Shown here: positions 1 to 64,000 of the stretch, one piece after another
How the letters are laid out: each line of letters opens with the position of its first letter
How positions within the stretch are numbered: the stretch's first letter is position 1
Assembly (NCBI GenBank): GCA_964633425.1
Contig: CAZWFX010000004.1
Coordinates: 18,517-82,516, forward strand
From: an uncultured Candidatus Saccharibacteria bacterium
GTDB taxonomy: Bacteria; Patescibacteriota; Minisyncoccia; Phycocordibacterales; UBA2100
Reading direction: 5' to 3'
DNA: 64,000 nt
Program-made: the position numbers and the translations under genes
The notes under the pieces: model-generated
The model's database searches: none
The model's input: the letters and a program-made list of their open reading frames with translations, nothing else
Told to the model about the DNA's origin: nothing

Positions 1-1314
1 ATATGCGTTGAATACACGCTTGTACCCCGTCTCGCCGAATACATGTATTGCGTACTGGCACGATGTGAGCGACAACCCGGCCTGCGTGCACTGGCTCCCG
101 TACTGACTGGCGAACTGGTCCATCTTTGCATTCATGACCTGCGTCGAAATAGTCGGATCATTGCGGTACGCGCAGTTGGCGTATTCACTGTTGCCGGTCG
201 AATTCGCGTACGCTGACCACGTGCCGCACAGAAAGTGATACGGCCCCTGCACGGATGAAAGCGGGTTAGAGTTAATCTTTCCGCACTTACTTTCAGCGAA
301 CATAATATTGCCCGCAAGACCGTCTGTTCCGCACTGAATCGCAAGCCCGCCGGACTGCACTTTGTTCGGATCAAACGTATTCTCGTTGCGCTGCTCCTGC
401 TGTTGTCGATATATCTCGTTTGCCTTGTCCGTCGATATCTGCTCGGGCGGAGCCATTTGGGCGATATTTTTGATGACATCGTCATTGAGCTTCAGTTGTT
501 TCGCGATCTCGGTCGCACCCGCCGTGTCGTTCGTCAGCGACTTTTGCACCATCTCCTTTACCTTGTCGGGATTCGTCTCGACAAGCTCCTTTGCCTGATC
601 AGCCGGCACGCCGTATCGGTCACGCAGCATCTGCTGCAACGCCTCGTCGTTCGAGGGCGTCTTCGGTTCCTCGGCAACGCCGGTTCCGACGGGAGTCGGA
701 TTGGTCAGCGGTTTTTCTGAATCCGGTCGCGGGTCCGTTTGTGTCTGAAGATCAGTGAGCGCTGTCTCCATTGTCTTTTGGCCGTCTGTCGCACTCGATT
801 CGGTCGCCTGTTTCAGTCCGTTAAAAAATTTCCCGACCGCGCTGTACAGCGCGTTTTCGTCGCAGCGCGACTTGGTTACATTCTGATCAGGCACCTGAAA
901 CCCGTAGTATCTGGAATATACCTCCCTTGTTGCGATCTTAATAACGGGCTCGGTCTCTCCCTTTAAACACCCTCGTTTCGGGACTTGAGCGGGATCATTC
1001 GGCAATTTGTCTTTGAATTTACACTTGTCGATCGATGTCACTTCGACCTGTACGCCGTCGTTCAGCAGCGTCAGTGTCGCGGCGAGATCGAAACACGCAT
1101 TCGGGCACGAGATTGCAGTGTTAAGCCATTTTTCAGCCTCTGTCTGCGGGATCTTACTGTTAAACACCTGCCGTACCGTCGGTTGCGGCTCGGACGATGC
1201 ACCTTTCGGACACTTGATTGCAGAAAACGGGGGTCGAACAAGTGCGCTTGCCGAAAACGGCAGCATAAGCAGAACAGCACACAGAAAAAGTACACACGAG
1301 CGCATTACAGGCAT
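1..1314 (-). CDS. Secreted protein with C-terminal lytic-transglycosylase-like domain (partial; 3' end runs off window start)
   Basis: Absent from the ORF track because it has no stop in the window. My manual reverse translation from the ATG at 1314..1312 stays open to base 1. Signal peptide MPVMRSCVLFLCAVLLMLPFSASA. C-terminal ...GNIMFAESKCGK...GPYHFLCGTWSAYA... resembles the ES / G-x-x-Q-F / TW motifs of SLT-type transglycosylases. Confidence 0.6.
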   Translation of the reverse strand, partial: MPVMRSCVLFLCAVLLMLPFSASALVRPPFSAIKCPKGASSEPQPTVRQVFNSKIPQTEAEKWLNTAISCPNACFDLAATLTLLNDGVQVEVTSIDKCKFKDKLPNDPAQVPKRGCLKGETEPVIKIATREVYSRYYGFQVPDQNVTKSRCDENALYSAVGKFFNGLKQATESSATDGQKTMETALTDLQTQTDPRPDSEKPLTNPTPVGTGVAEEPKTPSNDEALQQMLRDRYGVPADQAKELVETNPDKVKEMVQKSLTNDTAGATEIAKQLKLNDDVIKNIAQMAPPEQISTDKANEIYRQQQEQRNENTFDPNKVQSGGLAIQCGTDGLAGNIMFAESKCGKINSNPLSSVQGPYHFLCGTWSAYANSTGNSEYANCAYRNDPTISTQVMNAKMDQFASQYGSQCTQAGLSLTSCQYAIHVFGETGYKRVFNAY

Positions 1315-1358
1315 TGTACCGTCGCAGCGGTTCATCTGATCCGCGCAATGTGGAGAAA

Positions 1359-2639
1359 CTATCGCCCGAATATATGCACGATCCGCTCGAGGAGCGAACG
1401 GAACGAGGTCAGCACCTTTATCATGAGCGTTTGCTCCCCGGTCGCTGCCTCAGCGTCAGGGCGCGGATCAACATGTACATCAGTGAATGTACTGACCGGA
1501 CGCTCAACTGCTGCGCGCACGTGCTCAGCAAAGACCGGTGTCGGCGTCGCTGTCTCCTGTGGCATTTCGTCGTTGTACTGCGAGATCGTCATAAGCGACA
1601 CATTTGATACATCGCCCGTCGGCTGAATCTGCGAACGAGCAAAGAGGGGCGGCGGCACCGTGTCAGACGAGGTGGGAACAACGAACAAATCAAACAATGA
1701 TTGGGCAACCACCTGAAGCGAGCGTATTCCCGACGTCGCGCTCGATTCCCGAAACAGGGACGACAGGATCGAATTTGTTGCACTCGGGACGGTGATCACA
1801 TTCGGCTGCGGAGTGACCGTCAAGACGGGACTGTTCGGATACGAAAGATCGGACTGGTAATTTGCGGGAGTTGCTCCGGTATTGGGGATAGGCTGGCTTG
1901 GGGAGAGCGGCTGTGAAGTCTGCACCGATTGCGGCTGAGGTTGAGATGTCGGCGCATAGGATTGCGCGGGAGGCTGCGTCAAAAGTTTTGTGAGCGGGTT
2001 ATCCGGCGTATCGCTCCGAGCAGGCAGTGCGGTTGCGGGGATAGGCGTCCCCGTCTCCCGAACCTGTCCGCCGCAGGCCTGTACCGGATTCTGTGTCTGA
2101 CCGCTCGGCAATCCAGCGAGCTGCGTCCAGTCCTTCGGTGCACGGTTCGGATTTTTGGTTATATATGAATTCGCGAATGATCCGTCATAGCCGGTAAAAT
2201 TACCGACCGCAATATCCATTTTGTCGGTGCGAGCCTTTCCGTCACAGAACTGCGCCAAAAAAGCGCACGAGCACGTTCCGTTGAACGCGCATCCGGTGTC
2301 ATGTACGTATCCGACTACGTTTTCCAGCGTATGAGTTTTACCGTCGCCGCCGTTTGTAGGGGGCGATGTGTACGTTACGGTACCGATGCAGTAGTAGCGG
2401 CCCTTCATGACACTTGCCGACGCAAGCGTCACGTATTTGGACTTGCCGGTACGCACGTCGTCGAGTGTCCTAATCACGTTGGTACCTTCAAGATTATTGG
2501 TCGCTGCCGACATACTGCCCTGCATCTTGCCGCCGGCGCCCGGTCCATAGAAGGTCCAATTGATGGCATGTGCTGCTTCCGCGCTCCTGGACATGAGAAA
2601 CACTCCAAGCACGACCGTGTACAAAATGATCCGCGGCAT
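1359..2639 (-). CDS. Secreted protein with 3D/DPBB-like domain and P/Q/S/T-rich linker
   Basis: 426-aa ORF with signal peptide MPRIILYTVVLGVFLMSRSAEA. VGYVHDTGCAFNG...DKMDIAVGNF resembles 3D-domain (MltA-like) motifs. Low-complexity run QPPAQSYAPTSQPQPQSVQTSQPLSPSQP. Confidence 0.55.
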   Translation of the reverse strand: MPRIILYTVVLGVFLMSRSAEAAHAINWTFYGPGAGGKMQGSMSAATNNLEGTNVIRTLDDVRTGKSKYVTLASASVMKGRYYCIGTVTYTSPPTNGGDGKTHTLENVVGYVHDTGCAFNGTCSCAFLAQFCDGKARTDKMDIAVGNFTGYDGSFANSYITKNPNRAPKDWTQLAGLPSGQTQNPVQACGGQVRETGTPIPATALPARSDTPDNPLTKLLTQPPAQSYAPTSQPQPQSVQTSQPLSPSQPIPNTGATPANYQSDLSYPNSPVLTVTPQPNVITVPSATNSILSSLFRESSATSGIRSLQVVAQSLFDLFVVPTSSDTVPPPLFARSQIQPTGDVSNVSLMTISQYNDEMPQETATPTPVFAEHVRAAVERPVSTFTDVHVDPRPDAEAATGEQTLMIKVLTSFRSLLERIVHIFGR

Positions 2640-2691
2640 TGCGGGTCATTGTAGCGTCTTTACGAGAAGTGGAGCTCTGCCGCTGTGGAGA

Positions 2692-2940
2692 TTACAACAG
2701 AACGACAACGCGGTTATTCGCGCATTCAAGCACGCCGCTTTCTACGTCGAACGCGTGAGCCTCGCCCTGCTGATCCTTGACCGAGATCGTACCGGATTTG
2801 AGCGTCGTAACGATCGCTTCGTGATGTGGAAGTAGCTGCATTTCACCCGCTGCACCCGGCACCGTGACAGACTGCGCGCGGCTATCAAAGAGTGTTTTGC
2901 CCACGCTCGCGACGACAAGATGGAAGGTGTTCTCCGCCAT
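2692..2940 (-). CDS. atpC: F1 ATP synthase subunit epsilon, beta-sandwich domain only (82 aa)
   Basis: Starts 9 nt downstream of atpD, in the operon position expected for atpC. Epsilon-like VTVPGAAGEMQLLPHHEAIVTTLKSGTISV. No C-terminal helical hairpin. Confidence 0.8.
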   Translation of the reverse strand: MAENTFHLVVASVGKTLFDSRAQSVTVPGAAGEMQLLPHHEAIVTTLKSGTISVKDQQGEAHAFDVESGVLECANNRVVVLL

Positions 2941-2949
2941 ACGCGCGCC

Positions 2950-4761
<1,812 letters not shown>

Positions 4762-4765
<4 letters not shown>

Positions 4766-5361
4766 ACGAATTCGGCCGCGAGAATTTCTTTTGCTTTTCT
4801 GAGCGCCCGACCGCGATGACTCACGCTGTCGATCTCGGCATCGGTCATTACACCGAATGCTTTTCCGAGATCGCGCGAGATAAACAACTGATCGTAGCCG
4901 AACCCATTTTCTCCGTGCGGCTCGGTTGCGAGCACGCCTTCGGTCACACCGTATGCAAAACGAACTTTGTCCGTTGTCGGATCGTACATCGCTATCACAT
5001 CGCGGTAGCGACATGTCCGCTTTTCAGTCGGCACATCTTTCATCAGATCCAGTAATTGCGCGACCTTTTCAGCGCGAGTTCCTTCAAAATAGTGCGCCGT
5101 CTGGACTCCCATCGCCTCGGGAAAGGCATCAAGTTCGAGACCTGAGTCGTCTGCAACCGCAAGCAGGTTTGTGTGTTTGCCGTACACAAATGCCTTAATA
5201 ATTGCGTGTGCTTCGTAGGTCGTTCCCGGTTCTTCCACGTCGAGTCCGGCAAGTTCAGGAAAATCATTGAGGGTTTTGAACGTGAACGGTGCACCCTTGA
5301 GACCCTCCATAAGGCCGGGAATCTTCCCCTTGTTTCCGGTTGCCAACAGTAGCTCACGCAT
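4762..5361 (-). CDS. rdgB: Non-canonical purine NTP pyrophosphatase (RdgB/HAM1 family)
   Basis: Trimmed to MRELLLATGNKGK. Motifs ATGNKGK, ADDSGLELDA and SHRGRAL are typical of dITP/XTP pyrophosphatases. Confidence 0.85.
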
Positions 5362-5371
5362 AGGCACGATA

Positions 5372-5704
5372 TTACAGCGAGTTCGGATCGATCGCGAATC
5401 CGTGTTTTCGTGCGATCGCAGCAAATGACTCCGCACGAGACCTGATAACTGCGTTGTATTCGGATAACTCTCTTTGGTCTCGCAGTTCCTGCTGCATATG
5501 CTCCCTCGAACTTCTGAACAACATCTCCATGTCCGACGACATGTGATTTTGGATATCGTCCTCGTACTGGGCAGGCGTCGGCGCTTCGGAAAGTGTGTTC
5601 AGCACGCCCTTCATGTGGTCGCTTACGTAGTCAGCGGCATCGAGCGTGTCGTGCATTTCTTTGTAGGCATTTTTTTGAGCAGCTGCGCGATCTTCAAAGG
5701 TCAT
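5372..5704 (-). CDS. Hypothetical protein (110 aa, acidic/helical)
   Basis: Clean ORF wedged between rdgB and the second NUDIX gene, with gaps of a few nt. No recognisable motif. Confidence 0.5.
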   Translation of the reverse strand: MTFEDRAAAQKNAYKEMHDTLDAADYVSDHMKGVLNTLSEAPTPAQYEDDIQNHMSSDMEMLFRSSREHMQQELRDQRELSEYNAVIRSRAESFAAIARKHGFAIDPNSL

Positions 5705-5707
5705 GTG

Positions 5708-6154
5708 TTATTTGTTATCAAATCCGTAATTGCTGAACGGAATACCCGTTCGGATGCACCGTAACGCCTGCGCGATGTACGGAATTGTGTTCGCTGGCAG
5801 ATCATCTTCGGCGTAAAACCATAGATCTGAACATTTTTCCGGCTCCTTGTTCGAAAGCTCGCCCTCCCATTCCTCTGCTTCGATGTACACGTCGAAGTAG
5901 GTACGGTCTGGGAACTGACGCTGCATTACGTGCACGATCTTGAGCTCACTGTTCGAAAGATCGAGATTCGCTTCCTCAAACACTTCGCGGATCAATGCTT
6001 GCTCTGCGGTCTCTCCGCGCTCGATATGGCCGGAGACGAGTCCGTAGTTTCCGTCCTCGTGACCGGTATTCTGACGCTGGGAAAGCAAAACAGTATTTCC
6101 GTCTCCACGAAGTACCAGAAACGAGGCTCCGTGGAACAGAAATTTGTCGCTCAT
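5708..6154 (-). CDS. NUDIX hydrolase
   Basis: 148 aa. Nudix box GHIERGETAEQALIREVFEEANL. Starts 2 nt after the atpG stop. Confidence 0.85.
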   Translation of the reverse strand: MSDKFLFHGASFLVLRGDGNTVLLSQRQNTGHEDGNYGLVSGHIERGETAEQALIREVFEEANLDLSNSELKIVHVMQRQFPDRTYFDVYIEAEEWEGELSNKEPEKCSDLWFYAEDDLPANTIPYIAQALRCIRTGIPFSNYGFDNK

Positions 6155-6156
6155 GG

Positions 6157-7071
6157 TTATCGCATCGCTTCCATGCCGGAAGTAATCTCCGACACCTCGC
6201 GCGTAATCGCGGCCTGACGCACTTTGTTGAACGTGCGTGTAAGGTTATGCGCCATCTCCTTCGATTTATCGGTCGCGCTTTTCATTGCGACCATGCGGGC
6301 CGAATGTTCGGACGCCTTGCTTTCAAGGAGCGCATGATACACGGCAATGTTCAAAAGCTTCGGAAGCAATACCGAGAGCACCGCATCGGCATCGGGTTCG
6401 ATTGTGTATGAGGTGGGAGGAAGCGACGGCTCACCTGACGGCGCATATTTGCCGCGTGCCGGGCGGATGCCCGCGACGGTTTCGCGCATGATTGCTTGCG
6501 TTACCGGAATAATCTGGCGCGAGGTCGGTTCCTGCTCAAAGGTTGTTACGAAATTCTGGTACGCAACGATCGCGGTGCCGATCTCGCCGCTCTCGTGCCA
6601 CGACAAAATAAGATCAGTCACTTCTCGCATCTCCGACTCAGTTACTTCGTCGCTCTTGTTGAGCTGACGAATGCGGACGTCGTAACCGCGCGAGGCAAAG
6701 TGATCGCCGCCGCGTCGGCCGATGCACGCAAGAACCACATCGCTCTTGGACAAGCTGCGCATCTTGATCTCGTCTTCTACCTTGCGAATGACCGCACTGT
6801 TCACGGAACCCGCAAGTCCCTTATCAGAGGTAATGACAATGAACGCCGTCTTGCCGGCTCGCGGCGCCATAAGCGGATGGCGCGACATATCTGCTGTTCC
6901 GGAAACGCGTTCGAGCACCGTGAGTGCAGCAGCCGCGTACGAGCGCCCTGAAAGCGCGCGCTCCTGCGCCTTGCGCATCTTTACGGCAGAAACAGCCTCC
7001 ATCGCGTGAGTTACTGTTCCCGTCTTTTTGTACGAGATGATCTTGGATTTGATTGCTTTAAGATTCGCCAT
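6157..7071 (-). CDS. atpG: F1 ATP synthase subunit gamma
   Basis: 304 aa. N-terminal MANLKAIKSKI and C-terminal RQAAITREVSEITSGMEA are typical of the gamma coiled-coil ends. Confidence 0.95.
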   Translation of the reverse strand: MANLKAIKSKIISYKKTGTVTHAMEAVSAVKMRKAQERALSGRSYAAAALTVLERVSGTADMSRHPLMAPRAGKTAFIVITSDKGLAGSVNSAVIRKVEDEIKMRSLSKSDVVLACIGRRGGDHFASRGYDVRIRQLNKSDEVTESEMREVTDLILSWHESGEIGTAIVAYQNFVTTFEQEPTSRQIIPVTQAIMRETVAGIRPARGKYAPSGEPSLPPTSYTIEPDADAVLSVLLPKLLNIAVYHALLESKASEHSARMVAMKSATDKSKEMAHNLTRTFNKVRQAAITREVSEITSGMEAMR

Positions 7072-7095
7072 GAGAGATGTGGCGGAACCTCTCTA

Positions 7096-8661
7096 CTAGA
7101 GCGTAAAGAGTTCCGGATGTGCGAGCTTGAATTCCTCTGCCGCCTTGAGGATAGATGCCATCGATTCGTCGGAGAGAACGCCGGTAGTCTTGATGTCGTT
7201 GAGTACGCTCGAGTACTGACCGTCGAGGAAATCGACGAACAATCGCTCAATCTCAACAACCTTGTTAACCGGGGCCGCATTCAACATGCCCTTGTTCGCG
7301 GCAAAGATCATTGCGACCTGGCGCTCGAATGCGATCGGATGGCCGTTTTTCTGCTTCAAGACTTCAACCATGCGCTGACCCGATGCGATTCGATCTGCAG
7401 TTGCTTTGTCGAGGTCGGACGCGAACTGCATGAACGCTTCGAGTTCGCGGAACTGTGCAAGTTCAAGCTTCAAGCCGCCTGCGACTTTCTTCATTGCCTT
7501 GGTCTGTGCATCACCTCCCACGCGCGAGACCGAGATACCCACGTCGATTGCCGGTCGGATACCCTTGTTGAACAGGTCTGCAATGAGGAACATCTGACCG
7601 TCGGTAATGGAGATCACGTTTGTCGGGATGTAGCCGGAGACGTCGCCTTCCTGCGTTTCGATGATCGGAAGCGCCGTAATAGAACCGCCGCCCTTTTCAT
7701 CGGAGAGGCGCGCAGCGCGCTCGAGCAATCGGGAGTGGAGGTAAAAGATGTCGCCCGGGTATGCTTCGCGTCCCGGCGGTCGTCGGAGCAAAAGAGAAAG
7801 CTCGCGGTACGCAACAGCCTGCTTGGAAAGATCGTCGTAGACGATCAGCACGTCCTTTCCCTTGTCCATGAAGTATTCACCGATCGCGACACCTGAGAAC
7901 GGCGACAGATACTGCAATGCCGCAGGAGCCGAGGCCGGCGCATCCACGATGATCGTGTATTCAAGAGCGCCCGCTTCGCGGAGCTGCTGCATGATACGTG
8001 CGGTCTTTGATTCCTTTTGACCGATCGCGACATAGATACAGATCGGGCGCTTTCCTTCCGGTTCGTTCTTTTGGTTGATGATGGCATCGATCGCAACGGT
8101 CGTCTTGCCGGTACCGCGGTCACCGATGATGAGTTCGCGCTGACCACGACCGATCGGAATAAGTGCATCGATAGCCTTGATACCGGTCTGGAGCGGAACC
8201 GACACGTGCTTTCGGTCGATAACGCCATATGCCTCACGCTCAACGGGCATCATGGTCACATCCTTGAACGGACCTTTGCCGTCGATCGGCTCGCCGAGCG
8301 CATTGACCACGCGACCGAGCAGCGATTCACCCGACGGAACAGCAAGCACCTTTCCCGTTGACTTGACCGTCATACCTTCGGAAACTCGCGACGTGTCGCC
8401 CAAGATGGTTGCGCGCACGCCGTCCTCTTCGAGGTTGAGAATCAGTCCGTAGAGTTCGGACTGTTCACCCACCGCGTCCTTGAGGTGCTTTCCCTTCTCT
8501 TCATCGAAGAGAATGATCTCCGACATCACAGACTTCGAAAGTCCGTCGATCGCGACGACGCCGTCGCCGACCGAAACCACACGGCCGACGTGTTCGCTGT
8601 GCGACTTCGGCGCGATGTGCTCGATCTCTTTGATGATCTTCTGTACCGTTGATTGATCCAT
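7096..8661 (-). CDS. atpA: F1 ATP synthase subunit alpha
   Basis: 521 aa. Walker A GDRGTGKT; typical F1-alpha sequence. Confidence 0.97.
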
Positions 8662-8678
8662 AGTAATTGTGTGCTGAC

Positions 8679-9068
8679 TTATGCGCGCGTGACGCCGTTG
8701 TAAATATCAAGTAATCCCTTCTTATACGAAGCGTCCACGAGCCTCTCGTTACCCTCGAGGCGCCAACCGCCGATTAATGTATCGTCGACTTGCGTCTTGA
8801 GGTCCTCGACATCGATGCCCATTTCACTCGTGTACGCCTTTACCTCCTTTTTTGCGTGTGCAAGATCGCTTTCGCGCGCGACGCTCAGCGTGTAATCACG
8901 CTTGCGGGATTCGCGCTCGGCGATACGTGCAAAAGCACTCCCTACCCGCGGCATAAGTGTGCCGCGGCCTTCCTTCTCCAGACGCGCGTGTATCGCATGC
9001 ACCGCCTCCTTTACACCCATGCCGTTGGACACGAGTTGCCAGAGCGCCTGTGCATAGATTTTCTCCAT
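8679..9068 (-). CDS. atpH: F1 ATP synthase subunit delta (OSCP), short form (129 aa)
   Basis: Lies between atpF and atpA. C-terminal [27 protein letters not shown] fits the delta C-terminal pattern. Confidence 0.75.
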
Positions 9069-9077
9069 ACGCGTCTG

Positions 9078-9524
9078 TTATGCCTCCTTGCGAAGGATCT
9101 TTTCTGCGGCCAAGACCGCAGCGCGGGTAATTTCTTTCTCGCTCTCCATGAGCGCCTGTCGCTTCGCCTCTTCGGCGCGCGCAGTCGCGTCCTTCATCAG
9201 CGCGTGCGCTTTGGCCTCTGCCTCGCGCACGATCTCCTGACCCCGCTCATCCGCTCGCGACCGTGCCGCCGCAACGAGCCCTTCGGCTTCGCGCGCAGCT
9301 GTGCCGACGATACCCTCACCCTGCTTTTTTGAATCCGCGAGCACGCGATCCGCCTCTTGTGCGGAACGAACGCCTTCGGCAACCATTTCCCGTCGTTTCG
9401 CGATCATGTTCATGACCGGCGTATACAAGAAATAGGTCAGGCCCGTGAGCAGCACGGTAAAATTCACCGCCTGAATGACCAGGAGGCGCCAATCCAAACC
9501 GAACGCTGTTACAAGACCTTCCAT
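9078..9524 (-). CDS. atpF: Fo ATP synthase subunit b
   Basis: 148 aa. One N-terminal TM helix followed by a long charged helix (AREAEGLVAAARSRADERGQEIVREAEAKAHALM). Confidence 0.8.
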   Translation of the reverse strand: MEGLVTAFGLDWRLLVIQAVNFTVLLTGLTYFLYTPVMNMIAKRREMVAEGVRSAQEADRVLADSKKQGEGIVGTAAREAEGLVAAARSRADERGQEIVREAEAKAHALMKDATARAEEAKRQALMESEKEITRAAVLAAEKILRKEA

Positions 9525-9535
9525 GCAGGGTGAGA

Positions 9536-9781
<246 letters not shown>

Positions 9782-9844
9782 CTACTAAATTTTGGCTCAC
9801 TTTATCACAGAGCCGCACGGACGCACGCACCTGCTGATACACAG

Positions 9845-10636
9845 CTAGTGCTCGCTCCCGTGCGGTTCGGCGATCGCCATTTTGACGAAAAACAGCGTCA
9901 GAAGCGCGAACACGGCTCCTTGCACGATACCGACAAACATCTCGAACGCCATAAGCGGCGCCGGCAAGAAGTACGGTACGAAAAAGGACACGACGGCGAT
10001 CAGCACCTCGCCCGCAAAAATGTTGCCGAACAATCGGAACGAGAACGATACAAATCGCGAGAGCTCGGAGACAAGCTCGATGAGACCGACCACAAAATTG
10101 ATCGGTGACGAGAAATTGATGAACTTCCCCGCATAGCGGAATATGCCGAGCGCAAAGATGCCGGCGAATTCGATCGCAAACATAACAATGAACGTAAGCG
10201 CGAGCGTTACGTTGAGATCGGTGTTCATGCTGCGCAAAAGCGGAGCGGTCTCACCGTTGTGAGTGATTGTGAACGAACCGACGCCCGGCATAAATTCGAG
10301 CAAATTTGCGAGCGCAATAAAGAGGAACAACGTGAGCAAAAGCGGAAAAATGCGACGAGCCCAGGTGGAATCCTCGAGCGTGGTTTCGATGAAATCGTAT
10401 ACGTAACCGAAGAGCAGCTCCACGAACGTTTGGAACTTACCGGGAATGAGCGAAAGCTTTGAGCGGACAACGATTGCAAATATAAAGAGGAGCACCATGA
10501 CGATCCAGCTCATGAGCAGCGTGTTGGTGAGCGGAATACCGAAAATTGTCCCGATCTGTTCGGCTGAAAGCGCTACGTGAATGCCGCTCGTGTGAGCGGC
10601 CTCCGCTGCGTGTTCGACTACGGCTGATTCCTGCAT
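9845..10636 (-). CDS. atpB: Fo ATP synthase subunit a
   Basis: 263 aa, polytopic. FSFRLFGNIFAGE contains the conserved Arg motif of subunit a. Confidence 0.9.
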   Translation of the reverse strand: MQESAVVEHAAEAAHTSGIHVALSAEQIGTIFGIPLTNTLLMSWIVMVLLFIFAIVVRSKLSLIPGKFQTFVELLFGYVYDFIETTLEDSTWARRIFPLLLTLFLFIALANLLEFMPGVGSFTITHNGETAPLLRSMNTDLNVTLALTFIVMFAIEFAGIFALGIFRYAGKFINFSSPINFVVGLIELVSELSRFVSFSFRLFGNIFAGEVLIAVVSFFVPYFLPAPLMAFEMFVGIVQGAVFALLTLFFVKMAIAEPHGSEH

Positions 10637-10809
10637 AACGCGCGTACTCTAACACGAATTTACGGCAATTTCATGTGGCCAGCTGTCAAAAAACGGCTTA
10701 AAACGAGTCGAATACGAGGCACGAAGAAAGCCCCGTCTCGAGCCGTACTGAACGTACGGCAAGAGTGGGGCTGCGCTTCGTAACGAAGTAGTCGGCCGTT
10801 TTCAGGTGT

Positions 10810-11439
10810 TTAGCTACTCTTTTTGGGAGGCAGAAGGACATTGTCGATAACAATGACCACTCCATTGGTTCCCTCGTACTGCGTGACCACGATCGCACTG
10901 TTCACCATAGGGATTTTTGTCGGGCCGTAGCTGAAGTTGAGCACGTCGCGCGACAGCGCCTCGATAGAGCCTGCTGTCATCTGATCCGGATCAACTGCCC
11001 GGCCGGATACAACGTGATACTGGATGAGGCGCTTCTTCTCTGCCGCACTCATGCCACTGATCGTCCCGGGAGGCAGCTGTGCGAATGCTCCGTTTGTCGG
11101 AACGAATATGGTGTATTTCGAGGTCGACTTGGGGCTGATCGTCGCCGCAACACCAGTGGAGCGGAAGTACCCGTTGAACGTCGAGCCCGTCGAGAGACCG
11201 CGGACGATGGTTGCGACGTCCTGATTTTTCTTAGCCGTGTCCTTTTTGACAGTCACGGTTCCCTTCGTGGTCGTGGTAACGGTAGGAGCCGACGTGGTAG
11301 CCGTGGCTTCCTCGGTGGTCGTGCTGCCCATTTGCGAGAGGCCGCCGAGCGGGCGGTTGGCGGCGAGCCACCACAACACGAGGGCGGCAACGACGATAAG
11401 TGATACAACACCTACCCAAATGCCCTTATTTTGATTCAT
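10810..11439 (-). CDS. Membrane-anchored fasciclin (FAS1) domain protein
   Basis: N-terminal TM helix and Thr-rich linker. TIFVPTNGAFAQLP and GVVIVIDNVLLP match FAS1 conserved blocks. Confidence 0.8.
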   Translation of the reverse strand: MNQNKGIWVGVVSLIVVAALVLWWLAANRPLGGLSQMGSTTTEEATATTSAPTVTTTTKGTVTVKKDTAKKNQDVATIVRGLSTGSTFNGYFRSTGVAATISPKSTSKYTIFVPTNGAFAQLPPGTISGMSAAEKKRLIQYHVVSGRAVDPDQMTAGSIEALSRDVLNFSYGPTKIPMVNSAIVVTQYEGTNGVVIVIDNVLLPPKKSS

Positions 11440-11507
11440 AATTTCGGAATTACATTAATGGTGATCGTAAAAAATCCGATCCTACATCGGACTGTCATGA
11501 AGACGCT

Positions 11508-12392
11508 TTAATTGTAGCGTTCTTTCATAAACGCCGCTATGAGACCCGCGGCGCGGGTCTCGCCGCCGTGAAAGCTATGCACAACATCCGGAATGACCAC
11601 AACTTCACCGGTGTAGATGTGTTCTATGAACCAATCGTGCAGCGCTGCCGCTGAGCGATCAGCGTATTCATCGTGCTCGGCAAGCACTACAAGGATCGGC
11701 ACACGGATTCCGCGAAGCGTGTTCGGTTTAGTCGACTCGCTCCAGTACGGAAAGATCTCTTCGTTCCCCCGTTTGGAATACAGACTTATAAATCGTTGCG
11801 CATCGATCATTGACGGCCACATGTGATCCGGCAGGAGGTTGTGTTTCTTTTTAGCCGCGACAAGCTTCTGCGCTGCGGCAAGCGCTTTATTGATGGCTGT
11901 GTCCCCCACTTCCTTTTTCATACCGGCATAGTCGCTGATCGGCGCGAGCAGAATGATGCCGTTCACACCGGCGCTTTTTCGTTTATGTGCCCAATACACG
12001 GATTTTTGGCAACCCGTCGAGTGGCCCGCAAGAAATATTTCTTTCGCCCCGTGTTTGCGTGCGAACTGCACAGCCCCGTCGATGTCATCCACGCAGTCCT
12101 CGAACACCTCGTGCACAGAACCCGCGGTGAATGTTGTGTAGCCTTTTTTGGTCTTCGGGGCGGCCTTGTACATCTTGCTGATAAGACCATGACCGCGGTT
12201 ATTAAATGAGAGCACTGCCGTTTCTTCGTTGGTGAGTACGGCTGCGAATTCACTGGCGACGGCGTTCAGCATGTTGCCGCCAAGACCATGCACGAGGATA
12301 ACGACGCGTTTCGCCTTTTTGGGGCCATACCAGACGCCGTTGAGCTTAACGAGTTTCGGAGTAAGAATCTGTGCGAGATGTACGGGTTGCAT
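11508..12392 (-). CDS. Alpha/beta hydrolase
   Basis: 294 aa. VILVHGLGGN oxyanion region and GHSTGCQ nucleophile elbow. Confidence 0.7.
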   Translation of the reverse strand: MQPVHLAQILTPKLVKLNGVWYGPKKAKRVVILVHGLGGNMLNAVASEFAAVLTNEETAVLSFNNRGHGLISKMYKAAPKTKKGYTTFTAGSVHEVFEDCVDDIDGAVQFARKHGAKEIFLAGHSTGCQKSVYWAHKRKSAGVNGIILLAPISDYAGMKKEVGDTAINKALAAAQKLVAAKKKHNLLPDHMWPSMIDAQRFISLYSKRGNEEIFPYWSESTKPNTLRGIRVPILVVLAEHDEYADRSAAALHDWFIEHIYTGEVVVIPDVVHSFHGGETRAAGLIAAFMKERYN

Positions 12393-12467
12393 AGCACCAC
12401 TTTTGCACGGACGGCCTGTAATGCAAAACGGCTCCCGTGGGGAGCCGTTTATGCGGATGTGTCGTAT

Positions 12468-13085
12468 TTACTTGTTGATCGCCAGATTGTCGTCGATTGC
12501 GATGTTTCGTGTTTCGAGCGCGAGCTTGAGTTCGTCCTGCGTTTTCGGCATGTTTTTCGTATCGATCTTACCGACGATCTTGATCGTCACGTTCTTGCAC
12601 ATACCAAGCGCCTTTGCAGGGTTGCGCTTTTTGCCGTTCACGGACACGAGCTCTTTGTGATCCATCAAAATATCGATCGTGTTGGTGATGCGCGGGTTCA
12701 TGGCATCCCCGATAACGCGCAGACCGATCTGGTCATGTACGTACTGGCGACCACAATTAACATCGCGAGGAGAAGAGGTGGCGACAGGCACAACTTCGAT
12801 AACCGTGCCGTACGGAAGTTCGTCGGCGAGATCACGTGAACGAGCCGCGATGATGTCGGGGTTCGTATAGGCACCGATCGAAGTTCGATCCGGCGTCGAG
12901 TCCGTCTGACCGGGGAGCGCGTTGTACGCTGTCATCTTTACGGTCAGGGTCGGATATGTAGGCTCAGACGGCACTCCTTCTGAAGGGTCTATCCCGAGAG
13001 CCGAAGCTACCGGAACAAAACTCGACAAAAGAAAAGCGCCCGTCACGGCCGCTGTAACTGCTGTTGTCATGCGCTGCCAGGTCAC
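12468..13085 (-). CDS. Secreted 3D-domain protein (MltA-like, cell-wall associated)
   Basis: N-terminal signal/TM segment. MTAYNALPGQTDSTPD and VIGDAMNPRITNTIDILMD resemble 3D-domain Asp motifs. Confidence 0.7.
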   Translation of the reverse strand: MTWQRMTTAVTAAVTGAFLLSSFVPVASALGIDPSEGVPSEPTYPTLTVKMTAYNALPGQTDSTPDRTSIGAYTNPDIIAARSRDLADELPYGTVIEVVPVATSSPRDVNCGRQYVHDQIGLRVIGDAMNPRITNTIDILMDHKELVSVNGKKRNPAKALGMCKNVTIKIVGKIDTKNMPKTQDELKLALETRNIAIDDNLAINK

Positions 13086-13210
13086 CCCAGCTCCAAAACA
13101 GTAGCATTAATCAATGGTCGAGTCAATAGCAAAATATGGCTCTGTTGAGCCATATTTATGCCATTTTATTTGACTTCATGCGAAATTTCTTGTGAAATTA
13201 ACACTTTTTT

Positions 13211-13249
13211 GAGCAAAAAAAGTTGGCGCCATCCTGGTCGGATGGCGCC
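13211..13249 (-). terminator. Rho-independent terminator downstream of the SPFH gene
   Basis: Stem GGCGCCATCC / GGATGGCGCC (13225..13249), followed on the minus strand by AACTTTTTTTG. Confidence 0.7.
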
Positions 13250-13278
13250 TGTTTTGAAGGATCGTTCGGAGTTTCGGC

Positions 13279-14271
13279 CTATTTGCCGTCGACTGATGCC
13301 CGAATGGTGCTTTTCGGCGCGGTCGACTGACCTGCCGAGACCGCAACGGGCGTATTGCCGCCAAACGAGAGGACGCACCCCGACAAATTGACGCCGCAGA
13401 CGCTACGAATGGCCTCGATGCGCTTCAGGTCGACGAACTGGTCGCCCGAAAGCCCCATCGCATTCACGTACGCCATGTCGGCGCCCGCGGTTGCGATTTC
13501 TGCGGCCTTTCGCTGGTTGGCCGCCTTTTCGCGCTCAACCTGCGTCTTCTGCTCCTGCGCCTGCTCGGCGGTCCGTTCGATCGATTGCCGGACGCCCGGA
13601 GGCGGATTGGCACGACCAAGCGCGATGTTGGTCACCTTGACCATGCCGGCACCCCGCTCTTCGAGGAACTTGTTGATGTAGTTCGTCGTCGCTTCCTCGA
13701 CCTTCTTGGCGCCGTCGGACGCGAGACCGTTCTCGTCCTGCGCGTTGACGAAGACTGCGCTGTGATGGTGTCGGATCTGATCACGCAGAAACGACATGAA
13801 TTCGCCGGCCGCACCGGTCTTCTTCTCGGAATTCTGCAGCACGAGGGTCTTGAACGTCTCGATGTGATTGCCGCCGAATTTGCGGTACATCTCGGGAGCC
13901 TTCGCAGTCTCGCCGAGCTGCAGTGTGATCGACACGTCGAAATCGAGCGGCACGCGATCCTTCGACATGAAGTCGTCGGCATGCACCACGATCGATTCCG
14001 GCGAGATCTTGAGCCGTTCGAGAGCGGTCGTCGGAGCCATGTAGGCGCGCGACGGTCCGATCACGATCTCATCGGGCACACCGCCCTTGCCGAAGATCAT
14101 CGGTCGGACGGAATAGACCCCGATCTCACCCTTGTCGACGCTCGCCATGTTGAACAGTGCGAGCGCTCCGACGATCACGCCGAAGCATGCGGTGGCACCG
14201 ATTGCGAATCCGGTCCCCCATGCAAACCCGCGGGCGGGCGATGCACGATAGCCTTCGTTTGCGTAGCTCAT
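13279..14271 (-). CDS. SPFH/band-7 (prohibitin-like) domain membrane protein
   Basis: 330 aa. N-terminal TM helix, SPFH-like core (EIGVYSVRP...VPLDFDVSITLQL), then an Ala/Glu-rich coiled coil (AEQAQEQKTQVEREKAANQRKAAEIA). Confidence 0.7.
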   Translation of the reverse strand: MSYANEGYRASPARGFAWGTGFAIGATACFGVIVGALALFNMASVDKGEIGVYSVRPMIFGKGGVPDEIVIGPSRAYMAPTTALERLKISPESIVVHADDFMSKDRVPLDFDVSITLQLGETAKAPEMYRKFGGNHIETFKTLVLQNSEKKTGAAGEFMSFLRDQIRHHHSAVFVNAQDENGLASDGAKKVEEATTNYINKFLEERGAGMVKVTNIALGRANPPPGVRQSIERTAEQAQEQKTQVEREKAANQRKAAEIATAGADMAYVNAMGLSGDQFVDLKRIEAIRSVCGVNLSGCVLSFGGNTPVAVSAGQSTAPKSTIRASVDGK

Positions 14272-14352
14272 GCGAGCTTCTCTCCTTATGCCGTAGGGCT
14301 ATCCCCTACAGAACCGGACATACTATGACTCGATTTCTGGGTTTCGTCAAAC

Positions 14353-14382
14353 AAAAAACCGACCACTTCCGGTCGGTTTTTT
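14353..14382 (-). terminator. Rho-independent terminator downstream of ahcY (bidirectional in appearance)
   Basis: AAAAAACCGACC-acttc-cGGTCGGTTTTTT, with A-tract and T-tract flanks. Confidence 0.75.
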
Positions 14383-14402
14383 GGGTACCGTACACAGACT
14401 AT

Positions 14403-16535
<2,133 letters not shown>

Positions 16536-16541
16536 CCGCGC

Positions 16542-16580
16542 AAAAATCGCCGCAGGATCACATCCTGCGGCGATCGTTTT
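16542..16580. terminator. Bidirectional terminator between convergent genes
   Basis: Perfect 11-bp stem CGCCGCAGGAT / ATCCTGCGGCG (16548..16572), flanked by an A-tract and a T-tract. Confidence 0.75.
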
Positions 16581-16586
16581 ATGTAT

Positions 16587-17003
16587 TTAGCGTTCGCGAA
16601 TCTTGAATTTCGTGATCGTGTATCCCCTGCTGTCTGAACCGGTGTAGGCAAAATCTGCAACGTAGTTCATGTGGCCGTCGTCGTATCGCACGACGCCTTT
16701 GCCGCCCGAGAATTGCACATCGCGCACTTGGAACTTGCCGCCGAGTGTTTCCTGCACCGGAGAGAGTTCTGAAATATGAATGTTCATGTAGGTGGGCAGG
16801 TCCATCACGCGGTTCTTGTACGCCTCTTCCTGGCGCGCTTCATCCTGCGAGATCTCGGGCTGGAGTCCGGGCCCGGCATAGGAGCTGTCGTTGTACGTAT
16901 ACGTAAAAATCGCGGCACACGAAAGCAGTACGAGCGCTATGAATACAACGGGTCCTCGTGTCATACGAATATTGTACACCCCACGTGGCCGTTGGAATGA
17001 CAA
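16587..17003 (-). CDS. Hypothetical membrane-anchored protein
   Basis: 138-aa ORF with an N-terminal hydrophobic segment (VVFIALVLLSCAAIF). No recognisable motif. Confidence 0.5.
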   Translation of the reverse strand: MSFQRPRGVYNIRMTRGPVVFIALVLLSCAAIFTYTYNDSSYAGPGLQPEISQDEARQEEAYKNRVMDLPTYMNIHISELSPVQETLGGKFQVRDVQFSGGKGVVRYDDGHMNYVADFAYTGSDSRGYTITKFKIRER

Positions 17004-17057
17004 ATCCCGGTAAACGCGGCACTATAGCCCTGGTGCGACAACAGAAGGATCGGGGCA

Positions 17058-17543
17058 ATGGCGAAAAGGCCGAAGGCAGTAAACGTGTCGAGTAACTCCG
17101 AGGACTGGCGCGAGGCAGCGCTGAGCACATTCGTGCTGTGCATCTTTTCGGTTGATGGCGTGGTTGCGCACTCGGCCGAAGGCATGATCCAGGCGATCAA
17201 GCTCGAAGAGACCGACTCGAGGCGCGACATGGCGTTGCGTGCGCACGGCTATATCGCGAAGACCTACGGAAAATTCGCGAAGAAAAAATATATCTGGTGG
17301 AAAGGCAAACAATATCCGTTCAATTCGCCGTTCCACGCAGCGCTACTCGAGCGGATCATTCGCGCGCGGTTCATCGCCGACGGCAAAGCTCGCGAAGCGC
17401 TGCTTGCAACCGGCAATGCAATCATCACCCACAATGTAGGTGACACGCCGAAGAAGGTTTCCATGAGACGTCGGGCATTTTGCAGACTACTCATGCGTAT
17501 CCGCGCCGAGCTCCGGCGCACGGGCACAGTGCTTCCCGGTTAA
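17058..17543 (+). CDS. Hypothetical protein, possibly NADAR (DUF1768)-like
   Basis: 161 aa. HSAEGMIQAIK and RFIADGKAREALLATGNAIITH loosely resemble NADAR blocks. Weak by-eye call. Confidence 0.4.
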   Translation: MAKRPKAVNVSSNSEDWREAALSTFVLCIFSVDGVVAHSAEGMIQAIKLEETDSRRDMALRAHGYIAKTYGKFAKKKYIWWKGKQYPFNSPFHAALLERIIRARFIADGKAREALLATGNAIITHNVGDTPKKVSMRRRAFCRLLMRIRAELRRTGTVLPG

Positions 17544-17683
17544 TTGATGTACCCAATGTAAAAGGCCGCGATCGCTCGCGGCCTTTGTGTTTGAACTCCA
17601 TGCGGAGAACATTCGTTTTTGCCGCCAGCGATACCATTTGATCACGGTGTTGGTTGTGCGGCTCGCATGGTATGCGAATCGAA

Positions 17684-18406
17684 TCACCCGTGACCAAGCT
17701 CATCATTAAATCGGCGCGGCCGGGGGTTTTTGCGGTAGTTTATGTGCTCTGTAGCACTAAAGTACTCGGCAGAACCTGATGCTTTACCCCCTTCGTAGCC
17801 CGTGCTGAGATCGTGGCTACCAAGCTGCTTCGGACCTCGCTCTGAAACATTGGCGCGAAGCGCACGTTGAACAGCGGGCTGGTTGCTGCTGCGCTCCGCA
17901 CGATCGGAAAATTCCTTGTTCACCTTCCAAAACGCCTCCTGTATGTCTCCCCCGGCTTTGTAAATCTCGTATATCTTGTCGTGCTTTTCGGTCGCGTATA
18001 CACGAGTTAAAAGTTTCTCTAATTTCTTTTCTTGTTTTGCTCCCGCATTGTTTGCTTTTTCGGAGTAATACAGTGCATTCAAAAGCGCCTCTGCTTCTGC
18101 CGAGATGTCTGTAATTTCTTTGCGCGTCCCCTCGCTCACCGGCAACATATATCGCGTGAGACCGGCGTTGTTTTGATCCTGAGATTCTCGGATCTTTGTC
18201 ATCTCTTCCTTGCGGCGGACATTTTTGACTGCAAGGTCGACAAGCTTGGCTCGCGTCATGCCGGCTCGTGCCGCGATTTCATCCAGCGCATCGCCGTCCA
18301 TCTTGAGGATCTGTTCCATCGGCATAGACGGCAGCATCTGCTCCCCTTTTTTGACTTCGCGTTTCGGTGCACGCTCCATGCACAAAGTATAGCTCGCTCG
18401 TAGCAC
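17684..18406 (-). CDS. Hypothetical protein (start uncertain)
   Basis: 240-aa ORF with charged helical composition. Several alternative in-frame starts (e.g. MERAPK...). Confidence 0.5.
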   Translation of the reverse strand: MLRASYTLCMERAPKREVKKGEQMLPSMPMEQILKMDGDALDEIAARAGMTRAKLVDLAVKNVRRKEEMTKIRESQDQNNAGLTRYMLPVSEGTRKEITDISAEAEALLNALYYSEKANNAGAKQEKKLEKLLTRVYATEKHDKIYEIYKAGGDIQEAFWKVNKEFSDRAERSSNQPAVQRALRANVSERGPKQLGSHDLSTGYEGGKASGSAEYFSATEHINYRKNPRPRRFNDELGHG

Positions 18407-18437
18407 AGACTATCGGAACCCTGTTGACGCGCCTCTG

Positions 18438-18851
18438 TTAGCCGAATATATAAAACGCAATCGCCGCAGCCGAGAACCAGCTAAACACCGATACCGCACC
18501 GCTCACAAACAAGGCCTGCTTTTCGCCCGTTCCGAGTGCCGCATAGGGGCGCTCCATCGCATGATCCATGAGTCGCCCGATCAGTAGCGCATTGAGCGCA
18601 AGAATCGTCACGAACAGCATTTTGATATCGAACAAAAGGTTTCCTAGCAGAAACGCGCGCTGCGGGTAAAACAAGATGAACCCAGAAATGACGAGCGACG
18701 CGAGGCCCGCCCAGATCATCATGTGGTAGGTGCGCAGGGTTGTGTGATCGAGCGTGGTTTTGGTGCCACGAAGCCATGAGAGCGCGTCTTTGTCGGCGAT
18801 CGCTGATACGCCAAGCACAAACCCAAATGACAGTATGTGAAGCGGCACCAT
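18438..18851 (-). CDS. Integral membrane protein (about 4 TM)
   Basis: 137-aa hydrophobic ORF. Confidence 0.6.
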   Translation of the reverse strand: MVPLHILSFGFVLGVSAIADKDALSWLRGTKTTLDHTTLRTYHMMIWAGLASLVISGFILFYPQRAFLLGNLLFDIKMLFVTILALNALLIGRLMDHAMERPYAALGTGEKQALFVSGAVSVFSWFSAAAIAFYIFG

Positions 18852-18855
18852 AGCA

Positions 18856-19512
18856 TTAATTACTGAGTACGCCGATCTTCAAACTCGCGAGCTCGTTGGC
18901 CGGCCGCCTGCTTGATCCGTGCTGACCCATGTATGCGCTCGTACCGTCGACACCACAGAGCGATGTGATTGCTGCAGCCCCTCCGGGGTGACGCGAAACG
19001 AACGAGGTTAGATCGTACACATTGCCGTTGATCGCCGAGTAGCAGCTTGCTGCAGTATTGTGCGAAGCAATCTGTGCCATAGAGAATGTACCGGAAGAAG
19101 GAGTAGGTGCAGCGGGTGTAGTGGGTGCGGGCTTCGTTGTTGCAGGCTGCGGCGTGACTGTGGCTGGTGCCCCGCGCGAATCATCATCACCGTCATCGTC
19201 GCCACCTTCGTCATCGCTGTCGTTGTCGCTATCGCCCGAATATGCAGCTCGCACCTTTGCGGCTGCCTGCGACACACCAGCTGAAACGGTATTTTCCTGC
19301 GGCACAGCGGTATCGAGCGACGTTGCGGGCGCACCGGAGACGCCTGCTACATCGGAAACCGACGACTGCTCGCTTGCAGCCGCGTAATCGCCCCCGTGCG
19401 CCTGATATTTCACCTCGGCAAAACCCAAGCCAACGATGGCAAGCATGAGTAATCCGATTGTTCCAAAAAGTATGTTGTTCATATGAAGAAGACGCATCAC
19501 GATGCCCTGCAT
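18856..19512 (-). CDS. Membrane-anchored cytochrome b5-like heme/steroid-binding domain protein
   Basis: N-terminal TM helix and acidic run DSDNDSDDEGGDDDGDDD. C-terminal FSMAQIASHNTAASCYSAINGNVYDLTSFVSRHPGG matches the cyt-b5-like pattern. Confidence 0.7.
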   Translation of the reverse strand: MQGIVMRLLHMNNILFGTIGLLMLAIVGLGFAEVKYQAHGGDYAAASEQSSVSDVAGVSGAPATSLDTAVPQENTVSAGVSQAAAKVRAAYSGDSDNDSDDEGGDDDGDDDSRGAPATVTPQPATTKPAPTTPAAPTPSSGTFSMAQIASHNTAASCYSAINGNVYDLTSFVSRHPGGAAAITSLCGVDGTSAYMGQHGSSRRPANELASLKIGVLSN

Positions 19513-19579
19513 TACCGCCCTATGGGGAGCGAGATGGAAATGCGTCGCTAACGTATGTAGTACACGCGCGAATCCGCTT

Positions 19580-20191
19580 TTATTTCATGTTCCGGATACG
19601 CTGCGCCCGGTTGATGTGGTAGCGCTTCCACCATCGAAACGGATGCGGCAGCCCGATCTGCATGCAGCTGCGATTTATAAACATGATGATCGGCGACAAT
19701 CGGCGCGAGATGGCACCGGAACTGTACGGTGCTTCGCGGAGCATCTGCACCCACTCGGGCGACAGATCGTGCTCGATCGCGCCATCGATGAGTAGGTTCA
19801 TATAGCGAAGCGACGGGTGCAGCCCGTGCGAAACGTTTTTTGTGGCAAAGGTGTGTGCGAGGATCGGCCCGCTTACATCCCCTTCGACGTTTGAGGTAAC
19901 GATGTCGTAGGCGCCGTTGCCTTCCGAAATATCGAGCAGTCGCATTTCTTCGCCGGTGATCTCGTAGACAACGCCCTCTATATAGTGACCGGGTGCCTCT
20001 TCGATATTGGCAAACGACGGTTCGAGCCACGGTATTCCGGGCTGATTGAATACAAGCTTGTAGTCCTTGAGAACAGCACGCTCGATCTTTGTCGGGCGCA
20101 TCTTGCGACGACCCTGAAATACGGTCGAGTTCATATTGCTCCCGTAGCCGAAATACCAGAGCTTTTCTGTCTTTGAAAATTCTCGTCTCAT
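19580..20191 (-). CDS. Gamma-glutamylcyclotransferase (AIG2/GGCT-like) family protein
   Basis: LWYFGYGSNMNSTVFQGRR at the N-terminus is the YGSN(L/M) GGCT-like motif. Confidence 0.7.
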   Translation of the reverse strand: MRREFSKTEKLWYFGYGSNMNSTVFQGRRKMRPTKIERAVLKDYKLVFNQPGIPWLEPSFANIEEAPGHYIEGVVYEITGEEMRLLDISEGNGAYDIVTSNVEGDVSGPILAHTFATKNVSHGLHPSLRYMNLLIDGAIEHDLSPEWVQMLREAPYSSGAISRRLSPIIMFINRSCMQIGLPHPFRWWKRYHINRAQRIRNMK

Positions 20192-20230
20192 CGGTCTTTT
20201 ATACCATCTGCACTAGCGCAGGATATGTGA

Positions 20231-20770
20231 CTAAGCGGTCTTCTTTTTCGGGTAGCCCTTTTTCTCCTTCTTGGGCTTTGCCGCAGCGACCGGCGTTTCG
20301 TCGGCGACAGCTGCGTGCACCGCAGTTGCGAGCGCCGCCTTTTGCGCGGTTGATTCGATCGCGGCAATCAGGCGATCAAGTTTGGTGTTGAGGATGTCGA
20401 GCTGTTTCAAGATCGGAGCGTTGTCGCTCTTCGGGAATTCGGCGCGGGTAACCGGCGCGCTTGCGTATTCACGCTTTTGGAAGCGATCGCCAGCGCGACC
20501 CTGTGAACGAGTGTCGTCGGTCTTTACGAAGCAGTTGCGGCAAAATACCGGCTTGCCGTTGACCGGACGAAACGGTACCTCGCATGCGTCTCCGCACTTG
20601 CTGCAGGTGGCTTTGTAGAACGTGGTGGAGCGTTCGCTGCTCTCAGATCTGCGATCCGACCAATTACCCTTGCCCTTATTGGCGTAGCCCGGCTTTCCGC
20701 CAAACGACGCCTTGTGACCCCCTCCGTTAAATCGCTTGGGCCCGCCCGAGCTTCGCTTGAAATCTGCCAT
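20231..20770 (-). CDS. CxxC-x17-CxxC zinc-ribbon domain protein
   Basis: Trimmed to MADFKRSSGGPKRF. CSKCGDACEVPFRPVNGKPVFCRNC gives CxxC-x17-CxxC. Gly/Lys/Arg-rich N-terminus. Confidence 0.7.
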   Translation of the reverse strand: MADFKRSSGGPKRFNGGGHKASFGGKPGYANKGKGNWSDRRSESSERSTTFYKATCSKCGDACEVPFRPVNGKPVFCRNCFVKTDDTRSQGRAGDRFQKREYASAPVTRAEFPKSDNAPILKQLDILNTKLDRLIAAIESTAQKAALATAVHAAVADETPVAAAKPKKEKKGYPKKKTA

Positions 20771-20921
20771 ATGCGGGGAGTCTGCCACACTATTGACAGA
20801 ATAGCTAGTAAATTGCGAAATTGTCGCGTTTACCCTTTTGCGGACCGCCTGCGCCACACATTGCACGTCGCACTGCACCGTGTAGAGTTCCAGCGGAAAA
20901 CCACAGCGAGGAGTCGGCCCG

Positions 20922-21566
20922 ATGGCCAGTCGTATCGTGCAATTGAACGGAAGCTTTGCCGATCGTCATGCAGCAACTACGGCGATCACGGAAGGATTGT
21001 TTCATTTGCAAAGCGGCAGCAACTACGGCTGCTACACCAGGCGGCAGTGGTGGCCGAATATCGCCGACTGCGATGTGATCACGGTGCGCGGCAAGACGCG
21101 GGTGTTCGAACGAATGCCCGACGAGCCGCGCGACGAGTTCAGCACCGACGGCTACTGGTCGTCGGACTACGTGGTCGTGCTCGAAAAGCCCGACACGCAG
21201 CTGTTCCTGATACCGAATGCCGTACCCACGTATCCGGCAGAAGCAGCAATGGCCCGCGGATGCACCGTGATCATCGCGCTCATGATCGCGTTCTGGGCAC
21301 CGACGGTGGTGGCGCTCTTGTTTAAGCAGGGACCGTGGAGCGTTGTGTACGGGTGCGTAGTGCTTGGCGTAGTGATGCTGACATCGATGTACGAATACCG
21401 GATTCGAACTTTTTTCGCCGGTATCAAAGGCCGGTGGTACGTGTACAACGCGATCCGCGTCGGCAGAGGCACCCGCGAGCACTACAAGGAGCTCGTGGCG
21501 CATTTGTCCGAAGCGGACCACTACACGACCGCCTCTGTGAACAAACAAATTCTTCGATGGCTCTGA
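20922..21566 (+). CDS. Hypothetical membrane protein
   Basis: 214 aa with two central TM helices (CTVIIALMIAFWAPTVVALLF, VVYGCVVLGVVMLTSMY). The opposite-strand ORF 20805..21638 is Arg/His-rich and looks antisense. Confidence 0.5.
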   Translation: MASRIVQLNGSFADRHAATTAITEGLFHLQSGSNYGCYTRRQWWPNIADCDVITVRGKTRVFERMPDEPRDEFSTDGYWSSDYVVVLEKPDTQLFLIPNAVPTYPAEAAMARGCTVIIALMIAFWAPTVVALLFKQGPWSVVYGCVVLGVVMLTSMYEYRIRTFFAGIKGRWYVYNAIRVGRGTREHYKELVAHLSEADHYTTASVNKQILRWL

Positions 21567-21611
21567 GCTCCGCTCACCCATCCCCCAACAGCGCGGTTCC
21601 CCCGCGCTGTT
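21537..21611 (+). repeat. Direct repeat copy A (last 9 codons + stop of 20922..21566 plus terminator hairpin)
   Basis: 75 bp with 4 mismatches to 22254..22328. Contains the hairpin AACAGCGCG-gttcccc-CGCGCTGTT. Confidence 0.85.
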
Positions 21612-21631
21612 TGATTGATAAATCATGATGA

Positions 21632-22240
21632 ATGGCACATAGTTCGTCCATGACTGAGACTGTAGCGACGGAGCCGGAATTCATGACCGTTGCGGAAAAC
21701 CGCTTCTGGATACTGACGATCACTTCGTTCGGGCTGTATGAATTGTATTGGTTCTACAAAAACTGGAAGGCGGTCAAGCTTGCTAGTCGCCCCGATATTT
21801 GGCCGGTGGCACGCGCTTTTTTTGCAGTCTTTTTTGTACACGACCTGTTTAACCTCGTTGCTGACCTCGGGAAAAAACATGGGTATACCAACCTGGCGAA
21901 GCCGGGCACATTGGCAACGATCTACATCGTCTACCTCGTCGTATCGAATCTATGGAACAAAGCGCCACCACTCGGTGCATTGGATTTCCCGATCATGGTG
22001 ATATCTGTGCTCGCTCCGGTTTTTATTATCTGGCCGGTGCAGGCAGCAATCAACGAAATTAACGCCAGTAAGGGCACGTCACAAAAGCTGATACGACCAT
22101 ATACAGGCGGTGAGCTCACGGTCATTGTGATCGGCTCTATCCTCCTGATTTTCTCCACCCTTGGATTTCTTTTACCGGACAGCTGGCTCAACGCGCCCAC
22201 TGATGCGCCAGCAACTGAAATCACTACACCTGTCGCCTAA
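21632..22240 (+). CDS. Polytopic membrane protein, DUF4234-like N-terminus
   Basis: 202 aa. FWILTITSFGLYELYWFYKNWKAV resembles the DUF4234 signature. Bracketed by the 75-bp direct repeats. Confidence 0.55.
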   Translation: MAHSSSMTETVATEPEFMTVAENRFWILTITSFGLYELYWFYKNWKAVKLASRPDIWPVARAFFAVFFVHDLFNLVADLGKKHGYTNLAKPGTLATIYIVYLVVSNLWNKAPPLGALDFPIMVISVLAPVFIIWPVQAAINEINASKGTSQKLIRPYTGGELTVIVIGSILLIFSTLGFLLPDSWLNAPTDAPATEITTPVA

Positions 22241-22253
22241 GCGGGGCACCTCC

Positions 22254-22328
22254 GTGAATAAACAAATTCTACGATGGCTCTGAGCCCCGCTCACCCATCC
22301 CCCAACGGCGCGGTTCCCCCGCGCTGTT
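22254..22328 (+). repeat. Direct repeat copy B (orphan copy of the gene 3' end + terminator hairpin)
   Basis: Still encodes VNKQILRWL-stop, with two synonymous changes relative to copy A. Abuts the AT-rich cassette. Confidence 0.85.
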
Positions 22329-23025
22329 ACATTAAAAATTCCTCAATTTTATCAATGAGGTATCCGAGGTGCCGCACGCGTGAGTTTAATGACATGTATA
22401 CAGCAGCGTAATCAAGTGTTTCGATAGTCCGCAATGCATTTTTTGCGCGCTTTGTGTATTCGTCACCTGCGATTTGATATATATCGTGCAGTGTAGCAGC
22501 GGCTAATGGTATTGATTCCACGTCGTGGGTTGTGACATCAATCCCAGTGGCGGCGCGAATTGTATGTGGCGTTAGTGAAGAATGAATCTTCGCAAAATGG
22601 CTATGCTCCGCAATGAACCACGCTTCCACTTCCATTACAGATATGAGGATTTCGGGCGAAACTGTCTTTGTTGGCACATATTTGCGAGATGCCAGTTTCA
22701 CTTTGTTTAGATCTCTTAAGGCGTGCGGATGTAGGTCGCGTAAACCGAGAATCATTGCAAACTCAGCTTTTACGAGAGATTCGTGCTGATCAATTATCTC
22801 GGACTGCACTCGACTATCGCCGCCGCAGTCTGAGATCAAGGCAAAGTATTTTTGGGTTGAAATTTTGGACTTAGCAGTTATGACAAACGTCGATGCACCG
22901 CTCTTCTTACCAATAAATTTCTTTGTCTCAATTGCTATATTATGCTGTCCAGCAATTTCCAGAAGTAACTTCTCAATAAAGAGTTGCTCAGTTTGTCCCT
23001 CAACAAAAAAAGCGAGCTTTTTCAT
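22327..23025 (-). CDS. DUF4276/Toprim-like protein (RloB/AriB-like candidate nuclease)
   Basis: ORF trimmed to the ATG at 23025 (ATGA overlap with the ATPase stop). Starts MKKLAFFVEGQTEQLFIEKLL; later VMEVEAWF. AT-rich codons. Confidence 0.6.
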   Translation of the reverse strand: MKKLAFFVEGQTEQLFIEKLLLEIAGQHNIAIETKKFIGKKSGASTFVITAKSKISTQKYFALISDCGGDSRVQSEIIDQHESLVKAEFAMILGLRDLHPHALRDLNKVKLASRKYVPTKTVSPEILISVMEVEAWFIAEHSHFAKIHSSLTPHTIRAATGIDVTTHDVESIPLAAATLHDIYQIAGDEYTKRAKNALRTIETLDYAAVYMSLNSRVRHLGYLIDKIEEFLM

Positions 23026-24146
23026 TTCAGTCCAGTCGCAAGAAAATTTTTCGAGAAGAAATCGAAGTTGTTTAGCCCCGTATATGTGAACTCTTGAAAA
23101 ATCTTCTTGGAATTCGACATATTGTATATTTTTGATCCATTTTTTATTCGCTGTATAACATTCCAATATTTCAGATCTACATTGTTCATCACAAAGCGGT
23201 CATTTGTAGACATAATTAGTTGAACTTTGCCAGCTTCTGCCTCTTCAACAAGCAACTTGATTAAACTGGATGATCGATCGAAATCGAGCCCTTCACCTAT
23301 GTCATCAATTAAAATACCGCTTCTTGCTCCAACAACATTAAAGTATTCGATTTGTATAAGTAGTGCGAGCGCACGGAACATTCCCTGCGACATATTGTTT
23401 TGGTCAACAGGTGTACCAATTCCTTTTTCTTTAACATAAAGTCCAAGTAACTTTATTGATGTTTTCAAACTAACTGGAACGGCTACGCCAACGTCCGTCA
23501 AGTGGTATCCCAGCAGTTTCATTTTTGATATGACAGATGATTTGAATGCTTCACCTTTAATCTTCTCGCCCTTTCTGAAAGTCGAAATGACATGCTCGTT
23601 CGCTTCTACGATTGAATCTATGTCGTCTTCGTTTTGAAAAGCTAGCATTGAGTCCTTGCCAAGTGATGTGCCAAAACGAAATAGACTAAGTGACTCTGCC
23701 CACGCGTACAGCTCATTTAGACGCGGATGCTGCACCGCGTCCCGCTTTGTATTTAGCACAATCTCGTTTGTCTCTATCTGAAAATCTATAAGGCCACCTA
23801 CTTTGTCAGCAAATATTTTCCCTCTGCCTGTTTTTGACCTTGAAAAGACAACTTTATTATTGAATTTTAGCTCTTCCTTAGTAACACACGCATTTTCGAT
23901 TCTTAAAACATACTTATACACGTTCGATGCATGCAAAAAGGTCGCTTTATAGTTGGTCGAAGCATACGTAGCTTTCGACTTACCGGACATTAGTCCCGCT
24001 AGGCCTGAGATAACGTTAATTGTTCGAGTTTTCCCATTTGCATTTTTTCCAACAATTAAATTGACATCGCCAAACTCAGTGGCAGGGATTACCCACTCAG
24101 CTTTAGTGCCGGGAAATTGGCTATATTCAAACTCAATCAGCTTCAT
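23022..24146 (-). CDS. ABC-type (AAA_21/AAA_15-like) ATPase
   Basis: 374 aa. Walker A GKNANGKT, signature-like MSQGMF, Walker B GILIDDIGEGLD. Confidence 0.8.
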   Translation of the reverse strand: MKLIEFEYSQFPGTKAEWVIPATEFGDVNLIVGKNANGKTRTINVISGLAGLMSGKSKATYASTNYKATFLHASNVYKYVLRIENACVTKEELKFNNKVVFSRSKTGRGKIFADKVGGLIDFQIETNEIVLNTKRDAVQHPRLNELYAWAESLSLFRFGTSLGKDSMLAFQNEDDIDSIVEANEHVISTFRKGEKIKGEAFKSSVISKMKLLGYHLTDVGVAVPVSLKTSIKLLGLYVKEKGIGTPVDQNNMSQGMFRALALLIQIEYFNVVGARSGILIDDIGEGLDFDRSSSLIKLLVEEAEAGKVQLIMSTNDRFVMNNVDLKYWNVIQRIKNGSKIYNMSNSKKIFQEFTYTGLNNFDFFSKNFLATGLK

Positions 24147-24150
24147 AGAA

Positions 24151-24498
24151 TCAGCGCAATAATTTATCTAGTCTTATGATCCATTTATCAAATTTAGCAG
24201 TTATATAGCCTAATGGCACGGAGAAAAAAGCCGTCAAAATTGCTGTGGCAGTAAATCCACCTAGAGCGGCGGCAGGGTTGCTTAGGGGGATTTCTGGAAA
24301 CCCTGTGCCAAATTTCTGAACAAGGGCTACAACGACCCAAAAAAGGAGTGCGCCCCAAATAAAGCTCCAAGCGGCATACTCAATGTCGTTTAAATATTGG
24401 GCTTGTCTCCCTGCGAAGTGGCGATAGCTCCAAATTAAAGTCGCACCCGGAACGACAAATAATAGATATGCTATGCCAGAAATCGATAAAGACTCCAT
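24151..24498 (-). CDS. Small integral membrane protein (3-4 TM), first gene of the AT-rich cassette
   Basis: 115-aa hydrophobic ORF ending 4 nt before the ATPase start. Confidence 0.55.
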   Translation of the reverse strand: MESLSISGIAYLLFVVPGATLIWSYRHFAGRQAQYLNDIEYAAWSFIWGALLFWVVVALVQKFGTGFPEIPLSNPAAALGGFTATAILTAFFSVPLGYITAKFDKWIIRLDKLLR

Positions 24499-24583
24499 AC
24501 GTCGATGTTACACCCGATTTATGAAGAGTTTACAGACAAAAGAGAGTAAATGTGGCGTAATCATAAGTGTTAAGATTCTGACT

Positions 24584-24811
24584 ATGCCCAAACAAAAACT
24601 GATGGAGGAGCTGGTTAATAGGTACGAGGATTCGGCCATTGCCGGCAAGAGCGCCAAAGACGCAGGCGTGAGCTACAGCCCCGCCAGCAAATGCTTCACC
24701 CTTAAATTCGATGTAGACGAGCACGAGCTGATCGCCAAGTTTCTCGCCGATCACCCGCAAGGCGGCGACGAGCTCGAGCAAAACATCAAAAACTGGATCA
24801 AGAACGGATAA
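24584..24811 (+). CDS. Hypothetical small protein
   Basis: ORF 24473..24811 trimmed to the ATG at 24584 (MPKQKLMEEL...) to avoid overlap with the divergent gene. Confidence 0.4.
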   Translation: MPKQKLMEELVNRYEDSAIAGKSAKDAGVSYSPASKCFTLKFDVDEHELIAKFLADHPQGGDELEQNIKNWIKNG

Positions 24812-24825
24812 ATAGCGATAGGTAT

Positions 24826-25037
24826 AAAAGCGTTGCCCCCGACGCACCGCGATGCGTCGGGGGCTGGTAGTCGCAAGGAGCGATCTCCTGCGAGACAAAA
24901 AGCTTCCCGGCCGCGGGAGGCGTGGCGCAGGCCTAAGGAACGGGCAGTACGTGGCTCCAAAAACCACGCGCGAGTTGGCCGCCCGTCGGGCGCGACCCCT
25001 GAGCTTCGTCCGCCACCACTCTACCCCGCCGCATCCA
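24826..25037 (-). ncRNA. Candidate ~200-nt GC-rich noncoding transcript (unclassified)
   Basis: Bounded upstream by palindrome/promoter copy 1. Bounded downstream by a 12-bp hairpin GCCCCCGACGCA / TGCGTCGGGGGC (24835..24864) plus CTTTTAT on the minus strand. Several internal stems. No credible ORF. Confidence 0.3.
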
Positions 25038-25047
25038 AAAAATACAT

Positions 25048-25075
25048 ATTCTCACATTCTTGAGAATATGAGAAT
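25048..25075 (-). promoter_or_regulatory. 28-bp palindrome copy 1 (putative operator overlapping a promoter)
   Basis: ATTCTCACATTCT-TG-AGAATATGAGAAT, 13-nt arms with 1 mismatch. Identical to copy 3. Confidence 0.6.
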
Positions 25076-25087
25076 GTTTTGTGCCAA

Positions 25088-25121
25088 CAAAAACAAAACG
25101 GCCGCTCATTGCGAGCGGCCG
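25088..25121 (-). terminator. Rho-independent terminator of 25143..25808
   Basis: Stem CGGCCGCTC / GAGCGGCCG with loop ATTGC, followed on the minus strand by TTTTGTTTTTG. Confidence 0.8.
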
Positions 25122-25142
25122 GTCTGCCTATACGGCGAAAGA

Positions 25143-25808
25143 TCAGGTGTGCGCATACACTCCGAAGTAGCGCTTTGAGCACAGCATCACGATCACGATC
25201 TGCAGCACGAAGAACGACCCGGGAATGATGGCCTCGGATGACGACCAGTTCGGGACTGCAAGAACCCCAAACCCGCCGCCAACGAGGAACAGCATCCACG
25301 GCCAGAACGGTTCACGGTGCGGCTCATTCCACAGCGGGATCACGATTGCGACACCGCCGAGAGCAACCGAGACCACCGAGAGATAGATCGCGTAGTCGGG
25401 ATCGCTCTTGATCCCCCACGCCGCAACGGCAAGGGCAACGATGCCGATGCATGTCGAGTCGAGCTTGTTCCAGCCGGTAAACACATCCGACCAGTGCGCC
25501 TCTGTGCCGTTGAGCCGAGCGATCTTGTAGTTCTTGCGGAATGCGAGCACCACCACAACAACGCCGCCGATCACATACGGGATCATCTGCCAGGCGATGT
25601 TCTCGGCAGATCGCGTGTTGATGGCGTTTGCCACCATTGCCGCAAGGATCGCCATGTCGGACAAGACCCAACTGCCGATCCCCGAGATTGACGGGCGCGT
25701 GTCGTTTTTGCCGCTCACGCGCCACGCCGATACCCAGTACGGGATAAAGGCGATAGTCGAGAACACGACCGCAAGGGCCGCGTATACCTGTAGGCTATTC
25801 AGTTGCAT
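25143..25808 (-). CDS. Polytopic integral membrane protein (about 7 TM)
   Basis: 221-aa hydrophobic ORF; last gene of the palindrome-controlled operon. Confidence 0.65.
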   Translation of the reverse strand: MQLNSLQVYAALAVVFSTIAFIPYWVSAWRVSGKNDTRPSISGIGSWVLSDMAILAAMVANAINTRSAENIAWQMIPYVIGGVVVVVLAFRKNYKIARLNGTEAHWSDVFTGWNKLDSTCIGIVALAVAAWGIKSDPDYAIYLSVVSVALGGVAIVIPLWNEPHREPFWPWMLFLVGGGFGVLAVPNWSSSEAIIPGSFFVLQIVIVMLCSKRYFGVYAHT

Positions 25809-25891
25809 TGCCGAGGCCTCCGTTTACCGAATGGTATGGGAATTTGACTGTTGTTATTATACTACGATTTGTGCCATGCGTCAATTAGCCC

Positions 25892-25925
25892 ACAAAACAA
25901 AACGGCCGCTCATTGCGAGCAGCCG
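25892..25925 (-). terminator. Terminator-like hairpin after 25946..27085 (near-copy of 25088..25121)
   Basis: Same stem-loop with one mismatch, followed by TTTTGTTTTG on the minus strand. Confidence 0.7.
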
Positions 25926-25945
25926 GTCTGCCTAAAGGCGAAAGA

Positions 25946-27085
25946 TCAGTTCTTGTGGAGCGAGGTGTTCAGCTCGACAGGTGCCGACGTCGGGCGCATG
26001 AGCACCTGCCCCGTTTCGCTGTCGCGGATGAACGTCATCCCCGAGTTATTCGAGAGCGAGGCGGCTTTTCGCACGGCGCCGTCGGGGCGCAGGATGCGCA
26101 TGCCCGCGGTGATGTAGAGACCGGCTTCGATGCGACAGTTGTCGCCGAGCGAAATCCCGGTGCCGCCGTTGGCGCCGATCAGGCAATTGCGACCAATTGT
26201 GATCACCTCTTTGCCGCCGCCGGATAGCGTGCCCATGATCGACGCACCGCCGCCGATGGCTGTCCCGCTGCCGACCCACACACCCTGCGAGATCCTGCCC
26301 TCGATCATGTTCGGGCCTTCGGCGCCGGCGTTGTAGTTGCAGAGTCCTTCGTGCATCACGGTCACGCCTTCGCCCAGATACGCGCCGAGCCGCACGCGAC
26401 TCGCATCTGCTATCCGCACACCCGATGGCACCACATAGTCGAGCATCCGCGGAATCTTGTCGCGCGAGTGCACCGAAAACGGACGCCCCATCGTGAGCGC
26501 ATCCATGCGTCGCTCATGCAGATCCGCTTCGCTGATCGGTCCCTCGTTGGTCCATACATTGTTGGGCAGGACCGCAAAGAGATTGTCGAGGTTGATGCCG
26601 TGCGGCCGCACCTTGCGGTGACTGAGCAAATGCAGGCGCAGGTACGCGTCGGGCACGCTCGACGGTCCTTTGTCGCTCTCCTCTTCGGGAATCGCGCACG
26701 CGACAACGCGCATACGCGTGTTGATCGAGTTTCTGAAAGCGGTATTCCGCAACAGCTTTGCCGCCCTGCGAAGCGCATCCACGTTTCCGTGGTGTTTGCC
26801 GTCGCCTTCTGTCCACTCGAAATATTCGAGCATCTCGCGCACGATATCGAGATTGAGCACACCCATCGCCTGGTGATCGCCGGTGTAGTTGAGCACCTTG
26901 GCAAACACGGCGGCGGTGCCGTAGTTCTCGCGATGATTCGGCATCGGGTAGAGCGCATCAAGATACGCTCCGCTACTGTCGACGTTCACGAACCCGATCC
27001 CGAATGCACGCGGGCGTTTGTAGTCGGGCCGCTCCTCGAATTCGGTTACGAACTGTCTGAATGCGATTTGAGTCTGTATCCGCAC
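25946..27085 (-). CDS. Hexapeptide-repeat acyltransferase, tetrahydrodipicolinate N-succinyltransferase (DapD, actinobacterial type)-like
   Basis: 379 aa. [25 protein letters not shown] plus a left-handed beta-helix region ([16 protein letters not shown]...[20 protein letters not shown]). Confidence 0.65.
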
Positions 27086-27154
27086 TTCGTTCTCCTCCTG
27101 TTTGACCGTAGTGCACCGTACCCGATTGAACTGAATTGTCGAGCGGAGCGTTGC

Positions 27155-27907
27155 TTAGCTCTCGCGAACCTTGTAGCCATCAAACCGTTCTGTGTGGACC
27201 TGCGAAGTGGGTACCCCGAGCGTGTGCAGCGCGTCGCGCATTGCTCCCACAAATGAATCGGTACCGACAATATAGAAATGACTATCTACGACATTCGGAG
27301 CGGATGTGCGGATCAAGTCGGCGGTGATTCGACCGCGCAGGATGCCCGACACACCTTCGCGCGTGAGTGTGGGAATAAACGTGTAGCCGGATTGTTCGTG
27401 CGCCACAGATTCAAACTCGCTGTAGAACGGAATACTTGGCCGCGACCGATCTGAATGAATATGCGTAACGGCAATCGGCGCGTTTGCAAGCCTTTGCTCG
27501 CGCAGAATGCTGCGAAACGGCGTGATGCCGATACCGCCTGATAGCCACACCTGTGGAGCCGCCGTTCTGGACCACAATGCACCGGCAGGATCGCGCACCA
27601 TGATCGGGTCCCCCGCCGCAAGCGCATATGCGGTGTGTTTAAAATTTGAATTCCGCACGCGCATCGCGATTACGAGATCGCTCTCGCTGGGTGCACTCGC
27701 GAGCGTAAATTCCTTGAGGTGCCCCGCCTGAGCACCGGGAATCGAGATCATTACATTTTGCCCCGGTGTAAACGCAAAACCGATCGGTCGCTCGATCGTG
27801 AGCGCAAGCGTGCTTTCGGCCACCATCGCGCGCGATACAACGCGGGTGCGATGAAAGGTGGTCGGCATATCGCCGAATACAAACGCGAGTTCCGGGGGCA
27901 ATCCCAT
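27155..27907 (-). CDS. Ferredoxin-NADP reductase-like FAD/NAD(P)-binding oxidoreductase
   Basis: 250 aa. FTPGQNVMISIPG, KEFTLASAP (R/K-x-Y/F-S/T-like FAD motif), LSGGIGITPFRSIL (NAD(P)-binding GGxGxxP). Confidence 0.75.
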   Translation of the reverse strand: MGLPPELAFVFGDMPTTFHRTRVVSRAMVAESTLALTIERPIGFAFTPGQNVMISIPGAQAGHLKEFTLASAPSESDLVIAMRVRNSNFKHTAYALAAGDPIMVRDPAGALWSRTAAPQVWLSGGIGITPFRSILREQRLANAPIAVTHIHSDRSRPSIPFYSEFESVAHEQSGYTFIPTLTREGVSGILRGRITADLIRTSAPNVVDSHFYIVGTDSFVGAMRDALHTLGVPTSQVHTERFDGYKVRES

Positions 27908-27943
27908 GCATCTATTCTATCGCACGGCACCTGTACACCACAT

Positions 27944-27971
27944 ATTCTCACATTCTTGAGAATGTGAGAAT
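27944..27971 (-). promoter_or_regulatory. 28-bp palindrome copy 2 (perfect), upstream of the FNR-like gene
   Basis: ATTCTCACATTCT-TG-AGAATGTGAGAAT, a perfect inverted repeat lying 36 nt upstream of the start codon at 27907. Confidence 0.65.
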
Positions 27972-27982
27972 TTCTTTCTCCT

Positions 27983-28020
27983 CAAAAACAAATCTCCTCC
28001 GGCCACGTGTGCCGGAGGAG
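27983..28020 (-). terminator. Rho-independent terminator of 28042..28659
   Basis: Stem CTCCTCCGGC / GCCGGAGGAG, followed on the minus strand by ATTTGTTTTTG. Confidence 0.75.
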
Positions 28021-28041
28021 TACATGCATCGAACGATGCAA

Positions 28042-28659
28042 TCAGATAAATCCGTCGAGTTTCAACATTCCTTCCACGATGCCGCGACTGGCATCCCCGA
28101 AATTCGGAATCTGCAGCCGCTCATTCATGTAGGTGCGCAGGAGTGTACCCATGACAGCAGTCTCGCCTCCTGCGTTGTGCATCATTGCGTTGCGGATGCG
28201 AGTCTTCTGCCTTTGGTCGATGTCGAACTCGCCCAGGCGATCATCTGAGAAGTAGTCGCCCACGTACCAGCCCTTCCAGTAGCTGTTATGAGACCAGCCC
28301 TTCTTGTTCGAGGCAAAGCTGTGCGCAGCGTATGACGCCGGCGGGTCGATTCCCGCCGAGAAGCCGATGTCGGGCGTCTTGCTGTAAAAGTGCTGCACAC
28401 ACAGCCGCAGGTTGTTCGCGAGGAGCTGTCGCACACCGACGGTACGCGCTCGCAGGTCCCACAAATGCGACACCTGGACATGCACGTCTCGCACGTGGCC
28501 AAACCGCAAATGGTCGACCGTGAATTCGATGAGCATGTCCGCCTCGCTTCGAAGCCCGAGCGGCGGAATACCGGCAACCGTCTCCACGATATTTCTGTGA
28601 AGACGATCAAACGTATCGCCCGAGTGTTCGGGCAGACAAGAAACCGTGATCTTCGCCAT
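28042..28659 (-). CDS. Hypothetical protein
   Basis: 205-aa ORF with normal composition and no recognised motif. Confidence 0.5.
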   Translation of the reverse strand: MAKITVSCLPEHSGDTFDRLHRNIVETVAGIPPLGLRSEADMLIEFTVDHLRFGHVRDVHVQVSHLWDLRARTVGVRQLLANNLRLCVQHFYSKTPDIGFSAGIDPPASYAAHSFASNKKGWSHNSYWKGWYVGDYFSDDRLGEFDIDQRQKTRIRNAMMHNAGGETAVMGTLLRTYMNERLQIPNFGDASRGIVEGMLKLDGFI

Positions 28660-28780
28660 GGATACCCCCTATAATTGGCCGCGCACACAATACAACAGAT
28701 CCCTCGTCCGTCAACAACGAGGAAAGCCGGATGCAGAGCATCCGGCTTTTGTGATGGGGTGAGCACGCTCACCAAAGAAC

Positions 28781-29158
28781 TTACTGGTACCGAGTCTGCT
28801 CACTCGGAACCCGGCCTTCGCAGCGACCCGTCTGCTCGTTGAAGTCGGTATGCGAGATGCACAGAGTCCGCAGTTCACGCTGCGCGAGCAGGTCGTTCTT
28901 GGGCGCCTTGTAGTAGCCGTTGGAGCATTGCTGCTTCAGCGCCTCCATGCTCCGAGAGCCGGCGCAGGTCGCGATCGGAATGATGCCGAGGTAATTCCAT
29001 GACACTTCCTGACGCTCGGCGTCTTCGCTCCAGAACGACAGCATCACGACTGCGGTTGCCGCACCCTTGCTGAACTGCGCAAACGGCAGCATCGACATGA
29101 GGAGCGCGAACAGCGAGAGGACGAAAAGAAAGTTGCCGCGGTTGAACACTTTGTTCAT
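28781..29158 (-). CDS. Hypothetical secreted/anchored Cys-containing protein
   Basis: Trimmed to MNKVFNRGNFLFVLSLFALLMSMLPFAQF (signal or anchor segment). Confidence 0.45.
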   Translation of the reverse strand: MNKVFNRGNFLFVLSLFALLMSMLPFAQFSKGAATAVVMLSFWSEDAERQEVSWNYLGIIPIATCAGSRSMEALKQQCSNGYYKAPKNDLLAQRELRTLCISHTDFNEQTGRCEGRVPSEQTRYQ

Positions 29159-29254
29159 TCGTGTAGTCCTTTCCAGTTGGATTTCGGGCACTGTGGTTCT
29201 ATTAACATATTACCACATTTATGTGCCTATGTCAATCCACAGCATCGCGTCTGG

Positions 29255-29536
29255 CTAGTCCGGATCCCCGAGGTCCCTACCCCACTGCCAGCGCGGCTTC
29301 TCGCCGTAGGCATAACAAAAACGAATCAAACTCATTGTAAGGAGCGTGATCGGGAGAATGAATGTGAACAACACTTCTCTAAACGTTGAACGCTCATCAA
29401 TCGTGAGCGCGAACGCAACATCTGCGCAAATATACGCGACCACGACAAGCCACCCCTGCCAGGTAACAGGCTCCCAGCCCCATCCGAATCTGCGGCGCTT
29501 GAACCAAATCTCTTTCATGACTCTACGATACACCAC
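29255..29536 (-). CDS. Small membrane protein
   Basis: 93 aa with two hydrophobic segments. Confidence 0.45.
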   Translation of the reverse strand: MVYRRVMKEIWFKRRRFGWGWEPVTWQGWLVVVAYICADVAFALTIDERSTFREVLFTFILPITLLTMSLIRFCYAYGEKPRWQWGRDLGDPD

Positions 29537-29543
29537 GAGCTCA

Positions 29544-29921
29544 TCACTGCTGTACTTTCGAGTAGTCGTACCAGACCGCTTCTATATTGTGACCGTCGAA
29601 GTCGAGGACAAATGCGGCATAGTACCCCGGCCAGTAATCGGTCCGATATCCGGGAGCACCATTGTCTTTTGCACCCGCAGCGAGTGCTGCTTTGTAGAAT
29701 GCTTCGACCTCAGCTGCGCTCTGTGCCTCAAAGGCAATGTGACCGGGCGTTACGCTCGCCGCCTTCGTGATCCACATATCGGTATTTTTTCCGTCGTTGA
29801 ACCCGGCAGCTTCGCCGTATTCCATGTTCTGCGTGTAGCCCAACGGCTGCAGCGCATCTATATAAAATCGTTTCGACTTTTCGTAATCCGATACAGCGAG
29901 GCCGGCGTGTGCGATGACCAT
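29544..29921 (-). CDS. VOC/glyoxalase-family protein
   Basis: 125 aa. HAGLAVSDYEKSKRFY and GHIAFEA...DFDGHNIEAV are typical of the VOC fold. Confidence 0.8.
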   Translation of the reverse strand: MVIAHAGLAVSDYEKSKRFYIDALQPLGYTQNMEYGEAAGFNDGKNTDMWITKAASVTPGHIAFEAQSAAEVEAFYKAALAAGAKDNGAPGYRTDYWPGYYAAFVLDFDGHNIEAVWYDYSKVQQ

Positions 29922-30034
29922 ATTCGAATGAGTTATGGGTATTCACCTGAGTATACCCGCGCGAACGGGTATGAAATATGAAATCGAAACGTCCGACATT
30001 TCTGCCGGACGCTGTACAACGTTGAAAAGATCAC

Positions 30035-30268
30035 TTACCCCAAGATACCGCCCAAGATGGCAAGACCGACCGCGATGCCGACCGCTCCGATTGTGGAGCT
30101 GCTCGACGACTCGTCGTAGCGACGGCAATCGTAGCCGCTTTGCGCGGGCGTCGCGTCTGATTGATCGCGGTACACAGCGCGTGGCGCCGTCGGTCTCGTA
30201 ATGCGCTTACTGGTACCGTGCATTGTCGGGCGATACGAGCCTTCGCCTTTTTTCAGGGCCATGTTCAA
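30035..30268 (-). CDS. Small hypothetical protein with C-terminal TM helix
   Basis: 77-aa ORF ending GAVGIAVGLAILGGILG. Confidence 0.35.
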   Translation of the reverse strand: MNMALKKGEGSYRPTMHGTSKRITRPTAPRAVYRDQSDATPAQSGYDCRRYDESSSSSTIGAVGIAVGLAILGGILG

Positions 30269-30296
30269 TCCTCCTCTTTGCGTGACTGTATGTGAC

Positions 30297-30533
30297 CTAG
30301 GCGGGACTCATTTCCGAAAGCGAGTACACGCCGATATCCGGCGAGTTCTTGTGCTGCACGTACCAGACTTCAGCACCGTGACACGGGACGACACCGCAAA
30401 TTGACCCTTCGATGTTCGGCCTTCGGACCGATACATGCTTTTGATGAATCTGCAGCGCCATCTCACTTTCGTCGTGGCGGAGTTGACCCACTTTGACGGA
30501 CATTCCGACTCGCACTTCGTTGCAATCATGCAT
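30297..30533 (-). CDS. Small hypothetical protein
   Basis: 78-aa ORF, co-directional with its neighbours. Confidence 0.35.
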   Translation of the reverse strand: MHDCNEVRVGMSVKVGQLRHDESEMALQIHQKHVSVRRPNIEGSICGVVPCHGAEVWYVQHKNSPDIGVYSLSEMSPA

Positions 30534-30629
30534 GTGATCGACCTCGAGTTTTGTTGAGCGATGGATTGAATCTACTGGCGCATAATATACAACATAATCT
30601 ATCCTCGGTCAACTAATTCGAAAGTTCTG

Positions 30630-30869
30630 TTATTGACCGTGAGCGGAAGGCGCCGGGTCTTTGAGATCGTTGTCGTTGAGGTCCGCGTTTTCATCGCTCT
30701 CGATAGACTTCTTCGTCGCGGTAGATACCGACTCGACGTACGCCGGCGTTGCACTACCGTCACTGCCGGTGTTCGGCACGCCCGGTATTTGCATCGCGTA
30801 GACCGCAAATGCAACGACCACCAAAAGCAGCGCTGCACCAAGTGTTGTGAACATGGTTTGCGTCGTCAT
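30630..30869 (-). CDS. Small membrane-anchored acidic protein
   Basis: 79 aa with an N-terminal TM helix (LGAALLLVVVAFAVYA). Confidence 0.4.
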   Translation of the reverse strand: MTTQTMFTTLGAALLLVVVAFAVYAMQIPGVPNTGSDGSATPAYVESVSTATKKSIESDENADLNDNDLKDPAPSAHGQ

Positions 30870-30952
30870 GCATATACCCTACTCCGCAGACATGTGCTGG
30901 GGGTGAATACAAACGACCGCGCACAGGGCGCGGTCGCAATTCTCACCGAGGA

Positions 30953-31609
30953 TCAATCCATCGTGAGAACACCGTTGTTATAGAGCGAGAGAACAAAATC
31001 TTTGTCCTGTTCGTGATACTGCAGCATCTTGATCTTGATCTCGCGACCCGAGAGCGCCCCATGCCGGGTATTCGGCCGATGCAGCGCATCGTACACGTCC
31101 GCCATCGCAAGGATGCGGCCGTGCTTGTAGATCAGGTGCTTGGTCTGGTCGGAAAAGTTGTGCAATGGCCGCGGCATTCGCAGCGGATACCCGTTCGCCT
31201 GGAACCGATGATGCCAGAGCATGATCGCACCCGAAAAATCGAACCGGCCGCGGATGATGCGATAGCCGTCTACCACGTGCCTTCGCATAATTCGCCGATC
31301 AGCATTGGTCCAGTCGTCCTGTTTGCCCAGCACCTCGACGGGCACCATAACCTTGCCGATATCGTGCAACGCGCCCGCAAGGAGCATCGCCCGCTGATCG
31401 AGATCGCCGCATGCTGTGGCGATCGCGCGCGCAAGCAGTGCGACACGAAGCGAATGCATGTAGTGCGCCCGGTACACGGGCCCCTTGTCGCGAAGCGGCA
31501 GCATGAACATCACGGTATCGTCGATGTCTTCCTGACGACACCGCTCGATCTTTGCCGCCCGTACAAACTCATGCATCAGGCGTTCTTCGGTAGCTGTCTG
31601 GAGCTGCAT
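30953..31609 (-). CDS. HD-GYP domain phosphohydrolase
   Basis: LLAGALHDIGKVMVP (HD motif), RRHVVDGYRI, WHHRFQANGYP (HHE..GYP-like). Confidence 0.8.
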   Translation of the reverse strand: MQLQTATEERLMHEFVRAAKIERCRQEDIDDTVMFMLPLRDKGPVYRAHYMHSLRVALLARAIATACGDLDQRAMLLAGALHDIGKVMVPVEVLGKQDDWTNADRRIMRRHVVDGYRIIRGRFDFSGAIMLWHHRFQANGYPLRMPRPLHNFSDQTKHLIYKHGRILAMADVYDALHRPNTRHGALSGREIKIKMLQYHEQDKDFVLSLYNNGVLTMD

Positions 31610-31824
31610 TTCAATGTCCTCCTACGATCCCACAGCACAATCATACAAATGCCGCCGTGAGTCAAGTGCAGCGCGGAACAGATTAGTGATCGTTCCTATA
31701 GTGATCCGATCTGTCGCAATACGGAGGGTCGGCAACCCTCACACGAACACCACGACACCCGGAGTACTGTGTCTGATAGAGACCACAAGGTCGGCACTAT
31801 TATTCTTCCGTAACAAATATCTTT

Positions 31825-32031
31825 ATGTGGCAGAATTGGACTAATGCACTTTTGGGGATCGTTATCCTCGGAACTTCGGTACTCACCCTTATGGGCTCGA
31901 CTATGCTTACCGGCACCGCACTCACATGGACACTGGCGGCAGCGGGGACACTCGTAGCGGCTATTGGAATCTGGGGAGCAAGCGACGACACCGCGATTCA
32001 AAGCGAAGCGGGCGCACTTCGTCACGCGTAA
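31825..32031 (+). CDS. Small membrane protein
   Basis: 68 aa with two TM helices. Preferred over the overlapping Cys/Arg-rich minus-strand ORF. Confidence 0.45.
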   Translation: MWQNWTNALLGIVILGTSVLTLMGSTMLTGTALTWTLAAAGTLVAAIGIWGASDDTAIQSEAGALRHA

Positions 32032-32111
32032 TCCGGCTCACCGAGTGTTCGGGATACGAACACTCGGTTGTGCTGAATCATTCCTGACGCTTATTCATAC
32101 ACAAAACCACC

Positions 32112-32306
32112 ATGTCCCATCATCACAAAGATCGCGAGTGCGGCTGCGGCGGTATGTGCATGTGGATGACCGCCTCCAAGGAGGAACGAATTCAAATGCT
32201 CACGTCGAAAGAGGCTCGATTGCAAAAAATGATCGAACACGTCAAACAGGTCAAAGACGCACTCGAATCCGACACGCCAATGCCGTCTGCATCACACGAC
32301 GAGTAG
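32112..32306 (+). CDS. Small His/Cys-rich protein with coiled-coil tail
   Basis: MSHHHKDRECGCGGMCMW followed by a helical KEERIQMLTSKEARLQKMIEHVKQVK. Confidence 0.4.
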   Translation: MSHHHKDRECGCGGMCMWMTASKEERIQMLTSKEARLQKMIEHVKQVKDALESDTPMPSASHDE

Positions 32307-32310
32307 ACTG

Positions 32311-32348
32311 TCCAAAAAAAGAAAATGCCCGGCAGTTCTGCCGGGCAT
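32311..32348 (-). terminator. Rho-independent terminator of 32374..33477
   Basis: Stem ATGCCCGGCA / TGCCGGGCAT, followed on the minus strand by TTTCTTTTTTTGG. Confidence 0.75.
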
Positions 32349-32373
32349 GTGTACTATCGTCTCGTTTTTTGCA

Positions 32374-33477
32374 TTAGTCCCTGATTCGGGCCATGCCGTA
32401 GTTGCTCCACTCGAGGCGACCGGTAACCTCGTCGAGAATCCAGCCGTCGGGCATGACGATGGTTTCCGACAGGTCCTCCATTTCAACCTCGAGCTTCACG
32501 ACACGCCGCTGCCTCCACGGCTGCGACTGATAGACGTCGACCTCGAACGTGCGATCAGCAAACGGAAACCGATACCGTGTCTTCAGGATCGTCAGGCATG
32601 CGGGATCCGCATCCTTCAAGAGCTCCTCGTATTCGCCCTTTGTAAGCGGCGGATACTTCGGTTCAGTCACGCTTCCGACGGTGCCGGTCGGCGACTTGTG
32701 CGTGTAGTGATACGTCGTCACACCCTCAAGCGTTTCCGAACGAACACGTCGCGCACCCTTGTGAATCGGGTGCGGGTTCAGGTAATTCTGAACGATGTCG
32801 ATCTTCGCCGCACCCGCGGGGATCATGTCCATCGTAAAGTTCCGGATCAGAAACATGCGTTCATTCTCGAGCGGTATCGGCATATGCAGTACCCTTTTCA
32901 TTGCGCTGACTGCGCGTTGCATTTTCCTCGGAAAGTCAGTGCGATTATCAATGACTGACAAATGACGGTGACCGCGCCACGCGTGACGCGATTTGTGATC
33001 AAGTGCTCTCGCCTGTTCGGGCGTCTCGATGCGCGCTGCATTGTTACCGAGCGTATAGAACTCCTCGGCTCCGTCTGCGGCGGTTACCAGATGTATGACC
33101 ATCAGGTAGTCCTCCATCGCGAGTACCCGGTTGAGACCAAGCTCGGATAGCAGTGACCGAAACATGGGCTCGCCGCAGTAGGCTTCGCAATCGAGCAGGC
33201 CACGGTCAACAAAGAGCACGACGTTCGTCCTGCCGCTGCGTTCGATCACCCGCTTGTATCTGCGGATACGACGCTGTGTCGCGCGCAGTATACGGCGCTG
33301 AAACGCTTCAATGCCTACGTCCCATGGTGTAACCCCTGCATTGATCAGTTTTGTGGCGGCTTCGGGTACGACAACTGCCGTAATGCCGTGTTCTGCAAGC
33401 CACCGCCCCGCCTCTTCGAGGAAGGACGACTTACCTGCACACGGACCGCCGCTGATCGCGATCATCGGTATATACAT
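32374..33477 (-). CDS. P-loop ATPase (AAA_28/NadR-kinase-like) fused to a CYTH (triphosphate tunnel) domain
   Basis: Walker A ISGGPCAGKSS at the N-terminus. The C-terminal half opens with ENERMFLIRN (compare the EIERKFL CYTH start) and ends with VKLEVEMED. Confidence 0.65.
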   Translation of the reverse strand: MYIPMIAISGGPCAGKSSFLEEAGRWLAEHGITAVVVPEAATKLINAGVTPWDVGIEAFQRRILRATQRRIRRYKRVIERSGRTNVVLFVDRGLLDCEAYCGEPMFRSLLSELGLNRVLAMEDYLMVIHLVTAADGAEEFYTLGNNAARIETPEQARALDHKSRHAWRGHRHLSVIDNRTDFPRKMQRAVSAMKRVLHMPIPLENERMFLIRNFTMDMIPAGAAKIDIVQNYLNPHPIHKGARRVRSETLEGVTTYHYTHKSPTGTVGSVTEPKYPPLTKGEYEELLKDADPACLTILKTRYRFPFADRTFEVDVYQSQPWRQRRVVKLEVEMEDLSETIVMPDGWILDEVTGRLEWSNYGMARIRD

Positions 33478-33545
33478 ACACCCTCCAGGTTTGTATGGAT
33501 CGTGCCTGCCGCGATACTACCAAACTCACTCGCACTGGCCACTCC

Positions 33546-33947
33546 CTAGCGACCCCAGTTCAAATACGTGATGGTGAGCTGCAAGACCGTGGCAAAGCAG
33601 ACCCACAGCAGGTACGGAATATTGACGTAGGAAACCCAGGGCATGTGCGGATACACGGCGATAAGCGCCCACACGAGCGAAGCAAGAACAAGGATGATAT
33701 CGATTGACGCAAGAGCGTTATTCTTCAGCCCGAACTGCAGCGGAGTGAAAGCAAGATTACACACGATGTTTACGATGAACGGTACGAGCACAGACATCGG
33801 AAGCTGTCCCTCATAGGTCTTATAGGCAACACTCCCGAACGAGACCGCGATAACGACATAGAGCACCGACCACACCGGGCCGAACAGCCAACTGGGCGGC
33901 GCCCACGACGGGCGAATAAGCGTTTGGTACCAAGCTGTTTCATTCAT
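33546..33947 (-). CDS. tspO: TspO/MBR family tryptophan-rich membrane protein
   Basis: WYQTLIRPSWAPPSWLFGPVWSVLY is the characteristic TspO N-terminal block. Confidence 0.8.
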   Translation of the reverse strand: MNETAWYQTLIRPSWAPPSWLFGPVWSVLYVVIAVSFGSVAYKTYEGQLPMSVLVPFIVNIVCNLAFTPLQFGLKNNALASIDIILVLASLVWALIAVYPHMPWVSYVNIPYLLWVCFATVLQLTITYLNWGR

Positions 33948-33989
33948 AGGTCAATCTAATCACTTATATCGTGGAGATAGGATGGAGCC

Positions 33990-34772
33990 CTACGGCGATA
34001 TGAGCACCGGGTGATCCGTCTCGGGATGCACCGAGTGGTCATCAGGATCCGGCAACGGACCGATCCATGTCCCGTAATAATAGATATTGTCTTTATCTTT
34101 CGCATCGATCGTTACCTGCCCCGATCCGTCCGGATCCGGCACGGTCGTGTCGTGGAACGTCTGGAATGAGTTCGGGTCGGCACCCGGTATGACCGTTACG
34201 GTGCCGGTACAGTTACCCGTAGCGTCACAGGTCGTATTGATGACATACACGTTGTTGCCGTCTTTTGCATACACCGGACTCAGCACCTGGAACGAATTCG
34301 GGTCTGCTCCCTCGAGCACACGCAGATCAGTTCCGCTAAAAAAGTACACGTGCTGCGAATCAATATAAAACGCGGGCATCGTGCCGCCTCCGACCGACTT
34401 TTGCTTTCCGGCCTCGAGGTCGCCGGTCGTTGGCACCTTGTGGAATGTTTTTTGATCCGCGATTACATCCGCCTTGATGTAGCGGTAGGTTGCTTTGCCG
34501 TCGAGGTCATACCCGTCGGAGACTCGGAAATAAAAACTGCCCTCGGACTGAAAAAAGTTGTCGTCGAACGATACGAATGACTGCGCCTTTGCCGGCTGCG
34601 CCTCTTGTTCTGCCGCCGCTTGTTGCGACACAACGGGTGCCGGCTCGGTGAGATCAGGTGCGGCGAGCGAGCCAACGAACGAGTACCCGACGTACAACAC
34701 AACCACGCCTCCGACGAGCGCTATAACGACAGGGATTCCCACGCCGCCATTTTGGAGAGTCGATCTCCGCAT
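33990..34772 (-). CDS. Membrane-anchored DKNYY-domain protein
   Basis: Trimmed to MRRSTLQNGG... Repeats GADPNSFQVLSPVYAKDGNNVYV and GADPNSFQTF...AKDKDNIYYYG. Confidence 0.7.
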   Translation of the reverse strand: MRRSTLQNGGVGIPVVIALVGGVVVLYVGYSFVGSLAAPDLTEPAPVVSQQAAAEQEAQPAKAQSFVSFDDNFFQSEGSFYFRVSDGYDLDGKATYRYIKADVIADQKTFHKVPTTGDLEAGKQKSVGGGTMPAFYIDSQHVYFFSGTDLRVLEGADPNSFQVLSPVYAKDGNNVYVINTTCDATGNCTGTVTVIPGADPNSFQTFHDTTVPDPDGSGQVTIDAKDKDNIYYYGTWIGPLPDPDDHSVHPETDHPVLISP

Positions 34773-34788
34773 GTGCAAAGTATAGCGC

Positions 34789-35421
34789 CTACGCGGCAGT
34801 GGTGGTGGCTCCCGACTGGAATCGTGTGCGTAACACATACTGAGATACGCCGCCGATCGAACCAAGCAAGATTAGTACCAGCAACCCTTTGAACAAAAAT
34901 CCCGAGTTATTTCGCCACGCGTCGCCTAAAAAATATCCTGCAAGTCCGAACAACAGCACATACGATGCTTCGCCCAACAGATCGTACAAAAGAAAGGTGC
35001 GAACCCTCACCCGCGAAATTCCGGCGAGCACATTCACCGTCGGTCCCGCTTCTGTCATGAGCCTCGTCGTGTAAATGATCGCCTGCGGAAACGCCGTCAG
35101 ATACTCATCGAGCCATAGATATGCGCGCGTGCGCAGCAGAAACCCGAGACCCACGTTCTCAAAGAATGCACGACCGTACGCTCGTGCGAGCGAAAAACCC
35201 ATCACATCCCCAAGAACGTTTGCCGCAAGTGCAATTCCGAGCACGTACCACAGGTTCAGATGCCCTTGTGCTGCAAGCGCGCCCGAAACTGCAAGCGCTA
35301 TCGAAGACGGAATAGGCAGCGCAAACGCGGCAATGAAGCTCACGCCGAACAGGCCCGCATAGCCGTATCCTGCAAAATATTCGGCTGCGGTATCAAGAAA
35401 TGCGCTCAGAGACTCAAACAT
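34789..35421 (-). CDS. DedA-family membrane protein
   Basis: 210 aa. FALPIPSSIALAVSGALAAQG...ANVLGDVMGFSLARAYGRAFF is typical of DedA/SNARE-associated proteins. Confidence 0.8.
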   Translation of the reverse strand: MFESLSAFLDTAAEYFAGYGYAGLFGVSFIAAFALPIPSSIALAVSGALAAQGHLNLWYVLGIALAANVLGDVMGFSLARAYGRAFFENVGLGFLLRTRAYLWLDEYLTAFPQAIIYTTRLMTEAGPTVNVLAGISRVRVRTFLLYDLLGEASYVLLFGLAGYFLGDAWRNNSGFLFKGLLVLILLGSIGGVSQYVLRTRFQSGATTTAA

Positions 35422-35444
35422 CGCGCAATAGTACTACAGCACCT

Positions 35445-35678
35445 TTACTGAGCGCTTGTTGTGGCCTGCGGAGCAGGCGGTACTGCGCCCTGATCGGGTG
35501 CAGGCGGTCGGCCTGTCGGGCGCGGCTCCCGTGAGCCCGGTTTCGGGGGTCGACGCAGGACGCCTTCGGAATGCAGTTGCCGTGCGCTGGTAACAAAAAA
35601 GAAAAGAGACGCAAAAAACATCCCGAGCAAAATAAGCAGCACAGCGTAGAGCGCGAGAAGCTTCCTTTCGCCGTTCAT
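35445..35678 (-). CDS. Small TM protein with Pro-rich tail (tentative)
   Basis: ORF 35445..35897 trimmed to MNGERKLLALYAVLLILLGMFF to avoid overlap with the upstream gene. Confidence 0.3.
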   Translation of the reverse strand: MNGERKLLALYAVLLILLGMFFASLFFFVTSARQLHSEGVLRRPPKPGSREPRPTGRPPAPDQGAVPPAPQATTSAQ

Positions 35679-35760
35679 TCGCTCAGTATTGCTACAAAAC
35701 GATCTCGGCGCAACACCGGCAACAGTATGACCCCGGCGCACGAATGCACCGGGGTCGGTA

Positions 35761-36597
35761 TTATGCCGCGCGATCTTTGCGCGGAATGAAGAGCTTGTCG
35801 AACTCGCTAAACGGCATATCGGAAAGTGCGCCCGGAGCGAAATCCTGCATCCGAATGCCGCTGAACTTATTGAAGATGTGCGAGTGGTCGAAGTCAATGA
35901 ACGCGACCATCGATTGCCGTCCGGTACGGATCGTCTCTTCGGTGGCGACGACGCGGTGACAGAGGCCTTTGAGCAGGCACTGTGACCGATGCTGCATCGT
36001 CATGCTCGGGAAAATGATCGTGTGATCGTGATCCACGGGCCAGTCGTGCCACTGCCGATCGCGACCAAAGTACTGGCCACCCTGCGCACTTTCGTACAGA
36101 TGCAGCGTGAAGCCGCCCCGGTCCACGTGTTCCGCCGCCATGATGGGCTTACCGGGACGGTAGTTGAGGAAGCGGAACGTCCAATCCCGACTCGACTCGG
36201 CAACATCGCGCTCAAAACCGCTGATGCCGTACACACGTTCAACATCGCGACCGAAGTGCACGACATGCGGCATGACGGCATCGATGAGCACATCGACCGC
36301 GTGCACAAATCGCACCGCAGCACGATCCGTGACAGTGTCGGCCTGCGCCCGAAGCGCCGGCATATTGCGCTTGATCAGGTGGAAAAGCTCTTTGTCGTCA
36401 CTTTTCGGCCCGTCGTCTTTTCGCAACATGTAGCCGTGATCGAGCACGCGGTCGCCGCCCGAGAGCTTTGCCTTTTCGTCGTACGGCAGCTCACAGAAAC
36501 GATTCCATGCGGCCATCGCCTCTTCGACGAGTACGCGCAGCTCTTTGGGATAGCGAAGGCTCACATACCCTTCGGTGATCAAACTTGCGACATTCAT
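35761..36597 (-). CDS. 2OG-Fe(II) oxygenase family protein (IPNS-like)
   Basis: 278 aa. HVD...H triad candidates (AAEHVDRGGFTLH; GLCHRVV). Confidence 0.65.
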   Translation of the reverse strand: MNVASLITEGYVSLRYPKELRVLVEEAMAAWNRFCELPYDEKAKLSGGDRVLDHGYMLRKDDGPKSDDKELFHLIKRNMPALRAQADTVTDRAAVRFVHAVDVLIDAVMPHVVHFGRDVERVYGISGFERDVAESSRDWTFRFLNYRPGKPIMAAEHVDRGGFTLHLYESAQGGQYFGRDRQWHDWPVDHDHTIIFPSMTMQHRSQCLLKGLCHRVVATEETIRTGRQSMVAFIDFDHSHIFNKFSGIRMQDFAPGALSDMPFSEFDKLFIPRKDRAA

Positions 36598-36699
36598 CGC
36601 ACTCTCCTTTGTTGCAACGTTCAGATTCCTGACGGAATGGTACAGGTGTAAAAATCGGTTATCCCCACGTTGCAGACACGCAAAATCGTGTCCTAGTGA

Positions 36700-38820
36700 C
36701 TAGGAATTGAGGATCGCGAGAACCTCGTTGATGCTGACAGGCTTGGTGAGGTGATGGTTGAATCCGGATACCACCGCTTCGGACTTATCTTCTTCTTGTC
36801 CGTACCCGGTAAGCGCGATGAGCATCGGCTGCACGCCGCCGTGCGCGCGGATTTTGCGTGCAACATCATGGCCCGACATATCCGGCAGACCGATATCGAG
36901 CAATACAACATCGGGCATCAGGTCGTGCAGCGCAGTCAGTGCTGCTCTGCCGTCATGCACCGCAGCAACAACATGGCCATGATGCTCAAGTAGTCGCTGC
37001 ATGCCGATGGCTGCGGCCTCATTGTCATCAACAACAAGAATCCGCTTTGCAGTCTGAGGAGCAGCATGAACTGTGGTTCCGCCGGATACCCCCTGATCGC
37101 GCACCTCTATCAGCGGCAATAGGATCGTGAACGTGCTACCCGTTCCCTCACCCTGTGAGTGTGCCGTTATTGTTCCGCCGTGCATTTCGACAATCTGTCG
37201 CGCTAGGAACAGTCCGATACCGATACCGGCAGATCGATGCGGCGCCGGAGCAAGCTGTTGAAACGGTGAAAAGATTTCCTCAAGTCGATCGGTCGGAATT
37301 CCGTCGCCGTTATCCTTGATGACGATTCGCAGCTGGCGATCCTCAGTGGTACAGAGGATCTCGATTGCACTGCCAGGCCGGGAATATTTTGCCGCATTGT
37401 TAAGAATGTTCGTTATCACCTGCTCAAGACGCACCGGATCGAGCATGAGACGAACTGACTGCTCGGGCAGCCACACCTTGAGCGTGTGATGTTTCGCCGT
37501 GCGATGCAGCTCTGTCGTCTCTACCGAAACCCGAATAAGCTCGGCGAGGTCGGTCGGCTCGGGAATGACCTCGATCTTCTTTTCATTGATGCGCGCTACA
37601 TCGAGCAGGTCGTCGAGCAATCGTCTCATGGCGAATGTTTGCTGTTCGGCTCGCGAGATCATGGGTGCATTACCGCCGCTTTCGAGCTTCAGAAGCTCGA
37701 GTGTACTTACAACAGTAGAGAGCGGATTGCGCAGCTCGTGAGCGAGCATGGCAATAAACTCGTTCTTTGCGGCATCATTCGCTGCGAGCTGCGTGGTGAT
37801 TCGTTCAAGCTCTAAAATCTGCGCCGTAAGACGATTCGCCGCTTGGCGGCGCTCTTCGGCAAGTACAAAAAATTGAAAGAAGATCGGCGCAATGAGCAGC
37901 AAGAATAACTCATCGGCAAACAACTGTGACGAAAGCGGGACACCGCTCGGGTGGGCAACAATACTCCCCGTGATACCGAGTACGGTCAAAAGGAGGATTG
38001 CGGTCGTATTGACCCGTGAACCGAATCGGAACGATATCCAAAACAGCACGACACAGAGCAGAAAGATAAGAAGGAACACGACCGACGGGTATGACACCCA
38101 GAACAAGAGGTACGCCGAAAGTATGAGCAGGCCAAACGCGCTCACTGCTTCTGCGCGTTGCTCACGCGTGATCGGCCAATTCCACGAGTGATACCAGCCC
38201 GTGATGAACGGTGTTACCACGAGAATGCCGAGTACTCCGCCTGCCCATGCGCGACTGAATGTAATGAACACGGTCTCCGCAAGCGCGCCGAGCATTATCT
38301 GACCGACCGTGTTGAACAGTGGTCCGATCGCCGCAGTAAAGAACGCGCCGCCGAGCAACAGCATGACGTCACGACTGCGATGGAGCGTGCCGTCGGAGCC
38401 CAGCGTGCGGAACAGCCACGCACCGATAAGCGGCTGCAACGTAAATCCGACCGTTGCAATGGCAATATTCCACGGTGGCAAGTAGTTTGGCAGCGTTGCG
38501 AGCGCAACGAGATACGCCGCACAAATAGGCACCCACATTTTGTTTCCCTTTAATAGCACCGCGGCAAGTGCAATGCCGGTCGGTGCCCAGATGAGAGCCG
38601 GAGATGTTTGGAGCGTAAAGAGAATGTACTGCGCGAGTTTGGCGGTTGCGAGGTAGGATGAGAACACCAAAATGTCCGGCAGCAACTCGCGGTCAGAGAT
38701 CGTGCGGAGCACGCGCGACATCAAACCCTGATCGGCTGACCGCACCATATAGATATTGAGGTTTGCATCATACACGTTCGTGCCTGAGTTTCTAGATGAA
38801 AGATGAAGAACGGAAGCCAC
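36700..38820 (-). CDS. Hybrid sensor histidine kinase/response regulator with polytopic N-terminal sensor
   Basis: 706 aa. Multi-TM N-terminus, H-box FIAMLAHELRNPL, HATPase region (GIGIGLFLARQIVEMHGG), C-terminal REC (RILVVDDNEAA...VLLDIGLPDMSG). Confidence 0.85.
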   Translation of the reverse strand: MASVLHLSSRNSGTNVYDANLNIYMVRSADQGLMSRVLRTISDRELLPDILVFSSYLATAKLAQYILFTLQTSPALIWAPTGIALAAVLLKGNKMWVPICAAYLVALATLPNYLPPWNIAIATVGFTLQPLIGAWLFRTLGSDGTLHRSRDVMLLLGGAFFTAAIGPLFNTVGQIMLGALAETVFITFSRAWAGGVLGILVVTPFITGWYHSWNWPITREQRAEAVSAFGLLILSAYLLFWVSYPSVVFLLIFLLCVVLFWISFRFGSRVNTTAILLLTVLGITGSIVAHPSGVPLSSQLFADELFLLLIAPIFFQFFVLAEERRQAANRLTAQILELERITTQLAANDAAKNEFIAMLAHELRNPLSTVVSTLELLKLESGGNAPMISRAEQQTFAMRRLLDDLLDVARINEKKIEVIPEPTDLAELIRVSVETTELHRTAKHHTLKVWLPEQSVRLMLDPVRLEQVITNILNNAAKYSRPGSAIEILCTTEDRQLRIVIKDNGDGIPTDRLEEIFSPFQQLAPAPHRSAGIGIGLFLARQIVEMHGGTITAHSQGEGTGSTFTILLPLIEVRDQGVSGGTTVHAAPQTAKRILVVDDNEAAAIGMQRLLEHHGHVVAAVHDGRAALTALHDLMPDVVLLDIGLPDMSGHDVARKIRAHGGVQPMLIALTGYGQEEDKSEAVVSGFNHHLTKPVSINEVLAILNS

Positions 38821-38953
38821 TAGAAATACTCAAAAAAATACGTATAATCCTGTTCACAGCATTGCTGGGCCCTAGCATCAAGAAGCGAGCCGAGCGAAGA
38901 GAACAGCAGTTCTCTTCCGAGCGAGCACAGATGTCGGGGTCGTGAGGATACAC

Positions 38954-39028
38954 GGCCCTATCGTCTATCGGCTAGGACACGCCCCTCTCACGGGCGAAAG
39001 CGGGGTTCGATTCCCCGTAGGGTCACCA
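38954..39028 (+). tRNA. tRNA-Glu (anticodon CUC), CCA encoded
   Basis: Manual cloverleaf: acceptor GGCCCTA/TAGGGTC, D arm GTCT..GGAC, anticodon arm CGCCC-CTCTCAC-GGGCG, T arm CGGGG-TTCGATT-CCCCG, discriminator A, then CCA. Confidence 0.85.
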
Positions 39029-40706
39029 TCAGGTTTTTATCGGGTACAAATCCCGAAGATAGTTCGAATACTGGGGACAATTTAGGTGTTCCACTAACTA
39101 TTTCTGGATAGGTAGGCATCTTGTCGAATACCAAACCAAATAGATCTCGTAAAGAGCGCGGATCATCAGGGTTTAGCAACAATTCGGCCGGGTGTTCCAT
39201 TACATATCGAGCGTCTTTGATGAATGCTTTTATGTCATGTCTCGAGATCTGTATTTTGAGTCGGATTTTTTGCGCCTCTTTTATCTTTCGGTCGCTCTCC
39301 TCAATTTCTCTTTCAAGTTTCTCTCTAACCACCGCACTTTTTGTGGAGATAAGTAGCCCCAGTTTTGCATCCTGCTCGGCTTCGAGGTCCGCTATATTTT
39401 GGTGAATATCGCCCGACGCTTTCACAATTTCTTTTTCACGTTGTCGGTATTTGTTCATAAAAACCAACTCGAGTGCATTGAGAATATCGGGCTGGAACTT
39501 CAAACTCGAGACATATCTAGTTACTGCTTTTTCAAAGTCTGCTTTTGGTACTCTGAATCCTTTATGATCTCGCGCACAATGATATCCGGGAAACTTCTTC
39601 CCAGACTTGCCTCGTGATGCACTACCCAAAAAGGGTTTTGAGCAATAAGGACAGAGCAGGAACTTGAATGGATACAAAGGGTTGTTCCTTACTCTTACCT
39701 CACCAGTCTTTGAGGAGCGTTTTGCCAACTCAAGACTTCCGTCAGAAGTTTGTTTCAAAATCAATTTCCCGCGATTCGCTCTGTTCCAAAGATCAATACT
39801 AACCAGTCCGTCATACTGCGCTTTTATGGGCTTGAAGTGGGTCCACAATTCACACATAACTCCCGCATAAATTGGATTTTCAATGTATCTCTGGAATTGC
39901 TTTACTGTAAGCGGTTTGCCGCCTCGTTTTGCGATAATCTGCGTGTGTTCTTTGTTCCATCGATTTCGGATTGGTGATCGAAAACCCATAGCATTTACCT
40001 GCGCAACACACTCTTCATCAGTTAGACCACGCGCACGTAGATCAAACATCGCCTGATAAAATAGTGCTCGATCTGGATCTGGAACCTGAATGGTTTTTTT
40101 CTTTCCCTCGACAAATACTTTCTCGTTTTTGTAACCATCCGAAGGAGCGCGTGTACGATAGCCTTGTTGTGCAAGTCGAATCTCTTGTCCTATCATTCGA
40201 TGGAGAATCGTCGTTACTTCTTGCTTTGATGTGGTAGCCAAAACATTTTCAGTGATTTCACTTGGGAAAAACCTGCTCCAGTCATATTCAAAACCTAGAT
40301 CTTCAAGAGTATTTATTGATGGCTGTATAACACCGAGGGTATCAATCATCACTACTCCGTATTTCAGAAGTTCCTTTTTCATCCGATCATACTCACCAGT
40401 ACCAGCACGAGTGAATCTATCTATCGACTTGAATACATAAAAGTTTACGAGCCCAGGATTTTCTTTTATGAACGAAAGTACTTCTTCAAAATCATCACGA
40501 TTAGTTTTTCGTCCAGAAATGGCTCTACCCCATACTTTTCCATGCGGATCATCTTTCGTCTGTGGAACAATAGTCCATCCTCTATCAGATGCGAATCTGC
40601 GTAGACTTTCTTCCTGTCGTTCCAAACTCTCTCCCTCTGATGATTGTTTGAGGGAACTAACTCGACATTGAACTACGCATTTTTTATTTTGTGATGATAG
40701 GTTCAT
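38988..40706 (-). CDS. Large serine recombinase (integrase)
   Basis: 572 aa. Catalytic region CVVQCRVSSLKQSSEGESLERQ, recombinase domain, zinc ribbon CPYCSKPF...YHCARDH, coiled coil. The last ~13 codons are antisense to tRNA-Glu. Confidence 0.85.
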   Translation of the reverse strand: MNLSSQNKKCVVQCRVSSLKQSSEGESLERQEESLRRFASDRGWTIVPQTKDDPHGKVWGRAISGRKTNRDDFEEVLSFIKENPGLVNFYVFKSIDRFTRAGTGEYDRMKKELLKYGVVMIDTLGVIQPSINTLEDLGFEYDWSRFFPSEITENVLATTSKQEVTTILHRMIGQEIRLAQQGYRTRAPSDGYKNEKVFVEGKKKTIQVPDPDRALFYQAMFDLRARGLTDEECVAQVNAMGFRSPIRNRWNKEHTQIIAKRGGKPLTVKQFQRYIENPIYAGVMCELWTHFKPIKAQYDGLVSIDLWNRANRGKLILKQTSDGSLELAKRSSKTGEVRVRNNPLYPFKFLLCPYCSKPFLGSASRGKSGKKFPGYHCARDHKGFRVPKADFEKAVTRYVSSLKFQPDILNALELVFMNKYRQREKEIVKASGDIHQNIADLEAEQDAKLGLLISTKSAVVREKLEREIEESDRKIKEAQKIRLKIQISRHDIKAFIKDARYVMEHPAELLLNPDDPRSLRDLFGLVFDKMPTYPEIVSGTPKLSPVFELSSGFVPDKNLMVTLRGIEPRFRP

Positions 40707-40923
40707 ATGCTTGATCGTCTTTTACAGTATGCGCTTTACGATTTATTTTTTCCAGCCACATATCAAAGTATTTATCTGCAATTCCATCAAGTGCAATAAG
40801 CATCCGGCGTAATTGTTCGTCGGTGTATTTATTTGCTGATGGCCCGAGTGCTTTTTTGAACTCCTCGAACGATGTGGCTGTTTGTTGTATTTCCGGCTCC
40901 ATTGTGGAGCGGATCCAGTACAA
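40684..40923 (-). CDS. Small hypothetical protein upstream of the integrase
   Basis: 79-aa ORF overlapping the integrase start by 23 nt. Could start at the internal MEPEIQQ. Confidence 0.35.
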   Translation of the reverse strand: MYWIRSTMEPEIQQTATSFEEFKKALGPSANKYTDEQLRRMLIALDGIADKYFDMWLEKINRKAHTVKDDQAYEPIITK

Positions 40924-41305
40924 CTAAAAAGGACCCGCAAAGTCCTTCCGAGAAACATATCGGAAGAAATCGCGAGTCCTTTTTCAAGGAGACTCTGGGG
41001 GCGGCGATAACGTTCAAAACCCCATTTATTTAGTTGTGCATAAATTGTATCAAACTTTTTTCTTTTGCAACAATGGCAATTTCCACAATTTTTCGCTATC
41101 ATTGAAGGACAACCGAATATCGGCCCCTTGAGGGCGGGACCTAACCCCGAAAGAGAAATCTATCGGATATGGTCTGAAAGTCGATCAAGCATAGAAAACC
41201 CGTCATGGGGTTGCTTGATCGCCGTATGGGGAAACCTGTACGAGAGGGTTCGCCCTCTACCCGTGGCGGGTTTTCTGTTGCCCGCCATAGGTTTTATTAG
41301 CAAGG

Positions 41306-41755
41306 TTGCTAGCGATCAAGCCAACCATGTTCAAACAAACATACAAACACGATGTTACTTTGCCCGGACGCGGGCTTTACTGGGTATTAGGTGCCATAGT
41401 CGCAGTTCTGGGTTTACTAGCCCTCACAGGCGCGTATTTTGCGAACACGGCCCAAGACTACGATGGGTATACCAAGCCGAAAGCGCAAGAAACGGCAATT
41501 ACCCCAGAAAAGATGCAGAACGGGGTTAGTGCGATGGCAGATTTTATGGTGAAAGATGGGAATGTTGTTGGCCTACGAATGTGGGCGCGATCCCTCGGTG
41601 TTTCTAGTCCGGAGTTCTCAAGTGCCGCAACACTTCGAGAGGAGATCCGTCGTGCCTCAAATGACTTTGCGATCTATCGAGACAAAAACGAGTTATTGAA
41701 ATTGATGCAGTTACTGGGTAATAACGATGCAATTCTCAACGAGGTCGTGAGGTAA
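41306..41755 (+). CDS. Hypothetical membrane-anchored protein
   Basis: 149 aa with one TM helix (GLYWVLGAIVAVLGLLALTGAYF). Confidence 0.45.
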   Translation: MLAIKPTMFKQTYKHDVTLPGRGLYWVLGAIVAVLGLLALTGAYFANTAQDYDGYTKPKAQETAITPEKMQNGVSAMADFMVKDGNVVGLRMWARSLGVSSPEFSSAATLREEIRRASNDFAIYRDKNELLKLMQLLGNNDAILNEVVR

Positions 41756-41756
41756 C

Positions 41757-44033
41757 CTAGAGTTTTTTGAGTTCAGTAAGCACTTCTTCAGAGTTTCCAT
41801 TGTGAACCAAGAAGAAGCGCTGATTTCCTTTACCAAGTTTTTCCCATTCTGTTGCTATCTCAACTTTGTAGGCAGTATCTTCGTTGCTGATGCGATCTTC
41901 GCCTTTCCATTCGAGAGCGACGATTGTTCCTTTTTTAGTTACAGCGACAAAGTCAGGATAAAACTTTCCTTTTTTCCAACCTTGAATGAAGAACGGATCT
42001 ACTTTCTCTCGATTGCGAACCCAGAACTCAATGTTATCTAGCGCACCGAGATCTATGCGTTCAACAAATACTCTTTCCTCTCCGTTGATTCCGTCGATAC
42101 GTTCATAGAGATTTTTATTGAAAACTTTTGGTACCGGAGATTTGAGCGCAATCGTTGAAGGAAACTCCTCAAACAAACCAACAGTAATTTTCTTCTTTGA
42201 AATGAGATCTGCAAATACTTTCTTTGTGTGCTTTTCAAGCACTTCGCTGATAGCAACCGAAAGACGGTCCGCGAGAAGATAGCGATTTACTGATAGTTCA
42301 GGTAGGGATCGTTTATGCTTCTTGATTTGATTGTTTATGGCCTTCTCTATGAAGGCGTTTTTATCCTCCGGAGTAACCATTGGGAAGCGTAGTTTCTTAT
42401 CTAGCCACGTTACCAGTTCATCCTGTGAGTGTTCTCCGTCCAGATATTGATATGGTAGTGAGAGTTGCTTGCCTTGTAGCCACTCATTCTCTTCAGTGAT
42501 ATCGATTGTGGCTTGGCCGTCGAGATCATAGTGTATTTTGAAATCGAAATCAGCATCTTGCTTTGCTAGTTCAAAATCATCAGCCAAAAGGTCCTCAAAT
42601 GATAGTTTGTTTTTACCGATTGCCATCATTGGGACCTGCAACTTCTTCTTGATTGCTTTTTTTGCTTCGAGGGGATCAGAGTACGTTTCTTCTTCAGTTA
42701 CACCGACAAAATCGCTGCGGCTGTATCCGTTATCTTCGAGTCCCTTGATCACCTTTGATGCTGCCTCGTTGAAGTTTGCTGCGGATGCAAACACATAACT
42801 TCGATTGAGTGCCTCGTCTGCTTTTTTCTTTGCGTTAGGCATACGGATCACACGGCCGATGATCTGCTCGACTGCAACTTTTGCGCCGAGATTCGCGACC
42901 GATATGAGGACGTAAGCATAGGAACAGTCCCAACCTTCCGCAAGGGCGTTTACGGTGAGGATGTATCGCACATCGCATTTCTTATCGAACAAATCAATTC
43001 CTTCGAGTTCGTCGACTTCTGATGTTTTGATCTTGATTTGTTCTTCCGGGATCTTCTTGTCGAGCAACATCTGCTTCAACGCTTCGACGGTAACCGTCGC
43101 TTTGGTTTTGCTCTTTGGTTGTGCTTGGAGAAGTGCAATAGGGCGGATCTTTTCTCCTTTGAGTTTTTCTGCACGCTTCTCCAATTCGTTGCGCTTCATG
43201 ATTCCGTCGGAAACAACTTGCTCCCATTGTGTGCGACTCTCAAGAACAATCGGGATTTTTACCATCTCCTCGATCTTTAGTTCTGATGCACTTGTGTGGA
43301 CGAGCACGTTGCTGCCATCTCGGGGAGTAGCGGTAAACTCGATGATAAATGACGGCTTGAGATCAGACAGGAACGAAATAGAAAGATCTGTCTGTGTGTG
43401 GTGGCCCTCGTCGATTACGATGAGAGGATTGTTTTTTCTAATCACGTTTGCGAGTGAGTTGATTACTTCACCCGCAGAGTCTTTTTCCAAAGCAGATACA
43501 TCTTTCAAGTTCTGGAAGTGGTCCATCAAGGCACCGTTTTCCTTGTAGACTTTGTACTTGTTTTGGATCTTGGCTTCCTTTCGGAAAGCATCGAGGCTCG
43601 CAACGATAATGCAGAGATTGTTTCGAACGTCCTCCGGCGTGATAGCCAGTGCCTCCTCGTTTGAAAATACTTTGAACTTCGTATCGAATGAGTCATTCAA
43701 GACTTCAAAATGTAAATCCTTTGGATCACGAAGTTTCTTGAGAGTTTGTGTTTTTATTGAGTCCGAAGGAACGAACCACATGACAATTCCTGTATCCATC
43801 TTGTTCTGAAGGATAGTCGACATGATTCTCTCAACAGATTTACATGCGACCAGGGTTTTACCTGCACCTGTAGGCATACGAAGGCACACAAAAGGCACGT
43901 CGTTGAACCACTGGTGATTGTAGTTTTTCTCGGTGATCTCGTTGAAAGCATGTCGTGCTTTCATTTTCTTGAGTAGTCCCAAGAACTGGTCGAGAGTATC
44001 TATCGCATTTTGTTGGTAGGTTTTGAACTTCAT
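41757..44033 (-). CDS. res: Type III restriction enzyme Res subunit (SF2 helicase + PD-ExK nuclease)
   Basis: 758 aa. Motif I MPTGAGKT, motif II VIDEGHH, motif III FTATP, motif VI QIIGRVIRM. C-terminal YPDF...ALEWKGE fits PD-(D/E)xK. Confidence 0.85.
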   Translation of the reverse strand: MKFKTYQQNAIDTLDQFLGLLKKMKARHAFNEITEKNYNHQWFNDVPFVCLRMPTGAGKTLVACKSVERIMSTILQNKMDTGIVMWFVPSDSIKTQTLKKLRDPKDLHFEVLNDSFDTKFKVFSNEEALAITPEDVRNNLCIIVASLDAFRKEAKIQNKYKVYKENGALMDHFQNLKDVSALEKDSAGEVINSLANVIRKNNPLIVIDEGHHTQTDLSISFLSDLKPSFIIEFTATPRDGSNVLVHTSASELKIEEMVKIPIVLESRTQWEQVVSDGIMKRNELEKRAEKLKGEKIRPIALLQAQPKSKTKATVTVEALKQMLLDKKIPEEQIKIKTSEVDELEGIDLFDKKCDVRYILTVNALAEGWDCSYAYVLISVANLGAKVAVEQIIGRVIRMPNAKKKADEALNRSYVFASAANFNEAASKVIKGLEDNGYSRSDFVGVTEEETYSDPLEAKKAIKKKLQVPMMAIGKNKLSFEDLLADDFELAKQDADFDFKIHYDLDGQATIDITEENEWLQGKQLSLPYQYLDGEHSQDELVTWLDKKLRFPMVTPEDKNAFIEKAINNQIKKHKRSLPELSVNRYLLADRLSVAISEVLEKHTKKVFADLISKKKITVGLFEEFPSTIALKSPVPKVFNKNLYERIDGINGEERVFVERIDLGALDNIEFWVRNREKVDPFFIQGWKKGKFYPDFVAVTKKGTIVALEWKGEDRISNEDTAYKVEIATEWEKLGKGNQRFFLVHNGNSEEVLTELKKL

Positions 44034-44034
44034 G

Positions 44035-45552
44035 TTAGTAGACTTTTATTTCGTATGGAATTTGCTTGAAGGTAATACCTTTCGACGCTAACTCATCCTC
44101 ATCAACAAGGCAGCGGTCCGCATAGATCACAGCCTGTCCGGTTATTTTGAGTTTTGCGAGCGCTTCTCGAGTGAGATCGTTCTTGTTCTTTCCAGTGTAT
44201 AGGAGATAGTAGGAAGTGCCATTGTTATCTCCAATGACTGGTGCCTTTATGTTTTTCTTCACCACATTTGTGTGTGTTTCGGTAAAGTAAATGTACGTAG
44301 CAAGTTCTTCGTAAGTACACTGATCGTTGATCTGTCCTTTCTCATTGAATAGGGGTTGCCCAAGACGGATATACTCAAAACCATCCGAATATGAGTATTT
44401 CTTCGACACTCTCTTTAGTCGTTCCGCTGTAATGTTTTTTGCTACATCGTCCTCAAGTTCAACAAGGATAAATTGTCGATTTGATCCATTTTTGTTTAGT
44501 TCCATCACTGCATGTCCTGTGGTACCAGATCCCGCAAATGAATCGAGAACAATCGAGTCATCATACGAAGATATCTTGATCAGGTGTTGGATGAGTTCAA
44601 TCGGTTTGGGGTTATTGAAAACTTCCTGCTTACCAAAAATGTCGGCAAGCATTTTGGCTGCGGAATCTGTTGAGCCATAGTTATCCAAGATGTTCGGTTG
44701 CGCTGAATATGTATCCTTGTCCTCAAAGTCATAGATTTTGAGTTTGATTACTCCCTTATCGTTGATGAAGCGACCTCGCTTTTCCAACTCCTGTGCTTTT
44801 TCTTGCCCAATTTGCCACCGCTTACCATTTCGCGGCTTTATTCCTAGAATTGGAAATTGCATTGATGCTCTTTCGTAGTCCCCAGCGTTCTTTTTTTCAA
44901 TGATAGTGAGTCTGTAAGAACCCTCTTTATCTTTATGAGGATAGTCTCGAGACTCTTTTGAAGTTACTCGAGGAAACAACCTACCACTAGAAGTTTTTGA
45001 GTAACAAATCTGATAATCAAAAAGTGAACTGACCTGTACTCCAGCAACATTTGTCGATGTTCCTTTCTTCTTCCAAATAAAACTTGTGATGAAGTTTTTG
45101 GCACCGAATATCTCATCCATCAAAAGTCGGAAATGGTGATTTTCATTGTCATCAAGACTAACAAAAATAACACCGTCGTCTGACATAAGATCCCTGATAA
45201 GTTTCAGTCGAGGGTACATCATGCATAGCCATTTATCATGACGGGTAAGATCTTCGCCCTCACGACCAACAACTTTTTTTATCCAGTCAGCAATTTTTGG
45301 TGAGTTCACTCTATCGTTGTAAACCCAATTTTCGCTACCTGTGTTATATGGAGGATCAATGTAGACGCATTTTACTTTACCCTTGTAGAAAGGCACTAGA
45401 GCCTTGAGTGCCTCGAGATTATCACCATTTATGAGGAGGTTCTTTGATTCGTTCTTCGCAGAGACAGATGCCACTTTTTCAAGCAATTTGAAAGGAACCT
45501 CCTTATCGTGGTTCACTACCGCATCTTTTCCAATCCAATTTAGTGTTGCCAT
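44035..45552 (-). CDS. mod: Type III R-M Mod subunit (beta-class N6-A/N4-C DNA methyltransferase)
   Basis: 505 aa. Motif IV VYIDPPYN precedes motif I DSFAGSGTTGHA. Stop lies 1 nt before the res start. Confidence 0.85.
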   Translation of the reverse strand: MATLNWIGKDAVVNHDKEVPFKLLEKVASVSAKNESKNLLINGDNLEALKALVPFYKGKVKCVYIDPPYNTGSENWVYNDRVNSPKIADWIKKVVGREGEDLTRHDKWLCMMYPRLKLIRDLMSDDGVIFVSLDDNENHHFRLLMDEIFGAKNFITSFIWKKKGTSTNVAGVQVSSLFDYQICYSKTSSGRLFPRVTSKESRDYPHKDKEGSYRLTIIEKKNAGDYERASMQFPILGIKPRNGKRWQIGQEKAQELEKRGRFINDKGVIKLKIYDFEDKDTYSAQPNILDNYGSTDSAAKMLADIFGKQEVFNNPKPIELIQHLIKISSYDDSIVLDSFAGSGTTGHAVMELNKNGSNRQFILVELEDDVAKNITAERLKRVSKKYSYSDGFEYIRLGQPLFNEKGQINDQCTYEELATYIYFTETHTNVVKKNIKAPVIGDNNGTSYYLLYTGKNKNDLTREALAKLKITGQAVIYADRCLVDEDELASKGITFKQIPYEIKVY

Positions 45553-45554
45553 AG

Positions 45555-45731
45555 TTATTTTGTGCTGGTTCCTTTCATAAAGCGCTCAAACTCTTCTCGC
45601 TCAATCCGGAACTCTTTGCCGATCTTATAGGCTTTGAGTCGCTTGGCTTTGATGTATCGGTAGATCGTCATCACGTTCACCGATAGCAATTCAGCCAACT
45701 CTTTTGCGGTGTAATACGCCTTTTCTGCCAT
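45555..45731 (-). CDS. Excisionase-family helix-turn-helix DNA-binding protein
   Basis: ORF 45555..46178 trimmed to MAEKAYYTAKELAELLSVNVMTIYRYIKAKRLKAYKIGKEFRI (58 aa), a typical excisionase/MerR-like HTH. Ends 2 nt before the mod start. Confidence 0.7.
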   Translation of the reverse strand: MAEKAYYTAKELAELLSVNVMTIYRYIKAKRLKAYKIGKEFRIEREEFERFMKGTSTK

Positions 45732-45791
45732 ACAGAAATGATACTTTACTTTTGTTGACATTACAATCACCACAGGAGTAACATTTCCACT

Positions 45792-47267
45792 ATGTTCCAA
45801 CCTAAAGCAGGAAGAAATGATCCTTGTCCTTGTGGAAAAAAGAAGCCCCACGGTGATTCCATCAAGTACAAAAAATGCTGCTTGTCGAAAGATGAGCAAA
45901 GAGCAAAACTTCAAGAGCGAGTAAAAAATGTTACTCGTGCTGACTTTGTAGGTGGTCCATATAAGAAATGCCCAAAATGCGGCAAAAAGACCTTTGGTGT
46001 TTGGATTGGCACAGGTGGTAATGGTTACTCTCGAGAGTGTACGACCTGTTGGCACAAACAGGGTTTCAAATTGCCAAAGATAAAAAAGAAAATCGTCTAT
46101 CTCGATCAGTTTTTGATAAGCAACATGACAAAAGCCCTCGACAAAAACGCGAGGAGCCATGCGGCAGTAATGACTCAACCTTTTTGGCTAGAAGCATATA
46201 AGAAACTGGATCGTCTTTACATGATGAATCTGATTATCTGTCCGGACTCATCCTTTCATACGAATGAGTCACTTTTATCAGGCGATCCACCTTACAAATC
46301 ACTGAAAAAAGTTTACGAGAGGCTTTCAGATGGATGTACCTTCTATGACCACCACACGATTGAGCGATTCCAAGTTCAGCAACATTTCAAGAACTATTTG
46401 GATGGAGACCCTGCAAAAACACTTGAACTCATTGTTGAGAACGTGGTTCATGGCCGACTTCACGAATGGCTTGGCAGAATGGGTGTACGTGTAAACATGC
46501 GCCCATATGACGGGCAACTCGAAGCGGTGCATAAAGAAAGAAACTCACTGTACGAATCAATGAAAAGTATCTTTGCTCGTTGGCAAAGTGAAAAAGATAA
46601 GAAGTTTGATGATTGGTTCAAGGAAGAGGGCTATGCTTTTGGAAAAGGTACGATTCAAGCGCACTTGAAGTTCTTACAGAAACAGGACGATTTTATGAAA
46701 AAGTATGCCACTGAATACGTAGACGGAAAGGAGCCCGAAGTAGACCTTGATAGCGTGTTACCTCCGGCATCGAGTGAACTTATACAGGCTTTATTGCGCG
46801 AACTACGTGGTCGAGGAATCGATGGATCCGATGCAATAAAGAAAATCATTGAATACCTTTCTTCTCAATACGTTCTCGATATTCCGTCTATTCGGATTTC
46901 TTCATTGCTGTACGCAAGTATCGCTCGTAAAGCAGCAAACGGACAAAAAGAACCGCCAAACAAAGGTACTTTTACAGACATAAATGCCATCTCAAGCCTG
47001 TTGCCTTATTGTGATGCGATGTTTGTCGATAATGGAATGGCGGCGCTACTAAAAGAAAGTCCACTAAACAAAGAACTTGCGGTTTATGCTGCTAAAGTTT
47101 TTAGTCCAAATACGAAGGAGGAGTTTCTTCAGTATCTTGACTCGTTAGAACAGGAGGCCGATCCTTCGCACCTAGAACTAATCCAAGATGCTTACGGCGA
47201 GACTTGGCTTGAGCCACACTTGAGTCTTTTGGAAAAGAACCCACTCGATGATGAGGAAGACGAGTAG
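45792..47267 (+). CDS. SEC-C motif + zinc-ribbon protein of unknown function
   Basis: 491 aa. N-terminal RNDPCPCGKKKPHGDSIKYKKCC (SEC-C-like), then CPKCGKK...CTTCWH. The large remainder is unrecognised. Acidic C-terminal tail DDEEDE. Confidence 0.65.
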   Translation: MFQPKAGRNDPCPCGKKKPHGDSIKYKKCCLSKDEQRAKLQERVKNVTRADFVGGPYKKCPKCGKKTFGVWIGTGGNGYSRECTTCWHKQGFKLPKIKKKIVYLDQFLISNMTKALDKNARSHAAVMTQPFWLEAYKKLDRLYMMNLIICPDSSFHTNESLLSGDPPYKSLKKVYERLSDGCTFYDHHTIERFQVQQHFKNYLDGDPAKTLELIVENVVHGRLHEWLGRMGVRVNMRPYDGQLEAVHKERNSLYESMKSIFARWQSEKDKKFDDWFKEEGYAFGKGTIQAHLKFLQKQDDFMKKYATEYVDGKEPEVDLDSVLPPASSELIQALLRELRGRGIDGSDAIKKIIEYLSSQYVLDIPSIRISSLLYASIARKAANGQKEPPNKGTFTDINAISSLLPYCDAMFVDNGMAALLKESPLNKELAVYAAKVFSPNTKEEFLQYLDSLEQEADPSHLELIQDAYGETWLEPHLSLLEKNPLDDEEDE

Positions 47268-47694
47268 AAGTCGATCGTTGATAAAGCAATAAAGTTTCAT
47301 TTTGTTCGACCTCTAACCTTGGGGTCAACTCCTCTGCAAAAAACATTGCCATGTCCCACTTGAGAATTGAGTTTGCCGCGGCAAGTCGTTCCATTGTTGA
47401 AGAGTCTTTTTCTTCTAGGATTAGGGCTATTTTCTTTGTAATGACTCGGTGTCTTTCCTTCAGATTTATCAATCTCTCTGTGCGGCTTTGACATGACAGT
47501 TCCGCAAGGTTTTCTATTCGAACCTTTTTCATTAGTCTCGCTACGTAATGCCAGTCGAGTTCTCCGCGCAGAGATTGGTAACCTTTCAGGTAAAGCGCAT
47601 TACGAACTTGTGCCACGGACTTGAGGGGAAAGAGTGCGATCTCATCGCGAATCGCTCGCTTGATCAGTTCTTCAATTTCTTTTGGCTTTCTCAT
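47101..47694 (-). CDS. Hypothetical protein (3' portion overlaps convergent gene; extent uncertain)
   Basis: 197-aa ORF. The first ~135 aa have plausible helical composition. The last 167 nt overlap 45792..47267. Confidence 0.4.
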   Translation of the reverse strand: MRKPKEIEELIKRAIRDEIALFPLKSVAQVRNALYLKGYQSLRGELDWHYVARLMKKVRIENLAELSCQSRTERLINLKERHRVITKKIALILEEKDSSTMERLAAANSILKWDMAMFFAEELTPRLEVEQNETLLLYQRSTSTRLPHHRVGSFPKDSSVAQAKSRRKHLGLVLGAKDRPPVLTSQDTEETPPSYLD

Positions 47695-47883
47695 GTTCGT
47701 GTTTATTCGTGGTTTTGCTCGCTCGCTACACTACGTTCCATACCCTGATAGGTAATGTCTTTTGTCTCGATTGATTCTGAAAAATGGCTAAACCACATGC
47801 GTTTGTGATAGCATTAGATAACTCGGATTGAGGGTTTGGAACACCGTTTTCCATTTCAAAACTAGGTTTTCTATGGTGTTCCA

Positions 47884-47906
47884 TTCAAATCCCTCCGGGC
47901 TCACAA
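47884..47906 (+). other. tRNA 3'-end-like fragment (T loop + 3' acceptor strand, no 5' half)
   Basis: TTCAAATCCCTCCGGGCTCACAA, followed by the same hairpin/trailer repeat found after intact tRNA genes. No complementary 5' acceptor strand lies upstream. Confidence 0.4.
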
Positions 47907-48060
47907 AAACACCAAGAAACCTGCACTGCTGCAGGTTTCTGCGGTTTTTGGGAAGACGGAGGCATGTTTTGCCAGCAGGCAAAACGGCCGAGTCCGGGGC
48001 TGGAAAATTTTCGAGCGGCGGCGAGAAAATTATTGTGGCTCACAAGACACTTCACGCCGA
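47907..48060 (+). repeat. tRNA-trailer repeat, diverged copy
   Basis: Terminator hairpin AAACCTGCA/TGCAGGTTT, then H1 GTTTTGCC-AGCA-GGCAAAAC and H2 AATTTTC-GAGCGGCGGCGA-GAAAATT. Homologous to the reverse complement of 60749..60894. Confidence 0.7.
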
Positions 48061-48140
48061 TTCCCCTTTTTAAGAATCCGCTATCAGCACAAAAGAAAAC
48101 ACGGCCCAGTAAGGCCGCGCATTGTTCTCTGGAGTCCAAA

Positions 48141-48644
48141 TCAGGACGGCAAAAGGACGCCACTCGTTTTCGCGGACTCGACGGATGCAATTGAGGGGAT
48201 CCAGAGCTCCCTCGCCGGAACTTCCTCGAACTGGATGTCTCCGCATACGTCTGCAAGGGCCTGACGCATTTTTGGGATAATGTGCGGCGCCTCGGCCGCC
48301 ATGTGCGCTTCGCCTTTCGCGACGAAACCCGTAGGCAAAATGTAGAGCCAATAGAGCCCCCTGGTATGTTGCAGGGCGTGCGCCAGACGATACACATCAT
48401 CTCCCTCAGATCTGGCCCTACGTTCCCAGTCGCCGCTCAATTCATACCCATCAGTGCCATACCTGAAAACCAGGTATGCACTGCTTTTCATGCGCACCAA
48501 TTCTCCCGGCACGATGCAATTGAAAACGATAAAGTGACGCGTCGCGTCATGATCCACCGGAGAGGGCTTGAGTCCGTAGACGACCAAGGGACGGTCGCTT
48601 AGAATGTCACGCATTGCTAGTCCTCCAAGTTCACCCGACGCCAC
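48141..48644 (-). CDS. Hypothetical protein
   Basis: 167-aa ORF. The start may be the internal MRDILSDRPL. Confidence 0.45.
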   Translation of the reverse strand: MASGELGGLAMRDILSDRPLVVYGLKPSPVDHDATRHFIVFNCIVPGELVRMKSSAYLVFRYGTDGYELSGDWERRARSEGDDVYRLAHALQHTRGLYWLYILPTGFVAKGEAHMAAEAPHIIPKMRQALADVCGDIQFEEVPARELWIPSIASVESAKTSGVLLPS

Positions 48645-48746
48645 TATGCCGCATATACATTGTTTTGAACAGAATTCGCGGATGTGTGTCGCTGAAATCG
48701 TTCGCCTATCAGTTGTTTCCGGTTCGCTCCCTAAAGAGTCAGCGGT

Positions 48747-49115
48747 ATGAAAATAACGTCCGATTGGCGTTCAAAGCAAATGGCACGCGTGCGCACTCTC
48801 ATAAAACAGGCCGCACCGAAAGTGACCGAGGAAATAAAGTACCGCACAAAAACCAATCCCGGCGGCGTTCCCTGCTGGTACCTCGACGGCATGATCTGCA
48901 CCGGCGAAACCTACAAAGAGCACCTGCGCTTTACGTTCTCGAAAGGCCGTGCACTTAAGAAAGACCACGATCCTAAAAACGTGTTGAATCGATTTACGGC
49001 GATCACACTGACCGAGACGGACAAACTGAACGAGACAGCTTTCAAACAGTTGATAAAAGCAGCGGTCGCACTCAACCGTGTACCGAAGGCAGCAAAGCCC
49101 ACAAAGCGTTCATAA
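48747..49115 (+). CDS. DUF1801 (YdhG-like) domain protein
   Basis: 122 aa. MARVRTLIKQAAPKVTEEIKY...EHLRFTFSKG resembles the YdhG-like family layout. Confidence 0.55.
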   Translation: MKITSDWRSKQMARVRTLIKQAAPKVTEEIKYRTKTNPGGVPCWYLDGMICTGETYKEHLRFTFSKGRALKKDHDPKNVLNRFTAITLTETDKLNETAFKQLIKAAVALNRVPKAAKPTKRS

Positions 49116-49151
49116 AAAAATCGCTCCGGAATTGCTTCCGGAGCGAGCGGG

Positions 49152-49382
49152 CTAACCCGCGTTAAAGGAACCGATGATGCGTCCCTCGACGACCGACGAG
49201 CGAGCCCGTCCAATCATCTCGCACGACACCATGTTCGCATCCGCCCAAATCTTACCCTCGTCTCCCGTTTCCTCGTTGGCGAGTTGTCTCGCTCGTTTTG
49301 CCGAGGACGCGGCGATGACCATGGCATCGTAGGTATCGTAACCTTGATACCCAGCGAAATTTACAAGTTTGTAGATTTTCAT
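49152..49382 (-). CDS. Small hypothetical protein
   Basis: Trimmed to MKIYKLVNFAGYQGYDTYDAMV (76 aa). Confidence 0.4.
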   Translation of the reverse strand: MKIYKLVNFAGYQGYDTYDAMVIAASSAKRARQLANEETGDEGKIWADANMVSCEMIGRARSSVVEGRIIGSFNAG

Positions 49383-49547
49383 TGATCTCTCCGTGACTTG
49401 AGTGTGGACTCCCGGTCCTTCAAGCGCGGATGCAAACAACGAAATCTGCGGCGGATACGTACCGGCGTATTATTCATTGAATAACGTATTTGTCAATATG
49501 AAAACGCGGCAGAGCAATTGCCCTACCGCGTGTCAGCTATTGAAGGA

Positions 49548-50054
49548 TCATGAGCTCCCTACGAACGGTAGCTTGCTGCGAATCGCTTTGAGGCCTTCGA
49601 CCGAGTCGAAGAACACGTCGACGACCGTGTCGGCCGAGACCTTGAGGAACGATGTGCTCGTGACCACGATCACGCACTCCTCAGCGGCCACTTCGATGTA
49701 CCAGGCGTCTTCCTTGTACGTGGCACGAGCCATACGGCGCACTTCGGACTGTAGCTCGTTGACGAGATCCTCGACCTCGTTCGGCACGAACCACCGCGCG
49801 ATGCGATGCAAGAGCCCCCGTTTCACTTCATCGGTCAGTTCGCCGTGAGACGTTATGCGCAGCCGGCCACCGACCTCCTGCGTGGCAGCGAGCGCTCGCA
49901 GCGACATCGGTATCACGACAGCGAGCGCCTTCGACATCAACGACTCCTTGAACGGCACCAACTTGAAAGCGGTGCCGACCAAAAACGGAAGCGGGGCCGC
50001 AATCGCGGCGAGAACCGCCTTGGTCAGATTTTCACTCGGTTCATAGACTTCCAC
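49548..50054 (-). CDS. Hypothetical protein
   Basis: 168-aa ORF in the ArsR-headed gene string. Confidence 0.5.
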   Translation of the reverse strand: MEVYEPSENLTKAVLAAIAAPLPFLVGTAFKLVPFKESLMSKALAVVIPMSLRALAATQEVGGRLRITSHGELTDEVKRGLLHRIARWFVPNEVEDLVNELQSEVRRMARATYKEDAWYIEVAAEECVIVVTSTSFLKVSADTVVDVFFDSVEGLKAIRSKLPFVGSS

Positions 50055-50087
50055 GGTGATTCTCCCTGCGGTGAGCTGTATTCGGCC

Positions 50088-50393
50088 TCAGTACGTTTTG
50101 TATTCAGGATCGCGGTTCCAGTGGCAGGACTGCGCGGCATATTCGATGACGCCCGCCTGCGAATAGAACGTCTCTTCCCCGAAATCATGCTCAAAATGCG
50201 TGATGATGCTGCGTGCAGCATCAACCACCACTTCGGGTGAAAAGTCCGCAGTCATTTTTCCGACCATCAGCCTACCCTTCGGCAGCGAGAGCACCGATGC
50301 CGCCATGGACTTCTCGGTGAGCTTTATGGCAATCGTTGGGTTCAGTTTTGCCTCGGCTTTCACGGTCGCCTCCCTCTTGTGAGCCGGGCGCAT
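50088..50393 (-). CDS. Hypothetical protein
   Basis: 101-aa ORF in the ArsR-headed gene string. Confidence 0.45.
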   Translation of the reverse strand: MRPAHKREATVKAEAKLNPTIAIKLTEKSMAASVLSLPKGRLMVGKMTADFSPEVVVDAARSIITHFEHDFGEETFYSQAGVIEYAAQSCHWNRDPEYKTY

Positions 50394-50467
50394 AGTGCGA
50401 TATCAACCTAAAAGTGTCAAACAACAGAGCTCCGCGACGCGGAGCTCTTTGATGCACATAAGCAGGA

Positions 50468-51259
50468 TCAGTACTGCTTCAAAAGATCGATCAGGATGGC
50501 AGCTTTGCGCAATTCCACGCCGATCAGTTCGTCCTCTGCAGCGCCGGCATTCGGCCTATAGATTTCTTCGCCGAAATTCGGCACGAACTTCTCGTGGTGC
50601 GCATACTCGGCCTCTCGGAGCGCCGTAACAAAGTTTCCGAGACCGAACTCGACGTGCGCGATCATTGCCCGGATCACGTGCTGCGGCGAATTCCTGTTCA
50701 CACGATCGCTGAAACGCTCTGTAGCCCGAGCGCGCACCTGCTGTTCATCGTTCGTCCCAAAGAATCCGCGCGGATCGTTCAGGACGCTCGCGGTCTCGCC
50801 GACATACGGAAGCGCCTCCTCCAGAATCGGTCGTATCTCCATCACGTACGCTTCAACCAGTTTCCTGAAGATGCCGTCGTAGCCCATGATCTCGAGGTAT
50901 CGCGCGAGCACCTCGACGCCGGTCGCGCCATAGACCGCCTCGGTGCTAAAGACCGTTTCGCGAACGACATCCTCGGGGGAACAATCAGGTTTCGACGGCA
51001 AATCGACCCAGCGCGTACGCTCGACCCCCTCGGCCCATTCGATATACATGCCGTCGAGTCGCATCTTGAGCGCGGTCGCGTGCTTGATCTGAAACTCGTA
51101 CACGCCTCCCTGCTCCTCGAAGTTCCGTTCGAGCAGTGTGTTCCACTGCTCGATGCGCTCCTTGTGCTCGCGGAGTTTGAGCGGCGGCGTGAGCGTCTTG
51201 TCACGGCTCATTTCGATCAAACGCAGTGTCGTTTCCCGGCTTGCGAATTTTACCGACAT
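50468..51259 (-). CDS. Hypothetical protein
   Basis: 263-aa ORF with balanced composition. The antisense ORF 50594..51397 is Arg/Leu-rich. Confidence 0.55.
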   Translation of the reverse strand: MSVKFASRETTLRLIEMSRDKTLTPPLKLREHKERIEQWNTLLERNFEEQGGVYEFQIKHATALKMRLDGMYIEWAEGVERTRWVDLPSKPDCSPEDVVRETVFSTEAVYGATGVEVLARYLEIMGYDGIFRKLVEAYVMEIRPILEEALPYVGETASVLNDPRGFFGTNDEQQVRARATERFSDRVNRNSPQHVIRAMIAHVEFGLGNFVTALREAEYAHHEKFVPNFGEEIYRPNAGAAEDELIGVELRKAAILIDLLKQY

Positions 51260-51330
51260 GTGAACCCTCCCGTTTGCTATGGATCCGCTGACACTTTTTC
51301 ACAGATCACGCGTTCGCGAAAGGGCCGCGT

Positions 51331-51636
51331 CTATTCATCCTTGGCCGGCTTCAGAGCCGAGAATTCGTCGATAAACTTCATAAAAATCTTTCCGTAGCGA
51401 GACAGTTTGTGGCGCACATCCCTCCCCTCATGAACCTTTTCTATGAGTCCGGCGAGCGCGAGACGGCGCGTGTGCTCGGAGATGGTTTTGAGATTGGCGT
51501 TGAGGCCGTCTGCAATCGCAAGCAGTGAGTCGTTGGGATGCGCGCGAAGGTGGAACAAAATTCTGATACGCGTGTGGTTGGCCACACCCTTGAAGTGGCG
51601 TTCGAGTTTCTTGGGACCTTTTGTTGACAGAGCCAT
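51331..51636 (-). CDS. ArsR/SmtB-family transcriptional regulator
   Basis: 101 aa. FKGVANHTRIRILFHL...IADGLNANLKTISEHTRRLALAGLIEK is a typical ArsR winged HTH. Confidence 0.8.
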   Translation of the reverse strand: MALSTKGPKKLERHFKGVANHTRIRILFHLRAHPNDSLLAIADGLNANLKTISEHTRRLALAGLIEKVHEGRDVRHKLSRYGKIFMKFIDEFSALKPAKDE

Positions 51637-51644
51637 CCGTACAT

Positions 51645-51672
51645 ATTCTCACATTCTTGAGAATATGAGAAT
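51645..51672 (-). promoter_or_regulatory. 28-bp palindrome copy 3, 8 nt upstream of the ArsR-family start codon
   Basis: ATTCTCACATTCT-TG-AGAATATGAGAAT. On the coding strand it reads ...TGTGAGAAT-ATGTACGG-ATG, so an extended -10-like element sits 8 nt before the ATG. Confidence 0.65.
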
Positions 51673-51695
51673 GTAACGAAACGAAAACGGCCGCA

Positions 51696-52241
51696 TCACG
51701 AGGATGCGACCGGTACTTCCCTTGCGAAGAGCGCGTTGCACACATCACGAGCGATCGTCTCCGGCAACACCCGGTTCGTCGCGATATCCCTCCAGTGATC
51801 TGCGTCGAGCACGAGATGCTTGGCTGCCGCCGGATGGCGAGTGCCCCAGAGGACGACGCGATCGCGAGCGCTTTGAAACGTCACGATCGGGGCCGGTAGA
51901 TCTCCGCGCGCACCGAGTACGCAGGTGTACCCCACATAGTTGTGCGGCGAATTAATAGTCACAATACCGACGACCGGAGTTTTCTGCAGCCGCTGAGCGA
52001 CCGCACACGCGATCACACCGCCCAAGCTGTGTCCCACAATGAGCGATTCTATTCCGTCGTCGTAGCGCTGCACCAGCGCGTCGCGGTAGCGGATCATGCG
52101 GGGTATATCGATGGGCAACATTCCCCGCTCTTCGGTATTTTGAATGTCTGCTATCGGTGCCTTGCTCGCAATCGCGCGCGCTACAGCGGGCACAACCGGA
52201 TTATCAAAGCACCAAATGCCGTTCACTCCCAGTAACCTCAT
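51696..52241 (-). CDS. Alpha/beta hydrolase (lipase-like)
   Basis: Trimmed to MRLLGVNGIW. Nucleophile elbow VGHSLGG. The stop codon lies inside the terminator hairpin. Confidence 0.6.
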   Translation of the reverse strand: MRLLGVNGIWCFDNPVVPAVARAIASKAPIADIQNTEERGMLPIDIPRMIRYRDALVQRYDDGIESLIVGHSLGGVIACAVAQRLQKTPVVGIVTINSPHNYVGYTCVLGARGDLPAPIVTFQSARDRVVLWGTRHPAAAKHLVLDADHWRDIATNRVLPETIARDVCNALFAREVPVASS

Positions 52242-52284
52242 CCTCGCCTCCCTGATAACTCGCGCTGTTATCCCACGGCACGAG

Positions 52285-53184
52285 ATGAACGTCAAAGCAT
52301 CGATGCCGTATCATATGGATATGCGTGACACGCTCCGCGATATCGCCCTTCCGTTTGTAATGGGCGCAATGGTCGCAGGAGGCGTCTTTGCCTACGATCG
52401 GGTGGCCACACCGATCGCACTGTACGAACGACGCGTACCCTCGTTCGATGAAATGGTTGCCACCGAGGTCTCAATGAGCGACCCCGATCACCTCTTGCCG
52501 GACCTCGTCCCCTTGCCTGCCCGCGACCTCACACTCAGTGTCGGTGCAAACGGCCACCTGCAGCTGCTCTTCAGCACCACGTATTACAACCAGGGAACCG
52601 GTCCGCTCGAATTGCGAGCCGATCCTTCAACAACAGGTATTTTTGACGACATCGACCGCGTGGTATCACAGCGCGTCTATGCAAAGGATGGCACCTTCAC
52701 CGACAGAAAAGTCGGCGTGTTCCGGTGGCATCAAACACATCTTCACTATCACTTTTCCGATTTTGTTTCGTACATCCTCACATCCGAATCAGCACAGAGC
52801 GATCCGATCAGACTCGAAAAGGCGACGTTCTGCATCCGCGACGTGAGCAGACTAAAACAAGACATGCCCGACAAAAAATCGCCTGCCACCTATACGATCT
52901 GCGGCAAGGAGCGCCAGGGAGTATCTGTCGGTTGGGCCGACACCTACTACTACAACTACCCGGATCAATCGATCGATCTCAATGACATTCCGACCGGCAC
53001 GTATCGGCTGTCGTTTGTCGTAAACCCGGCAGGAGCACTCCGAGAGCAGGCGTATCTGAATAACCGCAGCTATGTCGTGTTTGCGTTCAATAAAGAAGAT
53101 CACACCGTCACGATCCAAAAAGAGTTCCCCGAGCACCCACCCGAGGTCGAACATGTTCATTTGGACGACCCGTTCGGCATGTAG
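52285..53184 (+). CDS. Membrane-anchored lysyl-oxidase-like protein
   Basis: Start uncertain (52285, 52303 or 52315). FRWHQTHLHYHFSDFVSY and GWADTYYYNYPDQSIDLNDIP parallel the WHSCHQHYHS and G.D.Y....DCQWIDITD blocks of LOX domains. Confidence 0.6.
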   Translation: MNVKASMPYHMDMRDTLRDIALPFVMGAMVAGGVFAYDRVATPIALYERRVPSFDEMVATEVSMSDPDHLLPDLVPLPARDLTLSVGANGHLQLLFSTTYYNQGTGPLELRADPSTTGIFDDIDRVVSQRVYAKDGTFTDRKVGVFRWHQTHLHYHFSDFVSYILTSESAQSDPIRLEKATFCIRDVSRLKQDMPDKKSPATYTICGKERQGVSVGWADTYYYNYPDQSIDLNDIPTGTYRLSFVVNPAGALREQAYLNNRSYVVFAFNKEDHTVTIQKEFPEHPPEVEHVHLDDPFGM

Positions 53185-53196
53185 CATACTCATGCC

Positions 53197-54315
53197 ATGA
53201 CCCGTTTGCTGATCGGCTTACTCGCGATTCCCGTCATTCTCTATGTGGCACTCGTCGCCATTTCGCCCCGCGAGGTGCCTCCGGTCACTCCGGTAGAAAC
53301 CGCATCTTCGACACACACTGTTCAGGTCGAACAGGACCGCGTGATCGCAGATGCGCTCAGTATCCCGTGGGACATCGCATTTCTACCCGACAACTCCATG
53401 CTCGTAACGGAGCGTACGGGCGATGTACTTCATATGGCAAACAGCGGAAGCTCAACGCGACTCACCGTGTCGCGTTCTGTGAGCGGCGAAGCCGGTCTTT
53501 TGGGCATTGTGCTGCACCCGGACTTTGCGAACAACGGCTACGTGTACCTGTATGTATCGACCGCAAACGGCGACGGTACGAGTAATGCCGTCGTACGGTA
53601 TGTGTTTGCAAACGACACGCTCACCAAAGACAAAGATATTATTACAAATATCCCGGGAGCCCTGTATCACGATGGCGGTCGGCTGGAATTCGGACCTGAC
53701 GGTAAGCTGTACATAACGACGGGCGACGCAACCCGTGGCACGCTCGCGCAAAACAAAAATTCCCTTGCCGGAAAGATCCTTCGGCTAAACGATGACGGCA
53801 CCATCCCGTCCGACAACCCGTTCGGGAACGCTGTGTGGTCGTACGGACATCGCAATCCGCAGGGACTCGCATGGGATTCCAGCGGCAACCTGTGGGAATC
53901 GGAACACGGACCGACCGGCGAAGACGGTCGATGTTGCCATGACGAGATCAATAAAATCGAAGCAGGCGGCAACTACGGCTGGCCCGATGTGATCGGAGAT
54001 GAAACAAAGGCGGGAACGATCGCTCCTGTTCTACAATCCGGAGAAGACACCTGGGCGCCGGCAAGCCTCATCTATTGGAACGGATCGTTGTATTTCGGCG
54101 CATTGAAAGGTACGGCACTGATGCGCGCCACATTCTCCGGCGGCACGGTCCTAAACGCCGAGCGCACACTCCGCGACACGTACGGTCGAATTCGAACCGT
54201 CCGTATGGGGCCGGACCACATGTTGTATATAACGACGAGCAATACAGACGGCCGCGGGCGGCCGCTGCCGATCGACGATCGCATTGTGCGGGTCGATCCC
54301 GCATCTCTCAGGTAA
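53197..54315 (+). CDS. PQQ-dependent sugar dehydrogenase (soluble glucose/sorbosone dehydrogenase family)
   Basis: 372 aa. N-terminal TM helix; LLGIVLHPDFANNGYVYLY, GGRLEFGPDGKLYITTGD, GHRNPQGLAWD. Confidence 0.8.
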   Translation: MTRLLIGLLAIPVILYVALVAISPREVPPVTPVETASSTHTVQVEQDRVIADALSIPWDIAFLPDNSMLVTERTGDVLHMANSGSSTRLTVSRSVSGEAGLLGIVLHPDFANNGYVYLYVSTANGDGTSNAVVRYVFANDTLTKDKDIITNIPGALYHDGGRLEFGPDGKLYITTGDATRGTLAQNKNSLAGKILRLNDDGTIPSDNPFGNAVWSYGHRNPQGLAWDSSGNLWESEHGPTGEDGRCCHDEINKIEAGGNYGWPDVIGDETKAGTIAPVLQSGEDTWAPASLIYWNGSLYFGALKGTALMRATFSGGTVLNAERTLRDTYGRIRTVRMGPDHMLYITTSNTDGRGRPLPIDDRIVRVDPASLR

Positions 54316-55626
54316 TTAGCGCTCCTTCCACTCGGGATCCATGCGAACGAGCAGCTCGTCGGCTTTCAGCGGCTCCGCCATGATGGCCAGCACCGTTTTT
54401 TCCATGCGCATACTTTGAGAGCCCTTAACGAGGACCACGTCCCCTGCCTTCAAATCTGCAGCAAGTTCAATCCCCGCGCGTTCAGCCTCGTTCATTTCGT
54501 ATTGCATGATGGCCGATTCTTTCATTCCCGCATCAAGCGCACTCTCGGCAATCAGGCGAGCACGGAATCCGACCGTTTTCAAAAGATGAGCGGTCTCCGA
54601 AACGCGTTGCCCGACATGTTTATGTGCCTCGGCAGAATAGCGACCGAGCTCGAGCATGTCGCCCAACACCGCAATCCTGCGTTTTGCTTTGACAGCCTTC
54701 AGGGTATCCAGTGCGGCCAAAACGGCGGCCGGCGATGAATTATAGGTGTCGTCGATGATGATAGAACCCTTCAGACCGGGAAGTATGCGCACGCGACCCG
54801 GCGGAGGATCCCACGTGGCAAGACCCGCAGCCGCGGCCTCTGCGGAAATACCTATTACCTCCGCGACCGCGAGCGCGGCAGTCGCCGCATACACCCGCGG
54901 ACGCCCGAGTGCGTGGTACACAGAGATCTGAACCGACGTACCCTTCCGCATGACCTTGAACTGCATACCTGCGGGCACATTGTTTTCGTACAAAATTGAT
55001 TCATCGTACGCGGCGTACGAATTGTGCTGATCAAAGCCGTACGTCAGCGATGTGCCTTTGAACGAGTTTTGCAGCATGCGCATGCGCGCCTCATCACCAT
55101 TGAGTATCAGTGTGCCGCCCGGTTTCAGGTGGTCGGCAAGCGCTCGCTTTTCCTTCAATACCTCCCCGGGCGAATTGAAATACTCCACGTGCACCGGTAT
55201 ATCCGGAACTCCCGTAATGATAGAAATATCAGGACGAAGCCACGTCGCGATCTTGCGAATGTCGCCCGGGCGGTCGGCGCCCACTTCGAGCACGAGCCAC
55301 TTGGGATACGTTCCGGAAAAGATCGCGGTGAATCCGTGCACAATGTTCCCCAACCATTTCCACGGATCGTTCCAACCGCTCTCGAGCCCCAGGATTGTCA
55401 GCGGAACCCCGAGTTCACTGTTGAAACTTTTGGCACTCTTGCGGACATGCAGACTGCCCGAGAGCGCTGCGTAAATCGCATCTTTGGTCGTTGTCTTGCC
55501 GACAGAGCCCGTCACGGCAACAACGCGCGGCTTATGGCGCGCAAGTACTGCACGCGCTTCGATAGTCAGAACAAACACAACCAGAGAACGCAGTAACTTC
55601 ACCATAGGTATGTATCGTACCATCAC
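54316..55626 (-). CDS. murF: UDP-N-acetylmuramoyl-tripeptide--D-alanyl-D-alanine ligase
   Basis: 436 aa. VVAVTGSVGKTTTKD P-loop and Mur ligase layout. Sits in the dcw cluster. Confidence 0.85.
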   Translation of the reverse strand: MMVRYIPMVKLLRSLVVFVLTIEARAVLARHKPRVVAVTGSVGKTTTKDAIYAALSGSLHVRKSAKSFNSELGVPLTILGLESGWNDPWKWLGNIVHGFTAIFSGTYPKWLVLEVGADRPGDIRKIATWLRPDISIITGVPDIPVHVEYFNSPGEVLKEKRALADHLKPGGTLILNGDEARMRMLQNSFKGTSLTYGFDQHNSYAAYDESILYENNVPAGMQFKVMRKGTSVQISVYHALGRPRVYAATAALAVAEVIGISAEAAAAGLATWDPPPGRVRILPGLKGSIIIDDTYNSSPAAVLAALDTLKAVKAKRRIAVLGDMLELGRYSAEAHKHVGQRVSETAHLLKTVGFRARLIAESALDAGMKESAIMQYEMNEAERAGIELAADLKAGDVVLVKGSQSMRMEKTVLAIMAEPLKADELLVRMDPEWKER

Positions 55627-57347
55627 CGATCAGGCGGGATGTTGTAATAATTTATCAGGAATTTTGCCAGATCGTCGAAGGGCTCTGCAAGGGTTGCAGA
55701 GGCGAACTCCGCTCCATGCGGCTCAACGGTGAACAGGAACACGATGAGCTTCGGGTCCTGTGCAGGAAAATATCCGAAAAAGGAGTGCAGGTAACGGTCT
55801 TCGTAGTACCCCTGTCCCGGGACCGCGATCTGAGCGGTGCCGGTTTTTGCGGCGATGGAGTAGTGCTCCATTTTGTATTTACCTTTCACGAGTGCGTCGT
55901 CAAAAACTTCGGTAAGCATACCGCTTACCGTGCGTGCGGTTTCCGGTTTCAGCACCGGGACCGACGACGATGCTTCGATCTCACGCGTAAGCCCGCTTGC
56001 ATAGCGGACCGCCGTCACAACATGCGGATTCGGCAACATGCCGCCGTTGGCAAGCGCAGACAATGCGCGCGTCATTTCAATCGGCGAGACCGACACTCCC
56101 TGACCGAACGATGCGGCCGCATAGTTAACATCCGGACCGTGACCTTCGCCGAGCGTCGATATGTCGCCTGTTACCTCATTGGGCAGGTCGATGCCGGTTT
56201 TATCGCCAAAACCGAACGCGCGCATGTACTGCGTGAACGTCGGGTGTGTCATTTTGTCGGCAATGAATGTGACGCCAAGGTTGAGTGACTGATTCAGAAT
56301 CTCCTGCATCGGAACCGTATTGCGCGCCTTGTGGTCAAAATTACAGATAGTCTTCGTGCTTCGTTCTATACAACCCGCGTCGTAGTAGGTTGTCGCCGTC
56401 GTGATCGCACCCGAATCTATGCCGGCAGCAACCGTGAGCGGTTTCATGATCGAGCCGAGCTCATAGCGACCCTCGATGAGCGGATTACCGAATACCGCAG
56501 GGTCGTCGACCGTGTTATACGAATTCGGATTGAATGCGGGCCGCATCCCGATTGCCCGGATCTCTCCGGTATGCGGATCCATAACAATCCCGCCGGCGAT
56601 TTTAGGCGTGTAGGTCTTCATGACGTTCTCGAGCACCTTTTCAAGTTCTGCCTGCGCCGACGGTTCGATCGACGTGATGATGTCGCCCTGGCGCCCGGAC
56701 ACGTCGTGGCTCAAAAGCGCGCCCACGTTTGCAAAAATTTCCGCAAACGGGTTTACATAGAGCCCGGTCGCGCGCTCGATCAGTGTCGTTTCGTACTCAC
56801 GCTCCAGTCCATAGACGCCCACCTTCTTATCCCCCTTATACCCGACGAATCCGATCGCCTGTGCAGCAAGCTCTCCTCCGGGGTACGTTCGCCACTGATC
56901 CTGCACGAGGAGCACCCCTTTGAGCTTCAGGGCACGGATCTTCTTTGCCGCGTCGTCGGTCACCCGAAACGCGACTTCTTCGTACGGATCGTCGGCTTTC
57001 TTAATACTTGCGTCGTACCGCTCGCGGTCGATCTTTGTGATGGCGTTCATAGCGGTATACGCAGCACCCGGATGCTCGATGTCAGCCGGTGTGATTGCAA
57101 TGCGATATCCGGACTGCATAACGGCAGCTGCAACATATGCGCCATCCTTCGTTGTGAAGTAAATATTCCCTCGATTGACCGTGTCGGGACTCTGCTCAAC
57201 ATACTGCGATGTGGCGCTGCGTCGATACGCCTCCCCGCGAGCGATCTGCAGCACATAGAGTCGGGCGATCAAAAAGACCGCCACGACCATGAAAAAAACG
57301 CCGATCAGGCGTGTGCGAAATGCGATGTTATTTCTCATAGCGCGCAC
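55623..57347 (-). CDS. ftsI: Penicillin-binding protein (FtsI/PBP2-type transpeptidase)
   Basis: 574 aa. N-terminal TM helix, dimerisation domain, transpeptidase with KTGTAQ. Sits in the dcw cluster. Confidence 0.85.
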   Translation of the reverse strand: MRAMRNNIAFRTRLIGVFFMVVAVFLIARLYVLQIARGEAYRRSATSQYVEQSPDTVNRGNIYFTTKDGAYVAAAVMQSGYRIAITPADIEHPGAAYTAMNAITKIDRERYDASIKKADDPYEEVAFRVTDDAAKKIRALKLKGVLLVQDQWRTYPGGELAAQAIGFVGYKGDKKVGVYGLEREYETTLIERATGLYVNPFAEIFANVGALLSHDVSGRQGDIITSIEPSAQAELEKVLENVMKTYTPKIAGGIVMDPHTGEIRAIGMRPAFNPNSYNTVDDPAVFGNPLIEGRYELGSIMKPLTVAAGIDSGAITTATTYYDAGCIERSTKTICNFDHKARNTVPMQEILNQSLNLGVTFIADKMTHPTFTQYMRAFGFGDKTGIDLPNEVTGDISTLGEGHGPDVNYAAASFGQGVSVSPIEMTRALSALANGGMLPNPHVVTAVRYASGLTREIEASSSVPVLKPETARTVSGMLTEVFDDALVKGKYKMEHYSIAAKTGTAQIAVPGQGYYEDRYLHSFFGYFPAQDPKLIVFLFTVEPHGAEFASATLAEPFDDLAKFLINYYNIPPDR

Positions 57348-57349
57348 TG

Positions 57350-57694
57350 CTAAATAGCATTGCGCTCCATTGTATCAGCCGTTTCTGCCGCTGCAGTTGC
57401 GCCGGGGCGATACACATAATCAGTGCCGCCGACCTGGGAGAGCCCGAGTGACTCGCCGGTCTGGGGCGTAACAGCTGCGGAGAGGTCGAAATACTGCTTT
57501 TCCAACATAGCGATCGAGCTCTGTAGCGCAACGCTCGAGCGCGACGCCTCTTTGCGGGCAATGATGTTCAATACCGATGCGCCGACGAAGTAGAGGTAGC
57601 CGCACAAAATAATACCGAGCAGAGCGAACAGAACACGGAATGCGACCCGTTCGAAAGAGTATTCAACTGACAATGCTGCGATGTGTTTGTTCAT
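57350..57694 (-). CDS. ftsL: FtsL-like cell-division membrane protein
   Basis: ORF trimmed to MNKHIAAL (ATGA overlap with the rsmH stop). A single TM helix followed by a short periplasmic region. Positional call. Confidence 0.5.
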   Translation of the reverse strand: MNKHIAALSVEYSFERVAFRVLFALLGIILCGYLYFVGASVLNIIARKEASRSSVALQSSIAMLEKQYFDLSAAVTPQTGESLGLSQVGGTDYVYRPGATAAAETADTMERNAI

Positions 57695-58683
57695 ATTTTT
57701 TCTATCACGCGCAGCTTTGCACTGCGGGAACGGGGGTTGTCTGTGACCTCCCGCTCGCTTGGCGTGACGGGCCGACGAGTAACAAGTATTCCTTGCCCTT
57801 CGCGTGCCCATTCTGCAAAGCGATGCTTTACGATTCTGTCTTCTGAGCTGTGGAACGAAATGATCGCAATGCGACCTTTCGGGTTGAGCAGAGACCATGC
57901 CGCCTCCATACCCGATCGGAGTGCCCCGAATTCGTCATTGACCGCAATCCGGAGTGCCTGAAACGACTTGGTCGCCGGATGGATCTTGCCGTGACGATAC
58001 GCTGCCGGCACGGCAGCCTTGATCACATCGGCAAGCTCGCGCGCAGTTTCGATGCGCTTTTCTGCCCGCTCACGAACGATACGCTCCGCGATGCGTCGCG
58101 AATATCGCTCTTCGCCGAATCCGTAGAGGACATCGGCGATCGATTCTTCTGACCACTCATTCACGATGGTTCCCGCTGTGAGCGACTGCTCTTTGGCATA
58201 ACTCATCGTGAGCGGTTCGTCGGACTGAAATGAAAATCCCCGTCCTGCGCTCAGCTGGAACTGTGACCAGCCGAGATCGAACAGCACCTTATCAACGGAT
58301 CGCACCTGCACACTTGCAAGCGCGTTCTTCAGATTCCTGAAGTTGTCATTGATGAGGAGCACGGTCGGCCCGTCGCCGGTAAGGGGGACGGGCGAACCGA
58401 ACTCTCTGGGAGCGTGAGCATCCGCCAACATATCGCGAGCGCGGCTGACAGCATCTATATCGGCGTCGACCCCGATTAGGGTGCCGCCCTCGCCTAGCTG
58501 CTTCGCGATTGCGAGCGCATGTCCCGCGCCCCCCAGCGTGCCGTCTACGACGACATCGTTTCTTTTGAGCGACAGATATTCCACTGCCTCATGTAAAAGA
58601 ACCGTTCGATGCCCATCGGAGGTTCGAGCTCCTGATGATGACGGCATCGGGTTGCTGGAGGATTGTGAGCGTCGCGTGCGCAT
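57691..58683 (-). CDS. rsmH: 16S rRNA (cytosine1402-N4)-methyltransferase
   Basis: HRTVLLHEAVEYL, VDGTLGGAGHA, FHSSEDRIVK are typical of RsmH/MraW. Start set to the ATG at 58683, downstream of the mraZ stop. Confidence 0.85.
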   Translation of the reverse strand: MRTRRSQSSSNPMPSSSGARTSDGHRTVLLHEAVEYLSLKRNDVVVDGTLGGAGHALAIAKQLGEGGTLIGVDADIDAVSRARDMLADAHAPREFGSPVPLTGDGPTVLLINDNFRNLKNALASVQVRSVDKVLFDLGWSQFQLSAGRGFSFQSDEPLTMSYAKEQSLTAGTIVNEWSEESIADVLYGFGEERYSRRIAERIVRERAEKRIETARELADVIKAAVPAAYRHGKIHPATKSFQALRIAVNDEFGALRSGMEAAWSLLNPKGRIAIISFHSSEDRIVKHRFAEWAREGQGILVTRRPVTPSEREVTDNPRSRSAKLRVIEKI

Positions 58684-58723
58684 GACTATCAAAATTCCTC
58701 CAGCAGCCCGAAGCCACCGTTGT

Positions 58724-59158
58724 CTAGAGAGCGCCGATCTCACCGAGTTTTTCGGCAAGAGCGTCGGCCTGCTTCTCTATACGGGCTTTGTAGGTGTTCC
58801 AGCGTTCCGCATCCCAGATCTCGACTCGATCTGAAACTCCAGCAAAGACGACGTTCTTTTTCAAACCTGCAAACTGTGTCTGATGTGCAGGTATGAGAAC
58901 GCGTCCGGCAGCGTCGACCTCGACCTCTGCGGCACCGGAAAGAATGAAGCGGTTGAATCCTCGTGTATCAGCTTGCGCGAACGAGAGGTCCTGCAGTTTT
59001 GCCGCCACCTTCTCCCAGTCCTTGCGTGAGTACACGAACAAACAGTTATCGAGTCCGCGCGTCATCACGACCTTTTTGCCGAGACCTGTGCGAAAGGACT
59101 TCGGAAGCGAAATGCGCTTCTTTTCATCCAGACTGTGTTCGTACTCGCCGATATACAT
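58724..59158 (-). CDS. mraZ: Transcriptional regulator MraZ
   Basis: 144 aa. MYIGEYEHSLDEKKRISLPKSFR and a second DAAGRVLIPAHQ (two SpoVT/AbrB-like repeats). Confidence 0.9.
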   Translation of the reverse strand: MYIGEYEHSLDEKKRISLPKSFRTGLGKKVVMTRGLDNCLFVYSRKDWEKVAAKLQDLSFAQADTRGFNRFILSGAAEVEVDAAGRVLIPAHQTQFAGLKKNVVFAGVSDRVEIWDAERWNTYKARIEKQADALAEKLGEIGAL

Positions 59159-59204
59159 AGGGTTTCAATCACTCATTCCGTGGATCGGACCAAAAAGTCC
59201 TTTT

Positions 59205-59249
59205 CCCACTTTTTCCCACTGAATAAGAGTATATACCACTATACCCCAC
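59205..59249 (-). promoter_or_regulatory. Phased GTGG(G/T) boxes upstream of mraZ (putative MraZ operator/promoter)
   Basis: On the mraZ strand: GTGGG, GTGGT, GTGGG, GTGGG at spacings of 10, 20 and 10 nt (plus-strand CCCAC/ACCAC at 59205, 59215, 59235, 59245). A TATATAC element lies in the 20-nt gap. Confidence 0.6.
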
Positions 59250-59294
59250 CCCATCACAGTTATCCACACGAACAGACCCCTTTCTCGCGTAATC

Positions 59295-59320
59295 AAAAAG
59301 CCCCGGAATCCGGGGCTTTT
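59295..59320 (-). terminator. Rho-independent terminator of 59338..59877
   Basis: GCCCCGG-aat-CCGGGGC, followed on the minus strand by TTTTTG. Confidence 0.75.
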
Positions 59321-59337
59321 ATCTGTGAAAAGGACGA

Positions 59338-59877
59338 TCACGATTCGACGAACAAATCGGTCTTGAGCATGAACTTTACGCCGCGCTCTACCGGCAGTCC
59401 CTCGTGCGGAACAGTGTGCAGGAAGAGATACGCGTCGCCTGGGGAGAGCTGATCACTCAGATGAATGCCGCGAAACAGTGTTTCGCCTCCGGTGTATCCG
59501 CTGTTGAGACACACGAGTACGCTGTACCGAGCGACCGAGCCGTTTGGGCCGGGGAAATCGTCGTCGGTGTGCTCCGGCACGGCGCCTGCTCCCCCGGTAA
59601 GCCGATAGACGCGCATCATCTCGTCGATTGAGACCGGACGATCGGGCGCGATTGCGACCGCGTCGACCTTGCCGAGAATCTTTTGCGCGACCAGCGGCAG
59701 CTGTACGTCTTTACGACACGCGATCCCATGCCCCTCATCGTCATGATGAGTTCGCGCACCGCTGTGTGCGCAGAGCATCGCACACTCGTTCGGTGACAAC
59801 ACATTACGCAGCACATGTACGCTACACATCGCAGACACGACGACCTTGCGGCGGATCGGCAGAATAACAACACTCAT
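59338..59877 (-). CDS. 2OG-Fe(II) oxygenase, prolyl-4-hydroxylase-like
   Basis: 179 aa. VPEHTDDDF (HxD), FLHTVPHEG (distal His), KFMLKTDL. Confidence 0.6.
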   Translation of the reverse strand: MSVVILPIRRKVVVSAMCSVHVLRNVLSPNECAMLCAHSGARTHHDDEGHGIACRKDVQLPLVAQKILGKVDAVAIAPDRPVSIDEMMRVYRLTGGAGAVPEHTDDDFPGPNGSVARYSVLVCLNSGYTGGETLFRGIHLSDQLSPGDAYLFLHTVPHEGLPVERGVKFMLKTDLFVES

Positions 59878-59936
59878 TGCGACCTCCCTATGAATCAGCC
59901 CTTACCATGCCACAGCATGGATATGTGAGCAAAACG

Positions 59937-60560
59937 TTACTTGAGTTCGAATCCGAAGAGGCGCTCGAGTGCATTGAGCGATCCCGGCACCACATTGAAA
60001 ATAATCGGGAGTGCAAACAGAACATACGCTGTGTGGATGGATACGAACGCCATCCCGATACCGATAAGCGTAAAGAGCGGCGTGACCATCTGACGAATCT
60101 TTGCCTGTTTAATGAGTCTCGACGACACCTCGGTGGTGTCGATCTCGTCGGAAGAGAGTGCGTAGTTGAAGATAATCACATTCAGTACGCCGATGAGAAA
60201 GACATTGACCCCGTACACCGCAACCGCGAGCGGAATATCCTGATAGATATCAAGCACGCGAGCGGAAAACGGAATAAGCGAGATGAGCGCCAGATACGTG
60301 AGGTTCAAGATCACAAGCACGCGGTTGATATTTTTGGCAAAAACGGAGTACAGAAAATTGTGCCCGATCCAAAACATGGTGAGAACGACAAAACTCAAAA
60401 AGAATTCCACCAACGTGGGCACCAGCTCTATGAGCGCACGCGCAAGCGAAGCCGAGGTTTTGATCAATTCTGTATCCGGGATCTTTACATCAAATACGAG
60501 CAACGTAAGCACGATTGCAAAAAGGCCGTCTGACAGATTTTCGAGTCGAGTTTTGTTCAT
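59937..60560 (-). CDS. TMEM175/DUF1211-family membrane protein (putative K+ channel)
   Basis: RLENLSDGLFAIVLTLLVFD is the family signature. About 6 TM helices. Confidence 0.75.
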   Translation of the reverse strand: MNKTRLENLSDGLFAIVLTLLVFDVKIPDTELIKTSASLARALIELVPTLVEFFLSFVVLTMFWIGHNFLYSVFAKNINRVLVILNLTYLALISLIPFSARVLDIYQDIPLAVAVYGVNVFLIGVLNVIIFNYALSSDEIDTTEVSSRLIKQAKIRQMVTPLFTLIGIGMAFVSIHTAYVLFALPIIFNVVPGSLNALERLFGFELK

Positions 60561-60748
60561 TGCGGATATACTATCAAATTTTCATGTATGTGGTGGGCCA
60601 TCATCCGCGGTGACTCATCTCGCGGGTGGCAATACCACCTGGGAAACCCTCGGTTTTCCCATTCCTTCCTCCACGGGAAAACAGCATGTTTTCCCGACCC
60701 CTTTCTGGGTCTGGTCCACAATCCGAAAAAGTCTGCCGCAGGGCGGCA

Positions 60749-60894
60749 TTTATTTGTGGGTCACAGATAATTTCCTCGCCGCCGCTCGGAAATTTCTCTG
60801 ACCACGGCTCGCCCGTTTTGCGTGCTCGCAAAACATGGCTCCGCCCGTCCACAAACCGAAAAAGTCTGCCGCAGGGCAGACTTCTTCGTGTTTG
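60749..60894 (-). repeat. tRNA-trailer repeat, copy downstream of tRNA-Ala(GGC)
   Basis: 146 bp with 1 mismatch to 62882..63027. On the tRNA strand: terminator hairpin GTCTGCC-ctgc-GGCAGAC+TTTTT, H1 GTTTTGCG-AGCA-CGCAAAAC, H2 AATTTCC-GAGCGGCGGCGA-GGAAATT, H3 TGTG-acc-CACA. Confidence 0.85.
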
Positions 60895-60967
60895 TGGACC
60901 ATACCGGAATCGAACCGGTCACCTCTTCCATGCCATGGAAGCGCTCTACCAAATGAGCTAATGGCCC
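60895..60967 (-). tRNA. tRNA-Ala (anticodon GGC)
   Basis: Manual cloverleaf: acceptor GGGCCAT/ATGGTCC with G3:U70, anticodon arm CTTCC-ATGGCAT-GGAAG, T arm ACCGG-TTCGATT-CCGGT. No encoded CCA. Confidence 0.85.
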
Positions 60968-61004
60968 GTAACGCGGACCATCGTATCAAAACTTATCGCG
61001 AACG

Positions 61005-61505
61005 CTACATCGCCTGAGGGTCCGTTATCGCCGGCGGATGCGAAAGGCATTGCTTGAGAGAGTCCGATTCGGTCCACCCGCACTTTCCGCTTGCCTGAAT
61101 TTCGCAGGTCGCCTCGCGATAGCACGCATACTCCGGTCGGAACTCGCAGGTAGAAACTCCCCCGCCGTTCGCCGCCTCTTCGGCCGATATACAGAGCTGC
61201 ATTGAACAGCCGGATACCGCGCACCCATTGCTCACAACACCTGTTTGCGGAGGAGGCATATGCGAAACAGTCTGTGCATCATTGGTGAATGTGCGACCGT
61301 CGGGCGTTGCGCACTGTTCCGGAGATGACTCCATGATCGGGTAGCCCGCTCGTTTGCATTCTTCGAATGTGGAAATGCCATACATTTCCTGCTGTTTGGC
61401 GATGTTTGAGAGTGAGAGCATGAGCCCGGCGATAAGCGCGAGCACGACGGCCAAACCGAGGAGCATGGGAATACTGGTCTGTTTGTGAGCGGTCTCGCCT
61501 TCCAT
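61005..61505 (-). CDS. Membrane-anchored Cys-rich hypothetical protein
   Basis: 166 aa with an N-terminal TM helix (IPMLLGLAVVLALIAGLMLSL) and multiple Cys in the ectodomain. Confidence 0.5.
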   Translation of the reverse strand: MEGETAHKQTSIPMLLGLAVVLALIAGLMLSLSNIAKQQEMYGISTFEECKRAGYPIMESSPEQCATPDGRTFTNDAQTVSHMPPPQTGVVSNGCAVSGCSMQLCISAEEAANGGGVSTCEFRPEYACYREATCEIQASGKCGWTESDSLKQCLSHPPAITDPQAM

Positions 61506-61569
61506 ATATGCATTGTATCAGACGTTGATTTTTGGAACTTCTTTCCGAAGCCGCTATAATCCCGCGTAC

Positions 61570-61643
61570 GCACCTTTAGCTCAGTTGGTTAGAGCGTTCG
61601 ATTCACATTCGAAAGGCCTCAGGTTCGAATCCTGAAAGGTGCA
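61570..61643 (+). tRNA. tRNA-Val (anticodon CAC)
   Basis: Acceptor GCACCTT/AAGGTGC, D arm GCTC..GAGC, anticodon arm TTCGA-TTCACAT-TCGAA, T arm TCAGG-TTCGAAT-CCTGA. Confidence 0.85.
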
Positions 61644-61790
61644 CCGTGCACAGAAAACCTGCCCTGCGGCAGGTTCTCCGGCCTGCACCGGCCGGAGCGC
61701 TGTGAGCCCAGCGGGTCGAACCGAGAGGCGGGGTCGCGAAAATTATTGAGCGGCGGCGAGATCATTATTCGTGACCACTGGATGTTTTCC
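61644..61790 (+). repeat. tRNA-trailer repeat, degenerate copy downstream of tRNA-Val
   Basis: Terminator hairpin AACCTGCC-ctgc-GGCAGGTT, then GAAAATTATTGAGCGGCGGCGAGATCATTATTCGTGACCAC, which retains the GAGCGGCGGCGA core. Confidence 0.6.
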
Positions 61791-61906
61791 TGCTAGGATA
61801 CGTGGCGATGAGATTTTTTGTCGGGCGAAAACCGACAAGGGTTTCTCTGGAGTCTTTTTGCCGGACTGTCCGGCTTGCACATTGCAGATCAGTAAAGTCT
61901 TTTAGC

Positions 61907-61980
61907 CGGGCTGTAGTATACCGGTAGTACGCACGCTTCGGGTGCGTGTAGACTGGGTTCGATTCCCAGCAGCCCGACCA
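61907..61980 (+). tRNA. tRNA-Pro (anticodon CGG), CCA encoded
   Basis: Acceptor CGGGCTG/CAGCCCG (C1:G72, as in bacterial tRNA-Pro), anticodon arm CACGC-TTCGGGT-GCGTG, T arm CTGGG-TTCGATT-CCCAG, then ACCA. Confidence 0.8.
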
Positions 61981-62097
61981 AAAGACTGTACTGTAGTGCG
62001 TGTAGACGGGTCGTGCGGCGCTACGCGCGCTCGCGCCTCACCCTGCAACTCGACACGAAAGATTCCTGAGGCCCGACAAAAGATCTCATCGATAATG

Positions 62098-62171
62098 CGG
62101 GCTGTAGTATACCGGTAGTACGCATGGCTGGGGGTCATGTAGACCGGGTTCGATCCCCGGCAGCCCGACCA
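62098..62171 (+). tRNA. tRNA-Pro (anticodon GGG), CCA encoded
   Basis: Same acceptor and D arm as the first tRNA-Pro, anticodon arm CATGG-CTGGGGG-TCATG, T arm CCGGG-TTCGATC-CCCGG, then ACCA. Confidence 0.8.
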
Positions 62172-62355
62172 TAATCCTCCGAAACGTGCGCCGGGAATCT
62201 CCGGGTTCGAGTCACGCATCATTCGCTGCTGCGAATGTACGCAACCCCGACTCGCGCCGCCGCGCTCCGTCTCTTGCGCCCTTCCCGACCCAGGGCGCAA
62301 GCCCGGCAGCCCGACAATTTGACTAAACTCTAATAGTGTGGCTATATAGCGCTCT

Positions 62356-62838
62356 ATGGTGATCGTACCCATATGGATGCGTGTGATTCTCGCTGCCGGC
62401 CTATGCTTCGCTGCGGGCGCTATTGCCGCGCTGCATATGACCAATCAGTCACTTGGCTACTTTGGATCACTTGATCGTCCGCTATTTTTTGCAATGCCGA
62501 TTCCGGTCATCTTTTTCGCACTCATTGTTACCTACGCGATCATTTCCATCGCATCAGCGCTCATGTGGATCCACGATCCGCGTCCGTGGGATTTCCGCGG
62601 TTGGGTGCCGCTCTTCTTTACACACCTGCTTCTGCAGGTGGGGTGGCTCATACTCCTGTTCGCATACAACGTCGTGTTTGTCGCAATGCTGATCGCATTC
62701 GTGCTTGCGACCTACGTGTTCATCCTGACCGCAGCCGCATGGGAACGCAGCAGGATCGCCTTTTGGCTTTTACTCGTGTACTTGGCGTGGACACTCTACG
62801 CACTCGGCATGAATATCGCCGTGTGGGGTGTTAACTAA
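62356..62838 (+). CDS. TspO/MBR-family membrane protein (second paralog)
   Basis: 160 aa, five TM helices, Trp-rich (PRPWDFRGWVPLFFTHLLLQVGWLILLF...WTLYALGMNIAVW). Confidence 0.65.
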   Translation: MVIVPIWMRVILAAGLCFAAGAIAALHMTNQSLGYFGSLDRPLFFAMPIPVIFFALIVTYAIISIASALMWIHDPRPWDFRGWVPLFFTHLLLQVGWLILLFAYNVVFVAMLIAFVLATYVFILTAAAWERSRIAFWLLLVYLAWTLYALGMNIAVWGVN

Positions 62839-62881
62839 CATTGTGGGTCACAAATCACAAAAACCTGCTGCAGAGCTGGTT

Positions 62882-63027
62882 TTTATTTGTGGGTCACAGA
62901 TAATTTCCTCGCCGCCGCTCGGAAATTTCTCTGACCACGGCTCGCCCGTTTTGCGTGCTCGCAAAACATGGCTCCGCCCGTCCACAAACCGAAAAAGTCT
63001 GCCGCAGGGCAGACTTTTTCGTGTTTG
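62882..63027 (-). repeat. tRNA-trailer repeat, copy downstream of tRNA-Ala(CGC)
   Basis: 146 bp, 145/146 identical to 60749..60894, although the two adjacent tRNA-Ala genes themselves differ substantially. Confidence 0.85.
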
Positions 63028-63098
63028 TGGACCTATCGAGAATCGAACTCGAGACTGTGCAATGCGAATGCACCGGTATACCACTTACCTATAGGCCC
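63028..63098 (-). tRNA. tRNA-Ala (anticodon CGC)
   Basis: Acceptor GGGCCTA/TAGGTCC with G3:U70, anticodon arm GTGCA-TTCGCAT-TGCAC, T arm TCGAG-TTCGATT-CTCGA, 4-nt variable loop. No CCA. Confidence 0.75.
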
Positions 63099-63148
63099 GT
63101 TGACGAGAAAATATACCACTCTCTCCTCGAAACAAAAAGTGTATATAA

Positions 63149-63178
63149 CAAAAACCTCCGCTTTCGCGGAGGTTTTTG
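63149..63178 (-). terminator. Rho-independent terminator of greA
   Basis: AAAAACCTCCGC-tttc-GCGGAGGTTTTT. Confidence 0.8.
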
Positions 63179-63646
63179 TTATTTGATGTTCACGATCTTG
63201 TACTTCTGCTGGCCTTTTGGGGTCTCGAAGGAGAACATGTCTCCTTTCTTTTTTTCCATCAGCGCGCTGCCGAGCGGCGAGAGGTGCGAAATCTTTCTCT
63301 CCTGCATGTTTGCCTCGGCGGAACCGACAATCTCGTACGTGTGTTCGTCTTTCTCTCCCTGCTTCTGAATAGTAACGAACGATCCGAGCGATACCGTATT
63401 ACCCTTCGTATGCTCGATAATGCGTGCATGCGAAAGCTGCTCTTCGATCACACGAATGCGGTCCTCGGTCGCAGCCTGGAGATTGCGCGCCTCCTCGTAT
63501 TCGGCGTTCTCGGACAGATCCCCGAGTGATCGGGCGTATTCCAATTGCTCCGCGATCTCACGACGTCGCACAGTCTTCAAGTGTTCCAACTCACCGGTCA
63601 ATTCGTCGAACTTTTCCTTGCTCAAGTAGTTTGTTTCATCTGCCAT
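63179..63646 (-). CDS. greA: Transcription elongation factor GreA
   Basis: 155 aa. GDLSENAEYEEARNLQA coiled-coil tip and a C-terminal FKBP-like domain. Confidence 0.9.
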   Translation of the reverse strand: MADETNYLSKEKFDELTGELEHLKTVRRREIAEQLEYARSLGDLSENAEYEEARNLQAATEDRIRVIEEQLSHARIIEHTKGNTVSLGSFVTIQKQGEKDEHTYEIVGSAEANMQERKISHLSPLGSALMEKKKGDMFSFETPKGQQKYKIVNIK

Positions 63647-63708
63647 ATTTGGGTTGCGCGCATTATACAGGAGAACCTCACGGCGACAATGTGGGAAACT
63701 TTTCCGAC

Positions 63709-64000
63709 CTATCGAACGTATTCGGGATGATGCTCCATCAGCCAGTAAAAGAACGGCTGCAAACCCGGAGCCGCCCCCGAAGCCGTGTGCGCAGGCGCTT
63801 TTTCGAGTACGACTGCGTAGGCATATTTCGGGTCATCAGCCGGCCAAAATCCGACCGACCACGAGTTCATATATTCATTATGTGAACCAAGCTGAGCGGT
63901 GCCGGTTTTGGCAGAGATCTGTATACCGGCAATATTCAGCGCTTTGACAGTTGCATCGGGTCGGTCCGATACCACCGCCATACGCATACCTTCGCGCGCC
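63709..64000 (-). CDS. Penicillin-binding protein, C-terminal transpeptidase fragment (5' end outside window)
   Basis: The frame stays open to base 64000 (...AREGMRMAVV...). Contains the KTGTAQ motif and SWSVGFWPADDPKYAYAVVLE. Confidence 0.7.
   Translation of the reverse strand, partial: AREGMRMAVVSDRPDATVKALNIAGIQISAKTGTAQLGSHNEYMNSWSVGFWPADDPKYAYAVVLEKAPAHTASGAAPGLQPFFYWLMEHHPEYVR

Follow-up and report, generated by a model that had tools for sequence, protein, structure and literature searches.

The repeats that follow several tRNA genes in the window (the whole stretch of 64,000 nucleotides analysed here) belong to a module of 130–180 bases with a strong fold, apparently undescribed so far, that is found across the tiny-genome Patescibacteria. 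More than 140 copies were gathered from Saccharibacteria, Paceibacterota and metagenomes, and the plan of the unit is the same throughout: X (the 3′ end of a gene), hp (a terminator-like hairpin), X′ (an inverted X), a core of 87 nt, and X once more. We give about an even chance to the reading that we favour, namely that these units are small (~130–180 nt), non-autonomous, target-copying insertion modules of tRNA and tmRNA 3′ ends and of a few protein genes, Patescibacteria-wide and also carried on tRNA read-through transcripts.

The window contains four full copies and a relic (Table 1). The full copies stand behind tRNA-Ala(GGC), tRNA-Ala(CGC), tRNA-Val and an orphan 3′ fragment of a tRNA. 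The preliminary description had reported nearly identical segments behind the two tRNA-Ala genes despite divergent tRNAs, and these coordinates and identities hold: positions 60749–60894 and 62882–63027 agree at 145 of 146 nucleotides (sole mismatch at 60884), whereas the two genes match at only 47 of 73 positions. The more diverged copies behind tRNA-Val and the orphan fragment were borne out as well, as a covariance model scores all four cores at 82–94 bits, with ~18 bits on the antisense strand of the window copies against 94 bits on the sense strand. The 13-mer GAGCGGCGGCGAG occurs exactly four times (0.23 expected). In the Ala-GGC core, hairpin H1 reads GGAG..AUGU-stem-AGCA-stem..CGAG and the long hairpin H2 reads GGUCAGAG-AAAUUUCC-GAGCGGCGGCGAG-GGAAAUU-AU-CUGUGACC, and the X′ of this unit, GTTTGTGGAC, can pair either with the upstream X (P1) or with the downstream X (P0).

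Table 1. Coordinates of the units and associated tRNA genes in the window.
Feature	Position	Strand	Basis
tRNA-Ala(GGC)	60894..60967	-	ARAGORN, Rfam tRNA
X of Ala-GGC unit, last tRNA bases and trailer (GTCCACAAAC); 5′ strand of long hairpin P1	60890-60899	-	
hp of Ala-GGC unit 1, terminator-like: A-tract, GUCUGCC stem, CUGC loop, U-tract	60857..60889	-	fold, terminator scan
X′ of Ala-GGC unit (GTTTGTGGAC), inverted copy of tRNA 3′ end and trailer	60847..60856	-	fold, coordinates
Core of Ala-GGC unit, 87/88 nt: PJ helix, H1, H2	60759..60846	-	cmsearch 93.7 bits, covariation
Repeated X of Ala-GGC unit (CCACAAAT), direct copy of tRNA end; 3′ strand of closing stem P0	60752..60759	-	
Second hp and X′ frame (unit 2) behind tRNA-Ala(GGC)	60714..60751	-	repeat family D3, alignment with L027
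Hairpin-rich filler, ~120 nt, unmatched by covariance model	60594..60713	-	fold, L027 alignment
tRNA-Ala(CGC); X at 63023-63032	63027..63098	-	ARAGORN
hp (62990-63022) and X′ (62980-62989) behind tRNA-Ala(CGC)	62980..63022	-	fold, terminator scan
Core behind tRNA-Ala(CGC), same sequence as Ala-GGC core	62892..62979	-	covariance model
X repeat (62885-62892), then coreless 'empty' unit: degenerate hp (62858-62884), X′ and X (62840-62855)	62840..62892	-	
tRNA-Val(CAC)	61570..61645	+	ARAGORN
hp (61649-61678, CUGC loop) and X′ (GCCTGCACCGGCC) behind tRNA-Val	61646..61693	+	fold
Core behind tRNA-Val, decaying copy	61690..61776	+	covariance model
Orphan X, tRNA fragment from T-loop to 3′ end (47884-47910), hp (47913-47941), X′ (47944-47953)	47884..47953	+	
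Orphan-fragment core (47954-48041) and X repeat CTCACAAGAC (48039-48048)	47954..48048	+	covariance model
Short relic or variant core without long H1, AGCA apex	62210..62272	-	cmsearch 34.9 bits

Of the partial tandem unit with hairpins that had been proposed beyond the Ala-GGC copy (60600–60748), the near part stands as a second hp and X′ frame, and the remainder is unrelated filler, which occupies the slot where the 90%-identical relative L027 has a second full core. L027 also has a truncated core at the place of the 'empty' unit behind tRNA-Ala(CGC). The tRNA-Val core shares 88% identity with its L027 orthologue, whose apex is mutated, and is missing at the same site in L039, L043 and L045. 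The closest relatives of the orphan-fragment core stand behind tRNA-Glu in other genomes, and the fragment itself is not an intron-containing tRNA, as ARAGORN with introns allowed finds no tRNA there. The relic is inverted relative to tRNA-Pro(GGG), and its whole insert is flanked by two copies of the tRNA-Pro 3′ end (62156–62169 and 62302–62315).

The core folds into a three-helix junction that is supported by very strong covariation. Paired cells of the alignment make up 86.5%, compared to 65.8% after shuffling and 32–48% in slid controls; 476 cells show double changes (151 shuffled), and these are distributed over 23 of the 26 pairs, the middle pair of PJ alone occurring as CG (36), GC (29), AU (13) and UA (4). 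On four of five measures none of the shuffles came up to the observed value; on pair types, 2 of 500 did. The compensatory changes first described in H1 and H2 were confirmed, and more than 120 additional copies show them too. Pairing in H2 amounts to 96–98% (96.5% across 88 distinct sequences), so that substitutions do not break the helices as often as they preserve them. The proposed third hairpin H3 (TGTG-nnn-CACA) had to be abandoned as a conserved helix, its 5′ half being the base of H2 and its 3′ half the repeated gene end, and the identity of the loops holds within one subfamily only; among copies sampled independently of the apex, the tip of H2 is usually C-G(A/G/U)CG-G. One pair is G·U in 84 of the 88 sequences, which fixes the tRNA-sense strand as the structured strand, and the core fold forms only on this strand. 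Compensatory pairing on a single strand above controls, as found here, is the generic mark of a structured RNA or single-stranded element.

The conserved core sequence opens with ..AG-GNC-GGAG and closes with GUGACC. The motif GNC-G-GA-GCG / CGC-GA-GNC resembles a kink-turn in its tandem GA but has a one-nucleotide bulge only, where a kink-turn has three bulged nucleotides, and in the alignment its first G is a C in several copies. The conserved strands, mapped by eye, fit neither the hammerhead nor the hairpin ribozyme nor the kink-turn; GGUCAGAGAAAUU resembles a hairpin-ribozyme loop, in one copy only. Neither ARAGORN nor the Rfam tRNA model called a tRNA or tRNA-like cloverleaf on the units. 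We give virtually no credence to a small protein-coding gene: an ATG-initiated frame is present in the Ala copies (28 codons through H1–H2) and in the orphan copy, but the alignment refutes coding, as the Val copy lacks an ATG and has its frame broken by an indel, the lengths of H1 and H2 vary by non-multiples of three, and the substitutions lie in compensatory pairs rather than at synonymous sites.

The spread of the family and its linkage to tRNAs were determined from two samples, 47 covariance-model hits from 29 sources (nearly all genome loci) and 93 hits in 80 metagenome contigs collected with an apex-independent pattern. A same-strand tRNA or tmRNA lies at most 120 nt upstream of the core in 32 of the 47 and in 58 of the 93 hits; for the copies as a whole, some 70–80% are situated 24–114 nt (median 48) behind such a gene. 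With a chance rate of ~2.4%, estimated from 151 tRNAs in 376 kb, the linkage is ~25-fold over chance, and together with the covariation this upholds the original suggestion that a conserved element under structural constraint is linked to the 3′ flanks of tRNAs. The targets include more than 15 types of tRNA, tmRNA is the target in L028, L034 and L066, and some units stand behind protein genes instead. The core is conserved across whole classes of Patescibacteria, and the CUGC loop of hp is present in 62 of 119 family members. Nearest neighbours among the cores share the tRNA type in 10 of 82 cases (8.6% by chance); cores therefore sort independently of tRNA type, and attP-like lineages, each pre-adapted to one tRNA, are rejected.

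The impression that the family had not been described before was sustained by the searches. At the gathering thresholds of Rfam 15, only tRNAs and one LOOT RNA located elsewhere pass in the window, and at E ≤ 10 the cores in 60500–63150 are overlapped only by chance-level miRNA and lncRNA hits. A literature search found no description of the element.

The sequences flanking the core always match the local gene. The repeated X is identical to its own tRNA end over at least 12 nt in 20 of 80 units (control 0.06%), and X′ is complementary to its own tRNA end over at least 8 nt in 56 of 80 (control 10%). X and X′ are copied from the local target and do not travel with the core sequence. Many units have exact junctions: X′, which closes with ...TYGAA, stops at the base complementary to T54, and C56 or G57 is the first base of the repeated X, with 16 of 27 repeats of at least 8 nt starting at T-loop position 56/57, directly abutting the core end GAC|C. 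In other units the junction is at the discriminator base. The repeated X spans the T-loop to the 3′ end, including CCA where it is encoded (L002), and then stops; the direct repeat varies from ~3 nt (tRNA-Val) to 19–29 nt. A palindrome arising from a replicated hairpin-capped break was rejected, since successive hairpins keep the CUGC loop and not its complement.

The hp part has the form of a predicted intrinsic terminator, a G+C-rich stem-loop followed by a U run. A consensus terminator scan reported 11 terminators against 3.2 expected and picked up the hairpins of hp, for the most part on the strand opposite to the tRNA-Ala genes (62990–63021, 60862–60883) and at 60734–60748 on both strands. 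These hairpins, bidirectional and placed between convergent genes, and the participation of the gene end in the long P1 hairpin would suit a composite transcription terminator or insulator for tRNA genes that spread by duplication together with them. We nevertheless regard this as very unlikely, since termination can do without a conserved three-way junction and without a repeated gene end, core sequence is not correlated with tRNA type, and the Ala units are identical though their tRNAs differ at 26 of 73 positions, from which it follows that the units did not spread with the tRNA. The X-hp-X′ arrangement is not the native terminator style of these genomes either, since tRNA ends pair with downstream sequence only where a core is present.

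A host-selected structured trailer RNA is the main rival to target-copying insertion, and we consider it possible but on balance doubtful. Here the tRNA promoter would read through hp, the continuous X′/X helix would imitate the acceptor and T stems of the adjacent tRNA in their stacked form (a minihelix in which the core replaces the T-loop), trimming by RNase P and by RNase Z or the CCA enzyme would give the RNA defined ends, and a mature RNA of ~100–130 nt would bind a conserved protein or act in tRNA maturation or quality control, tandem arrays representing multi-copy genes. Precedents for tRNA-linked RNAs exist in 3′ETS-leuZ, mascRNA, plant tRNA-snoRNA and MHV68 tRNA-miRNA precursors, which like the module lie in the tRNA precursor or trailer in the orientation of the tRNA, and a tRNA-like helix could give defined ends here too. 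Known tRNA-linked RNAs are, by contrast, single loci without target duplications, tandem arrays or decay, and to our knowledge none of them has the core of the module. The strand-specific structure with its conserved G·U and covariation, the strict tRNA orientation and tight distance, the conservation of the core across classes of the phylum and the extent of the repeated X, with CCA where encoded, all fit a trailer RNA. So do the predicted energies: P0 is stronger with cognate (-14.4 kcal/mol) than with non-cognate flanks (-10.2 kcal/mol), and a 138-nt unit folds into hp and a P0-closed three-way junction at -72 kcal/mol. Against this, a strong terminator-like hairpin stands between promoter and core, occupancy is patchy in close relatives with decaying or truncated copies, and units also follow protein genes. 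X′ would moreover pair with the real tRNA 3′ half, which would be harmful in a precursor; it covers trailer bases but not CCA, and it is a perfect complement instead of the tRNA 5′ strand (A:U70 versus G·U70 in tRNA-Ala). Finally, such a function gives no reason for a stem to copy its neighbour's sequence. Between the trailer RNA, the host processing signal and the miniature element targeting tRNA trailers that had been offered at the outset, the evidence favours the miniature element, leaving some room for a purely host processing signal.

Syntenic loci, obtained through homologues of the Cys-rich protein neighbouring the window's GreA (an exact-protein look-up returned no exact copy of this GreA on record), show patchy occupancy. 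At tRNA-Val, L039 has an empty site, and the window, L027 and L041 carry an insert that begins directly after the discriminator. The same tRNA-Ala-CGC carries different core variants, arrays mix subfamilies, perfect tandem arrays occur (3.5 × 134 nt and 3 × 137 nt), and among close relatives some copies are visibly decaying or truncated, as in the Val copy while the Ala copies remain identical. The Ala units are 100% identical to their counterparts in L027, between genomes that are ~10% divergent elsewhere, next to other identical blocks of 200–320 nt in the same region; this identity could reflect purifying selection instead of recent spread, and similar cores at different targets could stem from gene conversion instead of transposition. 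No recurrent protein family was found beside the modules within the fetched stretches (up to 8 kb) around 25 loci, nor any linked recombinase, transposase or reverse transcriptase, and viral contigs searched with the apex pattern gave 0 hits.

A direct repeat that starts in the T-loop or at the 3′ terminus and stops shortly beyond the gene is the classic signature of tDNA integration (PMC4383910). As in the tRNA/tmRNA genomic islands and prophages of the Islander definition (PMC4383910), the gene is intact, its displaced 3′ fragment forms a direct repeat at the far end, and tandem accretion occurs at one site. The module differs in comprising only 130–180 nt without an ORF or integrase gene inside the repeats, in its inverted target copy and folded core, and in serving more than 15 tRNAs with one core. 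That the units are scars of integrase-driven islands, attL/attR remnants left behind tRNA genes after interior deletion, is highly improbable. An island does adjoin one copy in the window, but its recombinase is of the serine type and it is located upstream of the orphan X, outside any unit; att arms, moreover, do not show such covariation, whereas the same folded 87-nt core recurs at more than 140 sites in many lineages, without an integrase inside or beside the units and without viral hits, and X′ would be left unexplained.

In genomic behaviour, the closest analogue of the module would be the RAYT-mobilised REP/BIME and REPIN repeats, which are likewise short, abundant, strand-specifically folded and situated just 3′ of genes, are often clustered or in tandem, act as terminators or stabilisers and show presence/absence polymorphism. 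REPs, however, are simple palindromes of 20–40 nt with a conserved 5′ tetranucleotide, species- or genus-specific and with a cognate RAYT gene that REPs flank, whereas the module has an 87-nt three-way junction plus a separate hairpin, is phylum-wide, targets tRNA/tmRNA ends with flanks copied from the target, and has no RAYT-like neighbour in the stretches around 25 loci. With MITEs such as Correia/NEMIS, RUP and BOX it shares a non-autonomous, structured, multi-copy nature and a length of 100–200 nt, and these too can carry terminators. In MITEs the terminal inverted repeats belong to the element and the target duplication is short and of fixed length, while X′/X is the sequence of the local tRNA end, a different one at each locus, and the length of the direct repeat varies between ~3 and 29 nt. 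Of the earlier caveat that the element might be a known MITE or REP, inverted and direct repeats do exist, but each target supplies its own, and the element fits no known family.

Group IIC introns land 3′ of terminator hairpins, and self-splicing introns have internal guide or exon-binding sequences. Like these, the module contains a segment complementary to the flank just upstream of its insertion point (X-loop-X′ resembling a P1 helix) and adjoins a terminator hairpin; unlike them, its 87 nt lack group I/II catalytic domains and a reverse transcriptase gene, and splicing is unnecessary as the tRNA is complete. According to a paper on tRNA introns in Patescibacteria, which does not describe the element, the phylum has TnpB-like genes but lacks group II introns. 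A similar topology is seen in CTXphi attP(+) at dif and the integron attC (PMC3442271, PMC3089051, PMC4792948), in which a strand-specific hairpin mimics or aligns with the target, tandem arrays form, and circle integration yields the order seen in the module: target, rest, inverted copy, loop, target. X′ and X pair across the 87-nt core, as do the two inverted target-like segments ~90 nt apart in CTXphi, a match of topology only. These systems have one fixed target and known recombinases (XerCD, IntI), whereas the stem of the module changes with each target; attC itself was rejected, as RYYYAAC/GTTRRRY is absent and the module boundaries are ...TYGAA|AG.. and ..GUGAC|C.

On the favoured reading of target-copying insertion, the module would spread as a single-stranded nucleic acid, either sense-strand RNA or ssDNA, for which folded ssDNA provides precedent (PMC3442271, PMC4792948). 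Its folded core would be recognised by a trans-acting enzyme, and the X′/X stem would be either the product of a target-templated step or a duplex aligning the element with its target. A small circle (hp, X′, core and X) with a folded X′/X stem might recombine with X to give X-hp-X′-core-X, by analogy with the topology of CTXphi attP(+) or integron attC; the circle analogy alone leaves the re-templating of X′ for each new tRNA unexplained. The hairpin would provide the tRNA with a terminator again, and in transcripts that read through it the core would be present as a trailer RNA. We know of no mechanism that yields an inverted and a direct target copy around an insert, so that the key step is a conjecture. 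The near-invariant G·U, the tandem G·A-type motifs and the terminator-like hairpin are RNA-like and fit a host-selected RNA equally well. Bolder, and in our view unlikely, is the idea of a new kind of small nucleic acid that propagates itself and has the core as its folded active part. It would be a minicircle or viroid-like RNA of ~135–180 nt that homes to the T-loop or 3′ terminus of any tRNA or tmRNA gene and rebuilds its closing stem by target copying. Insertion would then be target-templated, guide-like and possibly ribozyme-assisted, without known counterpart, and integrated rolling-circle products would account for the perfect head-to-tail arrays, which end in a truncated unit.

Patescibacteria have tiny genomes with little intergenic DNA, yet many of their tRNA and tmRNA genes are trailed by one or several modules. 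A covariance model of the core would improve annotation, as the units confuse the calling of tRNA ends, terminators and island boundaries, and would also provide a marker of strain-level variation. If the module is a host RNA, it would be among the most widespread uncharacterised structured RNAs of the group, tied to tRNA maturation. If it is mobile, it would be a rare mobile element in the Patescibacteria radiation with an unprecedented signature, an insert between an inverted and a direct target copy with T-loop junctions exact to the nucleotide, which would point to a target-templated or guide-like mechanism.

The repeat family behind the tRNA genes of the window is real. As the preliminary description had noticed, 145 of the 146 bases 3′ of the two tRNA-Ala genes match; the tRNAs themselves agree at only 47 of 73 positions. 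The diverged copies that it placed behind tRNA-Val and, at 47.9 kb, behind an orphan 3′ fragment of a tRNA are likewise present. The 13-mer GAGCGGCGGCGAG has four exact occurrences (0.23 expected), and every copy folds much more stably than shuffled sequences, with z-scores of −9.6, −8.9 and −6.1 for three copies and −2.6 for the Val copy. ARAGORN found six tRNAs in total (Table).

Scanning one genome per species with the pattern ATTNNNGAGCGGCGGCGAGNNNATT returned 38 loci. Patescibacteria account for 26 of these (Saccharibacteria, Paceibacterota, Taylor-, Nomura- and Giovannonibacteria, Minisyncoccia), among them the orthologous region (L027) in a Saccharibacteria genome that shares ~90% identity with the window, and the other 12 look like chance matches, mostly in apparent coding sequence. 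The covariance model proposed in the preliminary description was built for the core, the three-helix part consisting of PJ, H1 and H2, and identified 47 copies; these come from 29 sources, almost all of which are genome loci. A second, apex-independent pattern matched at least 120 metagenome contigs; the 80 of these that were analysed contain 93 core copies. Viral contigs gave zero matches to an apex pattern of the module. Rfam has no family matching it and our literature searches gave no description of it, in agreement with the preliminary description, which did not recognise it as a described family.

The core has a conserved, strand-specific fold over 87 model positions. PJ is a short helix (G-N-C/G-N′-C) with the middle pair CG in 36, GC in 29, AU in 13 and UA in four copies. 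H1 (GGAG..AU-stem, AGCA-like loop, stem..CGAG) forms a hairpin in nearly all copies, some with an internal tandem GA, and H2 reads GGUCG(C/U)G-variable stem-tip-stem-C(G/C)UGACC. Counted over 88 distinct metagenome sequences, 86.5% of the cells pair (65.8% in shuffles, 32–48% with slid partners), both partners have changed in 23 of 26 pairs, H2 is paired at 96.5%, and one pair is G.U in 84 sequences; the genome set agrees with this. Because of the G.U pairs and a covariance score of 94 bits for the sense versus ~18 for the antisense direction, the structure is assigned to the tRNA-sense strand. A small ORF is an unlikely explanation of the segment. The identical loop noted earlier holds as a trait of one subfamily, but not family-wide, the general tip being C-G(A/G/U)CG-G, and the family has no helix corresponding to the proposed H3.

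The association with gene 3′ ends is precise. Among the genomes, 32 of 47 cores follow a same-strand tRNA or tmRNA at a distance of no more than 120 nt, and 37 at no more than 450 nt, through arrays. The metagenomes have 58 of 93 cores within 120 nt (median 48 nt), the remainder being in arrays (nine), at contig ends (nine) or without a tRNA (17). By our own estimate from 151 tRNAs in 376 kb, chance would place ~2.4% of cores within 120 nt. The targets include over 15 types of tRNA as well as three tmRNAs. In a Saccharibacteria genome (L003), a module follows a tRNA with anticodon UUA (“tRNA-Stop” by ARAGORN), which may be a suppressor or recoding tRNA.

The order of the unit is everywhere X, hp, X′, core, X. 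X comprises the last 5–29 nt of the upstream gene plus a few trailer bases. A few units, at loci L026, L035 and L038, lie behind a small conserved protein gene that is convergent with ksgA and ends in MMGSSQ and the stop, and there the repeated X includes the stop codon. The hairpin hp (A-tract/stem/U-tract) has a CUGC loop in 62 of 119 units and was flagged as terminator-like by a consensus scan; that the module is a plain terminator is unlikely. X′ is X inverted and has two possible partners: with the upstream X it can form a long hairpin (P1), with the downstream X a helix (P0) by which a three-way junction including PJ/H1 and H2 is closed.

Both the inverted and the direct repeats derive from the target. 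In 80 tRNA-adjacent units, the downstream X is identical to the end of the unit's own tRNA over at least 8 nt in 27 (control 4%) and in 20 the identity extends to 12 nt or more (control 0.06%); 16 of these 27 repeats start at T-loop position 56/57, directly abutting the GAC/C of the core. X′ is complementary over at least 8 nt in 56 units (control 10%); in the T-loop class its end coincides exactly with the complement of T54 (…TYGAA/AG-GNC). The Ala and Val units of the window have their junction at the discriminator and trailer (CCACAAA; CAC). Downstream pairing of the tRNA 3′ end is confined to tRNAs with a core (−16.8 versus −11.7 kcal/mol), and X′ therefore belongs to the unit. This restriction to core-bearing tRNAs ruled out X′ as a native terminator style. 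The reading as an insertion element, set out below, competes mainly with a host trailer RNA, in which the X′/X stem would mimic the acceptor/T helix of a tRNA and lead to trimming by tRNA enzymes. This rival accounts for RNA-like features and for conservation across the phylum, but gives no reason for a stem that copies its neighbour and leaves patchiness, decay and the intervening terminator unaccounted for.

Units turn over. Occupancy is patchy in loci that have GreA, TspO, a Cys-rich protein and the tRNA cluster in common. The window, L027 and L041 carry a unit at tRNA-Val, a site that is empty in L039; the insert is hp-X′-core from directly after the discriminator, with a repeat of at most 3 nt. 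The core at tRNA-Ala-CGC of L039 is a rearranged variant whose repeat, 19 nt long, is of the T-loop type; the window has the 3′-end type there. Between window and L027 the Ala units are identical and the Val unit is 88% identical, with a mutated apex in L027. Behind Ala-CGC, the window has an empty slot and L027 a truncated one; behind Ala-GGC, the second slot of L027 is occupied by a full core and that of the window by an unrelated filler. This hairpin-rich filler lies within the hp-X′ frame, and its 3′ part (GAGTCACCGCGG) is similar to the 3′ end (GAGTCACGCC) of variant modules that follow tRNA-Ala and tRNA-Pro in L039. This similarity suggests that another, related family of cores exists. 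Subfamilies are mixed in some arrays (L031); those of L054 and L088 are perfect head-to-tail repeats. Nearest-neighbour cores share a tRNA type at no more than the chance rate (10 of 82 cases; 8.6% by chance), and cores 92–95% identical occur at tRNA-Ser, tmRNA and an orphan site with flanks specific to each locus; the flanks are therefore target-derived and the core exchangeable. No recurring protein family was found beside the units, within stretches of up to 8 kb around each of 25 loci. Island scars are an unlikely origin.

Further elements of the window are collected in the Table. In a relative (L017), only ~900 nt take the place of the island, and GGTGTTCCA lies near both island ends (39086, 47876). 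The repeat with the palindrome may represent an operator or a further small element. The block identical to L027 stands amid 85–90% identical coding sequence and suggests recent recombination between the two lineages.

Coordinates of features in the window and in other loci
Feature	Position	Strand	Remark
Two-copy repeat	21532-21624, 22249-22341		93 nt, 89%; terminator-like hairpin in each
Repeat with perfect palindrome ATATTCTCACATTCTTGAGAATATGAGAAT	25020-25080, 27916-27976, 51617-51677		different repeat family
Two-copy repeat	25090-25130, 25894-25934		41 nt, 98%; terminator-like hairpin in each
tRNA-Glu-CTC	38954		ARAGORN
Island	38988-47880		~8.9 kb; between tRNA-Glu(CTC) and orphan tRNA 3′ fragment
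Large serine recombinase	38988-40706	−	island gene
LOOT RNA (Rfam RF03000)	41138-41258	+	71.6 bits, full length; between two small ORFs in island
Type III restriction helicase	41757-44033	−	island gene
DNA methylase	44035-45552	−	island gene
HTH_17 protein	45555-46178	−	island gene
Block 100% identical to L027	58894-59192		298 nt
Filler	60594-60713	−	~120 nt
tRNA-Ala-GGC	60894-60967	−	ARAGORN
tRNA-Val-CAC	61570-61645	+	ARAGORN
Two tRNA-Pro	61907 and 62098		ARAGORN
Spacer of the tRNA-Pro genes; region after tRNA-Pro(GGG)	61981-62097; 62172-62327		96–100% identical to L027 (adjoining genes 10–15% different); each bracketed by repeats of tRNA-Pro 3′ end (CCCGAC; CCCGGCAGCCCGAC)
Inverted relic core	62210-62272		within 62172-62327
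tRNA-Ala-CGC	63027-63098	−	ARAGORN
tRNA (UUA), L003	1213-1286	−	followed by module
Module behind MMGSSQ gene, L035	3870-4268	+
Array at tRNA-Arg, L054	9574-9928	−	3.5 × 134 nt; last unit cut inside H1
Array at tRNA-Ile, L088	3034-3393	−	3 × 137 nt

We infer that the module would be a non-autonomous insertion element handled as a single strand. The extent of the direct repeat equals that of classical tRNA-gene integration (PMC4383910), and the order X-rest-X′-loop-X is the expected product of a folded single-stranded circle integrating (PMC3442271, PMC4792948), but neither process accounts for an X′ that matches every new tRNA. Such an insertion element and the host trailer RNA could also both apply, as a mobile element that is in addition expressed as a trailer RNA. 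The family is real and apparently undescribed; REP/MITE-like structured repeats and tDNA-integrating elements are nearest to it in kind but differ from it in architecture, and it is conceivable, though rather improbable, that the module represents a new, target-templated mechanism of mobility.
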